Below, piece after piece: positions 1 through 64,000 of a stretch of DNA of 64,000 nt. The notes below the pieces were generated by a model. That model was not told the origin of the DNA, ran no database searches, and worked only from the letters and a program-made list of their open reading frames with translations. Position 1 is the first letter of the stretch, and each line of letters opens with the position of its first letter. The stretch is from contig JBFMAF010000033.1 in the NCBI GenBank assembly GCA_040755995.1, positions 32,001-96,000 of the forward strand. The letters are read 5' to 3'. Source of the DNA: Acidobacteriota bacterium (GTDB lineage: Bacteria > Acidobacteriota > CAIWXX01). A program made the position numbers and the translations under genes.

Positions 1-101
1 GGAGGCGAGCGGAGAGCCGGAACGCGGACTGGCGAGAGATCGCCTGCGCCGCAGGCTCCAACTGGTGTCGCCGGCTCGGCCCGCTAGCGAAAGGAGGAGC
101 C

Positions 102-836
102 ATGTTCATTGAATCCCTGATCGGGTTTCAGAAATCGAAGGGAAGACGCCCCGTGAGCTTCACCCTCGCGCTGATAGCGCACGTCGTTTGCATTAGCCTG
201 TTGATCGTCATTCCATTGCTGCAGAGCACGCCGCTCCCGAGGCCTGCGACGATCGCAAAGCTGATCACGCCGCCGGCTCCGGCGCCGCCTCCACCGCCGC
301 CTCCGCCGGCGCGCGAGAGGCCCGCCGACGCGCCGAAACAGATTATGCGCGCCGATACGCCTCCACCGGCCCCTGCCGTCCTGGTTGCTCCGTCAGAGGT
401 GCCCAAGGAGATACTAGAAGATGAGATAGACATTGACCTTCCGGGCGCGGACCCGAACGGTGTCCCCGACGGAGTCCCAGATGGGGTTGCGGACGCTGTT
501 GACACGCGTTCCATCCTGCCGGTGGCACCGATCGCGCGGGACCAGTCCCCAATCCGCATCGGCGGAGACATCCAGCCGCCGAGGTTGATCAGGAAGGTCC
601 CGCCCAGGTACCCGGCGATAGCTATCGCGGCTGGGGTTCAGGGCGTTGTAAAGGTCGAAGCAACAACCGACACGTCGGGTCGTGTCGTGGACGCGCGCGT
701 GACAAGGTCGATTCCGCTGCTCAACGACGCGGCACTGGAGGCCGTACGCCAGTGGATCTACACACCCGTGTTCATCAACGGGCGCCCGCATCCGGTGATC
801 TTCAGCGTGGATGTTGAGTTCATCCTGCGGAGGTAG
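102..836 (+). CDS. tonB: Energy transducer TonB family protein
   Basis: N-terminal TM helix with His (ALIAHVVCI), Pro-rich linker, TonB_C domain (PRYPAIAIAAGVQGVVKVE...AALEAVRQWIYTP); RBS aaggaggag. Confidence 0.9.
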   Translation: MFIESLIGFQKSKGRRPVSFTLALIAHVVCISLLIVIPLLQSTPLPRPATIAKLITPPAPAPPPPPPPPARERPADAPKQIMRADTPPPAPAVLVAPSEVPKEILEDEIDIDLPGADPNGVPDGVPDGVADAVDTRSILPVAPIARDQSPIRIGGDIQPPRLIRKVPPRYPAIAIAAGVQGVVKVEATTDTSGRVVDARVTRSIPLLNDAALEAVRQWIYTPVFINGRPHPVIFSVDVEFILRR

Positions 837-925
837 TTGAAACCCCACGCCGCCTCGACTGGCTCCGCGGCGGCCGATAAGACGGCGCGACACAGATCGC
901 GCCGTACAGTGCTATACTTGGGGGA

Positions 926-1117
926 GTGAGAGTCCATCTGGACGACGAAGAAAAGGAGCTGCCGGGGGGCACGACTGTTCGCAATCTGCTTTCGAGTGAC
1001 GAACGGAAGAGAGTGGATCAGGGATTGTTGCTCATCGTGGACATCCACGGAAACGAACCTCCGCTCGACGCCGCGCTCAGCGACGGCGTGCGCCTGTTTC
1101 GCCGAGAACGGGTTTAG
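926..1117 (+). CDS. Small ThiS/MoaD-like (beta-grasp) hypothetical protein
   Basis: 63 aa, MRVHLDDEEKELPGGTTVRNLL...LSDGVRL pattern resembles ThiS; no C-terminal GG. Confidence 0.4.
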   Translation: MRVHLDDEEKELPGGTTVRNLLSSDERKRVDQGLLLIVDIHGNEPPLDAALSDGVRLFRRERV

Positions 1118-1182
1118 CAGGAGCCCCGCGGCGTCATGGAAACCGCGCAACCCACTGGACGACATGCAACTGGAGGACACAC

Positions 1183-1653
1183 ATGGGCGGCATCGATCTA
1201 TTGACGGGACTCTCTGGAACGTGGGACGGTCCCAATCGTCTCTGGCTCAGACCCACTGAAGCGCCTCACGAGTCGCAGAGCACGGCCACCGTCTTGCCCG
1301 TGATCGGCGGAAGATTCGTTCGGATCGACTACACGTGGGCCTATCAGGGCGAGCCGCAGGAAGGCTCTCTGCTCGTCGGCTATGAGACGGAAGACGACGT
1401 AGTGACAGCCGTCTGGACGGATTCCTGGCACATGGGCGACAAGCTCATGGTCTGCCGCGGAGTGGCCGAGGCGAGCGGCTCCGTCGACGTTCGCGGTTCA
1501 TACGCTGTCCAGTCCGGCCCCGACTGGGGCTGGCGCACAGTGATCCGCTCGCGCGACGACGGCACGTTCGTCATGATAATGTACAACATTACGCCGGAGG
1601 GCACGGAGGCTCTCGCGGTCGAGGCGGTCTACACGAGGGCGGCGCCGCGGTAG
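1183..1653 (+). CDS. DUF1579-like beta-barrel protein
   Basis: LSGTWDG, WTDSWHMG and WGWRT motifs; RBS ggagga. Confidence 0.7.
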   Translation: MGGIDLLTGLSGTWDGPNRLWLRPTEAPHESQSTATVLPVIGGRFVRIDYTWAYQGEPQEGSLLVGYETEDDVVTAVWTDSWHMGDKLMVCRGVAEASGSVDVRGSYAVQSGPDWGWRTVIRSRDDGTFVMIMYNITPEGTEALAVEAVYTRAAPR

Positions 1654-1725
1654 ACAGACGGGCGGCCGCGGAGACCCGGGGGACCAGACCAGCCGTCACT
1701 GCGGGCAAATGTACCGCGCGAACCG

Positions 1726-2037
1726 ATGAGATGGCAGCGGCGTGTCGGGGCCGTGCTGGTGGTCCTCGGCCTGATTGGCTTCCTGACCGTCGCTGACGAC
1801 CTGCGGCACACCGGGGAGATCTGGGGAGTCGGGGCCATCCTCGCTGCCGGCTTGATGCTGCTGGCAACCGGGTCGAAGCACCCATTGACCAGGCGGTTCT
1901 CGCCTCATTGGCTCGGGTTCGGTTTGCTCGCAGGCGCGGTGCTCGGCGCCGGCCTCGACAAGATGCCGCTCGGCGTTGGACTCGGTTCCGCCGTCGGGAT
2001 GCTGGCGGCACTCTGCCTGGCAAAGCGACAGAACTGA
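1726..2037 (+). CDS. Small membrane protein (about 4 TM)
   Basis: Hydrophobic Gly-rich helices, 103 aa. Confidence 0.55.
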   Translation: MRWQRRVGAVLVVLGLIGFLTVADDLRHTGEIWGVGAILAAGLMLLATGSKHPLTRRFSPHWLGFGLLAGAVLGAGLDKMPLGVGLGSAVGMLAALCLAKRQN

Positions 2038-2141
2038 ACGGCGTGCGGCATGCGAGCAGACCCGCCGCTATCTCGACGAAGATCGGCCGAGAACACGGCT
2101 GCGTCAACAATGTTGAAAGATTCGACCATAATCGAAACTAT

Positions 2142-2170
2142 TTGACGAAACCTTCGGTTGTGCCTAAAAT
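2142..2170 (+). promoter_or_regulatory. Sigma70-type promoter, probably giving a leaderless mRNA
   Basis: TTGACG-17 nt-TAAAAT; ATG at 2177 lies 6 nt after the -10 box, with no SD sequence. Confidence 0.6.
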
Positions 2171-2176
2171 TATCCG

Positions 2177-3439
2177 ATGGAGAGCACATACTATTTTCTG
2201 AATCCGTGGTGGGAGAACAGAACATTCGATTGCGGGATTCCGCGCGAGCCCTACCTGCGTCGTCTCCCGGACATGCTCGGCCGCAGGCAGGTGGAGGTTC
2301 TAATAGGCAGCCGACGCGCCGGAAAGACGACCATAGCAAAGCAGCTTGTCAATGCGATGCTCCAAAACGGCTCATCGCCCAACGATCTCGTCTACCTTGC
2401 TCTCGACCTGCCGTCGCTGTCGGGCATGACCCTGAGTGAGCATCTCAGGGCCATCCGGAAGATCCACATGCACGATCGCAGTCGCAAGATATGGCTGTTC
2501 CTCGACGAGGTGCAGGAGAGCCCGAACTGGGAATCCGAGCTGAAAGCGCAACAGGATTTCGAGATGGTCAAGATCTTCGCGACCGGGTCGACAGCCTCGC
2601 TGATCAAGAGCCAGGGAGGGAAGCTGACCGGTCGCCAGGTAGTGACTACGGTCTACCCTCTGAGCTTCCGCGAGTTCCTCCTCTTTCGCGGAGGCGTACC
2701 GGACATGTCTGAAGACTACAAACTGGAAAGACTTGCCGACGAGTACATCCGGGTCGGCGGCTACCCCGAGCATGTGCTGAACCCATCGGATGAGTACCTT
2801 GCAAACCTGGTGGAGGATATCCTGGCGCGCGACCTCGTGAGGTTGTACTCCATCAGAAGGCCAGCTGTGCTCAGGGATCTCCTGCGGCTGGTCGCATCTG
2901 CGGTCGCATCGCGCACCAGCTACAACAGGCTGAGCAAGCTCATAGGTCTATCGGTAGACACAGTGAAGGAGTACATCGGCCACTTGGAGGCCGCCTTTCT
3001 CGTATCTGCGATGGAGAAATGGACGACCTCCTGGTCAGACCGGGTTTACTCCGCCAAGAAGCTCTACCTGTGGGACACAGGAGTGAAGACGGTTCTAACG
3101 GGGCCGGGTGATGCCGGCGCCCGCGCCGAGAACGCAGTGTGGATGGAATTGAAGCGGCGCAGTACCGAAGCGGGCTACTTCGCCGAAAGTGAGCGCGAGG
3201 TGGATTTCGTGGTGGGCAGTGCCGGAGAGCCGTTCCCCATCGAGGTCAAGTTTGTTTCTACGCTGGATTGGCAGGACAGGCGGCTCTCAGGGCTGTTCCT
3301 TTTCCTCAGGCGCAACCCGCGGTCGCGCCGCGCGCTAGTCGTCACGCACAGGGTAGAGGGGCGGAAGGAAGTGGATCGCTGTTCGATAGACGCAGTGCCG
3401 CTCTGGAAGTTCCTTCTGCGGTCGGAGCAGTGGGTCTGA
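2177..3439 (+). CDS. AAA_14 + DUF4143 ATP-binding protein
   Basis: Walker A GSRRAGKT, Walker B LFLDEVQ, GGYP, KKLYLWDTG, C-terminal EVDF...IEVK nuclease-like motif. Confidence 0.9.
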   Translation: MESTYYFLNPWWENRTFDCGIPREPYLRRLPDMLGRRQVEVLIGSRRAGKTTIAKQLVNAMLQNGSSPNDLVYLALDLPSLSGMTLSEHLRAIRKIHMHDRSRKIWLFLDEVQESPNWESELKAQQDFEMVKIFATGSTASLIKSQGGKLTGRQVVTTVYPLSFREFLLFRGGVPDMSEDYKLERLADEYIRVGGYPEHVLNPSDEYLANLVEDILARDLVRLYSIRRPAVLRDLLRLVASAVASRTSYNRLSKLIGLSVDTVKEYIGHLEAAFLVSAMEKWTTSWSDRVYSAKKLYLWDTGVKTVLTGPGDAGARAENAVWMELKRRSTEAGYFAESEREVDFVVGSAGEPFPIEVKFVSTLDWQDRRLSGLFLFLRRNPRSRRALVVTHRVEGRKEVDRCSIDAVPLWKFLLRSEQWV

Positions 3440-3681
3440 GATAGGGCCCTCGCGGCCTCCCTGCCTTGACGAATGGCTCGGACTGACGAATTCCGGACGT
3501 GCTGACACTGGATGCTTCGCTGATCGCGGTCGCTACCAATCGTGAGGAGCGGTAGCCGCGGACGGCTCGCTGACGCCCGGTGGAAGCTCCAAGGCATGAG
3601 CAAGGGCCAGATTCAATTCGGCGATTTCGCTGGTTGGCAGACTCGCGACGATCCAGTCCGTACGCACCACACCAAACGGAT

Positions 3682-3704
3682 TCGCGGGGCGCCATGCCCC
3701 GCGA
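3682..3704. terminator. Hairpin between convergent genes
   Basis: TCGCGGGGC-gccat-GCCCCGCGA, perfect 9-bp stem, downstream of the S8 gene. Confidence 0.45.
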
Positions 3705-3744
3705 TAGAACCTGTCGCCTTCCGTTACCTGCGCGTGCTTCTGAG

Positions 3745-6549
3745 CTACCTCACAGTGAAGCGATATGTCTTCGAGCGCGTGCGGCCGTGCTCGTTGTAAG
3801 CAGTCACACGCCAGTAGTAGGTGGTGCGGCGGTTCAGCCCCTTGAGCTCGTACTCAGTGCCGGTGATTCCGTTCACCTCTGCGAAGATCTTGCCCTTGCG
3901 TGAGCCTTCGCGCACTATCAGGTCGTATCCGTCGACACAGGAGCTTTGCCACTTGAGAGTCACCGTCGTGCGTGTTCTGCCGTGGTTCGCCGGGGAGATG
4001 AGCTCGGGCTTGTCCGGCGCGTCTTCGCACTCTCCGGGCGCGAGCGCCTTCGTCGGGCCCGCCCACTCGGATCCGCCCTCGTTCCTGACAGCCTCGACCT
4101 TGTAGTAGTAGGTCTCCGATGCGGTGATCGTCGTGTCGTTGAACGAGTAAGTCGCACCCTGGTGGGAGCTGCCTGTGGACTCGATGAGGTCGGCGTTCAA
4201 CTTGGTATACTCGCCGTTCCGGCTCGTGCTGCGCCATACGTTGAATCCGAGCACGTCCCTCTCCGTTTGAGTCTTCCATTCGACGTCGACCTGGGTTGGG
4301 CCGACGATCGTTGCCGTGAGCGATACGATGGTGGCAACAGTAGGTCCGTTCAGAGTCCATGTGCCGTTGCCGCTCACGCGCTTTACTACGATATAGCAGC
4401 CTTCGGTGGTGGATGCCGTATAGTCGATGCTTTCGTCGGTCCCCGACCCCGCGTTGGTGCTCGACGCTCGTATGACCGGGTTGCCTTTCGAATCGGGCGT
4501 GGCGGAATAGACGTACAGGTCGAAATCGGCCGTGGCCGGGACGTCCAATGTCAACACGGCCCTGTGCCCGGAGGTTAGGCTCGAGTACCTCCCCCAAGCG
4601 CGCCGGTCAAAGGCTCCGCCGTTGGTGGAGCCGTTGATGCTGCTTCCCGTGTACTGAAGCATCACCGCTTCGATCGCCGCGTCGGGATTGATCATCCCGT
4701 AGCCTTCGAATCTGTCCTTGGGCGTTGCCGCTCTGCCGAGGGTGGGATCAGAGCCCGAGCTTGCTTCACGGTTCGCGTTGCTCTCTGTCGCAGTGGCACA
4801 CAGGAGCATCTTGACCAGCAGGGGATGGGTGCTGGAGCTGAAACTCCAGGTCAAGCCCTTCTGCTGCAGCGCGTCAATCACAAGGGCGGCAGCACCTGCA
4901 GCGAATGGAGATGCCATGGAGGTTCCCTTGATGTTGTAATAGTCGTGCGCCGCCACGTCGGAGAAGCTGGTAGTCAACGCGTCGGCGTCGTTCGAATCCA
5001 CCGACAGTATGAGGGCGTAGTAGTCGGATCCTCCGGGCGCCATGACGTCCGGCTTGTTGTCCTCATCGGCTTCGGGGCTAAGAAAACCGCTGCTGGTGTA
5101 TTCGGTCAGCTCGTTAAGGGTATTGCCTGCGGCGACCGTGAGCGCCTTGGCTGCCCTTCCAGGATCATCCACGAGATTTGCGTTCGCAGTCCCGGGCCCA
5201 TCGTTTCCGGCGGAACAGACGGCCACTATGCCGTTATCGACCATCGTATTCACCTTGGTGCGCTGTGTAGTGCTGATGCCCGGGTCGCCGATCACCCCGA
5301 TGCTCATGTTGACTACCTTGATGTTGTGGGTGGTGCGCTGAGTCACCACATCGTCCATCGCCTCTCCGATATCGACGCCGCTTCCAGTTCCGGCGTTGGT
5401 GAACACCTTGAACCCCGCCCATCGGCAAGACGGCGCGACACCGCTCAAGGCGTTGAACCCATCTCCGACGACGGAGTAAGTCACCGTGTGAGCGCCGGCC
5501 CAATACGTATTGGTTCCGTTGGAATTCACCGTGCCCGTGTAGTGTGTCCCAGATGCTGCCGTGAAGTTGCTGGTCCAAGTGAGGGGCGAACTCCCTGATG
5601 TGCCGCTGATGAGAGTGTAGGGAGCGGCGTCGCCGTCAGGGTCGTACCGATGACGGACAAGGGTGGTCCCACCGCCGGCCCAGGTACCGACTGTCGTCCA
5701 TGCGATGCTTGAGCCCGCTGAGAGATGGATCGGGCTGGGTGAGTAGTACCCAGACGGTAAGCCGGTCCAATCGCCACTGTCGGTGAATCGAAGCTGTGTC
5801 GGCGTGGCGGCGATGGCGGCGCCGGTGCCCAGGGCGATGCCGGTGACATGGGTCCCATGCTGGATTATGTCCCTGGGATTCGCCTCGGCATCCGACGTCC
5901 AGTCCACCCAGTACTCCTGGCGTCCGTTGAGGTCGGTGTGTGAATCGTCGATGCCCGTGTCGATAACGCCTATGGTGATGTTCGAGTTGCCGTCGAAGCC
6001 GGCAGCACTTCCAGCGAAGCCCGATACCCAAACGGGCCTGACTCGGCCGTTCTGGGTTGCTTCCTTCAGGTGCAGCTCCGCTGGATGATCGCCGACCACC
6101 GCGACCAGATTCGCTCCCATGGCGGCGGGCAGTTGTTCCACGCTGCCGATGGCGATCCGGCCGTTCCAGCCGTAGCTGACGGATTGGTAGATATGCTCGA
6201 TGACACCGCCCATGGCAGTGAACCTGTTGATCTGATCCTGTGTGATCTGTTCCGCGAAGACGAGCTCGATACGGGCGATTTCCGCCAGTGCCTGAGTGCG
6301 TTCAGCGGGCTGTGCGAGCTTTCTCGCTGCGGAGAGCTTGTCATCTATCAGATCGTCGATCTTGTTGAGGTCCCGGTCGTCAGGCCCCAGGTCGGCGATA
6401 ATCGGTCTCACCGCGGGCTCGGGCGGAGCGACCAGTTCTTCAGGAGGCAGCGCCCGGTCAGCTGCCTGACCGACTAACGTGCCCGCGGAAATCAGAAATG
6501 AGAATGCGACAACGAAGAAGACGATTCGACGCTTGGTCATGCCCCTCAC
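3745..6549 (-). CDS. Secreted S8 (subtilisin-like) serine protease with PPC-like, Ig-like and FN3-like C-terminal domains
   Basis: Signal peptide; catalytic triad VIDTGID / QHGTHVTG / GTSMASP; oxyanion SAGNDG; C-terminal YYWRVTA FN3-like domain. Confidence 0.9.
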   Translation of the reverse strand: MRGMTKRRIVFFVVAFSFLISAGTLVGQAADRALPPEELVAPPEPAVRPIIADLGPDDRDLNKIDDLIDDKLSAARKLAQPAERTQALAEIARIELVFAEQITQDQINRFTAMGGVIEHIYQSVSYGWNGRIAIGSVEQLPAAMGANLVAVVGDHPAELHLKEATQNGRVRPVWVSGFAGSAAGFDGNSNITIGVIDTGIDDSHTDLNGRQEYWVDWTSDAEANPRDIIQHGTHVTGIALGTGAAIAATPTQLRFTDSGDWTGLPSGYYSPSPIHLSAGSSIAWTTVGTWAGGGTTLVRHRYDPDGDAAPYTLISGTSGSSPLTWTSNFTAASGTHYTGTVNSNGTNTYWAGAHTVTYSVVGDGFNALSGVAPSCRWAGFKVFTNAGTGSGVDIGEAMDDVVTQRTTHNIKVVNMSIGVIGDPGISTTQRTKVNTMVDNGIVAVCSAGNDGPGTANANLVDDPGRAAKALTVAAGNTLNELTEYTSSGFLSPEADEDNKPDVMAPGGSDYYALILSVDSNDADALTTSFSDVAAHDYYNIKGTSMASPFAAGAAALVIDALQQKGLTWSFSSSTHPLLVKMLLCATATESNANREASSGSDPTLGRAATPKDRFEGYGMINPDAAIEAVMLQYTGSSINGSTNGGAFDRRAWGRYSSLTSGHRAVLTLDVPATADFDLYVYSATPDSKGNPVIRASSTNAGSGTDESIDYTASTTEGCYIVVKRVSGNGTWTLNGPTVATIVSLTATIVGPTQVDVEWKTQTERDVLGFNVWRSTSRNGEYTKLNADLIESTGSSHQGATYSFNDTTITASETYYYKVEAVRNEGGSEWAGPTKALAPGECEDAPDKPELISPANHGRTRTTVTLKWQSSCVDGYDLIVREGSRKGKIFAEVNGITGTEYELKGLNRRTTYYWRVTAYNEHGRTRSKTYRFTVR

Positions 6550-6769
6550 CCTCCTGTCGGAAGCCCGTGACCGATGGCCGGAGAACGCATGTCTTCCAGT
6601 CGATGCGGTCGCCCGTTTTTTCGATCAACACTGTACTTATTTAAGAGCAATGGGCCGCACCAAGTCAAGTTCTGTTTCAGTGCTTCATGTGCGTGGCATG
6701 TTTGTGATCTATGTGTGATAGACTGCCGGTCGGTGCGCGGGGGAGCTAGCCCGGCGGCCTCGCGCAGAA

Positions 6770-7030
6770 ATGGGTATGGCGAACTCTTACACTACCAGAG
6801 AAATCGGCTCCGAATTGCTTCTGTATGATGCCGAGACTGATGAGGTGCACGTTCTCAATGCCACCGCGCGGCTGGTTTACGAATTGCACCAGATGGGGAG
6901 CACGCCGGCCCAGATTGGAGAGGTTCTCAGGAGTCGGTTCTCCCTGGGCGAAGAAGTCGACGTCCTCGGCGACGTCGTGGGTTGCCTCGACGAGCTGCGG
7001 AAAAAGGGCATGATCGCGTCCGAGGCGTAG
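6770..7030 (+). CDS. Stand-alone PqqD family (RiPP recognition element) protein
   Basis: 86 aa; ELLLYD..TDEVHVLNATARLVYEL...DVVGCLDELRKKGMI is a typical PqqD pattern. Confidence 0.85.
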   Translation: MGMANSYTTREIGSELLLYDAETDEVHVLNATARLVYELHQMGSTPAQIGEVLRSRFSLGEEVDVLGDVVGCLDELRKKGMIASEA

Positions 7031-7080
7031 GATCGCGGCCCCGCGAGACTACTGCCGCGCCGGCCCGGCGCCGAGGTCGA

Positions 7081-7542
7081 TCAGGAGCTGAGAGCCCTGC
7101 GGCAGCGGCTTGCTGAAGCCAGCGCTCCAGCCCACACTAGGCTCATCAGTGCAAGCATCGGATTCAACCATCTCCACGGTATGGCCCGCATCCTGAGTAT
7201 CCGGTCTCCCCTGTGGATGGCATCGACCGTGCCGACTACGCGATCTGCGTCCACCCAGCTCCACCCGTGCTGATTATCTCCCCTCTGGCAGACGCGCAGC
7301 GCGCCGCTCGTTCTCGATTTTCGGACGAGCCGGTGGACAACGAGGCTCCCATCGTTCCAGAAGGCGAGGATATCGCCTCTGCTAGGCTCCTCGGGATGCA
7401 CCAGCCGGATGTCCACGTGGTCGCCCGGCCGGATCAGCGGCCACATGCTCCGCCCCGCGACAGGCACCGAGACCATCCTCTGCGCGTCTCGATAGCTCCG
7501 CAGAATGGGCAGCGCGTACTGAACCGGGCTCTCTTCGCGCAT
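7081..7542 (-). CDS. S24/S26 family (signal peptidase-like) peptidase
   Basis: GRSMWPLIRPGD (Ser), LVVHRLV (His), RGDN motif; no N-terminal TM anchor. Confidence 0.85.
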   Translation of the reverse strand: MREESPVQYALPILRSYRDAQRMVSVPVAGRSMWPLIRPGDHVDIRLVHPEEPSRGDILAFWNDGSLVVHRLVRKSRTSGALRVCQRGDNQHGWSWVDADRVVGTVDAIHRGDRILRMRAIPWRWLNPMLALMSLVWAGALASASRCRRALSS

Positions 7543-7547
7543 CCTAC

Positions 7548-10367
7548 CTAGTCCCTGCGCTTGACGGCCAGCTCGGTGGCCGTGTCTCCGAGAAGCGTGA
7601 AAGTCTTCACCAGGTCCTCGGTGGCACCTCGAGCGTACGCCTTGATCCTCGATTGCGTCGTGATCTGGCCGAGGCCCTTCCGCCCCTGTTCGAATATCGA
7701 CGAGAAGACCTCTTCTCCGAGGAAGCTGTGTTCCCAGGAGTACCCCAGACCTGTAGGCGCGAAGCTCGCGACGGCGCCCTTGCTGTGCGCCACCACGAAT
7801 TCCTCTCCGAGCGAGTCGTAGTACGGATTGGAGAAGTACCCGTTCAGGCAGTCCAGGGTCATCACGAAGGTGAGGTGATCGTTGTTCTGGAGCGATGCCA
7901 CGTCGGCCGAATCGAAAAGCCCCTCTCCCGTCCAGATCGTGACATTGGCATGCCCGACATAGTTAGTGATCACCACCCCTGAGTCGATATTCGCGATGAT
8001 ATCCTGTGTCGCCTGAGCCGTCGACGAGTATGAGCCCAGATACACCCTGCGCGGCTCATATCGAGAGGGCAAGAGGCCGATCAGCGTCTCGTTGATCTGC
8101 TCGAAAACGGACTCGTAGTTGTCTGCGGCGAAGAGCGCTGTCTTTGGCATCGAATCCGCGGCGGCCTGATAGCCGGATACCTTTCGCACGAGCGAATCGG
8201 CCGAAGAAGCGTCCTTGGCGGACAATCTTCCGATGAACATGTCCGGGAGCGAGTCGTTTCCGTCCACCGCGACATACCAGTTGTCATCGGGTGTTATGCC
8301 CAGCTCGGAGGTGATGGACAGATGCACCGGCACCAAGTTCTTGGCGCCCGTGAGGAAGTAGTCCCTGTAGTCGGTGTTCGCGTCCCCGAGTAGAACCACG
8401 TGGGTTGGCGCGGGCTTTCTCCACCTGCGATAAGCATTGGCGAGGAAATCCTTGATGGCCTGTGGATTGAAGATGCCATAGTTGAACTCGTTGTAGATGT
8501 CATCGACGACCACCGACACGGTTCTCAGCCCCTGTTTCTTCCGCAGCTCGCACAACCGATCTGCTGCCGACTTGAAGCCGCGGGGCGATATCACGATGTA
8601 GTCCGCGCTGTTCCTCCGCGACTTCAAGTTCGTCGCGCGCCAGAATGTGACCTCGTCCGGAACCCGCCGGCTCGCCTGCGCAGCCGCCCAATATCTCTTC
8701 TGTCCCGCGAGGTCTGTCTCGAACGATACCTTGGACGCCCGGCCCGCCGCTCCAATCTGCAGCCCAGTCACCTCTTTGACGTCACGGGGGTCGCTGATGT
8801 CGAAAACCGTGGCGTCCGGACTGAGGTTGGCAACTTCGAGGAGATACCGTCCTGCGCCTTCGACCGTAAACGCCAACTGATCTCCGACCGCCTCAAAGCG
8901 CCGTTTGTATACAACCTCGATCCAGTTGAGCAGAACCTGATCAGTCGACGCACCGGGGTCCTTGATGAGCTGAACAGTCAGCGTATTGGCCCCACCGAGC
9001 AGCAACGCCGAGGTCGCGGTCATCTCCTGAGTGTGGGCTATGGTGCCAGCCCAGTATTCGTCGCTCAACAGCGTTCCGTTCAGCGACACCTGGGTATGGT
9101 GCACACCCGTGCTGTAGCCCCGATAGCAGACCCGCACGATTGCCCCGTAGGCTTCAGCGGCCGGCCCAGGTACTTGAAGACCGTAATTCTTCGTCGCCTG
9201 CGACGTGATTCGTTCCCAGAACCAGTAGTCCTCTTCGGTCGCCCCCGGCGTGCCTTCCCACACCCTGTGATTCTCTTCGACGTGAAGCGTGTCCCAGAAG
9301 GAGCCCAACGGCGTGCCGAGGCCCGTCACAGAGCCGTCCACTGTGTCCATCCTGGTTCCGGAATTCCCACCCCATTGGAGCCAATAGACGTTCGTGTCCG
9401 TGAATTGATCGTCCAGTCTCTCGGCGTAGAACTCCAGGTAGTCCCCGTTCCGGAACTTGCTCGAAGACCGGCTCACCAGCTTGAATGCCACCTCGTTCCC
9501 CTTGTTGGTGAGGCGGAAACTGGAAGGATTGATGCGCCTGGCGATTACGCCAGCGTTCCTGAGATCTCCATAGCCAACTCTGTAGATACCGGCCTGCTTG
9601 ACTCCGATCTTCAGCGCGTCGGCGAGCGGCCGCGACTCGTCTGTCTCGGAGCCCGGTTCGAGACCGGGCGCCGGCGCGGAGAGATCCGCGGCATCGTAAT
9701 TGATCACAGCATCATCCAGCAGCTGCTCAAATGCGCCATCGGCGCTCGGCGTTGGCGCGGCAGCAGGCTGGTGCGGCCCGGGGCCGAACGAGACTTCCAC
9801 TAGCATTCTCTGCGACACGCGGAGCTCCCTCGTGGATGGATTCCACTGGATGGGGTACATGGTCACCCTGCGAACGGGCACCCCGCGCAGCCATTGCACA
9901 TCCGAGACATCTGCAGTCTTTCCCGGGTAGAAATCCGGCTGGCCATATACCGATGCGTCTCGCACATGCTCTGTAAGCACGGCGCCCTTCTCACCCAGCC
10001 TCAGGCGCGGTACCGAGCCGACCTCCTGATCGGGGTAGGACTCATGGCCCTGCTCGACAACGTGCAGCACAGCCTCGCTATCGGGCGGGACCCGGATCAG
10101 GACGCTTCGTACGGGGAGGTCGGGATGGCCGGGTGTGGCCACCGAAGCCCAGCCCTCTACTCGGACCTTCTGATACGGGCTTCCGCCGGCGTCATAGAGA
10201 GTGTCTGATTCGACGCGCGGCGTCGCAAGCTCGATCGTCAATCCCGATTCTGTCTCCGAGAGCAGCCGCACGTCTTCATCGGCGAGCAGAGGATACGCAA
10301 CCATCGCAGCCGCTGCCAGCTGAGCAACCGCGAGCGTCTTGAGATTATCGATTCGCACATGTGTCAT
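7548..10367 (-). CDS. C25 family (gingipain/PorU-like) cysteine peptidase with propeptide
   Basis: Propeptide-like N-terminus (GHPDLPV), ADYIVISP, DIYNEFNYG, VVLLGD, DNWYV, IGRL, catalytic NYVGHA and TLDCLNG, LLGD at the end. Confidence 0.9.
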   Translation of the reverse strand: MTHVRIDNLKTLAVAQLAAAAMVAYPLLADEDVRLLSETESGLTIELATPRVESDTLYDAGGSPYQKVRVEGWASVATPGHPDLPVRSVLIRVPPDSEAVLHVVEQGHESYPDQEVGSVPRLRLGEKGAVLTEHVRDASVYGQPDFYPGKTADVSDVQWLRGVPVRRVTMYPIQWNPSTRELRVSQRMLVEVSFGPGPHQPAAAPTPSADGAFEQLLDDAVINYDAADLSAPAPGLEPGSETDESRPLADALKIGVKQAGIYRVGYGDLRNAGVIARRINPSSFRLTNKGNEVAFKLVSRSSSKFRNGDYLEFYAERLDDQFTDTNVYWLQWGGNSGTRMDTVDGSVTGLGTPLGSFWDTLHVEENHRVWEGTPGATEEDYWFWERITSQATKNYGLQVPGPAAEAYGAIVRVCYRGYSTGVHHTQVSLNGTLLSDEYWAGTIAHTQEMTATSALLLGGANTLTVQLIKDPGASTDQVLLNWIEVVYKRRFEAVGDQLAFTVEGAGRYLLEVANLSPDATVFDISDPRDVKEVTGLQIGAAGRASKVSFETDLAGQKRYWAAAQASRRVPDEVTFWRATNLKSRRNSADYIVISPRGFKSAADRLCELRKKQGLRTVSVVVDDIYNEFNYGIFNPQAIKDFLANAYRRWRKPAPTHVVLLGDANTDYRDYFLTGAKNLVPVHLSITSELGITPDDNWYVAVDGNDSLPDMFIGRLSAKDASSADSLVRKVSGYQAAADSMPKTALFAADNYESVFEQINETLIGLLPSRYEPRRVYLGSYSSTAQATQDIIANIDSGVVITNYVGHANVTIWTGEGLFDSADVASLQNNDHLTFVMTLDCLNGYFSNPYYDSLGEEFVVAHSKGAVASFAPTGLGYSWEHSFLGEEVFSSIFEQGRKGLGQITTQSRIKAYARGATEDLVKTFTLLGDTATELAVKRRD

Positions 10368-11514
10368 GACTGTCCATCCAATCCAGGGTACTCAGTACTG
10401 ATTCTACTTCAAGATCAAGCCTGCCGGGCGAGAGCCGGTAGCTCCGGACGCCCTCCAGCAGAGCGTTCAGCTCCATGAAAAGCTTGCCGGGCTTGCGCCC
10501 ATCACCTGTGAAGTGGGCCGCAGTCTCCCTCTTCATCTCGCGAAGCAGATAGAAGCAAGCCTCGTCGTTCCGCATCCGAGACAGCACCGGCATTCGGTCG
10601 AAGTCGTGAGCACTACTGGTGACTCGATGAGCGTCCCAGATGTCATCTCTGTGTCTTTCCAGAATCGCGGAAATCCGCCTCGTCGACTCCGGACTCCGGG
10701 CGTAGCGTATCTGATACTCGTTTCCCCATTCGTCCCTTTCGACGACAATCACATGGTCCAGCGCGGCGAGCTCGGAGAGAATCGGCGCTTCCTTCCCGAT
10801 TCGAATTGCCATTCGAAGCTCTTCCTCACGCGCCGGCTCCTCAGCCGGCATGAGACAGATCAGCGATCTCAAACGGCAGGCCTCACGCACGAGCGGCAGC
10901 TCCAGCTCGTCGGGTTTCATGGGTGTCTTGTCACGGCGAGCGGCAGACTCATCTGGCACCCTGCTTCCGCGGTCGCCGGCGATCACATCCCTCGACCTTA
11001 TCCAAAGCCCTCGCGGAAACGGATGCACCAATCGCGTCTTCCTGTTGATCGGGGCGAAATCGTCCGAGAGGAAACCGAACCCGTTCTCCACAAGCCTCAA
11101 GGCCAGGGTTGTCTTGCCCGATCCGGGCGGCCCGCTGATCGCGATCGCCTCGCGTTCCCTCGCTACTACTGCTGCATGCAAGATGAGGTAATCGGAAGCA
11201 GCGCCCAGGACCGCCCTGCTGATGTTCTGGAATACGTAGGCCGCAGGGAAAGGCCGCCCGTCTCTCGGGCAGGGCGTTCCGTTGATCTTGAGGAATGCGG
11301 CGCTCGGGGACCGTTTCGATTCGAACGACAGCGAAATCTGAGGCTCGCCAGAGAGGCACGGCAGCGCACAGAAGCCGTACTCCTGATCGAGCCGCTCCAG
11401 GAGGGGAACCGAATCTGAGCGGATCTCGACTGAGACGTCCAAAACCCGGTAACACCTTGACGCCCCACTGCGCTCAGAAGGCGTCGGCCGAGCCTCGCCT
11501 GATACAGCGCGCAT
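10345..11514 (-). CDS. HprK-related P-loop kinase
   Basis: ILHAAVV, SGPPGSGKTT, FLSDDFAPI, VHPFPR are the HprK-like kinase signature. Confidence 0.8.
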   Translation of the reverse strand: MRAVSGEARPTPSERSGASRCYRVLDVSVEIRSDSVPLLERLDQEYGFCALPCLSGEPQISLSFESKRSPSAAFLKINGTPCPRDGRPFPAAYVFQNISRAVLGAASDYLILHAAVVAREREAIAISGPPGSGKTTLALRLVENGFGFLSDDFAPINRKTRLVHPFPRGLWIRSRDVIAGDRGSRVPDESAARRDKTPMKPDELELPLVREACRLRSLICLMPAEEPAREEELRMAIRIGKEAPILSELAALDHVIVVERDEWGNEYQIRYARSPESTRRISAILERHRDDIWDAHRVTSSAHDFDRMPVLSRMRNDEACFYLLREMKRETAAHFTGDGRKPGKLFMELNALLEGVRSYRLSPGRLDLEVESVLSTLDWMDSHDTCANR

Positions 11515-11516
11515 GC

Positions 11517-12875
11517 CTAGTCCGCCGAAGACGCGCGATCGAACTTGTCGAGGATCCGGTCAAACGCGAGCTGGTAGGCCCGCCTGCGATAGTTGCAGAA
11601 GGCGTCAGTTTCGAAGATTGTCCCGTGGTTGTCCAGCGCCTGTCCCATGCATCCCGCCTGGCACAAGTTCTTCCACGTACACGGCCGGCACCTTTCTATG
11701 GTATTCCGACGGCTAGCGAGTGCCTTGCAGGTCTCCATCATCTTCGGTGAACGAATCAAGCGGGAGGTGCCGTCATCGATCACGTTTCCCAGCTTGAATT
11801 CGTCCCGCATCATCAGCACGCAAGGGAACGCATCACTATCGACCCCGATGACCAGGGAGTTGCCGACCGGGCACCAGATCCCATCGCTTGTGTCGGGTTG
11901 GGGCATCTTCAAGATGAAGCCGCTCAAGCCGCAAGTCACCGCCACAGAGCAGGCCGCGTCTCTCGTACCAGGCCGGCTGAGGTCGAACAGACTCTCATAG
12001 TCTTCGATCTGCATAGAAGCCCCCACCGATTGCCAATGCTTCTCAGCATTCCCGACCTTCCTCAGGGGGAGGAATCTGACTCTCGGGATCCCGAGACGTT
12101 CTGCCAGGCCGACGATACGCTTCTGGTCATGGAGATTCTGCTTCATGACGGTCGCGGCCAGCGTGATCATATCTCCCAGGCCGGCATTCTGGAGACTTTC
12201 CAGCGCCTGCATTGTTCGCTTGAAACTGCCGCGGCCCCGGATGGCATCGTTTGTCTCTTCGTCCGATCCGTCGAGACTTACCTGGATGGCCGGCCTGATC
12301 TCACCGGCAAGGAAGGAGGCCCAATCTTCGTCGATCTGAGTACCGTTCGTGAGTATCTGTATGCCTGTCTTCCCCACCGCGTGTTTCAGGATAGGTACGA
12401 TATCAGGATGGAGCAGCGGTTCGCCTCCGCTCAGCGTAACGAGCTCGCCTCCCTCCTCCGCGAGCTCGTCGATCAGTCTGATGACCACGGCCGCCGGAAG
12501 GTCGGCATTCGAACGGGACGGATAGTAGCAATGCTGGCATGGAAGGTTGCACCGTGTGGTCAGATGGATGAAGAGAGCCAGCAGACTTGGTGACCTCGAT
12601 GGCGCAGTCGTGTCGCAAGGCGTGAAGCCACACCTTTCGAGTTGCAAGGCAACCGCTCGCACATCTTGGTGTGCCACGTCTGGAGGCAACTCGTACCTGT
12701 CGCTCAAGCAGAGAGCCACGTCCTCCGGCGGCTCGCCGCGCATGAGTCGCTGCGCGATCTCTGTCGCGCTGTGATTGGCGACAAACCACTCCGGGCGATG
12801 CGGATGCAGAATGACCTCGCTCCCGCCTCGTCTCTCGCTCCCCGTCCGAGGCGGATAGAGCAGAGGGCGCGCCAT
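11517..12875 (-). CDS. Radical SAM/SPASM peptide maturase with N-terminal RRE-like domain
   Basis: CNLPCQHC, SGGEPLLH, SLDG, SPASM cysteines (CPVG..PCV..CRPCTWKNLCQAGC..FC); start taken at MARPLL just after the precursor stop. Confidence 0.9.
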   Translation of the reverse strand: MARPLLYPPRTGSERRGGSEVILHPHRPEWFVANHSATEIAQRLMRGEPPEDVALCLSDRYELPPDVAHQDVRAVALQLERCGFTPCDTTAPSRSPSLLALFIHLTTRCNLPCQHCYYPSRSNADLPAAVVIRLIDELAEEGGELVTLSGGEPLLHPDIVPILKHAVGKTGIQILTNGTQIDEDWASFLAGEIRPAIQVSLDGSDEETNDAIRGRGSFKRTMQALESLQNAGLGDMITLAATVMKQNLHDQKRIVGLAERLGIPRVRFLPLRKVGNAEKHWQSVGASMQIEDYESLFDLSRPGTRDAACSVAVTCGLSGFILKMPQPDTSDGIWCPVGNSLVIGVDSDAFPCVLMMRDEFKLGNVIDDGTSRLIRSPKMMETCKALASRRNTIERCRPCTWKNLCQAGCMGQALDNHGTIFETDAFCNYRRRAYQLAFDRILDKFDRASSAD

Positions 12876-12880
12876 GGAGC

Positions 12881-13096
12881 TCAACCGGGCCTGGGTCTCC
12901 GCTTGTACTTTCGCTGATAGGGTGTAGCAGGGTTGAGTGTGCAGGTCGGAGAGCCGGTGCATGCCAGGGCAGGTCCGATCTGCTCCAGGATCTGCTCGCT
13001 CGTGTACGTTACGATTCTCGGTGCGACATACTTGGGCGGGTCCTGCTCGATCTCTTTTTCAGCATGAGTGCATTCACGCGGATCATCTGGAATCAT
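12881..13096 (-). CDS. Putative RiPP precursor peptide
   Basis: 71 aa, RBS ggggaggg; YVAPRIVTY leader (YxxP RRE-binding type), then EQILEQIGPALA and Cys/Thr/Pro-rich CTGSPTCTLNP; directly upstream of the radical SAM gene. Confidence 0.75.
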   Translation of the reverse strand: MIPDDPRECTHAEKEIEQDPPKYVAPRIVTYTSEQILEQIGPALACTGSPTCTLNPATPYQRKYKRRPRPG

Positions 13097-13483
13097 CTTC
13101 CCTCCCCACTATCCTATTCCCCGGGAACCCAGCCCGTATTCTGCACCAAGCGGAGGATTTTTTCCAGAGGGTCATTCATTTCATTTCGATGATCGATTCA
13201 TCCGTGTGGACACCCGCCGGTTTCCAGTCGTGGCGGAGAATGGCGGGAATCGTCCTGATTCCGCGTTTGCACTAGTGGGAACGAAACACAGGTGTGGGGA
13301 GAAGCAGGCAGAAATCCGGCGGCGCAACGTGGGTCTAGCGCGCGCGATCGGTTGTCGAAGAAAAGAGTGGCGCGTTCGACAGCGTTGGCGCTCGATGTGT
13401 ACTGTGAGAGGCACATCGGGAGACGAGCCAATCCGGCCGAACAACATCCAGGTGATGCAAGCCTGGCATAGAAGGAGGAGCAC

Positions 13484-14704
13484 ATGGCAGGTCCAGGTCC
13501 AGTGGGCACCAAACCCGTCGTGGTCCCGCCGGCCACCCAGCAATCAGGCGCGGTCACCAAGGCAGGGACGAAGAGCACATCGCCATTCACTCTACCGGTC
13601 CTCGACGAGACGAAGCTGGGGAAAAGGATCGACGAGGCATTCAGTCGATTCGACCTGAGTGGGCTGCAACGGACCAAATCGAGCGCCTCCTCCCGGGGGT
13701 CTCAGGCCGTTTCAAACACCAAGGTGGAGGACAATGCCGGTCCCGAACGCACCGTCACGGTGAGGGACAGGAGAGGCAACGCCTTCCAGATCGAGTTCAC
13801 ACCGAACCCAAAGAGCAGCAAACGAATCATCGGCGACCACGCGCTCTCGAGGAACGCGATGATCTCGATGATACAGAAAAAGGGAAAAATGGCCGAATGG
13901 GACAAGCTCGACAAACACGACATCAACGGCGTCAAGAAGTTCATGGACCGCATGAATCTGTCGACCGAGGACAAGGTCAAGTTCGTCAACAACTACCTCA
14001 CGAGTTTCTACAATCATCCTGGCAAAGACATAGCATGGAGGGGCAACCCCCCTCTCCAGGACGCCATCAACGCAGTTCCCGTGGACAAACAGGGCAGAAA
14101 GTACCTGGACTGCGAAGGCTACACCAGACTCGCCGGACACCTCCTCGGAGAATCGAAGGTCAACCACTATGCTCTCGACGCCGAGGGGAGTGGAGGCCGC
14201 GATCACCAGGTGGCAGTCTTCCGCGAGGGTGGCAAAGCCTACGTGATCAACAATAATCAGATCACCAAGGTGGATGCTTCTAACTCAGACGCGGACGCAA
14301 TACGCGAGGCGCATCCGGGCCACAAGGACATCGTGCGCGATACATCCGGCCCGATGGCTTATGGCACCGAGATGTACAAGAAGGGCCAGAGCATCCACGG
14401 CTCAATCCCACATGCGCACGTCGACCGAATCGTCGACCCGAAGACCATGATCGGCCAGGTCAACGACCCGAGACGGGGCAGCTACCACATCAAGATCTCG
14501 GTCGATCCCGGGACGGGAAGACTGAGCAGGAAGATGGACCTCCGAGCCGGCAACGAGCTCAGGGACACGGCCGGCAATACGATCACCATCACCAAGAGAA
14601 ATCCAGATGGCACGTACCAGGCCATGAAAGAAGACAGCCGCGGGCGGTTCACACAGGTGTGCGTAACCGTTACTCCGAAGGGCGACAATTGGAGCTGGCG
14701 TTAG
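13484..14704 (+). CDS. Hypothetical protein with a transglutaminase/papain-like Cys-His-Asn motif set
   Basis: RBS aaggaggag; LDCEGY...DHQVAVF...AYVINN; low-complexity N-terminus. Confidence 0.55.
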   Translation: MAGPGPVGTKPVVVPPATQQSGAVTKAGTKSTSPFTLPVLDETKLGKRIDEAFSRFDLSGLQRTKSSASSRGSQAVSNTKVEDNAGPERTVTVRDRRGNAFQIEFTPNPKSSKRIIGDHALSRNAMISMIQKKGKMAEWDKLDKHDINGVKKFMDRMNLSTEDKVKFVNNYLTSFYNHPGKDIAWRGNPPLQDAINAVPVDKQGRKYLDCEGYTRLAGHLLGESKVNHYALDAEGSGGRDHQVAVFREGGKAYVINNNQITKVDASNSDADAIREAHPGHKDIVRDTSGPMAYGTEMYKKGQSIHGSIPHAHVDRIVDPKTMIGQVNDPRRGSYHIKISVDPGTGRLSRKMDLRAGNELRDTAGNTITITKRNPDGTYQAMKEDSRGRFTQVCVTVTPKGDNWSWR

Positions 14705-14732
14705 GCCGCTCCGAAGCTGGTGGCGGGGGGAG

Positions 14733-15794
14733 TCAGGGCACCGGCTCCAGCACCATGTCCCCGCTTCCGGTGTCTACCTCGATACGGACGCGCCCGTCGC
14801 CTCGGCGGTAGCCGATCACCTCGCGGCCTTCCACGATCGGCTGCGCATCGGAGAACCCGTTCTCGATATCGCCGCTCCCCTGGTCGGCTATGGCTTCGAA
14901 GCCGACGTTCGCAGCCAGCCGGATCGTGACGTCACCGCTGCCCGTGTCCGCCTTGATCGACCTCAGCCGGTCCCCGCGCGTATCCACCTCGACATCGCCC
15001 GAACCGGTGTCGGCCGAAAACTCCTCGGCATCCGCGCTCAACAGAATTATGTCGCCCGAGCCGGTGTCGGCCTCGATCCGTTTCGCCGCGGCCGTGCGCA
15101 CCTCGACCCTCCCCGAACCGGTGTCGCAAACGAGCTTCTCTCCGTTGAATGCGTAGACCTTGCAATCGCCGCTCCCGGTGTCGCACCTCAGCATCCCGTT
15201 CACATCGGTCGCCGAGATGTCGCCGGACCCGGTATCTGCAACCACGTCACCCTTGATCTTGTTGATCGCGATTTCGCCCGTGCCAGTGTCGAAAAGATAC
15301 TTGCCCTCGATCCCCTCGGCCTCGAGCCTCCCGACATGATTCACGAAGTTGCCGTCCATCCAGCGCGCCGGAACGCGGACCTCCAGGTCCGCATAGAGCA
15401 GCACACCGGAGTGCCGGCTGACCGACACATTGTGGTAACCGTCGTAGTCCATGTTCGAGCTGCCGCTCGCCGAATAGCGATAGGTCTTGTATCGGTCGAG
15501 CGGGTACCGTACACGGATGCACGGACGCCCCTTGTCGTTGGTAACGACGTCGAGCCGGAGCAGACCTGCAAGCTCGTTGCTCTCAGCGTGCACCGTGCCC
15601 GTCACGGTGACGGCGGGGCCCTGCCCCTGAAGCACCTTCATGTCTCCCACCAGGTTCTCTACCGCAAATGGTTCCTTCAACTCGGATGAGAACGCGCGCT
15701 GAATCTGCTTGGTGACCATCTCGGCCGAAAGCATGCCGGGAATGACGAGAACCGCGAGAAGCACAACAACGGATCGACCCATGAAGCCACGCAT
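14733..15794 (-). CDS. DUF4097 family beta-strand repeat (adhesin-like) protein
   Basis: Signal peptide, many DTGSGD repeats; RBS gaggagg before MRGFMG. Confidence 0.85.
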   Translation of the reverse strand: MRGFMGRSVVVLLAVLVIPGMLSAEMVTKQIQRAFSSELKEPFAVENLVGDMKVLQGQGPAVTVTGTVHAESNELAGLLRLDVVTNDKGRPCIRVRYPLDRYKTYRYSASGSSNMDYDGYHNVSVSRHSGVLLYADLEVRVPARWMDGNFVNHVGRLEAEGIEGKYLFDTGTGEIAINKIKGDVVADTGSGDISATDVNGMLRCDTGSGDCKVYAFNGEKLVCDTGSGRVEVRTAAAKRIEADTGSGDIILLSADAEEFSADTGSGDVEVDTRGDRLRSIKADTGSGDVTIRLAANVGFEAIADQGSGDIENGFSDAQPIVEGREVIGYRRGDGRVRIEVDTGSGDMVLEPVP

Positions 15795-15921
15795 ACCACA
15801 CCTCCTCAATATCGCACCACTCCTCCAGACGAAACCGAGTCGCGAAAAGTTCCCGCTCAGCGCTTCTCCGCCCGTTTGACTTGGAAACGGCGGACCGGAA
15901 TGCATACAATCTGCGGGAAGA

Positions 15922-16701
15922 ATGGGACGATCAGCTGACCTTGATTTCGAACGCTGCGCGCGAGCGCTATTCGCTAGGATTCCCGAATACGCATCCAACT
16001 CGGTAGAGGTGGCCAGGATCGCCAAGTCTCTGCTGAGCATCGCTGAGGCGCCCGGCCTGCGGGCCGCCCTTCCCGATGCACCGCGCCACGCCTCCGCGAT
16101 CCACGGTGCAGTCGCGGCGGCCGACCCGGAACGTCTCGAAGCGGCCATGCTCGGGCTTTATGCGAAATTACACGAGCTGGGCGCGGCCTACTCGGCAGAT
16201 GAGCGATCGCGGCTGTACGTGAAGCGCGGGTACATGTGCCACGCCGGAGGGCTTTCGCCCATTCTGCGGGCGGGTCCTTTCATACGAAGCGACACGATCT
16301 CGATCGACCTCGGCGCCGGCAACGGTCTCCAGGGACTGCTCCTCCAGCTCATCCATCCTCATCGCAGAACGATCCAGGTGGAGCTCAGCGCATCGCTGAT
16401 CGAGGCCGGCCGGCGACTCCAGGCGCTGATGTTAATCGAGCCGGCGCGCATCGAGTGGCGGCGGCAGGACATCGCCGAAGCGAATGTCCACGAGGCGAGT
16501 TTCATTTACCTGTACAGGCCGGCCAGGCCAGTCGACGGAGGCAGGAAGGTGTACGAGGCAATCGCCGGGCGGCTGAACACACATGCCGCCGGTGTAGTGG
16601 TATTCAGCGTGGCCGACTGCCTCCGGGCTCTCTTGAGCCGGGACTTCAAGATCGTCTTCGCGGACGGGCATCTGACCTGCTTCCGGAAGGACGGCACATA
16701 G
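15922..16701 (+). CDS. SAM-dependent methyltransferase-like protein
   Basis: IDLGAGNG motif I, QVELS, FIYLYRP. Confidence 0.6.
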   Translation: MGRSADLDFERCARALFARIPEYASNSVEVARIAKSLLSIAEAPGLRAALPDAPRHASAIHGAVAAADPERLEAAMLGLYAKLHELGAAYSADERSRLYVKRGYMCHAGGLSPILRAGPFIRSDTISIDLGAGNGLQGLLLQLIHPHRRTIQVELSASLIEAGRRLQALMLIEPARIEWRRQDIAEANVHEASFIYLYRPARPVDGGRKVYEAIAGRLNTHAAGVVVFSVADCLRALLSRDFKIVFADGHLTCFRKDGT

Positions 16702-16702
16702 C

Positions 16703-17722
16703 ATGTGGATTGAGGCGCAGGTCGCACGATTGAAGGAGGCGTTCTCGCGGCTTCGTGATCCGCTGGTCGTGGCGCTGCATTGCGCGGAGGCCGCGTCTCC
16801 ACTCTGGGATCGGCTCTCAGAGGTTGCTCGATCGCTTGAAGGGCTTGGGCAGGGGATGGTACGCGTCGAGGAAGTTGAAGCACCGGAGCTCCCAGCGCTG
16901 CCCGCCCTGAGCCTGGCCTGCGGCAAGGGCCGCGGGATTAGTTACGCAGCGGTTCCCGAGGGGCCCGAGGCGGCGCCGTTCATTCGCGCGATCGCGCGCC
17001 TCACCGGGGTCGAACCGAGCCCGACCGGAGCGTGGACGGCTCAGGTCTCGAACCACGCGCGGCCGGCTGAGATCATCGTCTTCATCGCGCCGGCATGCCC
17101 GTTTTGCCCGCGCACGGTCCAGGGGGCGCTGGACGTGGCGCTGACCAGCGCACAAGTGCGGCTTTCGATCGTGGACGTCGAGCGGTTTCCGAAGCTTGCG
17201 GCTCAGTACTCGGTCCAATCCGTTCCGATGACTCTCGTGGACCGTCAACTGGCGCGCGTGGGGATCCTATCGTCTTCGGAGCTGGCCGAGCTCCTGGTCG
17301 CCACGACGGAGCGGGATTACGTCGAGCGCGTGTTTCTATCTCGAATCGAGACGGGGCAGCTCGACGACGCGGCAGCGGATCTCCGGGCCGGGCGTGGTCT
17401 GGATCACTTCGCGTCGCTGTGGCTCAAGAGCACGACCTCGACGCGCATATCTCTGATGATGCTGGCCGAGATGGTGCTGGAAGGACGCCGTATGGCGCTC
17501 GATGCGCTTGTTCCTCGACTGCTTCCAGTGCTCTCGTCGGCCGACGTGCCATTGAGAGGGGATACAGCCGATCTTCTGCGACAGATCGCGCACCCAGCGG
17601 CCGCCGATGCTCTCACGGCCCTGCTTCAAGACCCGAATCCGGACGTCGCCGAAGTCGCCGCGGATGCGCTTGCGGCAATCGAGGCGCGGCGGGCACGCGA
17701 GACAGGATCGGAGGAAGCCTGA
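16703..17722 (+). CDS. Thioredoxin-fold (AhpF N-terminal-like) protein with C-terminal HEAT repeats
   Basis: CPFC motif, VQSVPMT cis-Pro loop, RGDTADLL...DPNPDVAEVAADAL HEAT repeat. Confidence 0.8.
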   Translation: MWIEAQVARLKEAFSRLRDPLVVALHCAEAASPLWDRLSEVARSLEGLGQGMVRVEEVEAPELPALPALSLACGKGRGISYAAVPEGPEAAPFIRAIARLTGVEPSPTGAWTAQVSNHARPAEIIVFIAPACPFCPRTVQGALDVALTSAQVRLSIVDVERFPKLAAQYSVQSVPMTLVDRQLARVGILSSSELAELLVATTERDYVERVFLSRIETGQLDDAAADLRAGRGLDHFASLWLKSTTSTRISLMMLAEMVLEGRRMALDALVPRLLPVLSSADVPLRGDTADLLRQIAHPAAADALTALLQDPNPDVAEVAADALAAIEARRARETGSEEA

Positions 17723-17771
17723 TTCTGAGCCGGAGGGAGTCTGCCCCGCTGGATCGCGTGGAGCGCAGGAA

Positions 17772-18725
17772 TCAGCGGGAGATCTTCTTGCAGAACTCCC
17801 AGATCACCTCATTTGCGTCGATATCCCTCGACGTCTTCCCGATGATGCGTTCCCACAAGTACTGCCGGCCGCCCGGCCATGTGTGCCCGCCGCCGTCGAT
17901 AATGTACGCGGCGACCCGGCTGCCGTTCCTGCCCGCGCCGTAGTCTTCCAGCCTTACGGTGGTTCCGTCGCCGGGGTCTACGTCGGGGAGATTGGTGATA
18001 GCGGGCTTCGTGGAGCAGCCGTTGTTGCCGAGCCAGTATCGAATGGAGTCGTAGACGGAGATCACCTTACCTCTTTTCAACCAGCCCACCTGCACGTCAC
18101 CTCCGTCGAATGGAACCAGCGGATCGTCGACACCGCTGATGACGAGCAGCGAGACGGGAGCCGTGGCGGAGCAGCTCCGGGGCATGTCGACTGACATTGA
18201 GGAGGCGACCGGAGCGATGGCAGCGATCTTGGGCGAGAGACTGCATGCCAGGCGGTACGACATCATCCCGCCGTTGGAGATGCCGGTCAGGTAGACGCGG
18301 CGCGGATCGACGCGGTGTTCCGCGATCATCCGGTCGATGAGCGCCGAGATGAAACCCACGTCGTCTATCTTTTTCAGATGCGCCCTGTCCCATGCGCCCT
18401 TCCTGCCGTCGTTCCAGTGTTTGTCATATCCTTGCGGATAGACCACGATGAACCCGTCACGGTCGGCCAGGCGATTCAGCCCGCCCTTCGTCAGTGTCAC
18501 CATACCCTGTGCCGTTCCCCCTCCGCCGTGGAGCACCAGCATGAGCGGCGGTGAGACATCCTGGGGAAGGTTTGCGGGAACATGAGCCAACCACGTTCGT
18601 TCATAGCCGTCCCAGTTCATCCTGCCCACGTAGTCCCCGGCGGCCGTAGCTCCCGTACATCCCCACGCAATCAGCGCGACCAGGACCTGAATAGCCAGCC
18701 CGGCGTTCTTCGATCGCCCCCTCAT
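17772..18725 (-). CDS. Secreted LpqC/PHB depolymerase-family esterase
   Basis: LVLHGGGG, GISNGG nucleophile elbow, DDVGFI, GGGHTWPG. Confidence 0.9.
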   Translation of the reverse strand: MRGRSKNAGLAIQVLVALIAWGCTGATAAGDYVGRMNWDGYERTWLAHVPANLPQDVSPPLMLVLHGGGGTAQGMVTLTKGGLNRLADRDGFIVVYPQGYDKHWNDGRKGAWDRAHLKKIDDVGFISALIDRMIAEHRVDPRRVYLTGISNGGMMSYRLACSLSPKIAAIAPVASSMSVDMPRSCSATAPVSLLVISGVDDPLVPFDGGDVQVGWLKRGKVISVYDSIRYWLGNNGCSTKPAITNLPDVDPGDGTTVRLEDYGAGRNGSRVAAYIIDGGGHTWPGGRQYLWERIIGKTSRDIDANEVIWEFCKKISR

Positions 18726-18860
18726 AGCCCGCCTCCTTTCTACTCTCTTTGTTCTCGCGACGATGAAAAAGGTTTAGCGGTTGATTGGCGGGGAAGCTGA
18801 TGGAGGCCAGCGGGCACGCGTCTGTGGGCTCCGCGCCTCGTCTCGGATGTCGCCGGCGGA

Positions 18861-20408
18861 TCACTTGACGAGGAATTGCACGGCATTGCTCACGATGCCC
18901 GCCACGGTGACGGTGACCATCGTGTTCCCCTTCCGGCACTTCCTTGGGATCGTCACCGTGAGCTTCGTGGTTCTGGCCCTCGTGACTGCGGCCGTGTACC
19001 TGCCGAACTTCACAACGTTGCCGCTGCTCACTGCGGAGAACCCGCTGCCGTTGATCGTGGCCTGCGAGCCCGGCTTCGAGGTCTTCGAACGAACGGATGT
19101 GATCGTGGGGCCTGTCGATGGCCCGGGCTGCAGTTCCCATACGTGCACCAGAGGCCGGTCGTTGTCGACCAAGGGCTCGATCACGTAGAGCAGACCGCGG
19201 TCGCGGTCGAATGCCGTTGCGCCGAGGTGGTACTTCTGTTGTGTCGATGCGATGTGGTAGAGGTACGGGTCGATGTTGAGCGTGGCGTAGGGCTGGGGCT
19301 GCCAGGTCTCCATACGTCCCTGGACCACGGAAGCGAGGTCGGCCGGATCGTAGAAGAGTAACTGGGCGACGAAGCCCGTCGACCACCAGCCCCGCTGGCA
19401 ATCGGGAGGCCACGGAGGCTCGGATGTGCCGTCGGCGCATCCGTACCAGCAGCTGCCGGTACCCTTGGTTCCGGCGAAAAGCACGGCGGACTTTCCGCCG
19501 GCTGTCAGCCAGGCTCCACCGGTCCACTCGTCGGAGTGATGGTAGCTGTTCATAGACGGCGGGTTTGACTGGTAAGCGTTGCCGTACAGGAGTAGAGGCT
19601 GCGCTGGAAGAGTGGTGTTGGGAGGAGGCGGATTGCCCTGATTCCATGGCCCGATAGCGAACAGAGCCGGTCCCTGCGCTCCTTGACCCCCGTCGCGAAA
19701 GCGGCCTGTAGCGAGCGACCGGCCGGGCGTGTAGGCCGCAGCCCATTCGTGCGGGATTGCGAATAGATAGTCACCCGTGACGTAGTTCCAGTAGTTGCCG
19801 ACACGCCATGCCCCGGCGGACTGTGGGCTTGAAAGATTCAGGTTGCACCATCCGTGCGACGGACTTGTGGCTCCCTCGTCCAGATGCGGCGCCCAGGCGA
19901 AATAGAGTTTGCCTGCAGTCTGCGAACCCTGGGCCGGCAGATACTCCAGCCCCACGCGAGGCATTTCCATATCGCCGAAGAGCCCCCCGCGAATGTCGGC
20001 AAAGGCCTGCAGCGTCCCGGCCGTCGGAAGCTGATTGAGGTCCTTGGCCGGCGACACGACTGGAACCGGAATGCTGATTTCCGATACGCGCTGGTACCAG
20101 TCATGACCCGTGCCGAAGAGCGATCCCGGGTAGCCATCGGACGGTCCGGACGGATCGCCGCCGGGGTAGTAGGTCAACGCCGATGACCAGTTGCTCCACT
20201 CCCATCCCTCGCCCGCCGGATCTTGAGGCAGGCGGAACGCGCCCTGGTATACAAGCTCGGTCGGGTAGATGAGGTTGCCGGCTGCTGACCGCGTGTCTGC
20301 CGCCGGCGCGAGTGCCGAGCCGGCCAGCAGCGCCAGAACTACAGTGCCGGGCAGAAGTGCCCCCCTGCGGACGCTTTTCGTGAGACCTGCAAGTCTGGTC
20401 ACCAGCAT
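18861..20408 (-). CDS. Secreted protein with C-terminal IPT/TIG-like domain
   Basis: Signal peptide, Trp/Gly-rich beta core, PTITSV...ATINGSGF...NVVKFG...SNAVQF IPT pattern. Confidence 0.7.
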   Translation of the reverse strand: MLVTRLAGLTKSVRRGALLPGTVVLALLAGSALAPAADTRSAAGNLIYPTELVYQGAFRLPQDPAGEGWEWSNWSSALTYYPGGDPSGPSDGYPGSLFGTGHDWYQRVSEISIPVPVVSPAKDLNQLPTAGTLQAFADIRGGLFGDMEMPRVGLEYLPAQGSQTAGKLYFAWAPHLDEGATSPSHGWCNLNLSSPQSAGAWRVGNYWNYVTGDYLFAIPHEWAAAYTPGRSLATGRFRDGGQGAQGPALFAIGPWNQGNPPPPNTTLPAQPLLLYGNAYQSNPPSMNSYHHSDEWTGGAWLTAGGKSAVLFAGTKGTGSCWYGCADGTSEPPWPPDCQRGWWSTGFVAQLLFYDPADLASVVQGRMETWQPQPYATLNIDPYLYHIASTQQKYHLGATAFDRDRGLLYVIEPLVDNDRPLVHVWELQPGPSTGPTITSVRSKTSKPGSQATINGSGFSAVSSGNVVKFGRYTAAVTRARTTKLTVTIPRKCRKGNTMVTVTVAGIVSNAVQFLVK

Positions 20409-20938
20409 GGCACCCTCCGTTCGTCTCCAGCGCCGGGATTATCTCCGCCTAATATGTATTATCGAAATGACAGATGCAAGCGTGACCCCCCGAACGCCGT
20501 CGTTTCTGGGAGGTTCGGGTGAGCGAGCGGGATGGGAATGGCCGCGAACCTGTATGGGCCGCGAATTGATATCCGACCCAGCCCGTGCTACCTTCTTGTC
20601 AGAGCACAGGAGGCGATGGATGTCCTTCGGTCGATGGACGCAGATGAGCACTGAGTCGAACAGGTCACGGCGCAGTCCGGCAGCTCATCACGAGCTGCGC
20701 GTGGCCTTGGAGGAATATCAGCGCCGGAGACTTGTCAGGCCACGCTAGCCCAGTCTATCCCGCCTGTGCCGCGAAAGGACCCGGGGCCGCTTGGCCGACG
20801 GTCGCCATCCATCGCCCACCATTCGCAGGCCTTCTGTTGGAAGGCGAGCGGGTGGGGTCGTGGGGTCGCCCGTTGTTTGATTCATGACCACCAACTTCTA
20901 TATTCTGAGTAGTTGGGCTCAAAGCAATGTGAGGTGCC

Positions 20939-22063
20939 GTGGGAAAGGAATTTCTGGAAGGCAACGAGGCCATCGCGCGGGCTGCTATCAAGGCCGGCTG
21001 CGACTTCTTCGCGGGATATCCGATTACGCCGTCTTCTTCGATCCTGCATTACATGCTCGAGTTGCTGCCGCAGGGCGGCGGCATTGGCATTCAGGCGGAG
21101 GATGAGATTGCGTCGATGGGATTCTGCATTGCGGCGGCGATGGCCGGCCGAAAGGTCCTCACCGCCACCAGCGGTCCGGGGATCAGCCTCTACAGCGAGA
21201 ACATCGGTCTCGCGATCATGGGCGAGACCCCGCTCGTCATCGTGAATGTACAGCGCCAGGGGCCGGCCACGGGCTCGGCGACCAAGGGCGCGGAAGGCGA
21301 CATTCAGTTCACCCGCTGGGTGACCTCGGGTGGCCTGCCGACGATTGCGCTCAGTCCGGCCTCAGTTGCCGAGGCCTATGAGCTCACATACGCCGCTTTC
21401 AATCTTGCGGAGCAGTACCGGACCCCGGTCTTCGTGCTGACTAACAAGGAGGTCGGCACTACCAGGGAGTCGGTCGACCTGAGCGCGATCGAGCTTCCGC
21501 CCATTGTAGATCGCAAGCGGACGGGGAGGGTCGATGAGTACCGGCCCCACCGCTTCGAAAGGCCGGTCGACATTCCGCCGATTTCAGATTTCGGCGGGGA
21601 GAACATCGCCCGATTCACCACGTCCACTCACGACCAGGACGCATACCTCACTGCGGACCCCACGGTGATTCAGGAGATGATCGATCACTACAAGGAGAAG
21701 ATCGACGGAGCGGCTGATGAGATCGCCCTGTACAAGGCGGATTTCCAGGAAGGCGCCGAGACCCTCGTTGTGAGCTACGGGATCACCTCGCGCTCTGCGA
21801 AGGTGGCGGTGAGGCAGGCCCGGATGAGCGGGAAGAAGGTCTCCTCGCTCGTCCTCCAGACGCTCTTTCCAGTTCCTGAAAAAGCGATCGTGGCGGCGCT
21901 CGTTGGGGTCAAGAGGGTGATCGTTCCTGAGATGAACATGGGGCAATATGTCCTCGAAATCGAGAGGCTCGCGTGCGACAGCGCGGAGATCCTGGGAGTG
22001 AACAAGATGGACACGACTCTCATCTCGCCTGAGATGATCCTGAAGAAGGGGGGCCTTGCGTGA
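20939..22063 (+). CDS. 2-oxoacid:ferredoxin oxidoreductase alpha subunit
   Basis: GNEAIARAA, YPITP, QAEDEIAS, TATSGPG, EMNMGQ. Confidence 0.92.
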   Translation: MGKEFLEGNEAIARAAIKAGCDFFAGYPITPSSSILHYMLELLPQGGGIGIQAEDEIASMGFCIAAAMAGRKVLTATSGPGISLYSENIGLAIMGETPLVIVNVQRQGPATGSATKGAEGDIQFTRWVTSGGLPTIALSPASVAEAYELTYAAFNLAEQYRTPVFVLTNKEVGTTRESVDLSAIELPPIVDRKRTGRVDEYRPHRFERPVDIPPISDFGGENIARFTTSTHDQDAYLTADPTVIQEMIDHYKEKIDGAADEIALYKADFQEGAETLVVSYGITSRSAKVAVRQARMSGKKVSSLVLQTLFPVPEKAIVAALVGVKRVIVPEMNMGQYVLEIERLACDSAEILGVNKMDTTLISPEMILKKGGLA

Positions 22064-23388
22064 GCTCGCAGCCGCGTACCTCCTACATGACCGACAAGAT
22101 CGGTCCCCTTCCATTCTGCCCGGGGTGCGGCCACAACGTCGTGACCAAGGCGCTGGACCGCGCTCTGGTGACGCTGCAGAAGGACCCCAAAGACGTAGTC
22201 ATAGTAACGGACATCGGATGCATCGGGCTGTCGGACCGGTACTTCATGACCAATGCATTCCACGGGCTTCACGGTCGATCTGTGACCTATGGGTGCGGTC
22301 TGAAGCTGGCCCGGCCCGATCTGACAGTCATCGTGATCCAGGGCGACGGCGGGTGTGGTATCGGAGGAGCCCATCTTCTCAATGTAGCTCGGCGCAACAT
22401 CGGCATCACTCTCATCGTCGCAAACAACTTCAACTACGGCATGACCGGCGGCCAGCATTCCGTGACGACCCCGACCGGCGGAATCACCTCGACAACGCCC
22501 TTCGGGAATAACGAAGGGCCGCTGGATCTCTGCGGGATCGTCGCTGCTGCGGGCGCTTCATGGGTCTGCCGGGCCACCGTGTTCGACAAGGACCTCGATT
22601 CAGTCATGGCGCGGGCAATCGAGCAGCCTGGGTTCGCCATGGTCGATATATGGGAGCTCTGTTCGGCCTACTACTCGCCGAGAAACCAGGTCAAGAAGAA
22701 GGAGCTTCTCTCTCTCCTCGACACCTGCGGTTTCAAGCTCGGGCTTGTCGTCGACAAGCCAAGACCGGAGTACAGCGAGCAGTACAGAGAGATGTACGAG
22801 AGAGCCAGGAAAGCGCCGAACGAGGGAGCGGTCATCGAGACTGCATATGAGCATTCGTTGAAGAAGCAGACCGGCATCATCGTCGCGGGCGGCGCAGGCC
22901 AGAAGATCAAGTCGACCGCGACTCTGTTCGGCCAGGCCGCGATGCTCTGCGGACTGGAGGCCACGCAGAAGGATGACTACCCAATCACCGTCATGACCGG
23001 CCACTCAATTGCCGAGGTCATCTTGTCGCCGGAGCAGATCGACTATACGGCAATCGAAACGCCCGACTACGTGGTTGTTCTCTCGGAGGAAGGGCTTCGT
23101 ACGATGAAGGCGCGGATAGAGAAGCTTTCAGAAGACTCCTGCATCCTTGCCGACGCGGGCCTGCAACTGCCGCCGACCAAGGCAAAGGTAGTGAGCCTTC
23201 CGTTCGAGGAGACCGGCAAGAAGGTGGACCGGTTGGCGACTGCGACGGTGGCGATGGCGAGCCTGCTCAAGCACAGCGGCATGTTCCCGCCGGAGGCTCT
23301 GCAATCAGCTATCGCGATGTTCCAGAAGCAGAGCATTGCGGAGAAGAACAGCCGGGCGGCGAGTCTGGGGTTCGAGCTGGCAGTCTGA
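22060..23388 (+). CDS. 2-oxoacid:ferredoxin oxidoreductase fused beta-gamma subunit
   Basis: FCPGCG, DIGC, GDG..NN TPP-binding motif, YGMTGGQ; C-terminal gamma-like GGAGQKI domain. Confidence 0.9.
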   Translation: MSSQPRTSYMTDKIGPLPFCPGCGHNVVTKALDRALVTLQKDPKDVVIVTDIGCIGLSDRYFMTNAFHGLHGRSVTYGCGLKLARPDLTVIVIQGDGGCGIGGAHLLNVARRNIGITLIVANNFNYGMTGGQHSVTTPTGGITSTTPFGNNEGPLDLCGIVAAAGASWVCRATVFDKDLDSVMARAIEQPGFAMVDIWELCSAYYSPRNQVKKKELLSLLDTCGFKLGLVVDKPRPEYSEQYREMYERARKAPNEGAVIETAYEHSLKKQTGIIVAGGAGQKIKSTATLFGQAAMLCGLEATQKDDYPITVMTGHSIAEVILSPEQIDYTAIETPDYVVVLSEEGLRTMKARIEKLSEDSCILADAGLQLPPTKAKVVSLPFEETGKKVDRLATATVAMASLLKHSGMFPPEALQSAIAMFQKQSIAEKNSRAASLGFELAV

Positions 23389-23506
23389 TCGATAGACAGC
23401 GCGACATAAGTCGCGCTGTATAGACACTGGGCCGAAGAAACGAGTTCCGCCTGCCGGGGAAGAATGTGGTACTCTCATGCCCGAAGTCATCGTACAGGAG
23501 GTACTC

Positions 23507-24439
23507 ATGGGATGCCGGGGAATTCCGCGATGGTTGAGATTGAGCGGGGTTGTTTTCGTGTCGCTCTTGGCGGGTGGGGCCGGACATGTTCAGGCGGGCA
23601 ATCCCAAGGTGCTGGATACTTGTCCTTACCCGCGGGTGGCGATACTGGTGTTCCGGATGGGAAACCCGGATGGCTACCTCCGGGATATCGCGTCGTCTGT
23701 GGACTACCGCAATCGTGTTCCCTCTGACAAACAGGATGTGTGCATCGAAGATGAGAAGCGTCTGAAAGAAGCCTTTCCGGACTATCCCAAGCAGAGCCGC
23801 AGCCGGCTGCCGAAGACAGAGACCGAATTCTACGGCAACGTCACGGCCCCGCTGACGGGTGTGCTGAGGTCGGTGCTGGAGGAAAAGGGGAAGGCTGTCA
23901 TCATCGCGAGCGAGGCGGCGGCGGGCTGGCCCCAGCAGCCGGCCGAGATGTCCATGCAAGACATCCTGAGGAATCTACAGGGAAAGGCGGATGCGCTGCT
24001 CGTCGCGCACTACCTCGATGCCGGGAACAAGTACTGGGACACCGTCAACGCGGCACGGACCGACAAGGGGTTTTCCTTGTTGTCGGTCAAACTGGCTCTT
24101 TTCAACGTGACGACCGGTCAAATTGCGGCAAGACAAGAGATCGGCTTCAATCCCATGGCCATAATTGCGGTAGATCCGTCTATCACCGACGACCCCGCGC
24201 TCAAGGGCAAGATCCGCGTCCAGGAAAAGGCGGACAAGAACGCCGTCTTCGACCAGGGGTTTCTCATCAAGGAAAGGCGGGGTCTTTTCGCCAGCGAGTA
24301 CACGCTGACGGGGCTGGGTTTTACTCGAGCGGAAGTCGAGGAGTACGCGCTACGCCACTTCCGGAACGGATACGCCGGCCCGTCAAAGATGCATCACTTC
24401 GCCGGAGTGGCATCCGTGATCCAATGCGGAGGGAAGTAG
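23507..24439 (+). CDS. Secreted hypothetical protein
   Basis: RBS caggagg, signal peptide ending HVQA, long open frame. Confidence 0.6.
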   Translation: MGCRGIPRWLRLSGVVFVSLLAGGAGHVQAGNPKVLDTCPYPRVAILVFRMGNPDGYLRDIASSVDYRNRVPSDKQDVCIEDEKRLKEAFPDYPKQSRSRLPKTETEFYGNVTAPLTGVLRSVLEEKGKAVIIASEAAAGWPQQPAEMSMQDILRNLQGKADALLVAHYLDAGNKYWDTVNAARTDKGFSLLSVKLALFNVTTGQIAARQEIGFNPMAIIAVDPSITDDPALKGKIRVQEKADKNAVFDQGFLIKERRGLFASEYTLTGLGFTRAEVEEYALRHFRNGYAGPSKMHHFAGVASVIQCGGK

Positions 24440-24518
24440 TGCCTGGACGGCCCGCGTCTGCGGCGGGCCGACGAGAGCAGAATCCACCATTACGCTCACG
24501 AGCCGCGATCGAGGCAGC

Positions 24519-25181
24519 ATGCGAATCGGGATCATCGCTGACGTGCATGGGGATGCGTCCGCACTTCGCGACGCCCTCGCGCAGCTCCATCGGCTCAGCT
24601 GCGACTTTCTTGTCTGCGCCGGCGATCTGCTCGACTACGGGCGCGACCCCGACGAGGCGGTTGCGCTGATTCGAGAGTCCAGGTTTCCGTGCGTGCGTGG
24701 AAACCACGACTACTGGGCCGTTGAAGACCAGCAGCTCTTCGCGCCCGAGACCCTGGCGTATCTCAGCGCGCTGCCGCCAGCCTGGAACACGATCGTCGAC
24801 GGAGTGCTGATCGCAGTGAGGCACGGGTCTGCGAAGGACTGCATGGATGGCATCTACCCCAACCAGGAGGACGCCGGCGATCTCCGCGAGGACCTCGCGC
24901 GCGCGGACGCCGACGTCCTGATCGTCGGCCACACGCATCTGCTCTTCTCGATCGAAGGCCCTGCCGGACTGATCGTCAATCCCGGCGCACTCCTGCGGGA
25001 TGCGTCGCCCGTGGGCTACAACACGACGGTGCTCTACGATCACACCCAGCGCAAGATGGTCCGCACCCCGTGCCGAGGGGCCGGCGGGACGTTCGGGGTT
25101 CTGGAGCTGCCGTCGAAGCGGTTCACGGTCCATCTGGCCTCGGACGGCTCGGAGGTCGAGATCATCCGGAAAGTGCTATAG
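24519..25181 (+). CDS. Metallophosphoesterase family protein
   Basis: ADVHG, GDL, RGNHD, HGS, GHTH, NPG motifs. Confidence 0.9.
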   Translation: MRIGIIADVHGDASALRDALAQLHRLSCDFLVCAGDLLDYGRDPDEAVALIRESRFPCVRGNHDYWAVEDQQLFAPETLAYLSALPPAWNTIVDGVLIAVRHGSAKDCMDGIYPNQEDAGDLREDLARADADVLIVGHTHLLFSIEGPAGLIVNPGALLRDASPVGYNTTVLYDHTQRKMVRTPCRGAGGTFGVLELPSKRFTVHLASDGSEVEIIRKVL

Positions 25182-25220
25182 CCCTCGTCCTCCCCGGCGT
25201 CAGACGGCCCGCGACTTCGC

Positions 25221-25982
25221 TCAGCCGTTGGACCGGTGAGAGGCACGGGCCGTGGCCGCACAGATCTGCGTCTCGCGTCGCACCGCGTGTGCGAAGGGCG
25301 CGAAGCTGTGCGGGCATGAGTTCTCAATCGCCTCGATTTCGGCGTGCTCAGCGATTTCGGCGAGATCGGCGGAGGTATGTGTTCGTCCGATGGCTCGATC
25401 GAGCACCCTCTTCGGGTGGTTTGAATCAGGATCTCTTTCCGCACCCCAGAACGACTCGGGAGAACCTCGATACTCCAGGGCTGGTGCAGACGGGCTTGCG
25501 ATGGCGGCCACAGCCCCTTGATCACCGAGAGCCCAGGCTTCTATCATTGGACAGGCCATCGCGACGATCGTCGTGAGAGGCTCCACCTGGCGTGTCCCTT
25601 TGTTGACTTGATTGAAGCCATTCTCTATCTGCTTCAGACAACTCTTCATGTGCCGCGTCGCGCCTTTGCTCGCGGATCGATCCGCATCTGCGACGAAGAC
25701 CAGCGCGCGACAGTCGAGTTCACTCGCCAGGGCGAGTGCCTGTGCGGCCTTGCGTCCGAGGCCCCGCGCAGGCGACCTCACGCGCGTCCTTGGGAGTTGT
25801 GCGATCTTGGCGCCCTCGAATTCGAGATCGAAAACCCCGCCGCAGAGACGCCTCAAGATCGGCTGCAGGAAGCCCTCGAGTCCCCGGCGGTACTGTGGCA
25901 CCTCCGAGAGGTCCCCGATGTCCTGCTTGCCCTCTCCGACGAGAAACACACGGCACTTCGGCCGGCGAGGCTTATCGCTCAT
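25221..25982 (-). CDS. TOPRIM-like (DUF4276-type) protein, partner of the upstream ATPase
   Basis: VFLVGEGKQD, VADAD (DxD), MIEAWALGD, NHPK, HSFAPF; ATG overlaps the ATPase stop (TAATG). Confidence 0.7.
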   Translation of the reverse strand: MSDKPRRPKCRVFLVGEGKQDIGDLSEVPQYRRGLEGFLQPILRRLCGGVFDLEFEGAKIAQLPRTRVRSPARGLGRKAAQALALASELDCRALVFVADADRSASKGATRHMKSCLKQIENGFNQVNKGTRQVEPLTTIVAMACPMIEAWALGDQGAVAAIASPSAPALEYRGSPESFWGAERDPDSNHPKRVLDRAIGRTHTSADLAEIAEHAEIEAIENSCPHSFAPFAHAVRRETQICAATARASHRSNG

Positions 25983-27133
25983 TACCGGATCAGCTTGTCC
26001 TCGCCCAGGTTGTACCACAGTTCGCCGTGGTCGAAGTGCCTCCTCAACCTCTGGAAACCGTGCGTCGAATCCAGCGGAACCACGCGAGGCTGTCCTCCGC
26101 GACCCCTTGCGACCAAGATGATGGCGTCAGGGGATTCGCAGAAGTTGACTGCAAGCGGGCTGTGCGTGGCCACGATCACCTGCGACTTGCCCGCGCGCTG
26201 TTTGACGAATGCCTGCAGCATGCCGATGAACGCACCGAGCAGATGAGGATGAAGTCCATTCTCGATCTCGTCCAAGAGCAGCACGCTTGGTGACTCCGGT
26301 TGCTCGTACATGGCCGCCACCGCGATCAGGCGCAGCAGCCCGTCGCTCACCTGCCGCGCGTTGAAGGTCGCTTTTTCGTTGTTCCACTTCTCCGTGACCT
26401 CGAGCTGGGTCCAACCATACTGTGTGCGCTTCGGGTGCAGCGCGATCAACCTGGGGTAGTGCTCGCGGACTCTGTCGATCAACCGGTCAAAGCGTTCGCG
26501 ATCTCGCTCCCGCAATCGCGCTAGGAACGGTGCCAGAAATTCCCCGTGGAGGCCGATCCCCGACGGTTCCCCCCGGCCGGGGGCACGCAGTTTCAATGGA
26601 TCGAGGAAGAAGTAACACTGGACTCCCCTGGCCCATCGTGCGACCTCGACCAGTACAGGGAAGTTCGATGCATCGCGTTCGACATCCAATGTCGACAGCC
26701 AAGAGCTGGTGAGCGTCTGCTGGATCGTCTCGACCGTGCGCTTCTGTTCGTTCCATCTCCACATGTTGCGACCGGCTCGGCCGAGGAGCTCCTGCCCCCC
26801 GACCACCTGCACACTCTCACCAGCAATACCCGCAAACCGCCTAGCGCCGAGAGCGACTCCCCACACCACGGGGCTACCAGAGAAGTCCAACTCCGCCGAG
26901 ATCGAGAGGCGAACATTGCGCGCGCGCAGGTGCGGTAGGTCGGCGTACTCCCAGGCTCGGCTCTGGAGGTACTCAGGCACAGAAGACGTGACCAGCCCGC
27001 CAAGCAGGTCGATCGCCTGAAGGATAGTCGACTTCCCCGCGCCGTTCGGTCCTATCAACATCGTGAACGGCTGGAGCGGTATCCTCGCCTTCGCGAAGGC
27101 CTTGAAGGACTCAAGCGACAGCGCCGTCAGCAT
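25982..27133 (-). CDS. ABC-type AAA_21/AAA_15 ATPase
   Basis: FKAF, GPNGAGKS, VSDG signature, LLLDEIENGLHP, ATHSP. Confidence 0.9.
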   Translation of the reverse strand: MLTALSLESFKAFAKARIPLQPFTMLIGPNGAGKSTILQAIDLLGGLVTSSVPEYLQSRAWEYADLPHLRARNVRLSISAELDFSGSPVVWGVALGARRFAGIAGESVQVVGGQELLGRAGRNMWRWNEQKRTVETIQQTLTSSWLSTLDVERDASNFPVLVEVARWARGVQCYFFLDPLKLRAPGRGEPSGIGLHGEFLAPFLARLRERDRERFDRLIDRVREHYPRLIALHPKRTQYGWTQLEVTEKWNNEKATFNARQVSDGLLRLIAVAAMYEQPESPSVLLLDEIENGLHPHLLGAFIGMLQAFVKQRAGKSQVIVATHSPLAVNFCESPDAIILVARGRGGQPRVVPLDSTHGFQRLRRHFDHGELWYNLGEDKLIR

Positions 27134-27708
27134 CGCGACTCGCCCATCCGTGACCCCGCAGTCCAGAATCTTCCGACTAGAATGCAACACAACCGGGGTT
27201 CATTCATCACACGCTGAGTATAACCGGGTTCGAGTAGGGAGTGTCAAGCTGGCGACAGCATTCACGGGGGCCGTCGCCAGAGAGCTGCGCTTCGCGCGGC
27301 CGAGACCGCCGACCTGCCGCCCAGACCCCACGAGACAGACTCTTCCCAGAATGCCAATTCTGAGAAGAGTTGGCTCCAGATGTAGCAAGGAGTGAGTGTC
27401 CCGCAACCCGTGAGAGGCGTGGAATGATCCTTCATCTTGTGTGTGAGCTTCTTCTCGCTGACTGCGGTCACGGCGTCACTCCTCTGCCGCACTCGAAGAC
27501 TGACGTTCTTCTCAACGTCAGAACAAGCCTGAAGGAACCCCGGACGCTGCGCGACTTCATTCTCGAGGCGATGTCCGGTTGGCTGAAGCAGAAGGGGTAC
27601 TGCAAACTAGTCGTCGGCGCGATCGGGCTAGCCCGACCGCGCCGACGGTGTTGTTCGTACCTGCTCCGTCAGCGTTTCATCGGCGTTCGCTTCACACGCG
27701 GCTCTGGC

Positions 27709-28380
27709 TCACGGAGTTGGGGGGATACAATCATACCCTCTGCAACGTGCGAAGCATCGACGGCCCTCCCCCCAACACTGGAATGAAACGTTCTTGCAGT
27801 GGCTCATGCAGCCGTAGCAGGAATCTTCCTGTGCACTACAGGAATCCTCGCACGGATCCTGCTGCACAATCGACTCCCGTCCGGTGGAGCCGTGAAGTCC
27901 CTGCTCTGTGACCCGGGTCCACACACGCTGAGCGAGAGCAGCTCGGTCCACACGCCAGATTCCATACTCCGCGGTGGCGCGCGTCGGCAACAGGACAACC
28001 TGATGCGACGTCATCTCGACGAAATTGGGAGGCAGATCCAAGGCTCGAATGCGTAGAGTGATGTCGAGAGGTCTCGAGTCAACCACTCTTAGGGACTCCT
28101 CAAGCAACCACGATAGATGCACTTCCTCTCCTCGGCGCTGGGGGAGGAACAGCAACGTCATACCTAGCCGCTCAACGGGTCCGAGGCTCGAAACCCGGAC
28201 ATTAAGGGCGTACGGCGCCTTCGATCCTAGGTCGGAATCGTCGGAGACTAACTGCGCGGACTCGATTTGACAGAGGCAGTCGCTGGCATTCACGATCCGA
28301 ACAGCCTGCTCCGCAAACATGGGTGTGGTCATTCCCAACACAAGGATAAGCAGTGTACAAGCGCATAAGACTGGCTTCAT
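27709..28380 (-). CDS. Secreted hypothetical protein with Cys-rich C-terminal tail
   Basis: RBS aggagga; signal peptide; 9 Cys in the last ~50 aa. Confidence 0.6.
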   Translation of the reverse strand: MKPVLCACTLLILVLGMTTPMFAEQAVRIVNASDCLCQIESAQLVSDDSDLGSKAPYALNVRVSSLGPVERLGMTLLFLPQRRGEEVHLSWLLEESLRVVDSRPLDITLRIRALDLPPNFVEMTSHQVVLLPTRATAEYGIWRVDRAALAQRVWTRVTEQGLHGSTGRESIVQQDPCEDSCSAQEDSCYGCMSHCKNVSFQCWGEGRRCFARCRGYDCIPPTP

Positions 28381-29273
28381 GAATTTCCTCCTACGAGTCT
28401 TAGCACGTCTGCCGCTGTATGTTGAGTGATTCCCGTCACACCGTCACACGTCACACCTCCTTTCTTCTTCCAGATCTTCTTCGAGTTCGTGGCGTAGGTT
28501 TGTGCATGCTCCCATGCTTCTCGATCTCGCGTACCTCCTTCGGGCACAATTGCCCTCCCCTAACTGTAGATTTGGGAAATAGGATACATCTTGCGTCGGC
28601 AGACAAAGAGATTTCTGGGGGCGTGTTGGACATCGGATTGATGGCAGCAACATCTCCCCTCATAAGAATAGGTTTCGCGAGGAGCCCAAACCTCGCCCGC
28701 CGAATGAAAAAAAGTTCGGAAAAGATTTGCAGGCGTCGCCAAACGCGTGATTCTTCACGCACGACGCGGAGAAGTCCGACCCACACGCGGACATCGGGGG
28801 ATGGCCTGCGGAAGAATCGGCGGCCGGTCGGCCGCAATGGCGCCCTCGGCTGGACACGTGGCTGCGCGAGAGGTACGGCAGTCAGCAGACTCGTCGGCTC
28901 ACCCGCGCGCGAACTCTTCCCAGAACGTCAATTCGTGGCAAAGTCGCCCGGATAAGCCCCATGAGACAACGAAAAGGGCCAACAGAATCGACAGCCCGGG
29001 CTGATGCTAGGGACTCGACTTTGGTCATTTCCGAGGATATCGCCGGCGATCGCCGCGAGGCCCCCGCAGCCGCGGCCCGCAGCATCTAGGCGACCCGGCT
29101 CTCTGATTCGTGCGGCGAGCATTCTGGCTTGATGCGGATGACCGGAGCGTCGCGGTTGCGCCAACGATCCACCGGCAAGGACCAAATGACTGGTGATGCC
29201 TGGAATGTCAGGCGTCCCGATTCGTTCACGCGCATGGGAGCGCGTCTGGATCCCCACCCAGACCCGCGGAGAT

Positions 29274-29327
29274 AGAAGCGCCGGGTCGCTTGCGCGAACC
29301 GGCCCTTCGGTTGTCGCTGCTATGCCT
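29274..29327. repeat. Imperfect direct repeat copy A (GCAA-loop hairpin on minus strand)
   Basis: 46/54 identical to 36438-36490 by manual alignment. Confidence 0.8.
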
Positions 29328-29331
29328 CTGT

Positions 29332-29787
29332 CTAGGTGCCGTACTTCGCCAGCGGCACAATGAACGGCAGTTGTGCGGCTAATGCAGCGAGCCGCGGATC
29401 AGCCGTTACGAGCGGCGCTTGAAGGTGTTCAGCCAGAGCCACATAGACCATGTCATAGGTGGCAGGCCAGCCGCGAGCGTGAGCGAGTTCGATTATGCGC
29501 CCGCCCCGATCCCCCACCTCATGAAGTGTGATGCGAAGTTCCTGGAACAGCTTCCACGCAGTCACAGCTTCCTCAGGACTTATCCTGACGGGATGGATCT
29601 CCGGTCTGCGAACGCGCTTGCATAGCCCGTCGAGTATCTCGGCAGCCAACAAATGCGGAGCATGAAGTTGGATTCTTCCCTTCGCATGGTCATCAAGAAG
29701 TGCGTGGGCTTGCCGCTTTTCGGATTCCTCTGGAAGGCACGATGCGAGGTAAGCACTGGCATCAAGGACAATGCCCTGGACACTCAA
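29332..29787 (-). CDS. vapC: PIN-domain toxin (VapC family)
   Basis: IVLDAS, AEI, TYDMVYVALA, LVTAD PIN motifs. Confidence 0.9.
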   Translation of the reverse strand: MSVQGIVLDASAYLASCLPEESEKRQAHALLDDHAKGRIQLHAPHLLAAEILDGLCKRVRRPEIHPVRISPEEAVTAWKLFQELRITLHEVGDRGGRIIELAHARGWPATYDMVYVALAEHLQAPLVTADPRLAALAAQLPFIVPLAKYGT

Positions 29788-30044
29788 GGCCGAGACTCCA
29801 AGTCCTGTCGGCTTTCTTCGTGGATCTCACGCCATGTAATGCCCCGCGCACGCCACTTCTCGCCCAGAGTACGCAAGTCGTCAACCGCGAGCTGTCGCAC
29901 CATCCGCTGGTACTCTTCTTCGGCGATGATCCGCACCGCCGGCTCGCGGTCTTTCGTAATGATAACTTGTGCACCAGCTTCGACTTCCCGGACCAATCCA
30001 GTCAGGTGGTTCTTTGCATTGGCTATAGATACTGTCTTGACCAT
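29784..30044 (-). CDS. Phd/YefM family antitoxin
   Basis: VSIANAKNHLTGLVREVEAGAQVIITK..EPAVRI; overlaps the toxin start. Confidence 0.9.
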   Translation of the reverse strand: MVKTVSIANAKNHLTGLVREVEAGAQVIITKDREPAVRIIAEEEYQRMVRQLAVDDLRTLGEKWRARGITWREIHEESRQDLESRP

Positions 30045-30171
30045 TAGCTGTATGTCCTAGCTATGATATAATGCCATAAGCGAACTAGCAGCGCAACTTG
30101 ATTTTCCGGGACCTCGGGGCAGGAGACGTCTCCAGGCTTTCGCAAGACTCAGCAAGTCCAACTACCCCAAG

Positions 30172-30504
30172 TTGCAGCGCGAACCCACCGGATGCTTCGT
30201 TCCCATCGGCTTAGCCGACAACATGATTTACAACACCGTTAGGGTAAGCAAGAACCAGAGAATAGCGAGCACACTGGATCGCCTGATGCCACAGGCCAAG
30301 CGATTGATTGCACAGATCAATCCTACGAGCGGGCTCCTGCGTGGGTACTCCTTCTGGTGGATCGTGTACTATCAGAATTTCCTGGAAAGCGGCTCCAACC
30401 GTTACGATGTGATGGAGCTGGTGGTAGAGCGCCCCGCGTTTGATGAATTCATGGCGGCAACTACAGCATATATGAGATGGCGCAGAAGTCGACCCTACGG
30501 GTGA
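30172..30504 (+). pseudogene. Possible 3' remnant of an unknown gene
   Basis: Protein-like open frame with no good start or RBS, next to the TA promoter. Confidence 0.25.
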
Positions 30505-30616
30505 ACAGCGAGAAATACACGCTGACTTCATACGATCCAATTGGTGAGTAGCGCGATCGGGAGGTTTGCACTTTCTGGCTCGTCGGCCGTTGGTGCAGCT
30601 CTATCCCGGCCAGTGA

Positions 30617-31717
30617 TCAATCTGTAACCGGACTCAGCCGATCGCTGTACCTATTGGAGGTGGCGAATAGTCCGGGGCAACTTGCCCTGACCACACACCC
30701 TTCGCAGAGAGGCAAGAAGGCCTTCTTCCACCCGGAAATCGAGTCTCTCGCGAACGGCCGAAGTTCCTCAGGCAGAAGGCACAGAGGCAGGTTGTAGATC
30801 GAGACACGGAGATCTCGTCTGGAGAGATGCTGGACCGCCAACTTCAACTGGGAGACGTATAGGACGGGATCGATCCATACACGTTCCACATTCAGGCGGG
30901 CGAGCCCCGTCACCTCAACTCCCATGAAGGCGACATGAATGGCGAAGGGGAAGTTCCTGTAGATGAACTCTGCGAGCTGCGGCAGCCGCTGGTAGTTCTC
31001 CCTCAACACAACCACTCTCACCTCGACCTTCTGCTTCAGAAGGGCCAGATTGTGCAGACCAGCGACCGTTTGGTTGAAACCGCCGGTCACCCCTGTGATT
31101 TCGTCATGGATGCGATCCACGTCACTGAGGAGTGAAATGCAAAGTGTGAGACGGGGGTGGTCAGTGGCCACAATTCGCCTGCAAACCTCCAGCTGATGGA
31201 ATGCGATGCCGTTAGTCAGCAAGTAGCTCTCCGCTTCGGGGAATCGCGTCTTGCAGGCATGGATCAACATGCACAGCCAATCCAATCGCAAGGTGGGCTC
31301 TCCACCGCTCAGAGCGATGCTCGCAACGGATTCGCCGGCAGCCAGGCGCAGAATCTCCAAGTTTAGATTCAGCTGATCGGGTGCGTCCCTCCTCGGTGGC
31401 TGAGGGCACATGACACACCTGCAGTTGCAGGTGTTCGTGACCAGGATGCAGTTGTGTATGGTCCCGGCTTCCCATACGACGGTAATCGGGCCGTCCGGAA
31501 GAATCAGGACCACGTCGCCGCTACGTAGCTCGGACGCGGCTGGTGTGCTGAGCTGCGCCACGCATGCCTCCGGCTCCCCCTTGTATGAAGCGTAGAACAG
31601 GCGCTCCTCGCACATGACGAGGCTCGGTTCGATGTCAGCTGTTGGACCCGACCTGGTTGTTACACGTGCCAGAAGCGGGCGTTTGAGCCCGACTGCTCTC
31701 CCGTCCAGCCGCCTCAC
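30617..31717 (-). CDS. hxsC: His-Xaa-Ser system radical SAM maturase HxsC
   Basis: VTNTCNCRCVMCPQPP, SGGEPT, YNLPLCLL, SISGWK, C-terminal CEGC..C.G. Confidence 0.92.
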   Translation of the reverse strand: MRRLDGRAVGLKRPLLARVTTRSGPTADIEPSLVMCEERLFYASYKGEPEACVAQLSTPAASELRSGDVVLILPDGPITVVWEAGTIHNCILVTNTCNCRCVMCPQPPRRDAPDQLNLNLEILRLAAGESVASIALSGGEPTLRLDWLCMLIHACKTRFPEAESYLLTNGIAFHQLEVCRRIVATDHPRLTLCISLLSDVDRIHDEITGVTGGFNQTVAGLHNLALLKQKVEVRVVVLRENYQRLPQLAEFIYRNFPFAIHVAFMGVEVTGLARLNVERVWIDPVLYVSQLKLAVQHLSRRDLRVSIYNLPLCLLPEELRPFARDSISGWKKAFLPLCEGCVVRASCPGLFATSNRYSDRLSPVTD

Positions 31718-33158
31718 AACTTGACCTCGGCGTAGGACCTGTTAGTCAGCCAACTCCAGAGAACATCTTGGATCTCCTCGTCTCCCGAGCGGATCAAGGA
31801 GAACAAATGGTCGAGGATTGCCATGTTCTTCTTGCAGAAATCGCTCGTGGGCCTATGCCCGACGAAGTCCCCGTGTTCGGTGTAGTATCGGACAGGGTCC
31901 GCTCCGCAGTAGAGTTGATAGGCGCACCAGGCGCAGCCCGGAAGCGTCTCGACACAGGAATTGTATGTAAGCTCGCGCACCCGTCGCCCGCCGAATATCT
32001 CTTCAAAGGCGTGCCCGTGGACATTGCCCAGGGCGAACCGGGTGTCGCCGGAACGTGCGAGCATCCTGCCTTCGTCACTGGCATAGACAGTGCCGTCGTA
32101 ATCATAGACGACGCCGCTGATCCCGGCGCCGGAAGGGGATTGGAGGTCCACAAAGCCAGTGGAGAACGGCGTGAGGATACGCCCCAGGAGCAAGGTCGTG
32201 TAGTACTCGGCGAAAAATCTGCCGCGCACATTGAGCTCGATCACGTACGCCAGTGCCTCTTTGTACGCTTCGATGAACGCCTCGATCGGATAGGCGAGTC
32301 TCTTCCACTCTGCTCTTGCGAATCCATATGGGTTGAGCGTGCGCAAGAAGACACCTGGAAACCCGAGTCGGACATAGTGCTCGATGACCTCGCGCAACGA
32401 ATGCAGATTCGAACGCGTGATCGTGAGGAGTGGGGAACACGCCTCCATTCCGTTGATACTACGGGCCGCCTCGAGGTTTCGGATGAACAAATCGTACGTA
32501 CTCGTCCCGTTTCTGCTTTTTCTGTGGACGTCGTGGAGATTCTTGGGCCCGTCGAGCGATGTCGAGATCCAGACTCGATGATCTCGCAGGTATCGGAGTT
32601 GATCCTCGGTCACCTGTGTCAAGTTAGTACAGAGCACGAACTCGACCGTCTTGCCGACCTTCGAAGCTTCGTTCCCCGCGCGCTCCACGACGTAAGTCAG
32701 GACGGGCCAGTTGATGGTCGGCTCCCCACCCTGGAATTCGATCTTCACCCGGCGGGCTGGTCCCCGGAGGATCATCTCCACTACACTTCCGGCTGTCGCC
32801 TCGGACATGTTCAAAGCCACTTGCCCGGGTGCCACCGTCGAGGCGTGGCAGTAATCGCACCGACAATTGCAGCATGCTGTCAGCACGACGATGTGCAGCG
32901 TCGTGAAGTCCCGAAGGAACGCTTTGCGCGTCCGGAGCTTCGTGGCGAGCATCGAGACTGATAGTCCGATATCCCCGTCGCAGACAAACTGCTTGCTCTT
33001 CAGATCCAGGAACACTTCCGATCCTGTGTCGAGAGCATCAGTGAGAAGGGCCTCGAAGTTGTCACGGGATACGAAGTGGAACTCCCCGCCCTGGTTCACG
33101 ACCAGTACGTCACCATCCGGCTGGCGGCGGAACGTAAACGGGAGTAGGGTGTAGCCGC
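31714..33158 (-). CDS. hxsB: His-Xaa-Ser system radical SAM maturase HxsB (start unresolved because of A9 run)
   Basis: CNCRCDYCHAS, KIEFQGGEP, FVDLQSPSGAG, YASDEGRML, CAWCAYQLYCGADP; frame continues upstream of GTG 33099 through GYTLLPFTFRR. Confidence 0.9.
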
Positions 33159-33512
33159 CTAGAGTTTTTTTTTCTCGACTGGCGTGGATGGGACCCGGGC
33201 AAATGCATGCTCGTAGATCGTTCTCCGCAGAGCGCCGCTTCGGCTATCAAGATCCAGACGGATCTGCTGGTCGAGCACCTCGTTACAGAATTCCAATGCC
33301 ACCTTGCCCGTGTCCAGATTGTCGGGGACATCCCCTTTCGCCTGGAAGAGAACCTCCATCCGACCGTCTCCCGATTCGAGCAGCCGAATTGCCCATCGAT
33401 CTGTGAACCTGTAGGATGCCGCCACTACGGCCTCCCTATGGTACAGCGAGAGGGGAAACCTCACAGCGATGCGCCCGGGTCCCCGCTCGATCAGGAAATC
33501 CTCGTATGGCAT
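33159..33512 (-). CDS. hxsD: His-Xaa-Ser system protein HxsD
   Basis: LYHREAVVAASYRFTD...EFCNEVLDQQIR..L...LRRTIYEHAF. Confidence 0.9.
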   Translation of the reverse strand: MPYEDFLIERGPGRIAVRFPLSLYHREAVVAASYRFTDRWAIRLLESGDGRMEVLFQAKGDVPDNLDTGKVALEFCNEVLDQQIRLDLDSRSGALRRTIYEHAFARVPSTPVEKKKL

Positions 33513-33525
33513 CGAGCCCCCGGGA

Positions 33526-34698
33526 TCACGGCACGACGTTGATGGTCACGGACACGGCAGCGGAATCCGCGAACCCGTCGTGTACCTTGAACTCGAAACT
33601 GTCCGCGCCTACATAGCCCGGCTTCGGGGCGTACGTGAGTTTCGGCGATCCAGTTACCCCCGAGAGCTTTCCATTCTTGGGGCTAGTCACGATCAGATAT
33701 GTCAGGTTATCACCATCCCCGTCCGTGCCTCCCAGTAGTATCTCCCTGGACATGTCCTTGATCACTGTGATGGTAGCTCCCTCGGCCATCGGCGGTCGGT
33801 TGTCGCGCACTTGAATCGTGACCTTGGCCGTGTTCGATCCCGTTTTCCCGTCCTTTGCCTTGAACGAGAAGGAATCCGGGCCAACATAGTTGGCGTCGGG
33901 TGCATACACCAAGTCTGGGGCCGTCCCGGTCAGTTTTCCGTGAGAGGGGTTCGAGGCTGCCTCGTAGGTCAGTTTGTCACCATCGACATCCACAGCCGCG
34001 ATCCTCACGTCAGTCTTCTGTCCCTCTAGCACGACCACGTTCTGACCCAACGCAACGGGTGGATCGTTGACGGGTTCCACCGTGACCGACACCGTCGCCG
34101 GTTGCGAATCGACCTTCCCATCGTTGGCTTTCAGGGTGAACCGGTCAGGGCCGTTGGAGTCCCGCGCGGGTGTATACAGAACGGTCTCCGGCGATTGGAT
34201 GTCCACGATTCCATGTGACGGTGGATCCACAACCCGCAACGTCAGCCGGTCTCCGTCGGGATCATAGGCCTTCACACTGAGAATGGTGCGTTCATCCTCC
34301 AGGATCCTCACGTTGGCATCCCCCACCGTGGGCGCATGATTTGGACGATAGGTAGTGGCAGGAGGAGTTGAAGGCGCAGGGGTCGAGGGGCCAGTGGTAC
34401 CGGAGTAGTGCGAAGCATGGGAAGCATGTGACCGATGGGACGCATGAGACCGGTGGGAAGAGTGGGATGAATGGGATTGATGCGCAATGAGCCACGGGGT
34501 TGAGAATTCATATAGGGTTCGTGCATGCTCAAGATAGAGTTTGTCCTCCTCGCTCGACTGGCCCCGTCGTAGTAGGATGGCGGCGGGTGCCAGGGCGGTG
34601 GGAGTCGCTTGCGACGGCTGACGCGATGCCGTGCCGACTCCGAATGAACCAAGAACCCCGATGAATGCACTCACGAAGGTCTTCCAGAGTTTCCTCAT
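33526..34698 (-). CDS. hxsA: His-Xaa-Ser repeat precursor (HxsA-like) fused to three cadherin/Big_9-like Ig domains
   Basis: Nine HxS triplets (34402-34482), Pro/Thr linker, three repeats starting NHAP/NDPP/NRPP with D.DGD.LT and GPDSF.FK.DG motifs. Confidence 0.85.
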   Translation of the reverse strand: MRKLWKTFVSAFIGVLGSFGVGTASRQPSQATPTALAPAAILLRRGQSSEEDKLYLEHARTLYEFSTPWLIAHQSHSSHSSHRSHASHRSHASHASHYSGTTGPSTPAPSTPPATTYRPNHAPTVGDANVRILEDERTILSVKAYDPDGDRLTLRVVDPPSHGIVDIQSPETVLYTPARDSNGPDRFTLKANDGKVDSQPATVSVTVEPVNDPPVALGQNVVVLEGQKTDVRIAAVDVDGDKLTYEAASNPSHGKLTGTAPDLVYAPDANYVGPDSFSFKAKDGKTGSNTAKVTIQVRDNRPPMAEGATITVIKDMSREILLGGTDGDGDNLTYLIVTSPKNGKLSGVTGSPKLTYAPKPGYVGADSFEFKVHDGFADSAAVSVTINVVP

Positions 34699-34858
34699 GA
34701 AATGCCTCGCACGCGGTACAGCGAGATTGTAAGCCGCGGAGCCGCCGATGATGCCAACAGGAAGACGCCGTTGCCCCCGTTCATGCTCGCTCCCCGACTA
34801 TGAAGTCACCATATCACTGACTATCAGGCCCGCACGCCCGCGACCTGCTGGGGTCCTC

Positions 34859-35656
34859 TCATTCGAGCACCTTCCCGCACTGAGGACATGTCCGCGGCCG
34901 ACGGAGACCCTGGATCTCCTCGGCGAACCCGCTTGCCAGGATGCCGGCGGGGAGTGCGAACATTCCAACGCCTAGGATCTCGATGAAAGCGCCGACGAAT
35001 TTGCCCAGCGGTGTCACAGGGTAGATGTCGCCATACCCGACGGTGGTCAGCGTGACGACCCCCCACCACATGGCCGAAGGTATGCTTCCGAATGCCTTCG
35101 GCTGTGCGTCGCGTTCGATGAAGTACATGAGGCTGGATGCGAATAGCAGCAGCAGGGCTCCCATCATCCCGGTGACGAGCAGCTCCTCTTTCTTGTTCCA
35201 GAGTACCTTACGCAGGATCCGCTGCGCATTTGAATAGCGCGCCAGCTTAAGCAACCGGAAGAGCCGGAGCAGCCGAAGGGAGCGCATGAAGCGCAGGTCG
35301 ACCGGCAGGATCCATGGGATGTAGAAGGGCAATATCGCGAGCAGGTCGACAAGTGCGATCGGAGTCGCCGCGAACCGCAGCCGCCCCAGAACCGACCGGG
35401 AATACTCATCCACTGACGTGCAGGACCAGAGCCGGATGAGGTACTCGAGCGAGAAGACGGCAACCGAGAAAACCTCAAACCCCGACAGGAAAGCCCTGAA
35501 TCTCGATTCGACTGAATCGACTGTACCGAGCACGACTGCGAACACGTTGAGGACGATTAGAACGAGGATCGCCACGTTCAGGAACCTCTCGATGCCAACA
35601 TCCCCCTCCTCCGGTTCGAGAAGTCGGAAGACATGTGCTTTGATCGAAGTTGGCAC
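34859..35656 (-). CDS. Voltage-gated K+ channel family ion transporter
   Basis: S4 RSLRLLRLFRLLKLAR, filter TTVGYGD, C-terminal CPQCG. Confidence 0.92.
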   Translation of the reverse strand: MPTSIKAHVFRLLEPEEGDVGIERFLNVAILVLIVLNVFAVVLGTVDSVESRFRAFLSGFEVFSVAVFSLEYLIRLWSCTSVDEYSRSVLGRLRFAATPIALVDLLAILPFYIPWILPVDLRFMRSLRLLRLFRLLKLARYSNAQRILRKVLWNKKEELLVTGMMGALLLLFASSLMYFIERDAQPKAFGSIPSAMWWGVVTLTTVGYGDIYPVTPLGKFVGAFIEILGVGMFALPAGILASGFAEEIQGLRRPRTCPQCGKVLE

Positions 35657-36437
35657 TGTTCACTCCCTACACGCGCACTCAGTCGGCGGACGACGTGCCT
35701 CAGATGGGTCGTAGCACCGCTTCGCCTCGCAGAGATTCCAAGGGATTCTGCCTTTCGACGGATGCCCGCAGCTACAGCACCGGTCCTTTTCCCCCTTCCG
35801 CACAGCATAGAGGATGGTGTGCCTCGGGATCTCATCGCGCACCGAGCCAACATCGTGAAAGGACTCCACTGAAGGACGGGCTGGTTGGTGGGAATCCTCG
35901 AAAACAACTGCCTTCGGCGGCCGGTACTGGAGAACCCCCAGTCCGATCACCCGCGATGGAAGAACGTGAGAAACTCCATCCATCCCAGACCCCCCTTGGA
36001 TTGCGCTCTTGACCTGTCGTGGTCCATACTTCCCCCCACTACAGGATGATTTGGCGAGATGCCCTCATCTTGCGTGTTCCGCACGAAATTCTTGATTCGC
36101 CACCGAACACCGTCCAGTGATCCCGGCTCCGGGTCCGAGCCCGTAAGTGATTTACGCAAGCCAGATGCCAGAACCGGCCCCTGCCGGTGTAGCGGGGAAT
36201 ATTTTGCGGATATCAGATACTTGCAATTGTCTTGTCGGCAATCCCCTATCAACCAGTCCACAAACCATCAACCGTGAGTTCAGAGTGGAACCGACGCGTC
36301 AGCACGTGATTCTAGACACGATCGCCGCCTACGTGAGGGGCTCAGCGTCCCGCCTCCTGGGGTTGACTGGCCTGGTCCCTGGCGGTGTGATCATCGGAGA
36401 TGCACCCCGCACCGGCAGAACCCACGGGCATCAAGGA

Positions 36438-36490
36438 AGAAGGGCCGGATCGCTTGCGCGAACCGACCCTTGGCTGTCGTTGTTGTGCCT
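36438..36490. repeat. Imperfect direct repeat copy B; terminator-like hairpin after the BNR-repeat gene
   Basis: Minus strand AAGGGTCGGTTCGC-GCAA-GCGATCCGGCCCTT; matches 29274-29327. Confidence 0.8.
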
Positions 36491-36494
36491 GGAT

Positions 36495-39400
36495 CTACTC
36501 CGGTTTCCACTGCGGGAGGCGGCCGGGCGTCCATGGGGCGCCGGCGGCTTCCGCCTGGTCTTCCAGCTTCTTGAGATCGGTTTCGATCAGCGTGCGGAGT
36601 TGATCCAGCACGCCGGCGAACTCGGATGCGGCGATCTCATAGGACTGCCGGTGAGTCTGGGTCGGCGCGGAGGTGCTCGCCCAGTGGCCGTAGACCACCA
36701 GCTGTACGCGGTCGGAGATCGACGGCGGTGTCGGCTCATTGCGCCGCGCGACGGTCCGGTCACCGCTGAGCGCGATCTGCAGGTCCTTCAGCCGCGCTTC
36801 GATGGCTCGCAGCTGCTCGCCCAGCTTCGGGTCGGCCTTCGGCGTGTCGCTGAGGGCCTTCTTCAGATGATCGATGCGATTCTGAGCCTCACCTGCGGCT
36901 TCTTCCGCGCCGAGCACCGCGCGCTGTAGCCTCGCGGTCTTCTGCTGGAACGCGAGCAGCGCAGCTCGATCCTTCGTGGCGAGCGAAGCCATCCCGATCG
37001 GGACGGCCGAGAAGCTCTGAGGCTCGCTCAGAGACGTCACTTTGCCGACCACATGCTTTGCGATGCTGACCTTGTAATTGCCTGGCGCTGCCATCGGACC
37101 CTCTGGCGGTGTATCCCACGGGTTGTCAGTTGAAGGCTCCTTGAGGTCTGTCGGATCGGAGGCCGGGTAGCGCAGATCCCATGCGACCCGATGCATGCCG
37201 GCCGTGACGGGGCCGGTCAAACGGCGGACGATGTTCCCGGCCTCGTCTGTGACCGTGACCAGAATGGCCGGCTCTTCCTCGCGTTCCTCGGCGCGCAGCT
37301 CATCCCATGTCGGATAGAAGACGTCCTTGCCGTCCTTCGCGAACTTCTTCTCCTCTTCCTGCCGCGCTTTCTTCCGTGTCTTCAGCTCGTCTTTCAGGTA
37401 GTAGGTGAAGACGGCGCCAAAGGGTGGATTGGGCGCTGTGTAGAACGATTGGCCCATGAAGGCTTTCTCATCCAGCCCCAGCGGCACCGACTCGATATAC
37501 ATCCACGCCTGCTTGACAGGGAAGAGCACGGCCTCCGTTTCCAGCATCGGCTCGGTCACTTTTCGCAACGGTGTGTAGTCGTCGAGGATGTAGAAACCGC
37601 GGCCGAAGGTGGAGACCACCAGGTCGTTCTCGCGCCGCTGGATTGCGATGTCGCGGACGGCGATCACCGGCATGCCGCCTTTGAGCTGCATCCAGTGCTT
37701 GCCGCCGTCGATCGTGAAATAGGCGCCGAACTCGGTTCCGGCGAACAGCAGATCCGCGGCCACGTGGTCCGCAGCCAGAGCCAACACGGTGCCGCGCTCG
37801 GGCAGGTCCCCGGTTATCGAGACCCACGTCTTGCCGCGATCGCTGCTTCTGTAGACGTACGGTTTGAAGTCGCCCATCTTGTGATTGTCGAACGCGGCGT
37901 AGACGGTGTCGGCGTTGACCGGCGATGCGGTGAGCCGAGCCACGTACGTGTTCTCAGGCACGCCCGTGACTCGTTCGATCTTGCGCCAGTTGGCTCCGCC
38001 GTCCTCCGTGACCTGGATCAGGCCGTCGTCGGTCCCCACGTAGATCAGCCCTTCTTTCAGCGGCGACTCATCGAGCGCGACGATGTTGCCGTAATACGAT
38101 GTCGACGCGTTCTTCGCCACGCTGTCTACACTCCACACCCGCCCCATCATCTTGAGCCTGTTTCGATCGATCTGGCGCGTGAGGTCCGGTGAGACGGCTT
38201 TCCATGTGTCGCCGCGATCATCGCTGCGAAACAGCTTGTTGGCGGCGAAGTAGAGGCGCGTGTGTGAATGTGGGCTGATCAGAAGAGGCGAGTCCCAGTT
38301 GTAGCGGAGCGGCGGCTCCCCCTTGCCCGGCTGCGGTTGTATGTCGATCAGCTCGCCGCTCCGCCGGTCATACCGGACCAGTCCTCCGTACTGCGACTCC
38401 GAGTAGACGATACTCGGGTCCTCCGGATCCACCTGGCTCTGGAACCCGTCGCCACCCACCGTCACGAACCAATCCGAGTTCATGATGCCGTGGCTCGTGA
38501 TGGTGCGCGACGGCCCGCCGAGCGTGAAATTGTCCTGCGTTCCTCCGTAGACGTAGTAGAACGGCTTCGAGTTGTCCACGGTAACCTTGTAGAACTGGGT
38601 CACAGGCAAGTTGGCCTTGAACTGCCAGTTCAACCCGCGGTCGAAGCTCTCGTAGATGCCGCCGTCGCAGCCGTTCAGCAGGTAGTTGGTGTCACATGGA
38701 TCGATCCAGAGGGCGTGGTTGTCCACGTGCTTGTATTTTTCTCCGACCTTGTTGAAGCTCTTCCCGCCGTCCTCGGTCACCATCATCCATGTGTCCATGA
38801 TGTAGACACGATCGACGTCCTTCGGATCCGGTATGAGCTCCTGGTAGTACTGCGCGCTGTCGGTGACGTATTCGTTCACCTTCTCCCAGTTCGCGCCGGC
38901 ATCGACCGACTTGAAGAAGCCGCCTGCCTTGTTCGCCGCCTCGATACCGGCGTAGATGATGTCGGGATTCGCCGGAGCGATCGCCAGGCCGATCCTCCCT
39001 ATGTCTTCCTTCGGAAGCCCGTTCTCCAGCTTCTTCCAGTTCGCCCCCGCATCCGTTGACTTGTAGATCGCCGATTCGGGGCCGCCGTTGATCAGCGCCC
39101 AGACGTGACGCCGGCGCTGGTACGATGCCGCGTACAACACGTCGGGATTGCGAGGATCCATGACGACATCAGTGACACCTGTGTTCTCGCTGATCTTCAG
39201 CACCTGGCTCCACGTCTTTCCACCGTCAGTCGTCTTGTAGAGCCCCCGGTCGCCGCCGGGGTTCCACAGCGGCCCCTGAGCCGCAACGTAGACCACCTTC
39301 GAGCTGCGCGGATCGACCACGATCTTGCCGACGTGCTCGGAGCCCTTCAGCCCGACGTTCTCCCACGTCTTACCGCCGTCGATCGACCTGTAGACGCCGT

Positions 39401-39788
39401 CCCCGTATCCTACACTTCTTTGACTGTTATTCTCGCCCGTACCCACCCAGATCACGAACGGGTCGTTCGGGTCGATCGTCACGCAGCCGATCGAGTACGA
39501 TCCCTGGTCGTCGAAGATCGGCGTCCAGGTGGTGCCGGAGTTCGTGGTCTTCCAGACACCCCCGCACGCGACGGCCACATAGTAGAGGCTGCGGTTCTTC
39601 GGATCGACCGCGATGTCGCTGATCCGGCCCGACGTCAGGGCCGGCCCGATGCCGCGTAGCTCGAGCCCGGCGAACGTCTCCGCCTTCAGCTTGCTCTCCG
39701 GCTTCTTTTCGTCCTTGGTCTTCTCGGCTGCCGCGATGCAACACGCAGGCAGCGCAATCGAAAGTATGATTGCCAGGAATCTGTTCAT
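36495..39788 (-). CDS. Secreted BNR/Asp-box repeat (VPS10/sialidase-like) glycosyl hydrolase family protein
   Basis: Signal peptide, many S.DGG.TW Asp-boxes, RGIGPALTSGRI start, coiled-coil tail. Confidence 0.88.
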   Translation of the reverse strand: MNRFLAIILSIALPACCIAAAEKTKDEKKPESKLKAETFAGLELRGIGPALTSGRISDIAVDPKNRSLYYVAVACGGVWKTTNSGTTWTPIFDDQGSYSIGCVTIDPNDPFVIWVGTGENNSQRSVGYGDGVYRSIDGGKTWENVGLKGSEHVGKIVVDPRSSKVVYVAAQGPLWNPGGDRGLYKTTDGGKTWSQVLKISENTGVTDVVMDPRNPDVLYAASYQRRRHVWALINGGPESAIYKSTDAGANWKKLENGLPKEDIGRIGLAIAPANPDIIYAGIEAANKAGGFFKSVDAGANWEKVNEYVTDSAQYYQELIPDPKDVDRVYIMDTWMMVTEDGGKSFNKVGEKYKHVDNHALWIDPCDTNYLLNGCDGGIYESFDRGLNWQFKANLPVTQFYKVTVDNSKPFYYVYGGTQDNFTLGGPSRTITSHGIMNSDWFVTVGGDGFQSQVDPEDPSIVYSESQYGGLVRYDRRSGELIDIQPQPGKGEPPLRYNWDSPLLISPHSHTRLYFAANKLFRSDDRGDTWKAVSPDLTRQIDRNRLKMMGRVWSVDSVAKNASTSYYGNIVALDESPLKEGLIYVGTDDGLIQVTEDGGANWRKIERVTGVPENTYVARLTASPVNADTVYAAFDNHKMGDFKPYVYRSSDRGKTWVSITGDLPERGTVLALAADHVAADLLFAGTEFGAYFTIDGGKHWMQLKGGMPVIAVRDIAIQRRENDLVVSTFGRGFYILDDYTPLRKVTEPMLETEAVLFPVKQAWMYIESVPLGLDEKAFMGQSFYTAPNPPFGAVFTYYLKDELKTRKKARQEEEKKFAKDGKDVFYPTWDELRAEEREEEPAILVTVTDEAGNIVRRLTGPVTAGMHRVAWDLRYPASDPTDLKEPSTDNPWDTPPEGPMAAPGNYKVSIAKHVVGKVTSLSEPQSFSAVPIGMASLATKDRAALLAFQQKTARLQRAVLGAEEAAGEAQNRIDHLKKALSDTPKADPKLGEQLRAIEARLKDLQIALSGDRTVARRNEPTPPSISDRVQLVVYGHWASTSAPTQTHRQSYEIAASEFAGVLDQLRTLIETDLKKLEDQAEAAGAPWTPGRLPQWKPE

Positions 39789-39813
39789 CCGTATGCCTCC
39801 ATCATGATTCTTT

Positions 39814-39848
39814 AGTTGATAGTTGTCAGTTGTCGGTTGTCAGTTCTC
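39814..39848. repeat. Short heptamer tandem repeat
   Basis: agttgat agttgtc agttgtc ggttgtc agttctc. Confidence 0.7.
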
Positions 39849-40190
39849 CGATGCCGAAGTCGGCAGTCCCTCCGGCGCCACACAGTCCGCGGTCCAGTTC
39901 TGTAGTACGGCCCGGCTACAATGTAGGTTTCTCCCCAGAGGTCGCCTGACGACATCGTGGCCATGCATCGGCTCCAATGCTACGCTCTCGCAGAGGCTGG
40001 ATTCAAGAGTGAAGCGGCCACCCGGCCACCACGGCATCAGATCTCTGACAGCGACGCCATCCATATCCTATTCTCACCTGGGAGCATTGTGGGCCGTCAA
40101 CTGCGCCGTCCGATCGACGCCGAGCGAGGCAATTCATTTATTCGTTGCGAAGTACTTGACTGCGATCGCGGAATGTGGTTTTATGCATTT

Positions 40191-40469
40191 ATGCGCACAT
40201 CAATTGAAATGCCAGACGACCTCCTGCGGGAGGCCAAGGCCCGCGCTGCTCGCGCAGGCGAATCGCTCAAGACCCTGTTCAGGAGAGCAGTCGCAGCGGA
40301 GCTCGGCCGGACATCGGGCAGGCACGGTGGGGGAGCAGACGCGGGCGGCCTCCCCGTATTCGGCAATCCCAGGGGCCGGCGGGTGCGTCTCTCGAATAGG
40401 GACCTGGAGCGGATTTTGGCAGAGCAGGACGCCGCAGCCGCGCGAGGCAATTCCGGCCAGACGCGATGA
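40191..40469 (+). CDS. VapB-type RHH antitoxin
   Basis: MRTSIEMPDDLLREAKARAA...LKTLFRRAV; TTGACT upstream at 40156; ATGA overlap with the toxin. Confidence 0.85.
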   Translation: MRTSIEMPDDLLREAKARAARAGESLKTLFRRAVAAELGRTSGRHGGGADAGGLPVFGNPRGRRVRLSNRDLERILAEQDAAAARGNSGQTR

Positions 40470-40888
40470 AGCTGCCCGACGTGAATGTCTGGCTGGCCGG
40501 CGTCTGGGCCAGGCACGCACTCCACGCCATTGCCAGGGCGTGGTTGACGAATGAACGGGACGAAATCGCGTTCTGCCGAGTGACCCAGATGGCCCTGCTG
40601 CGACTTGTGTCGAACCCGGCCGTGACGGGAGACGACTCTCTCACCCGCCGACAGGCCTGGGAGCTGATCGATCGGCTGATGGCGGACCGGCGAATCCCTT
40701 TTCTAGCTGAACCTGAGCGACTCGTACCACTATGGGTGGCCTTCTCCAAGCGCGACGACCGCAGCCATCTGCTCTGGACAGACGACTACCTCGCCGCTTT
40801 CGCTTCCGCCGCCGGGGCAGAGCTGGTGACGCTCGACCGGGCATTTCCCAAACGCTATCCATCCGTGCAGGTGAGATGCCTGGTTTGA
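40466..40888 (+). CDS. vapC: PIN-domain toxin (VapC family)
   Basis: LPDVNVWLA, HALH, WTDDYLAAFA, LVTLD. Confidence 0.9.
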   Translation: MKLPDVNVWLAGVWARHALHAIARAWLTNERDEIAFCRVTQMALLRLVSNPAVTGDDSLTRRQAWELIDRLMADRRIPFLAEPERLVPLWVAFSKRDDRSHLLWTDDYLAAFASAAGAELVTLDRAFPKRYPSVQVRCLV

Positions 40889-40984
40889 GAGGCCTGGCTC
40901 TCGCCATTCTACCGTGCCTGTCCGGGTGTGGAGGTCGGTCTGGGTACCAACTTCGAGATGGGGACATCGTCTTCCATACGGTCG

Positions 40985-41542
40985 GTGCCATTGGGGGCGG
41001 TTCGTGAAGCCGTGACCAACGCCGTCGTTCACGCCGATTATGCCCAGCGCGGTGCACCGACACGCCTTTCAATATTCGACGATCGCATCGAAATCGAGAA
41101 TCCCGGGCTACTGCCCTTTGGCCTCACGGTGCCGGATATCCGCCGCGGTATCTCCAAGCTCCGCAACAGGGTCCTCGGGCGTGTCTTCAAGGAGCTCGGG
41201 TTGATCGAGCAGTGGGGAAGCGGGATCGGACGGATGACGAGGTTTTGCCGGGATGCCGGTCTGCCCGAACCGCAGTTCGAGGAGATCGGCTTCCACTTTC
41301 GGACAACCATCATCAAGCGCCGGATCGGGGCTCTTCGAGTCGACCCCGTGGAGCAGCGAATTCTGGAGCTCCTCGCGGATGGCGCCGGCAGGACGACTTC
41401 GGAGATCAGCAAGATGGTGGGACGCAGCGCCCGTGCGACCCGTACGCGCTTGGCCGCACTCGTGTCGCGCGGGATCATCGTCGAGCTCGGGAGCGGACCT
41501 CGGGACCCGCGGCGCACCTACCACCTCATGAGGCAGCCGTAG
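40985..41542 (+). pseudogene. 5'-truncated HATPase_c_4 (RecG C-terminal-like) + wHTH gene
   Basis: AVREAVTNAVVHADY, IEIENPG, RNRVL, IEQWGSGI; lacks the N-terminal AlbA_2-type half usual in this family. Confidence 0.65.
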
Positions 41543-41647
41543 GAGCCTGGATAATCGTACCCGTGCGATGCAGGATCGTCGTGTCCGCGCCGCATCACAC
41601 CACGTGGCCCCGGTTCGTTGTGGCCAGCCGCTCCGGCATCCAGGCGC

Positions 41648-42109
41648 TCAGGCGACATCGATCAGCGAGGCCGCGATCCGTGCGGCCTCCTGCGTGATCT
41701 CCCGGCACTTCGTTTCACAGTCGTGTTCCATGAAGAACCGCTGTCCCTCGGAGGTGTTCAAGTCGCAGCCGATCAGCTCGCGACAGTTGGTCGTGCCAAA
41801 GCGCTCGCGGAAACGAGCCAGCAGCAGCTGGACCTTCGCATAGATCGGCTCGAGATCGCCGTCGGGAGTTGAACGCCCGTACCTGAGCCCGAGCGCCAGG
41901 ATGGCCCCGCTGAGCGCTCCGCACATGCCGCACGTCCGCGAGACGCCGCTGCAGAAGCCGCTCGCCATACGCGGGATCAGCTCGCTCTTGATCCCCATCT
42001 GCTCGGAGATCGCGAGGAGCACGCTCTCTGCGCAGTAGAACCCGGACCTGAACAGATCACCCGCCCTGCCCGATGCGGAGCATCCGCCACGAAGCTCGTC
42101 CTCAGACAT
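41648..42109 (-). CDS. C-GCAxxG-C-C family redox protein
   Basis: FYCAESV, CGALSG, TNCREL, KC. Confidence 0.9.
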   Translation of the reverse strand: MSEDELRGGCSASGRAGDLFRSGFYCAESVLLAISEQMGIKSELIPRMASGFCSGVSRTCGMCGALSGAILALGLRYGRSTPDGDLEPIYAKVQLLLARFRERFGTTNCRELIGCDLNTSEGQRFFMEHDCETKCREITQEAARIAASLIDVA

Positions 42110-43235
42110 CTGCTCCCTCCTTCACGTTGAAGTACCTTGCCTGTGGGTGGTGAAAGACCAGTGCGCTGACGCTTGCCTCCGGGTCCATCGTGAAGCCTTC
42201 GGTGACGCGCACGCCGATGTCTTCGGGCTTCAGCAGCATCCACAGAGTGTCCTCGTCCGAGAGATTCGGGCATGCAGGATAGCCGAAGCTCACGCGAAGC
42301 CCGGTGTAGCTCGCCTGGAACAGCTCCCGCTGCGTGATGTCCGGCTTGTCGGCGATGCCCCACTCGGAGCGAAGTTGCTGGTGGAGCTTTTCGGCAAATG
42401 CCTCGGTCGTCTCCAGCGCCAGTGACTGGAGCGCGTGCGAAAGCACGTACTCGCCGCGCTCCTTGAGCTGCAAAGCCAGCGGCCGGATCCCCAGACCGCA
42501 GCTCACGACGAACATCGCTACGCTGTCGCGGCCGGCCGCCGCGGGCCCGACGTAGTCGGAGATGCAGAGCCCGTCTGGCTCGGCCTGCCGTGGGAACGTG
42601 AACCGCGTGAGCTCCTGATCGGCTTCGTCATATAGGATCAGATCGTTGCCTTCGGAATTCGCAAAGAAGAACTGGACAACACCGCGGGCCTTCATCCATC
42701 CCTGCTCGGCGCGGCTCTTGACATCGCGCACCACGGCATCCAGCTCGCGGTACTTCGCGTCGCCGCTTTCGGCCAGGCGTTCGACGCTCCCACGGAGCCC
42801 GAGGTGCTTGCCGTAGAGCATCTGATGATTCAGATAGGGCCAGAGCTCGGTGACATCCGCTTTGATGATGCGCCGGGCAAGGGTCGGGGGGCGCCGCGGT
42901 GGCACCTCCGCTATCTTCCGCGAGCGAGCTGCGCCGACTGCGATCGAAGGCGCTGCAGTCGCCCGCGACGCCTGCTCCAGGGACGTGGTCTCGGCGGCAA
43001 TCGACCGCTCCATCCCCGCGCGCTGATCCGGATCGATCAGCCGATTGGCGATGTCCAGACCGCTCATCGCATCCTTGGCATAGACCACGGTCGAACCGTA
43101 CGCGGGGCGGATGCGCGCGTACGTGAACTTCTTGGTAAGCGCGGCGCCGCCGACGACAACCGGTGTCGTGATCCCGGCTGCGCGAAGATCCTCAACGGTC
43201 GTCACCATCTGCTGCGCGGACTTCACTAGAAGCCC
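42102..43235 (-). pseudogene. metH: Diverged duplicate of the metH 3' part (half of the B12-binding domain plus activation domain)
   Basis: About 90% aa identity (36 differences over ~367 aa by hand count) to 58428-59539; begins mid-motif at GLLVKSA. Confidence 0.9.
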
Positions 43236-43340
43236 CTAAAGGCACCGTTCAACCCGACGGAGATCATGCCCGAATGCTCGACGGAAGCGTAGAACGCGTA
43301 GGTATTCTGCCAGACCGGCATGGTTCCTGTTGGTGATGAG

Positions 43341-43403
43341 GGCCAGCGCGCCGACGCTCGTTTCGGGATCCATCATGAATCCTTCGATCAGGCTGAGGCC
43401 CAT
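43341..43403 (-). repeat. Third, short metH 3' fragment
   Basis: Encodes EGFMMDPETSVGAL versus EGFMMDPEASVSAL at ~58462-58523. Confidence 0.75.
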
Positions 43404-43404
43404 C

Positions 43405-44706
43405 TCATGAGAGCAGGTCGACCGTCGTGAGGATGGCATTGATCAGGTGTCGCCGAATGCTCAGGAACTCTTCACCCAGGACCAGCATCTGCTCGATCCG
43501 ATGCGCGCCGAAGTTCCTCAATGTTGACGCGACAAGCATCGATTCCTCGGCGGGACTTGGCCCCGCGCCCGATGAGTAGGCGTACTTGTGCGAGAGCAGC
43601 AGACGAAGCATGCCGTCGAAATCTGCCTGGCATTTCTTCTTCAGCACTTCGATCTCGTCATGTGTCAACTGCTTCCAACCAACCCGCGCTTCGCTGGCCA
43701 GAAGAGGCAGGAGACCCCCCAGCATGTTCGTGCGCCCGAGTTCCTCCTGGAGCAGACACTCAAGCACGCGGCAGATCTGGAAGTAGAGGTCTGAGAGGTA
43801 GATGGACCTGAACACGGTCTCGAGTCCGGCCGGGCGATCATCCTCGAAGGCTTTCAGTCGATATAGCGCAAACACGAAGGCAAACGCCTCGTCCACCATC
43901 TGTGGCTGCGCAAGGAATCTGGCTCTGAAATCTGCGAGCGTGAATGCGCGACCTGTAGCCTTGTTGTACTCCTCGATCCTGGACCTGAGGTACTCTGCCA
44001 CCTCATCGACCTTTCCCTTGAAGAACTGGTCCTGCGCCTCTGAGTTGAGCGTGACGAAGAGGTACGCCGGCAGTTTGAGGTAGTCACCTTCCTTGGAAGC
44101 GTCTTGTGTGGCCCTGGCAATCGTCTCGCAGGTCACCCGGTCCTCTTCGACCGCCTGATGCATCAGCAGAAACCCCCTGTCGAGATTCCCGTTCAGAATA
44201 GCCGTGACGCCCGCGAAATAGTACGGGGTTCCCTTGTGGAGCCGCCTTCCCGCGTGCATGCTCTCCCAGGCAAGAGCATGCCGGATGACAGCTGTCCACC
44301 ACTTCTCCGCCTCTCCAGGCATGGCACAAGCCATGAATATCTGCCACAATGCAGTTGCGTGCCAGAAGGTTTCATCGTGCCCCTCCATCCCGTCTGCGGG
44401 CAGCTGGTCCCATGCTTGCGTGAGGTCACCGAGAACCGACTGCATGCGCTGTCTCGACTGGCTGAGCACACTTGCGCAGATGTCGACGGAATGGGTTGCC
44501 GGAGTCGAATGATCCTGTAGCCCCGTTTGTGAATTCCCGGGGATCACCTCGGATTGATGCCACTCCCATTCGCCGCAGTCAATTCGGAAAACCGATGCCG
44601 AACTGGTCGAGCACACATTTGTGAAGAGCCCGAGACCAGACTCCGCCTCTGGTTTGACACCAGAAGCCGCAACTGGGAGCTCAGGCAAATCCTCTTTCTT
44701 AGTCAT
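43405..44706 (-). CDS. Hypothetical protein with helical/TPR-like region and putative C-terminal HEPN motif
   Basis: RBS gaggagg; HKGTPYYFAG helix pair; LRNFGAH (R-x4-H) near the C-terminus. Confidence 0.55.
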   Translation of the reverse strand: MTKKEDLPELPVAASGVKPEAESGLGLFTNVCSTSSASVFRIDCGEWEWHQSEVIPGNSQTGLQDHSTPATHSVDICASVLSQSRQRMQSVLGDLTQAWDQLPADGMEGHDETFWHATALWQIFMACAMPGEAEKWWTAVIRHALAWESMHAGRRLHKGTPYYFAGVTAILNGNLDRGFLLMHQAVEEDRVTCETIARATQDASKEGDYLKLPAYLFVTLNSEAQDQFFKGKVDEVAEYLRSRIEEYNKATGRAFTLADFRARFLAQPQMVDEAFAFVFALYRLKAFEDDRPAGLETVFRSIYLSDLYFQICRVLECLLQEELGRTNMLGGLLPLLASEARVGWKQLTHDEIEVLKKKCQADFDGMLRLLLSHKYAYSSGAGPSPAEESMLVASTLRNFGAHRIEQMLVLGEEFLSIRRHLINAILTTVDLLS

Positions 44707-44778
44707 CTGAGCACCTCCTCAATCGTGACGGCCCTCCCTCCTTGGTGCCGAGGGTACCGGGCCGTGCGATCCTTAGAC

Positions 44779-46833
44779 CTAGGTCTGCACCGCCTTGAAG
44801 AAAGCATCTGGGGCGTCGGCGTAGAACTCGATGCTGATCCGGGTGGCCATGTCATCGGACAGGTTGAAGAGTTGTTTGCGGGCGGAGATGGGCATCAGCA
44901 GCGCCGTTGCGCCCTTCTCGACGGCAAGCTCGGCGATGGCCACCGGATTGGGGATCAGTTCGACTGAGCCCCCAAGGTTCAACGCACCAACCACGATAAG
45001 CCCGCCTTTGAGGCTACGCTCGAGGAGTGCCCCGCAGAGAGCGAATAGAACTCCCAGACCCAGTCCAGCCCCTGAACGATCCGCATCGATAGCTCTCAGT
45101 TGGACCGAGAACTCGTGTGACCTCGGATCGCGCTCGCCGACGAGCTCCTTCGCACGCATGTATAGATTCTGTTCACCATAGCGAACACTTTCCCTGAATG
45201 CGGGGGGCACGGGCGCGTTGAGAATCCTGACGCCGCTGCCAGGTCCGACCGCTGCCTCTATTCGATACAGGCCCTGAGTTGCACCTTCGCCGCCCGGACT
45301 GATCGTCCAGATCTGACCCGGCGGGAGGGGGTCAGTTTCGATACGGTCTTCGCTATGCAGCTCCGGGGTCGAAACGAACTGCTCGACGCCTTCAACTCCC
45401 ATGAAGTAGCTCAGGTGCGTGTTGCGGAACTCGGTCTTGAGGATACGCTTCTGCTGTTCCTTGATGCGCCTCCGGGATTCCAAAGCTACCCTGACGATTG
45501 CGTCCAGCTCATCATCGGGGATCGGCAGAGAAGGATCCGGAAAGAGCAGCTTCAAGAGCCCATTTATGGTCTTGGTCACCGCCTCGATGTCACGGCCGCT
45601 GAGCGCACCACCCCAATTCACGCGACCCTGGAGCGCCGACATGCGTGTCTGCTCGCGCAGTCTCGCCCAGCATTCCGACAGGAAGTCGCTGACCAGTCCG
45701 AAGTGGCAGGTGAGGTGTTCGTGTGGGTTGAGCTTCGGGAACTCCCAGCCCGGCACGTAGCCGTGGAGGCGGTCCATGAATGCCGTGTCGTACCTCATCT
45801 CGGGGGGCAGCGGTGCCAGAAGGTGGCCGATCCGTTGCTGCTGTTCCACATCGACATCGAGGTTGCCCACTATCACGATGCTGCCGGATGCCCGGATACT
45901 CTCCTTGCCACGCGAGAATTCACCGGAGGCCATGTAGCCCTTCATGATGTTCACGCCGTCTTTCTGGTCAAACGAGATCCCCGACACCTCGTCGAAGCAG
46001 ACCACGTCGTAGTGGCAGACGAGGCCGCGCTGACCCGTCGCGTTGTTCACGAACATCTTGGCCACTGTAGCCTTTCCGCCGGAAATCAGATGCGAGTTGG
46101 GAGATACCTGCTGGAAGAGATGGCTCTTGCCGGTGCCCCTCGGGCCAAGCTCCACCATGTTGTAGTTCCGCTCGACAAACGGCACCATGCGGAGCAATGT
46201 CACTAGTCTTGCCCGCTCGGAGAGCACCGCGGGTTCGAGCCCGATCGAGCGGATGAGAAGCTGTTTCCACTCCTCAGTCGTGAACTGCGCTCTGCCCCTG
46301 GCGAGGACGTTCAACACATCCGGCTTTGACAGCTGGATCGCGCGCAGGCTGTCGATCGCGAATGGCCGTCCGCTCTGTTCCTGCGCGATCGCCGCGTCGT
46401 ACGAGAGCGCTACCTCGGCGTAGAAGCCGTCCGTGAGCATCCGTTCGTGCTCTCGGACGAGCCTGTCTTCGATCCGCACATCGCGGAGCTGTAGGCTGGG
46501 CAGCTCGACCAGAAAGCAGTCGTTGCGGGAGTCAAGGCGAGCCTTCACGATGTCTATCAGCTTCACCGAGCCTCTCTCGCGCGCCCGTGCCTTGAACAAC
46601 TCCTCCTGGCCTGTTCGCACGGTCCGATCCGTGAGCTGCCGCTCAACCACTTCCAGACCCTCCGCGATCTCCTGCTCATTCACTGTTGCGCAATATCGTC
46701 CGAGCAGGAACTCGACCACGTAGGTGGGCACGGGAAACTGCCGGCTGTAACGCCGGACCAGATCCTTGCGCACCAGGTATCCCTCGAACGCAGATGCTGC
46801 AAGCCTGTCCAGTCCGTCAAGTTCCATTATCAT
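44779..46833 (-). CDS. brxL: BREX Lon-like protein BrxL
   Basis: VPTYVVEFLLG, ELGPRGTGKS, FDEV, MASGEFSRG, C-terminal Lon-like domain. Confidence 0.93.
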   Translation of the reverse strand: MIMELDGLDRLAASAFEGYLVRKDLVRRYSRQFPVPTYVVEFLLGRYCATVNEQEIAEGLEVVERQLTDRTVRTGQEELFKARARERGSVKLIDIVKARLDSRNDCFLVELPSLQLRDVRIEDRLVREHERMLTDGFYAEVALSYDAAIAQEQSGRPFAIDSLRAIQLSKPDVLNVLARGRAQFTTEEWKQLLIRSIGLEPAVLSERARLVTLLRMVPFVERNYNMVELGPRGTGKSHLFQQVSPNSHLISGGKATVAKMFVNNATGQRGLVCHYDVVCFDEVSGISFDQKDGVNIMKGYMASGEFSRGKESIRASGSIVIVGNLDVDVEQQQRIGHLLAPLPPEMRYDTAFMDRLHGYVPGWEFPKLNPHEHLTCHFGLVSDFLSECWARLREQTRMSALQGRVNWGGALSGRDIEAVTKTINGLLKLLFPDPSLPIPDDELDAIVRVALESRRRIKEQQKRILKTEFRNTHLSYFMGVEGVEQFVSTPELHSEDRIETDPLPPGQIWTISPGGEGATQGLYRIEAAVGPGSGVRILNAPVPPAFRESVRYGEQNLYMRAKELVGERDPRSHEFSVQLRAIDADRSGAGLGLGVLFALCGALLERSLKGGLIVVGALNLGGSVELIPNPVAIAELAVEKGATALLMPISARKQLFNLSDDMATRISIEFYADAPDAFFKAVQT

Positions 46834-49172
46834 TCCTCGCCGCCGACCGTCGTGGCTTTCTTCGCCACGACGCGGCCCGAATCGTCCAGTAGCACGACGC
46901 TCGCCGCTGTGCCGATGAGCGCGTCATCTTCGACGAGCAGTGCGGCCTTCCCCTGTTGATCTGTCTGTTTGCGCGAAGCGATACTCGAGCCCGGGTCTCC
47001 GATTCTGGTCCTGATGTCGACCACCAATGCGGCGTGCGGAGGCTCGATCGCTACGCGGCACCTCATGGCTACCCACTCTACATCCACGATGCTGGGCGTT
47101 GGGCCTGCTCCGGTCTCGCCAGAACTGAACGCGAGATCCGGTACCAGGCATTCCTGGAGGCTGATCCCGCCGTGAGCGTACTCGTGGCCGCTTCCGAAAC
47201 AGTGGACTCCCGTCCCGTAGGCAAAGACCTCGCTCGGGTTCCAGTACCAGGAAGAGGTTGGCACTGACACGTGTGCGGTCACCTTGAGTGTCGCGCAGCG
47301 AGACCAGCGGCTCTCAGTGAGGTACTTCGGGAGGCTCATCGCCGGCAGCCCGCCAGGGACGAGCAGCCAGCCGTGGTCTGTCACCACACGAACTCGTTTC
47401 CAGCCAGCCGAAAGCAGCGACTCCACGCGATCCACCAGGGACACCAGAAGATCCTCGATCCCCGCCGCCACTCCGGCCTGCAAGTCATGACCGCGCCTGT
47501 CGAAGTCTCCGATCTCAGTCCAGCCGCGAGCATCATCCTCCTGCGGCCGACCGACCTCCATCGGCGCCAGGACTTGATATCCCGCCAGTGCGATCGCCTT
47601 GCGAAGTCGTTCCGACGTGAGGCGTTGACCTGCGTGCTCCAGCTCGGGCGCGAAGTCAGCTCCCAGCTCATGCCCGACGATCTGCGTAGCGATCGGCGAG
47701 ACGGCAGGTTTCGTGGTCGCCGTCACAGTCGGCACCGGGCACAAGCGCCTTCCCACGACAACTCGCAGCTTGCGCTCGTGCGCCAGACCCACTAGCCGCT
47801 GCGCCACGTCGTATCTCAAAGCATCCACAAAGAGCAGACACGTGCCCGGTTCGCAGCTCGCGACCGACTGAGTATCATCGCGTCTTGTGGGTAGGGGGTT
47901 GCCAGCAACGAGTCTCTGGAAGTGCTCGGCCGAGTCCTGCATCCATGGCAGGTAGACGGACCTCGCTGCGACGGAGAGCGCATCGAGATCCTCCCGAGAC
48001 TTCACTTCCGCCAATGCCCGCAGCAGAGCATCGTCGGCCAGCCATCCGGCCTGAGCGTATCGCTCCGCCATGGCTTGCACCGAATCGCCGCCGAAGGCGC
48101 TACCGGTGTGCTTCGCGAGGGCGGCGAGGTGCGAGATCGCCTTTGCGAGGGGACTTCGCCCGAGCGCCGCCCAGACCCACTGCCTCCGCTCCGCATGCTG
48201 GCTCTCCAGCTCGCCTAGCCGCGCTCGCGCATCCACGGCGCTGGCCCCCTGAAGCTGCCGGAGTGCCTGGCGGAGGTCCTTCTCCATGTCGTCGTTCTCA
48301 TCGGGCCAGGTCTCCTTCACGAACAACAGGCCGCCGGGCTTGGCCCGCCGGAGCAGCTCGGTGATGCCGGGATAGAGCTTCGGCGCTTCGACAAACCTGT
48401 CCCACACGGGCCGCCACGCATCGGCCTGCGTGCCCAGACGCTCGCCCGCCACGATTTCCCCGTCGCCCTCAGGGTCGAAACTGTATTCGGCTCTGCAGCG
48501 TGACCGGAAGGCCGACCAGCGCGCTTGGTCCCACTGCTCGCGAACGCCAGTGGGATCGCTCATCCATTCCAGCAAGTTGCGCGGCGTGTCTTCGATCATC
48601 AGCTTATCGAAATCCTCGGCCTCCAGTCGCTTGCTCCGGAGGCGGGGAAGGGGTGTCACTGCGAGACGCGGAAGAGCACCGCGCAACGCCTGCTTTGTGT
48701 GCTCATCCCTCGCGACATCCAGTCCGAGACCGGCGTCCTCAGAGAGGAGAAATGCCTCGATGGTCCAATCGCGTCCGTTTCGCTGGCACCACACTGTCCC
48801 CCGATACTGCAGCTCGACCATCGGCTTCAGAATGTCAGGACACTCCTCTGCTGCCCGCAGTGTTTGCCGGCTGATCCCGGGCATGTACACCACCGGGACT
48901 GTCCGTCCAGGCATGGCGACATCGGGCAAGGTTTTCTCCACGATGCACCGGATCCAGATGGCCGGCCCTCGCCGTTGATCGGGTGCGTAGTCGCCGAGCA
49001 CGAGCAGCTCCGGCACCATGCTATGCAGCGGTGGAATCAGAGGCTGCCACTGTGCGTCCGCGTCTGTCCAGAGGAGGGCCGCTGGCGGGACTTCGCCTGG
49101 AGCGTGTTTGACGGCCGCACGGAGCGATGCCTGGAGCGCGTCCAGAAGAGTCTTTGGCTCGTCGGCTGCCAT
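46830..49172 (-). CDS. pglZ: BREX PglZ alkaline-phosphatase-domain protein (type B-like)
   Basis: FVDALRYD, PTVTAT, VVTDHGW, YAHGGISLQE. Confidence 0.92.
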   Translation of the reverse strand: MAADEPKTLLDALQASLRAAVKHAPGEVPPAALLWTDADAQWQPLIPPLHSMVPELLVLGDYAPDQRRGPAIWIRCIVEKTLPDVAMPGRTVPVVYMPGISRQTLRAAEECPDILKPMVELQYRGTVWCQRNGRDWTIEAFLLSEDAGLGLDVARDEHTKQALRGALPRLAVTPLPRLRSKRLEAEDFDKLMIEDTPRNLLEWMSDPTGVREQWDQARWSAFRSRCRAEYSFDPEGDGEIVAGERLGTQADAWRPVWDRFVEAPKLYPGITELLRRAKPGGLLFVKETWPDENDDMEKDLRQALRQLQGASAVDARARLGELESQHAERRQWVWAALGRSPLAKAISHLAALAKHTGSAFGGDSVQAMAERYAQAGWLADDALLRALAEVKSREDLDALSVAARSVYLPWMQDSAEHFQRLVAGNPLPTRRDDTQSVASCEPGTCLLFVDALRYDVAQRLVGLAHERKLRVVVGRRLCPVPTVTATTKPAVSPIATQIVGHELGADFAPELEHAGQRLTSERLRKAIALAGYQVLAPMEVGRPQEDDARGWTEIGDFDRRGHDLQAGVAAGIEDLLVSLVDRVESLLSAGWKRVRVVTDHGWLLVPGGLPAMSLPKYLTESRWSRCATLKVTAHVSVPTSSWYWNPSEVFAYGTGVHCFGSGHEYAHGGISLQECLVPDLAFSSGETGAGPTPSIVDVEWVAMRCRVAIEPPHAALVVDIRTRIGDPGSSIASRKQTDQQGKAALLVEDDALIGTAASVVLLDDSGRVVAKKATTVGGEE

Positions 49173-49176
49173 GATC

Positions 49177-49473
49177 CTATCCCGCCACCCCGGAGCTTCT
49201 TGGACCGGCCCGCCTCGTCTTCGATCCTGCTGAGTGCCTGTACAACACCTTCAGGACGCTCTGGACGTCGCCGGGCACAGCCGACATCCGTTCAATCACC
49301 AACGCCTCGGAGAGTCGGGCGTGAATCTTCCGGTTCTGCAGCTCAGTCCGAACGCGTGCAAGGAGTTTCTTGGCATCACAAAGCTCGAAGCCGTCGCCCC
49401 ACTCGGCATTCAGGATGCTCGTGGCTTCCCGCGTTGCCTTCACATAGTCACCGCGATACTTCGGGTCGTCCAA
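49177..49473 (-). CDS. Small hypothetical ORF or gene remnant between pglX and pglZ
   Basis: 98 aa, TTG start after gggagg; no recognisable domain. Confidence 0.35.
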   Translation of the reverse strand: MDDPKYRGDYVKATREATSILNAEWGDGFELCDAKKLLARVRTELQNRKIHARLSEALVIERMSAVPGDVQSVLKVLYRHSAGSKTRRAGPRSSGVAG

Positions 49474-49488
49474 CTGACAGCCTCCCTT

Positions 49489-52400
49489 TCATCCGGTGCT
49501 CTCAGCAGCCCTCTCCCGAGCCTGTCGCTTGGTTGCGACCGTGTAGTGACAGCCGTTGAACCGCTCTCCGGTGAACATCTTCCCACCCATGAAATCGAGC
49601 ATTCGACCATCCCACCCCCAGAACCAGGGGAAATCCGACTGCTTTCGTTCGGGCTCCTTGCCCCGGTCCTTGTCCCACTTGATGTTTGGTTTCCAGCGCA
49701 GCACGCCCGCCCCGGCGCGCCCGTTTGGCAGGTCGGCGGCGAGGAACGGGCGGATGTTCAGCCGCACACCGTCGTTGACGTCAGGCTCCCAGCCGATCGG
49801 CTGCTGATGGAGCGGCTTCCAGCGAACGAAGATGTCGAACGGTGGCTCGCCATCAAGGATTGCCACGAGGCGCTTCTGCAGCTCCATGGCCGCGACCAGC
49901 CGATCCTCGGCTCCTTCCTCGCCTCTCTTCACACCATCATGCTGCCGGGAGATCCAGTCGCCGAGATAGCTGTACGTCAGGCTCTCCAGGAGCTTCCGGC
50001 CCACGCCGTCACCTTCAGCAAGCTTGTGGTAGTTCACCAGCGCCTGGAATCCATCCCGTTTGCGGCCGTCCCAGATGTGCCAGATGAATGGCCGGTGATG
50101 GAACAGCTTGCAGTGCTCCTCGAAGAAACTGTTCCGCAGCCACTCGTCCAGGTCGCGGTCCGGCTTGATACCGCATGCATGAAGCACGGCGGCCACCCGG
50201 TCTGCCGCCCTATCCTCGCCGCGCAGAGACGGGACACACACGATGCCGTCGGCATCGGCGAACCTGACAAGCTCATCACATCGTTTCGCCAGCTCGCGCG
50301 CACGGGTGCTCAACCGCATGTTCTCATCCAGCTCGGCCGGCCACCTGTAGCCCAGCATCCGCGCGACAGCGACCTGCAACGGCGCCGCCGACTGCTCCGG
50401 CCTCCCATGGAACAACCACTGCGTCGGATCATCACTCTCGGGCTCCGGCAGGCCATGGGGATACTTCTCCGCCGCAACCTTCTGCCAGTGCGCGATGTCG
50501 AACGGGATCTTCACCAGTGTTGCATTCGTAACGTTGGTCTTCTGGTCCACGAGCCTGACGGATGATGCGAAAACCTCGGACGAGCAGAAGGCCCAGACTG
50601 CGGGCAGGCAATCAGGGTCACGGGGGAGGAGCACAGCCACGTTCGTATCGAATGGCTCGCCCGTGTACAGCGAGCTTGGCAGATGGCGCATCTGGCGCAC
50701 CACAACTCCCGTGCGGCCCCACGCCTGTCGTCCGCGAATCGCTGCCCCGATTTCGTCCTTTGCGCTTTCCAACTCTGCGAGCGCGAGCTTCATCTCGCGC
50801 CCTCCAAAGAGCACGGTGAGATCGAATGAGCACTGAAACGGCCTCCAGTCAGGATCGGACCACGCAAGCTCCCAAAACGCCCTTGTGAAACGGGGCGAAT
50901 CGGCGGTGGAGATTCCCTGCAGACCTACTGCATACCGCTGCAGCAGGATGCCCACTTCGCCCGTCTCCAAGACGATCCTGGCATCGGGATTCCGCAGCTG
51001 GGATTCCTGCGGCACGACGAAGAGAGGGGCGGCAGACGCTCCTCGAAGCAATGTGGCCTTCCGTTCCTGGTCCTTGGTGACGGAGACATCAATGCCAGCA
51101 TAGCAGTGCTCGCTCCCAGGCTTGCCCATGCTGATGATGGTCAGGGCGGTTGTGGCTGCCCACCAGTTCATGCCGCGGAATGCGTTTGCCCCCAGGCGAA
51201 CCACGAAGTTCCAGGTGCATTCCCTCAGCAGGCGAGTTCGGAGGTGTCTGTACGTGGTCAAGAAAAGGCAGTTCTGTGGAGTCACTATACCGACCGTGCC
51301 GGCGGCCGATACGTGCCGAAGAGCCGTGGACAGGAAAACGGTGGACAGATCCGCCTTGGCGTCAGGCTCATGGTCCGAAGCCCACTGCCGCAGAGCGGAG
51401 CCATGCTTGAGTCTCGCCAGATAGGGCACGTTGGTGATCACAAGGGTGTACTTAGAGGTCAGAATGGCTGCTGCCCTTGCCATGCCGTGGGCCGCGACAG
51501 CCAGCTCGTGCTCTGTGTCGCCGGCGGACTCTGCACGCAACGCCAAATCGAGGAGTGGCTCGAGTTCGCGGTAGTCCGCAGCATACAAGCCACCGCTGGC
51601 GCGCCGCGGGTCGATCAAGCTTCCGAGCTCGGGGGCCTGCTGGAAGAGGTCGTAGAGGTTCTCGAGCCCGTTCTTGATCGCGTCAGACAGCAGTGACTCC
51701 CGGGTCTCGAAGAGGTCCTCGCGAACCACGGGCATTCCGCCCTCGCTCGCCGCGCGCTCGGCGATCTCGAGCCACTCTTGCTTCGTGGCGCGCGGCGCGA
51801 GGCCAGTGCACGCGATGTTGAGCGACGGGAGCGGCCGGAAGCCTGCGAGCTTCCACGCGGTGAAGGCGAGGTTGAACGCTGCGATTTGCGTGCATCGCGG
51901 ATCGATCTCGAGACCGTGCAGATTCTGGCGCAGGACAGCGTCGACTGCATCGGAGAGCGAGAGCCCTTCTTCGTGCATCCTCAGTCGCACCAGCAGATCG
52001 AAGCCCGCGACCAGGAAGTGGCCAGAGCCGCAACAAGGGTCGAGCACCTTCAACTCGGCCGCGCGCTTGGGCCATCCCTCGAACGCGCCGGCCGCAGGCC
52101 TCCATGAGCCGCCTTTGCCATCCGGCCCGCGGACGAACCGCAGGTAGTCGAATGAGTACCCGCCCGCTGCGGTTAGCGCGACGGCTTTGCGAAGATTTTC
52201 CTCGCTGCCTGCGCTGTCGGCCAGTGCCGGGTTCGTTGCAAGAACCTCTCCCGCATGCCATGCGCCAACGGTGTTGTGCAGGAGGAACAGCACCATGTAG
52301 TGCTCGGTGAAAAGCTGCGTCACGGCCGGCAGCGTCTCGCCCGTGATCTTCTGACCACTCTTGTTGACCTCGTCCTTCCTCTTGCTCTGCCAGAATTGAT

Positions 52401-52950
52401 AGACCCAGCCGAGCGCATCGTCCGCCTTGAAGACCGACGGGGTGAGACCGGCGAGCAGTTGCTCCAGCTTGACTCGATGCTCGCGCGCCAGCGCCACCTG
52501 GAGCACCGGGTCATCGGGCCGGAAGATCTGGGGCAGCATCTTCTGGGCGTATCGGCTGGCGTGCGTCCAGAGGTCGGTGCCTGCCTCCTTCGCCAACTCC
52601 TCGCACTCCTGCAGGCTGATGGCCACGCCGCTGGAAGGCTCGATGAGTAGATCGTTCTCTGCGAGGAACCGGGCGAAGAGCATCCGATGCCACTGTTCGT
52701 ATGCGCATTCGTGGACGAGATGGTCGATCCCGAGGCTCCCTCGACGATCCTGCTCGTCTCCGAGCTGCCTAGCATGCGCGCGCAATTGATTCCGCAGCCG
52801 GCGCTCTTCGGCTGTTTGATGCGGGTAGGGTTCGTGGTGGTGAACCGCCAATGTCTCGAGAGCGGCCCGCGCCCCTGCCTCGGCCACGTCGCGCGCCTGA
52901 ACGACAGTTCGCTCAAGCTTGCTCCGGAGGTCAGCCGCAAGAGGTGGCAT
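49489..52950 (-). CDS. pglX: BREX adenine-specific DNA methyltransferase PglX (BrxX)
   Basis: LGWVYQFW, TQLFTEHYMV, DPCCGSGHF motif I, ITNVPY motif IV, RPFIWHI, DVNDGVRLNIRPF. Confidence 0.92.
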   Translation of the reverse strand: MPPLAADLRSKLERTVVQARDVAEAGARAALETLAVHHHEPYPHQTAEERRLRNQLRAHARQLGDEQDRRGSLGIDHLVHECAYEQWHRMLFARFLAENDLLIEPSSGVAISLQECEELAKEAGTDLWTHASRYAQKMLPQIFRPDDPVLQVALAREHRVKLEQLLAGLTPSVFKADDALGWVYQFWQSKRKDEVNKSGQKITGETLPAVTQLFTEHYMVLFLLHNTVGAWHAGEVLATNPALADSAGSEENLRKAVALTAAGGYSFDYLRFVRGPDGKGGSWRPAAGAFEGWPKRAAELKVLDPCCGSGHFLVAGFDLLVRLRMHEEGLSLSDAVDAVLRQNLHGLEIDPRCTQIAAFNLAFTAWKLAGFRPLPSLNIACTGLAPRATKQEWLEIAERAASEGGMPVVREDLFETRESLLSDAIKNGLENLYDLFQQAPELGSLIDPRRASGGLYAADYRELEPLLDLALRAESAGDTEHELAVAAHGMARAAAILTSKYTLVITNVPYLARLKHGSALRQWASDHEPDAKADLSTVFLSTALRHVSAAGTVGIVTPQNCLFLTTYRHLRTRLLRECTWNFVVRLGANAFRGMNWWAATTALTIISMGKPGSEHCYAGIDVSVTKDQERKATLLRGASAAPLFVVPQESQLRNPDARIVLETGEVGILLQRYAVGLQGISTADSPRFTRAFWELAWSDPDWRPFQCSFDLTVLFGGREMKLALAELESAKDEIGAAIRGRQAWGRTGVVVRQMRHLPSSLYTGEPFDTNVAVLLPRDPDCLPAVWAFCSSEVFASSVRLVDQKTNVTNATLVKIPFDIAHWQKVAAEKYPHGLPEPESDDPTQWLFHGRPEQSAAPLQVAVARMLGYRWPAELDENMRLSTRARELAKRCDELVRFADADGIVCVPSLRGEDRAADRVAAVLHACGIKPDRDLDEWLRNSFFEEHCKLFHHRPFIWHIWDGRKRDGFQALVNYHKLAEGDGVGRKLLESLTYSYLGDWISRQHDGVKRGEEGAEDRLVAAMELQKRLVAILDGEPPFDIFVRWKPLHQQPIGWEPDVNDGVRLNIRPFLAADLPNGRAGAGVLRWKPNIKWDKDRGKEPERKQSDFPWFWGWDGRMLDFMGGKMFTGERFNGCHYTVATKRQARERAAESTG

Positions 52951-53163
52951 CGATGAGTCTCCTCAGTTGGGACCTACCGCAGTGATATGGCGCTTCATGT
53001 CGGTGCTCCCCATATCTCCAAAGGCCGCGGATCCAGCTGGCGTCCCCGAACCGATGAGGGTCACAATTGCTCTTCTTTGGATATCAATCATTTGAGGGCC
53101 GTTGGCATCCTGGTACGACCATCCCAGTCACATATCAACTGCTGAGAGGTCATCGCGCGCATC

Positions 53164-56100
53164 TCACGAAATGACGATGGGACCGTCCGCCACTTTGTCG
53201 AGCAGGTCGCGCTCGATGTTCGTGACCCAATCTTTCACCTCTGCAGGGGTCTTGAGCGTCCCACTGGTGAGATGCACTCGCTGTGTCTTCGGCTCGAGCG
53301 ATTTCGCTGCTGCAAGAGCCGCATCTATGAATTGCTGGGGCAATGCGCTTGTTCGCATCTTCCATGAGCCCAGCGAGCACTCATCGAGGGACCTCAGCAG
53401 GCTTACGTCGTCGCTCACATCGAGCGTCGGGGCCTCCGCAATCCCCACGGCCGCGAGTATCTCTTCTCGTTGAGCCGGCGATAGCCTCTGCCAACTCTCG
53501 CTCGCGTCCAGCCTGCGCTTCTCTGTGCTGAACAGGGTCTCGTATTCATTGTGCGCCTTGTTCAGAGCGGGGCGCAGAATGGAAGCGACTCCCTTCTGGA
53601 TGGCGGGCACTGGGTCGCTGGCATCGAGCAGACGCCGGTCGGCGCGTACGGCGTCCGTCTGTTTCAGGAGGTCAAACGAATCGGGTAATCCGGAGGCGTG
53701 GCGGAGCAATCTACAAAGCATTTCCCAGGCCGGCCTCCTCTTCGCGGCATGTTCGGCTGCAGCGCTCCAGGCTTTGACGTGCTGTTCCAGGCCGTCGCCC
53801 TGCCTGACCATCGCCGCGAGCTGTTCGTTACCTGTGAGGCCTCGAAGGGCCTCGATGTGCGTCGTCGAGGGTCTGGGTGGCATCGGCGGATCCCCGCCGG
53901 CCTGATCCGCGAGGTCGAGCAGCACCGCGAGGAATCGATCGGCTTGTGTCGACTCCTCGCCGGGCTTGCACGCGACTGAAGCGCTCTGGAACAGTTTGCG
54001 CAGTTTGATGCGTTGGCCAACATCCAATGTGGCCGCCTCGACGCGGAGCTCACTCATCGCGATCTTGGCCTGGTCGAGCTGGCCCGGCTTGAGTTGCACG
54101 CCACCGTGACCCACGCGCACTTGACCCGCAGTGTGGAGCACTATGAGCGCGCCGTCCACTGCGTCCCGTGGCCAACCGTACGGGCTGTTTTCGAAGAAAG
54201 AACGGACCTCTTTGCCCCTCTTGCCGGCCCCGATGGCCGAGCGAATCGCAGAGCACACAGGGTGCTTCTCCGGCTTGTCGTGCCAATCCACTACCTGCAG
54301 CGCGCTCTCGTCGCCGCTCCTCGCTCGGCTGATGACACCGTCCCACTTGTCGTGATCTGCGACACGGAAGTGGGGAAAGAGGCGATCAAGAGATGCCTCT
54401 GCAGCGGTTCTCACTTTCTCCACGAAACTGAGCTCCAGACGTTCGGCACCACCACCCTGCAGGACCTTGCTGTTCTCTATTACCTCACGGAGGATAGCAT
54501 TCCGTCGGACCTCAGCCTCCCCCCTCCGCGTGGTCATTGCATTGAACGCCTCACGTCCCTCGTCCGTGTTCGGCGTCCCCTTGAAATCGATCGTTGACCT
54601 CGCAGCCTCTGCGTCTACGATCGCCTGCTTCAGGTCTTCGGCTCGGGACTTGGACACGAAGACGTAAACGATAGGGCTCTCGGTTCCGGCGGCTCGCGCA
54701 TCATTAAGGACTCGGCTCTCGCTCTCGCCCCAGCCGTCTCGGACCCAGACCGGGATCTCGTGCCCTTCTCCTGTAGGTGCGTCCCCGCCGAACTGCAGGA
54801 CGAGCTTGCGCGGGGCCTTGCTCCTCCCATGCACCAGCCTGATGCCCCCGATGGCGTCACTGATCGCCGCGGCTATCAGCGCCGAACGTTTGTTGGAGAT
54901 ACCCGACTCGTCGCCGGCCAGTCGCGACTGGCGGTTGTGGAACTCACGGTCCCACTCGCTGCCCTCGCGCGTCTGAAGACTGTAGCCATCGTCAAGCTTG
55001 ATCAGCTTCCCGTCGCGAACCAGCTGTTCGAGGACGAGAGGCACATCCTTGCGGAGCAGCGTGCCATCACTGCCCAGGTCGCTGACAAGCAAGTCCGAGA
55101 GCATCTCGGGGGTGGCGCTCACGCCGACGGCACCGGCCTGTCCTCGGGGCAGCTTGCGGATCAAGAAGATTAATCCGCAGAGCCGGCGCGCCAGCTTCCC
55201 GGATGGCGTGCCGTCATCGAGCTTTTGGATGGTCTGGTCGCTCTCGCGCAGAAGAACGCCAGTGCGGAGAAGGTCCGTTTGTAGTTGCCCAAAAATGAAG
55301 TCGCCAGGTACGACCGTTCCGAGCGGTTGCTCGGCTGTGTCCCGCACGGCGTCATGCACGATGCGCAGCTGCGTGCGGAGTTGTGCCGTAGTGCCGGGGA
55401 CGTCGACTGCCCTCAGTGAATGCTCCCAGAACCGCCGGCGCACGGGGAGAAGCGGGTAGTCATCGACCAGGATTGTCTGATCGTCGACTCGCGATGCTAT
55501 GGCAGTCCCGGCCAGCTGTCGATCGATCTCACCTGCATGGTGATCAAGACACTCCTTGACCGCCTTGACCCGATCAGCCTTCTTCGCCAAAACAACCCGG
55601 CGTGTGACGGTCTCCACATCGAGGTCAGACAGCTCAACCGAGATGGTGAAGCGTCCCCGGAGTCGCTGCAGCATCGGCACGCTCCCGGCGAGGGCCGTCT
55701 GGCCCGCGCCGATGAGCATCACGCGACTGTCGAGCTGCTTGCAGAGCGCCTCGGCCACCTCCTGGACCTCCGCCGAACGCTGGGCGCTATCGCCGATGAA
55801 GAGCTGTACTTCGTCCAGCACCACCACGGTGCAGGGTACACGACCATCGACCGACAGGATCTCGCGCGTCAGTCGAGTGAACTCCATAGTCGAGATCTCG
55901 TGGACATCCCGGAACTGCGCCTCCAGTGTGGCGTGCACCTGGTTGATGTCGGGGGCAAAGGTGGGGTCGGCATCCAGGATCGCCCTCGCGAGCACCGGAC
56001 TGACATACAGGTCACTGAGCTCCCGAAGGAAGTCTCTGCCCTCGGCCTCAACTGCTCTCCGAACCTTCTCGTAGTTGCCGTTTCTCATCAGCCAGAGGCA

Positions 56101-56607
56101 AAAGCGAGTCTCAGGCAGGGTTTCCGGGAGGCCCTTCGATCGCGAGATGATGCTGAGGATGGTCAGCCGCACGTTGCTGCCCTCGCCAGAAGGTAGCTTC
56201 CCCGAAACGGCGTGGAGGCCACCGCACCTCTTGCCGAGAGTTCCCAGCTCCCTTAGCAGGTCTTGCACTTCCAACGGTAGCTGTGCGAGCCCACGTGCGG
56301 TGGCTCCGTCCGCGAACATCGTGTCCACCCACAGGTGGCGCAGCATCTTTAGCAAGTGGGACTTCCCGCAGCCGTAAAAGCCGCTGATCCATGCCGCCGG
56401 CTGGACAGTCGAGTCCACGCTGCCGATATAGGACTCGAGGATGCGAATCATACCCTCCTTGTACTGGCCCTCGCACACGAAGTGCTCCAGCTCGTAGCGG
56501 AGCGTATCGATCTCGTTTGGCGTCCGTGTCTCCTCGACGGTGGCCACACCGTCGTTCAACAGCCTGCTGGTGGAGGGGTCGCGCTGGAATATCTCTCTGT
56601 TCTTCAT
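53164..56607 (-). CDS. brxC: BREX P-loop ATPase BrxC
   Basis: WISGFYGCGKSH, VLDEVQ, YPLLP, SPYGWP. Confidence 0.93.
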   Translation of the reverse strand: MKNREIFQRDPSTSRLLNDGVATVEETRTPNEIDTLRYELEHFVCEGQYKEGMIRILESYIGSVDSTVQPAAWISGFYGCGKSHLLKMLRHLWVDTMFADGATARGLAQLPLEVQDLLRELGTLGKRCGGLHAVSGKLPSGEGSNVRLTILSIISRSKGLPETLPETRFCLWLMRNGNYEKVRRAVEAEGRDFLRELSDLYVSPVLARAILDADPTFAPDINQVHATLEAQFRDVHEISTMEFTRLTREILSVDGRVPCTVVVLDEVQLFIGDSAQRSAEVQEVAEALCKQLDSRVMLIGAGQTALAGSVPMLQRLRGRFTISVELSDLDVETVTRRVVLAKKADRVKAVKECLDHHAGEIDRQLAGTAIASRVDDQTILVDDYPLLPVRRRFWEHSLRAVDVPGTTAQLRTQLRIVHDAVRDTAEQPLGTVVPGDFIFGQLQTDLLRTGVLLRESDQTIQKLDDGTPSGKLARRLCGLIFLIRKLPRGQAGAVGVSATPEMLSDLLVSDLGSDGTLLRKDVPLVLEQLVRDGKLIKLDDGYSLQTREGSEWDREFHNRQSRLAGDESGISNKRSALIAAAISDAIGGIRLVHGRSKAPRKLVLQFGGDAPTGEGHEIPVWVRDGWGESESRVLNDARAAGTESPIVYVFVSKSRAEDLKQAIVDAEAARSTIDFKGTPNTDEGREAFNAMTTRRGEAEVRRNAILREVIENSKVLQGGGAERLELSFVEKVRTAAEASLDRLFPHFRVADHDKWDGVISRARSGDESALQVVDWHDKPEKHPVCSAIRSAIGAGKRGKEVRSFFENSPYGWPRDAVDGALIVLHTAGQVRVGHGGVQLKPGQLDQAKIAMSELRVEAATLDVGQRIKLRKLFQSASVACKPGEESTQADRFLAVLLDLADQAGGDPPMPPRPSTTHIEALRGLTGNEQLAAMVRQGDGLEQHVKAWSAAAEHAAKRRPAWEMLCRLLRHASGLPDSFDLLKQTDAVRADRRLLDASDPVPAIQKGVASILRPALNKAHNEYETLFSTEKRRLDASESWQRLSPAQREEILAAVGIAEAPTLDVSDDVSLLRSLDECSLGSWKMRTSALPQQFIDAALAAAKSLEPKTQRVHLTSGTLKTPAEVKDWVTNIERDLLDKVADGPIVIS

Positions 56608-57173
56608 CGCTCAACAGTCCCGCCGCGGAGGGTGATCGGGACGGCCAGGTAGTTCCAACCATCCCGAGCATCGAGCAGCCGATAATTGTTGTTGTCGAAT
56701 TCGCCGGGAAAGAACAGGACGAGCCTGCCCCGGATGTCACGGTCAGTCTCCTTGAGCACGAGTGATACCTTCGTGAACCCGTATAGGCATCCTACACCAT
56801 AAGCGGCAACTACGGTGTTCTCGTCCACCTCAGGCGCGATGAGTGCGTCGCGAAGCTCCGCGGCCGCGGCGCGCACGAAGTCGCTCTTCAGCTTCAGACC
56901 AAGGGCGGCGGGCTTCCGGAAGTACGGGTCGCGATACTCCATCGAAGCCATCCATCGCGCGAAGGTCCCGGTGAAGTCGACAAGCTTCCAGCCGTGCCCA
57001 GACTGCCGCGTCGCCATCTCGTAGAGCTCCAGCTTCGCACGCAGTTTTCGCTCGTCCGTTTTGTCGTATACGACGAAGATGGTCTTTTGTGCACCCGCAA
57101 GGTCCCTCTGCCAAGGCGCGGAGACGTGGCTCTGGTAACGGTTGGCCAGCTCTTCAATTCGTCCCATGGACAT
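56604..57173 (-). CDS. brxB: BREX protein BrxB (DUF1788)
   Basis: LVLFFPGEF....YRLLDARDGWNYLA C-terminus; operon position. Confidence 0.88.
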   Translation of the reverse strand: MSMGRIEELANRYQSHVSAPWQRDLAGAQKTIFVVYDKTDERKLRAKLELYEMATRQSGHGWKLVDFTGTFARWMASMEYRDPYFRKPAALGLKLKSDFVRAAAAELRDALIAPEVDENTVVAAYGVGCLYGFTKVSLVLKETDRDIRGRLVLFFPGEFDNNNYRLLDARDGWNYLAVPITLRGGTVER

Positions 57174-57978
57174 GCTTCCTTTCTTGCTCGGTCAGCATCC
57201 TGAGGGGTGCCACATCCACAATCCCGCCCGAAACCCTGAGGTCTATGAGGCCGATGCGTTTGGCATCCGTTGCCAGGGCGATGAGCTCGTCGCCGGTCGA
57301 ATCGAGGCTCTTCGTCCAGAGAGTCTCGAATAGGAGTGCACCCCGCACGCCGAGGGCGTATCCGAGCAGCAGAGCAAAGGCAACGACGGTGGGGGTAGGG
57401 CTCACGGTGCGGCGCACCTTGTGACTTCGACCTTCGAGATGCCCTGACTGGCTCCAGGACGATGCCGCGTTGCGCACGACCTTGTCCAGTACCGCTTCGT
57501 TGAAACGGTCGTGCGTTCCTTGGCCCACGGCTTCAGCGAACGCGCGGCGGGCAAGCTCCTCGCCGGGACGCAGGTGGGCGATGACCGGGGCTGTAAGCCG
57601 CAGGAGGGGGTCGCGCGCCAGGGCAAGCAGGAGCGCCATCAGCGGCTGCCCCTGTTCCTCGTTTTGCCAAAGCTCCCGCATGACGCGGAACAGGGGCACA
57701 CTCGGATCGAGCGCATACAGCTCACCCAGACGCTGATCGGTCAGCCTGCGTGTAGCGAGCGTAGTCTTGCCGAGGCAGTTATGCTCGACGATCAGCTCGC
57801 GGTATTCCGCACGACTAGCCGTCGGCGCAGCAACTCGCAATAGTGTCGAGAGCTCACTCAGCATCATCGTGCGACTAGTGTGCGTGCCCTTTTCGCCCGA
57901 ACGGAATCCGAGAAGAACGGCGGTAGGAGCATCGAGCTCGGCTGCGGCAATCGCGTCGAAGGGCGGCAACCGTGTCAC
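57154..57978 (-). CDS. brxA: BrxA-like protein
   Basis: GTHTSRTMMLSEL, NCLGK.T..TR, RNAASSWSQSGHL; first gene of the BREX operon. Confidence 0.65.
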   Translation of the reverse strand: MTRLPPFDAIAAAELDAPTAVLLGFRSGEKGTHTSRTMMLSELSTLLRVAAPTASRAEYRELIVEHNCLGKTTLATRRLTDQRLGELYALDPSVPLFRVMRELWQNEEQGQPLMALLLALARDPLLRLTAPVIAHLRPGEELARRAFAEAVGQGTHDRFNEAVLDKVVRNAASSWSQSGHLEGRSHKVRRTVSPTPTVVAFALLLGYALGVRGALLFETLWTKSLDSTGDELIALATDAKRIGLIDLRVSGGIVDVAPLRMLTEQERKHVHGTN

Positions 57979-58034
57979 CTCGAGAGTAGACCACCAACCA
58001 CGCTAGCGATGATCCTACGGAACCAGTCGGCCAT
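57975..58034 (-). CDS. Putative 19-aa leader peptide MADWFRRIIASVVGGLLSR
   Basis: GGAGG RBS 6 nt upstream; its TGA overlaps the brxA GTG. Confidence 0.35.
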   Translation of the reverse strand: MADWFRRIIASVVGGLLSR

Positions 58035-58090
58035 GTCAATCCTCCAGGAGAAGCAGCCACCCCGCCGGCTAGTTTGCCGGCGCCATGCAT

Positions 58091-58119
58091 ATCCTATGGC
58101 GCAACCATGTTTTGGTCAA
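58091..58119 (-). promoter_or_regulatory. Sigma70-type promoter of the BREX operon
   Basis: Minus strand TTGACC-17 nt-TAGGAT with an AT-rich upstream tract. Confidence 0.55.
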
Positions 58120-58405
58120 GTAGTTATCTTCATTCATTTACGTTCTTTACTCATTAGCAGTAGTCTCGTCGGTTCCGGAGGGGCTAGGCAGATGGCACGA
58201 GGCCCCAGCCGTTCACCGAGCGTGTCCTCAAGGAGCTCAAGGAGTCGTGCCGGACGAGAGGTACCCAAACGCTGCCAGCCAGTGGACCTGCTCGCCCGCC
58301 GCTTCAGTAGCCTGCGAGCCTAGCACATCGCTGTTCTCGGTGTCTGGTGACAGTCGGACATCATTCGCAGGATGTGGTCCAGGGCGACAGTTTCAGGATT
58401 CGTGC

Positions 58406-61834
<3,429 letters not shown>

Positions 61835-62048
61835 CTCGGTCTCCAACAGGGACTTACTCTAACTGTGAGGCAGGAGCTTTACAACCTCGCCGCATGGTGG
61901 TCGGGTCCGTTCCCTTGCCCGTTCCCGACCCTGATCGAGTACGGGCAAGCGTACGGGTACCGGCCTTCGGACTTGGTACGGTGATGGGGTCATGCGAGAG
62001 CGCGCCTAGCGAAATGTTGTCCGGCGGACTCGGAGGTGCGAGAATACG

Positions 62049-62657
62049 TTGGTGGACGCGACGGTGAGAATGGACGACCTGCGGCGGGTGCTCGCGCGAC
62101 CGGGGCAGCTGGGTGATCCGGGGTCAGCTGAGGTGACGGCGGCGGTGGCGGCGGTGTTTCGGGACCGGCCCGCCGGTCCGGAGCTTCTGTTCATCCGCAG
62201 GGCCGAGCATCCGCGCGATCCGTGGTCGGGCGACATGGGGTTCCCGGGCGGTCGCGTGGACCCCACCGACGCCAGTCCACTTGCCGCAGCGATACGTGAA
62301 ACGCGCGAGGAGCTCGCGCTTGATCTTGATCGTTGCGGCGTGCTTCTCGGGGCGATGCCGTCCGTTCGAACGCACTTGCGCGTGGGGCGAGGTCCTCTGT
62401 GGGTCGCTCCGTTCGTCTTCGAGCTGCAGGGCGAACCCGACCTGGTTCCGAATCACGAGGTGCAGGAGGCCTTGTGGGTGCCCCTCTCGTTCCTGATGGA
62501 CAAGGGCAACCGTCACAGCTTCGTCTGGACGGGCCGCGGCTTCCCGCTACCCATGCCCTGCTACCGATTCCACGGGCGCGTCATCTGGGGGTTGACGCTT
62601 CGGATGCTCGACGGTTTGTTCGGGTTGCTCGCGGGCGACAGCCCGGCTCGCCTTTGA
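62049..62657 (+). CDS. Nudix CoA pyrophosphatase
   Basis: DPWSGDMGFPGGRVD...AAIRETREEL, IWGLT; true start may be ATG 62070. Confidence 0.9.
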   Translation: MVDATVRMDDLRRVLARPGQLGDPGSAEVTAAVAAVFRDRPAGPELLFIRRAEHPRDPWSGDMGFPGGRVDPTDASPLAAAIRETREELALDLDRCGVLLGAMPSVRTHLRVGRGPLWVAPFVFELQGEPDLVPNHEVQEALWVPLSFLMDKGNRHSFVWTGRGFPLPMPCYRFHGRVIWGLTLRMLDGLFGLLAGDSPARL

Positions 62658-62679
62658 CCTCACCGATCGCGCCGGGGGC

Positions 62680-63150
62680 TCAGAGCTCGATGATCTCGAC
62701 CTTCCGCGAGGCTGTGTCGTAGACGGCGCAGGTCTTGGCCGGCGCCAGGACTCCCGACACCGTGCCGGGGTTGAGCATCAGCATTCTGCCTTTCTCTTCG
62801 ACCGACACCTGGTGTGTGTGCCCGTAGATCAGCAGGTTCACGCGCTGGGGGTCGACGTAGTCGTTGATGAACGGCTCGTGAAAGACGACGATGCTGGTGT
62901 TGCCGGCCTGCACCTGGCGCGGGGCGGGGCGTATGTCGATGAGGCTGGAGAGGAGCACGCGGTCTCCGTCGTTGTTCCCGAAGACGGCTGCGTGCGGCAG
63001 GCCGGAGTCCTTGATGAGGCGCGCGATGAACGGCGAGCACAGGTCGCCGGCGTGGATCAGGAGCTCGCATGAGTGCGCGCGGATAAGCTCCAGCGCCTTC
63101 GTGGTGGCGGCAACGTCGTCATGCGTGTCCGACAGGATTCCGATCTTCAT
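62680..63150 (-). CDS. YfcE-type metallophosphoesterase
   Basis: SDTHD, HAGD, GNND, GHTH, NPG. Confidence 0.9.
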   Translation of the reverse strand: MKIGILSDTHDDVAATTKALELIRAHSCELLIHAGDLCSPFIARLIKDSGLPHAAVFGNNDGDRVLLSSLIDIRPAPRQVQAGNTSIVVFHEPFINDYVDPQRVNLLIYGHTHQVSVEEKGRMLMLNPGTVSGVLAPAKTCAVYDTASRKVEIIEL

Positions 63151-63184
63151 TTGGATCTCCTTGACCCCGGCCTCCGCTGCGCTC

Positions 63185-64000
63185 TCACGCGCCGTACTTC
63201 GCGAGTCTCTCGGCGTGTGCCATGGCGAGAGGCATGATGTCCACGTGCCGCATATGACCCAATCCGCCCTGCATGCACGCGCGCTCGCCGAAGCTCATGC
63301 ACCCGTCGGCGATGATGTTCTTCGCGTTGAGCAGGAGCGGTAGTTCGTGCCATGAGTGAGATTTGAGCGCGCAGGGCGTCGAGTGGTCGCCGGTGATTAT
63401 GAATACGTCAGGCTTGAGACCCACCATGTCGGGGATGATCCTGTCCGTTTCCTCGATCACCTTCACCTTGGCGTCGAAATTGCCGTCTTCGCCTGCCGAG
63501 TCCGTCTTCTTGACATGGAAGAAGAAGAAGTCGTAGTTGGCCCAATTGGCCTTGAGCGTAGCGAGCTCTGTCTCGATCGTCTCACCGGCCTCCAGCACGT
63601 CCATGCCGACCAGGCGCGCGAGTCCCTTGTACATCGGATACGTTGCGATGGCGCACGCCTTCAGGCCGTAGACCTCGGCAAACGTGGGCAGCCCCGGGTC
63701 CTTCGCGATGCCTCTCAGCGTGCATGCATTGGCTCTCGGCTCGTCCCTGAGTATGGCGAATGCCTTCTTGACCCACGTGTTGAGGATGCGCGCGCTTTTC
63801 TGAGCGCCGTCATGGTGAGGCATGACATCGAGCGGAGCGTGACCGGTCTTCTGCGGGTCAGTCTCGCTCAGGCCGTCGGCAAGTCCATCGCCTTCGAGCA
63901 CCAGGGCGAAGCGGTAGTCCTTGACGGGACGGATGATCACGTCGGCGTCTTCGATTCGTTCGATCACCGAGAGTTTCTTCACGAGGCGCTCGCACTCGGA
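63185..64000 (-). CDS. 2,3-BPG-independent phosphoglycerate mutase, ApgM type (5' end outside window)
   Basis: YPMYKGLA, HVKKTDSAGEDG, TGDHSTP, HSWH, KYGA end. Confidence 0.9.
   Translation of the reverse strand, partial: SECERLVKKLSVIERIEDADVIIRPVKDYRFALVLEGDGLADGLSETDPQKTGHAPLDVMPHHDGAQKSARILNTWVKKAFAILRDEPRANACTLRGIAKDPGLPTFAEVYGLKACAIATYPMYKGLARLVGMDVLEAGETIETELATLKANWANYDFFFFHVKKTDSAGEDGNFDAKVKVIEETDRIIPDMVGLKPDVFIITGDHSTPCALKSHSWHELPLLLNAKNIIADGCMSFGERACMQGGLGHMRHVDIMPLAMAHAERLAKYGA

Follow-up and report, generated by a model that had tools for sequence, protein, structure and literature searches.

RiPPs are known as small-molecule products, and the acceptors of sortases as cell-wall peptides, lipids or aminoacyl sugars. 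The locus described here touches on both subjects, and the closest characterised pathway to it is LPP (LppA/B/K/S/D/N), as described in PMC13381572. There, LppS, LppB and LppK cut and phosphorylate a precursor with a YxxP motif: an RRE presents it to the archaeal-type peptidase LppS (S29/H68/D93), whose site reads F-E-T, and the HprK kinase LppK polyphosphorylates Ser3 of the core. The same source gives the precursor consensus as YxxPxVLxHQxIxFETxxS, places LPP clusters in capsule loci and calls the function of LPP unknown; the terms 'radical SAM', 'rSAM' and 'C25' do not occur in its text. The second point of reference is PorU, which cuts its cargo before a folded C-terminal domain and joins it to a sugar through the amine of the Ser, Gly or Ala which that sugar bears (PMC11969387, PMC11285876).

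The window, by which we mean the whole stretch of 64,000 nucleotides that was analysed, holds a real but uncharacterised system (Table 1) that works like LPP maturation joined to PorU sorting, and that departs from the defining features of both as well as from those of lasso peptides and lipoproteins. No description of such a system was found in the open full-text literature, and some of the S26 clusters might figure in Supplementary Data 1-2 of PMC13381572. What is new here is that copies of a precursor peptide gene stand beside genes for exported proteins that share one unnamed Ig-like domain, termed A3 below. The reading that we favour, with a confidence a little short of evenly balanced, is that the peptide is an amine acceptor, which a C25 protease joins to exported proteins after cutting them at the start of A3; it builds on the gene, the pattern of leader and core, the cassette, the intact catalytic residues, and the pairing and fusion with tail-domain proteins, all of which are directly supported, and from these we infer the covalent attachment and the export of the peptide. 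More tentatively still, a PorU-like sortase working outside the T9SS would ligate cargo to a radical-SAM-modified phosphopeptide that ties it to the cell surface, following a GPI-like logic.

Table 1. Features of the precursor cassette and its local candidate cargo, in positions of the window
Feature	Positions	Strand	Basis
Precursor peptide gene, 71 aa (71-codon ORF)	12881..13096	-	sequence, profile homologues, codon-position variation
Shine-Dalgarno-like GGGGAGG	13101..13107	-	sequence; 4 nt before the precursor ATG
Leader, aa 1-45: YxxP at Tyr23-Pro26, acidic helix, GPALA end	12962..13096	-	kept in 120/120 best homologues; cut site inferred
Predicted core, Cys46-Gly71	12884..12961	-	family features are the first two to three residues only
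RRE-radical SAM/SPASM enzyme, 452 aa: RRE aa 21-84, CxxxCxxC 109-116, seven invariant SPASM Cys	11517..12875	-	profile, alignment, structure matches
HprK-like kinase: His113, Walker A 128-135, SDD motif	10345..11514	-	profile matches, motifs
Secreted C25 (PorU/gingipain-like) protease with propeptide; His806, Cys840	7548..10367	-	profile, PDB match, model
Archaeal/SipW-type S26 peptidase without signal peptide; Ser32-His70-Asp89	7081..7542	-	profiles, alignment
Stand-alone PqqD/RRE	6770..7030	+	profiles; opposite to the operon here
Secreted S8 protease, local candidate cargo	3745..6549	-	profile, signal peptide
Unnamed Ig/Fn3-like A3 domain of the S8 protein, candidate sorting signal	4030..4359	-	homologues, predicted complex
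Pro-Thr-Val|Ala, aa 736-739 of the S8 protein	4333..4344	-	predicted position on the C25 catalytic dyad

A sequence-only reading had proposed the 71-codon ORF as a precursor masked by a radical SAM call over-extended to 12962, and had named two observations that would count against it: a leader not conserved next to homologous maturases, and translation of the radical SAM from 12962. The ORF reads exactly as quoted there and, judged by comparison with its homologues, is a genuine coding gene. A profile of 17 copies finds 295 related protein clusters, and the peptide itself has no match in Pfam or NCBIfam at E<=0.1; across the 24 leader-to-Cys codons of 27 homologous DNA copies, codon positions 1, 2 and 3 differ by 189, 120 and 396; and a loose version of the precursor motif arises 0.02 times per shuffled 64-kb window. 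The contrary view, that the ORF is not a gene and that the radical SAM begins at 12962, draws on the longer radical SAM frame being open, against which stand the 295 homologous clusters and the third-position bias of their variation; moreover, the ATG at 12962 is a mere junction GCA|TGC of Ala and Cys codons, the frame behind it has no conservation among homologues, and radical SAM homology begins a few residues past the ATG at 12875, 5 nt beyond the precursor stop. We regard this view, of next to negligible probability, as refuted by the conserved leader-core pattern and the unconserved extension. Since the leader proved conserved beside the homologous maturases and the homology runs from 12875, neither of the two observations overturns the precursor, and the call is indeed over-extended.

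Alignment of the family places the functional information in the leader and the first core residues. In the best 120 of the 295 clusters, with the consensus YxPPxIxTYTSEEILEQIGPAQA|CS, position -3 is Ala in 120, -2 is Gln in 75, Met in 27, Leu in 12 and His in 6, -1 is Ala in 113 and Thr in 7, +1 is Cys in 120, +2 is Ser in 113 and Thr in 7, and +3 is Pro in 108, with a leader end of A-x-(A/T)|C-(S/T) in 120/120, an invariance that is overstated because these are the top matches of a profile holding those very columns. Of 142 more distant representatives, three were dropped for want of the motif anchor; of the other 139, 124 have Cys at +1, 101 have Ser or Thr at +2 and 138 have a small residue at -1. 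Conservation limited to the first core residues fits the expectation for an N-terminal acceptor, and the 38 of 139 distant cores with neither Ser nor Thr at +2 count against that reading. The two-Cys core of 26 residues with a strongly basic tail, on which the sequence-only reading had dwelt, proves to be a local feature, the median core in the best 120 of 295 having 10 aa and nine of these cores only 5 aa with one Cys. In the same 120, two Cys occur in 93 cores, one Cys in 27 and a basic tail in just 6, and one-Cys cores also lie inside radical SAM operons (L119, L120), so that we rejected both an obligatory two-Cys ring and the basic tail as a functional element.

The order precursor, RRE-radical SAM, HprK-like kinase, C25, S26, PqqD recurs in metagenome and genome loci of two phyla, the first of which is probably Acidobacteriota while the second was taken as Thermodesulfobacteriota, and it bears out the earlier description of the peptide as a precursor whose YxxP leader goes together with neighbouring RRE domains. 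The PqqD gene, inverted relative to the operon here, is co-oriented in L002, L012, L026, L065 and L067, and the true start of the kinase may lie about 20 codons further in. Like LPP, the cassette has a YxxP leader that would bind RREs, a discrete RRE, an archaeal-type, SpI-like leader peptidase with a Ser-His-Asp triad (S32/H70/D89, intact in 15/15) and an HprK-like kinase whose motif pattern is matched by 19 of 20 distinct kinases, and it shares with LPP a conserved Ser near the core N-terminus, a variable C-terminus and a small residue at -1. It differs from LPP in having Tyr at -23 and a GPAxA end, against Tyr at -16 and FET, in adding an RRE-radical SAM, C25 and paired exported proteins, and in lying outside the Bacillota; the LPP leader consensus is not matched by the precursor family. 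By analogy with the triad of the RRE-dependent LppS (PMC13381572), the S26 enzyme is a good candidate for the leader peptidase that it had been proposed to be. The Ala-x-Ala site that went with this proposal stands as a conserved -3/-1 pattern with a free -2, but not as a rule for this S26 subfamily, where none is established; because LppS reads F-E-T, the exact A|C cut is placed by conservation.

Neither an NTP-transferase nor an MsbA-like exporter is among the window cassette genes, and reading of the cassettes revealed no conserved exporter and no gene for immunity or export, loci other than the window having been read by similarity to the window proteins and by eye. A lasso peptide was rejected since the cassette has no macrolactam cyclase or B2 protease and -2 is Q, M, L or H and not Thr, and a lipoprotein or DAG-RiPP since the precursor, which has no signal peptide, reaches a maximum hydropathy of 0.63 and, with Ala at -3 and mostly Gln at -2, has no lipobox. 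The SynChlorMet and HPr-rel-A cassettes (TIGR04249-04251, TIGR04352/04353) resemble ours in combining PqqD, an HprK-like kinase and a SPASM enzyme, with weak profile matches. All scores here lie below the cut-offs, and there is one radical SAM. To our knowledge, C25 and cargo pairing are no part of the definitions of those cassettes. By eye, precursor or A3 loci in L046, L068, L069 and L089 adjoin glycosyltransferase-, deacetylase- or chain-length-like genes, which may be compared with the capsule loci of LPP, and in the window a 406-aa protein without an informative family match is encoded divergently from the precursor (13484-14704, +).

The leader family was found in 27 of 401 genomes of the first phylum, by a search that overlooked the diverged precursors in G371 and G128. 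Going by the 36 of 39 precursor copies read, 10 of the 27 genomes have cores with Cys at +1 and 17 have Tyr, Val, Met, Ala or Gly there behind the same leader. A radical SAM orthologue is present in 9 of the 401 genomes, namely in 9 of the 10 Cys+1 genomes versus none of the 17 others, counts for which few candidates were scored per genome and in which kin are not independent; in the second phylum, nine Cys+1 operon copies have the radical SAM and two non-Cys copies run straight into the kinase. The earlier idea of Cys as a radical SAM target is strengthened by this covariation, which points to Cys+1 as the residue modified, by a chemistry that is putative. Sister families with the same leader and Tyr, Val, Ile, Met, Ala or Gly at +1 (L038, L041-L055, L060-L064, L090, L091, L121, L127) have a kinase, PqqD and often C25 and no radical SAM, and several of their tails are Phe-rich or basic.

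The product is probably a thioether, given the 7-Cys SPASM domain and a top fold match to CteB (E 1.8e-17, TM 0.58). The ranthisynthase CteB and the sactisynthases StsB and SkfB share with our enzyme the RRE-RS-SPASM architecture, a 7-Cys SPASM domain and a Cys substrate; CxxxCxxC and the seven SPASM Cys are intact in 8/8 enzymes, the latter pointing to an open auxiliary-cluster site. No known synthase family is reached by profile, the best being MftC with 133 of 265 bits and StsB with 108 of 625, and in contrast to thioether-forming RRE-radical SAM systems the target Cys is here the first core residue and may be the sole Cys. Formylglycine formation is the alternative, because anSME scores equally by sequence (equal-best PDB match, 3e-31). 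The commonest core start, C-S-P-S, resembles the sulfatase motif C-x-P-x-R, but the window enzyme differs from anSME and its SPASM features in having an RRE, only seven invariant SPASM Cys and no Asp after the second auxiliary Cys, and its core has no Arg at +5. The residues near the catalytic site (Y117/S149/L175/S200/V353/L354), mapped by motif adjacency after the method of PMC10288494, come nearer to StsB (Y/T/I/S/K/L) than to CteB (F/F/T/S/H/Q), which is a weak indication.

Judged by gene neighbourhoods, the peptide goes most consistently with a PorU-like C25 protease and with those exported proteins that share the Ig-like domain, partners that the sequence-only reading had missed. This A3 domain of 110 aa is Ig/Fn3-like without a specific family and starts P-T-(L/A/V)-(V/I)-x-L; none of 11 A3 domains matched Pfam, PF18962 (Por_Secre_tail) included, Por_Secre_tail was not matched in the own genome by a search whose controls gave no match either, and a below-threshold lead in the Atlas (0.85) goes to a cluster with 22% Por_Secre_tail. 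In the genome G404, all nine precursor copies adjoin A3-domain genes of different exported proteins, against 0.19 expected, with one pair in the training sets and one copy carrying a stop codon; in G402 one of three copies lies beside an A3 gene. Across the first-phylum sample, A3 is found no more than 1.5 kb away from 12 of 39 copies (0.07 expected); this count draws on the 150 of 171 A3 matches listed, and five of the 12 loci had been used to build the A3 profile. The second phylum was represented by ten new genomes with 32 copies, of which 31 were read: 14 are adjacent or fused to an A3 gene, 9 lie beside maturation genes and 8 beside neither. Pairs of cargo and precursor also occur in tandem repeats (G211, G263, G116, G665).

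Pairing is incomplete, which tells against the acceptor reading: 27 of 39 copies in the first phylum and 17 of 31 in the second are unpaired, no precursor adjoins 22 of the 31 A3 genes of G404, and the A3 gene of the window is 8.6 kb from the precursor. The unpaired copies bear as well on whether the peptide is a conventional secreted RiPP, a thioether-bridged LPP-like phosphopeptide for which C25 would be a second processing protease or a fellow traveller. We hold this to be distinctly improbable: the second-phylum copies without an A3 neighbour, maturation genes that match the LPP logic (PMC13381572) and a 7-Cys radical SAM closest in fold to CteB would suit it, but the G404 pairing, the fusions and the predicted complex with A3 in the C25 active site (both below) would be left unexplained, and cores down to five residues, a variable tail and cassettes in which no immunity or export gene was seen do not speak for it.

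In three representatives the partners are fused into one chain of signal peptide, unrelated cargo (lamin-tail, laminin-G or beta-propeller), A3, transmembrane helix and precursor, the tail alone being alike among them. The DNA of G585 holds three such fusion frames, and because their core is the same as that of one of the G585 cassettes, the fusions probably derive from one lineage, which again weighs against the acceptor reading. A search for longer precursor homologues gave three proteins among 7999 scored candidates and is weak, because it missed the known fusions. A junction of CTD and precursor in G009/P0264/P0265 was rejected as a fusion, having no YxxP and lying in a genome with no orthologous radical SAM or kinase, and was treated as a deletion remnant, though it is counted among the 12 first-phylum pairs. 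Cys-Gly precedes the helix in the fusions, and the three fusions matched none of the NCBIfam sorting-signal families. At some Desulfobacterota-type loci (L113, L132, L139, P0170/P0209/P0230), A3 is followed by a hydrophobic helix and a basic tail resembling a C-terminal sorting signal. The own genome has a second exported A3 protein (G000:C35:131782-133554, -), with an Fn3-like tail of the same kind as that of the S8 protease and no precursor seen within about 2-3 kb.

From the topology of the fusions, the peptide would be cytoplasmic and the cargo and C25 exported, which the acceptor reading does not readily accommodate and which would suit a peptide that belongs to the C25/A3 system but stays unattached, as a modified activator, inhibitor or signal whose production keeps pace with cargo expression. 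Such a peptide would be released in the cytoplasm, it accounts for pairing and fusion without a transpeptidation step, and copies fewer than cargo (9 versus 31 in G404) are what it would lead one to expect. We consider it unlikely, there being no obvious need for many near-identical copies beside unrelated cargo genes, and the core chemistry changing freely (+1 Cys, Tyr, Val, Ile) while leader and C25 stay.

In 9/9 genomes a C25 gene is found no more than 3.5 kb from that of the radical SAM. C25 occurs in 26 of the 27 precursor genomes versus 156 of 401 overall, and it stays with the non-Cys variants that have no radical SAM. A3 is found in 94 of 401 genomes, 87 of which have C25, an overlap that arises partly because giant C25 proteins contain A3. 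In all four such giants read, cargo, A3 and C25 form one chain, which by the logic of gene fusion is an argument for a link between C25 and A3. Since C25 and A3 are far commoner than the precursor family, many C25 systems must use other acceptors or precursor families, and this weighs against the acceptor reading, as does the failure to find C25 in G404 and G379; radical SAM, S26 and a close kinase were likewise not found in G404, so that its operon may be unassembled. A second related cassette of the own genome (G000:C44:44846-53902) encodes a giant C25 of 1258 aa, in which a segment faintly resembles A3 (E 0.008), together with a YxxP precursor of another kind, which has three Cys and ends in Ser, a radical SAM and kinase-like and PqqD-like proteins, with an S24-like gene upstream; the type occurs also in G018 (L087).

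The complex predicted for C25 (residues 245-939, its own propeptide removed) and A3 scores 0.77 versus 0.00 for the best of three controls, above a mark that 116 of 157 solved pairs attain, as do 2 of 215 mismatched ones, counts that are only roughly valid with our own alignment. The runs agree in at least 94% of contacts, with a partner pLDDT of at least 86, and in the model His806 touches A3 residue 9 and Cys840 residue 8, at P-T-V|A of the S8 protein, where the contacted residues are the conserved P-T-L-V motif. The score may partly reflect likeness to solved gingipain-prodomain complexes (4IEF). Gingipain prodomains presumably bind the active site (PDB 4IEF), a binding mode on which one could also build a case for A3 serving in latency or docking, so as to block or recruit C25 as a prodomain does, the peptide having a separate role in the envelope, such as glycan priming. 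Giant C25 proteins do carry A3 N-terminal of the protease, where stand-alone C25 has its propeptide, and LPP clusters lie in capsule loci according to PMC13381572; we nevertheless judge this highly doubtful, given that A3 has no sequence similarity to the propeptide of this C25, that many exported proteins with no relation to each other (31 in G404) carry the domain close to their C-terminus and that the model lays an extended conserved motif across the dyad. The best PDB match of the C25 protein is PorU (E 5e-13), with which it shares the His-Cys dyad (H806/C840, intact), a predicted cut just ahead of a folded C-terminal beta-domain and the proposed logic of an amine acceptor; it differs from PorU and the T9SS in using a signal other than Por_Secre_tail, in having as its proposed acceptor a peptide made by the ribosome where PorU uses an aminoacyl sugar, and in keeping a gingipain-type propeptide.

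To return to the acceptor reading, its steps could run as follows. The RREs would bind YxxP; the radical SAM would modify Cys+1, probably to a thioether; the kinase, by analogy with LppK, would probably phosphorylate or polyphosphorylate the Ser or Thr beside Cys+1; and S26 would, with good probability, cut A|C and free an N-terminal amine. Outside the cytoplasm, C25 would probably cut the cargo at P-T-(L/A/V)|(V/I/A) and form a thioester, and the peptide amine might then resolve this thioester, a tentative step after which the cargo would terminate in a phosphopeptide, and this could be linked to a glycan or lipid of the surface. We favour an acceptor because the peptide is short, would have a newly freed amine, a modified first residue and a probable phosphate, and comes in copies tied to cargo. 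In its favour are the pairing, tandem repeats and fusions of precursor with A3 cargo, the C25 link with a predicted complex that sets the dyad on the A3 motif, and the analogous precedents of PorU (PMC11969387) and LppS/LppB/LppK (PMC13381572). Against it are a precursor without a signal peptide, no conserved exporter being seen in the cassettes read, and the operon L139, which has no kinase. The sequence-only interpretation was right in part.

A RiPP that is genetically paired, and sometimes fused, with exported proteins points to a role in protein sorting. Were the acceptor reading true, it would add a new bacterial way to tag or anchor surface proteins, explain why PorU-like C25 is so common in the phylum (156 of 401 genomes) and identify a new sorting domain that is cleaved, its cut site being predicted. 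Orphan phosphopeptide pathways, LPP among them, would gain a role that can be put to the test. Its best-supported part, the modelled recognition of A3 by C25, lends itself to a direct assay and might yield a new peptide ligase.

Elsewhere in the window lie two further systems. At 30617-34698 (-) there is a His-Xaa-Ser system with two radical SAMs, HxsB and HxsC, that score above cut-off. The gene ahead of them encodes a protein of 390 aa in which an N-terminal leader-like segment is fused to tandem-95/Big_9 Ig repeats, a possible protein-sized substrate. At 42102-61834 a BREX type 1-like island comprises BrxL, PglZ type B, a PglX-like protein, BrxC and two small genes; it is flanked by a methionine synthase-like ORF of full length (58406-61834) and by a second metH 3' part (42102-43208), a position that suggests integration into metH.
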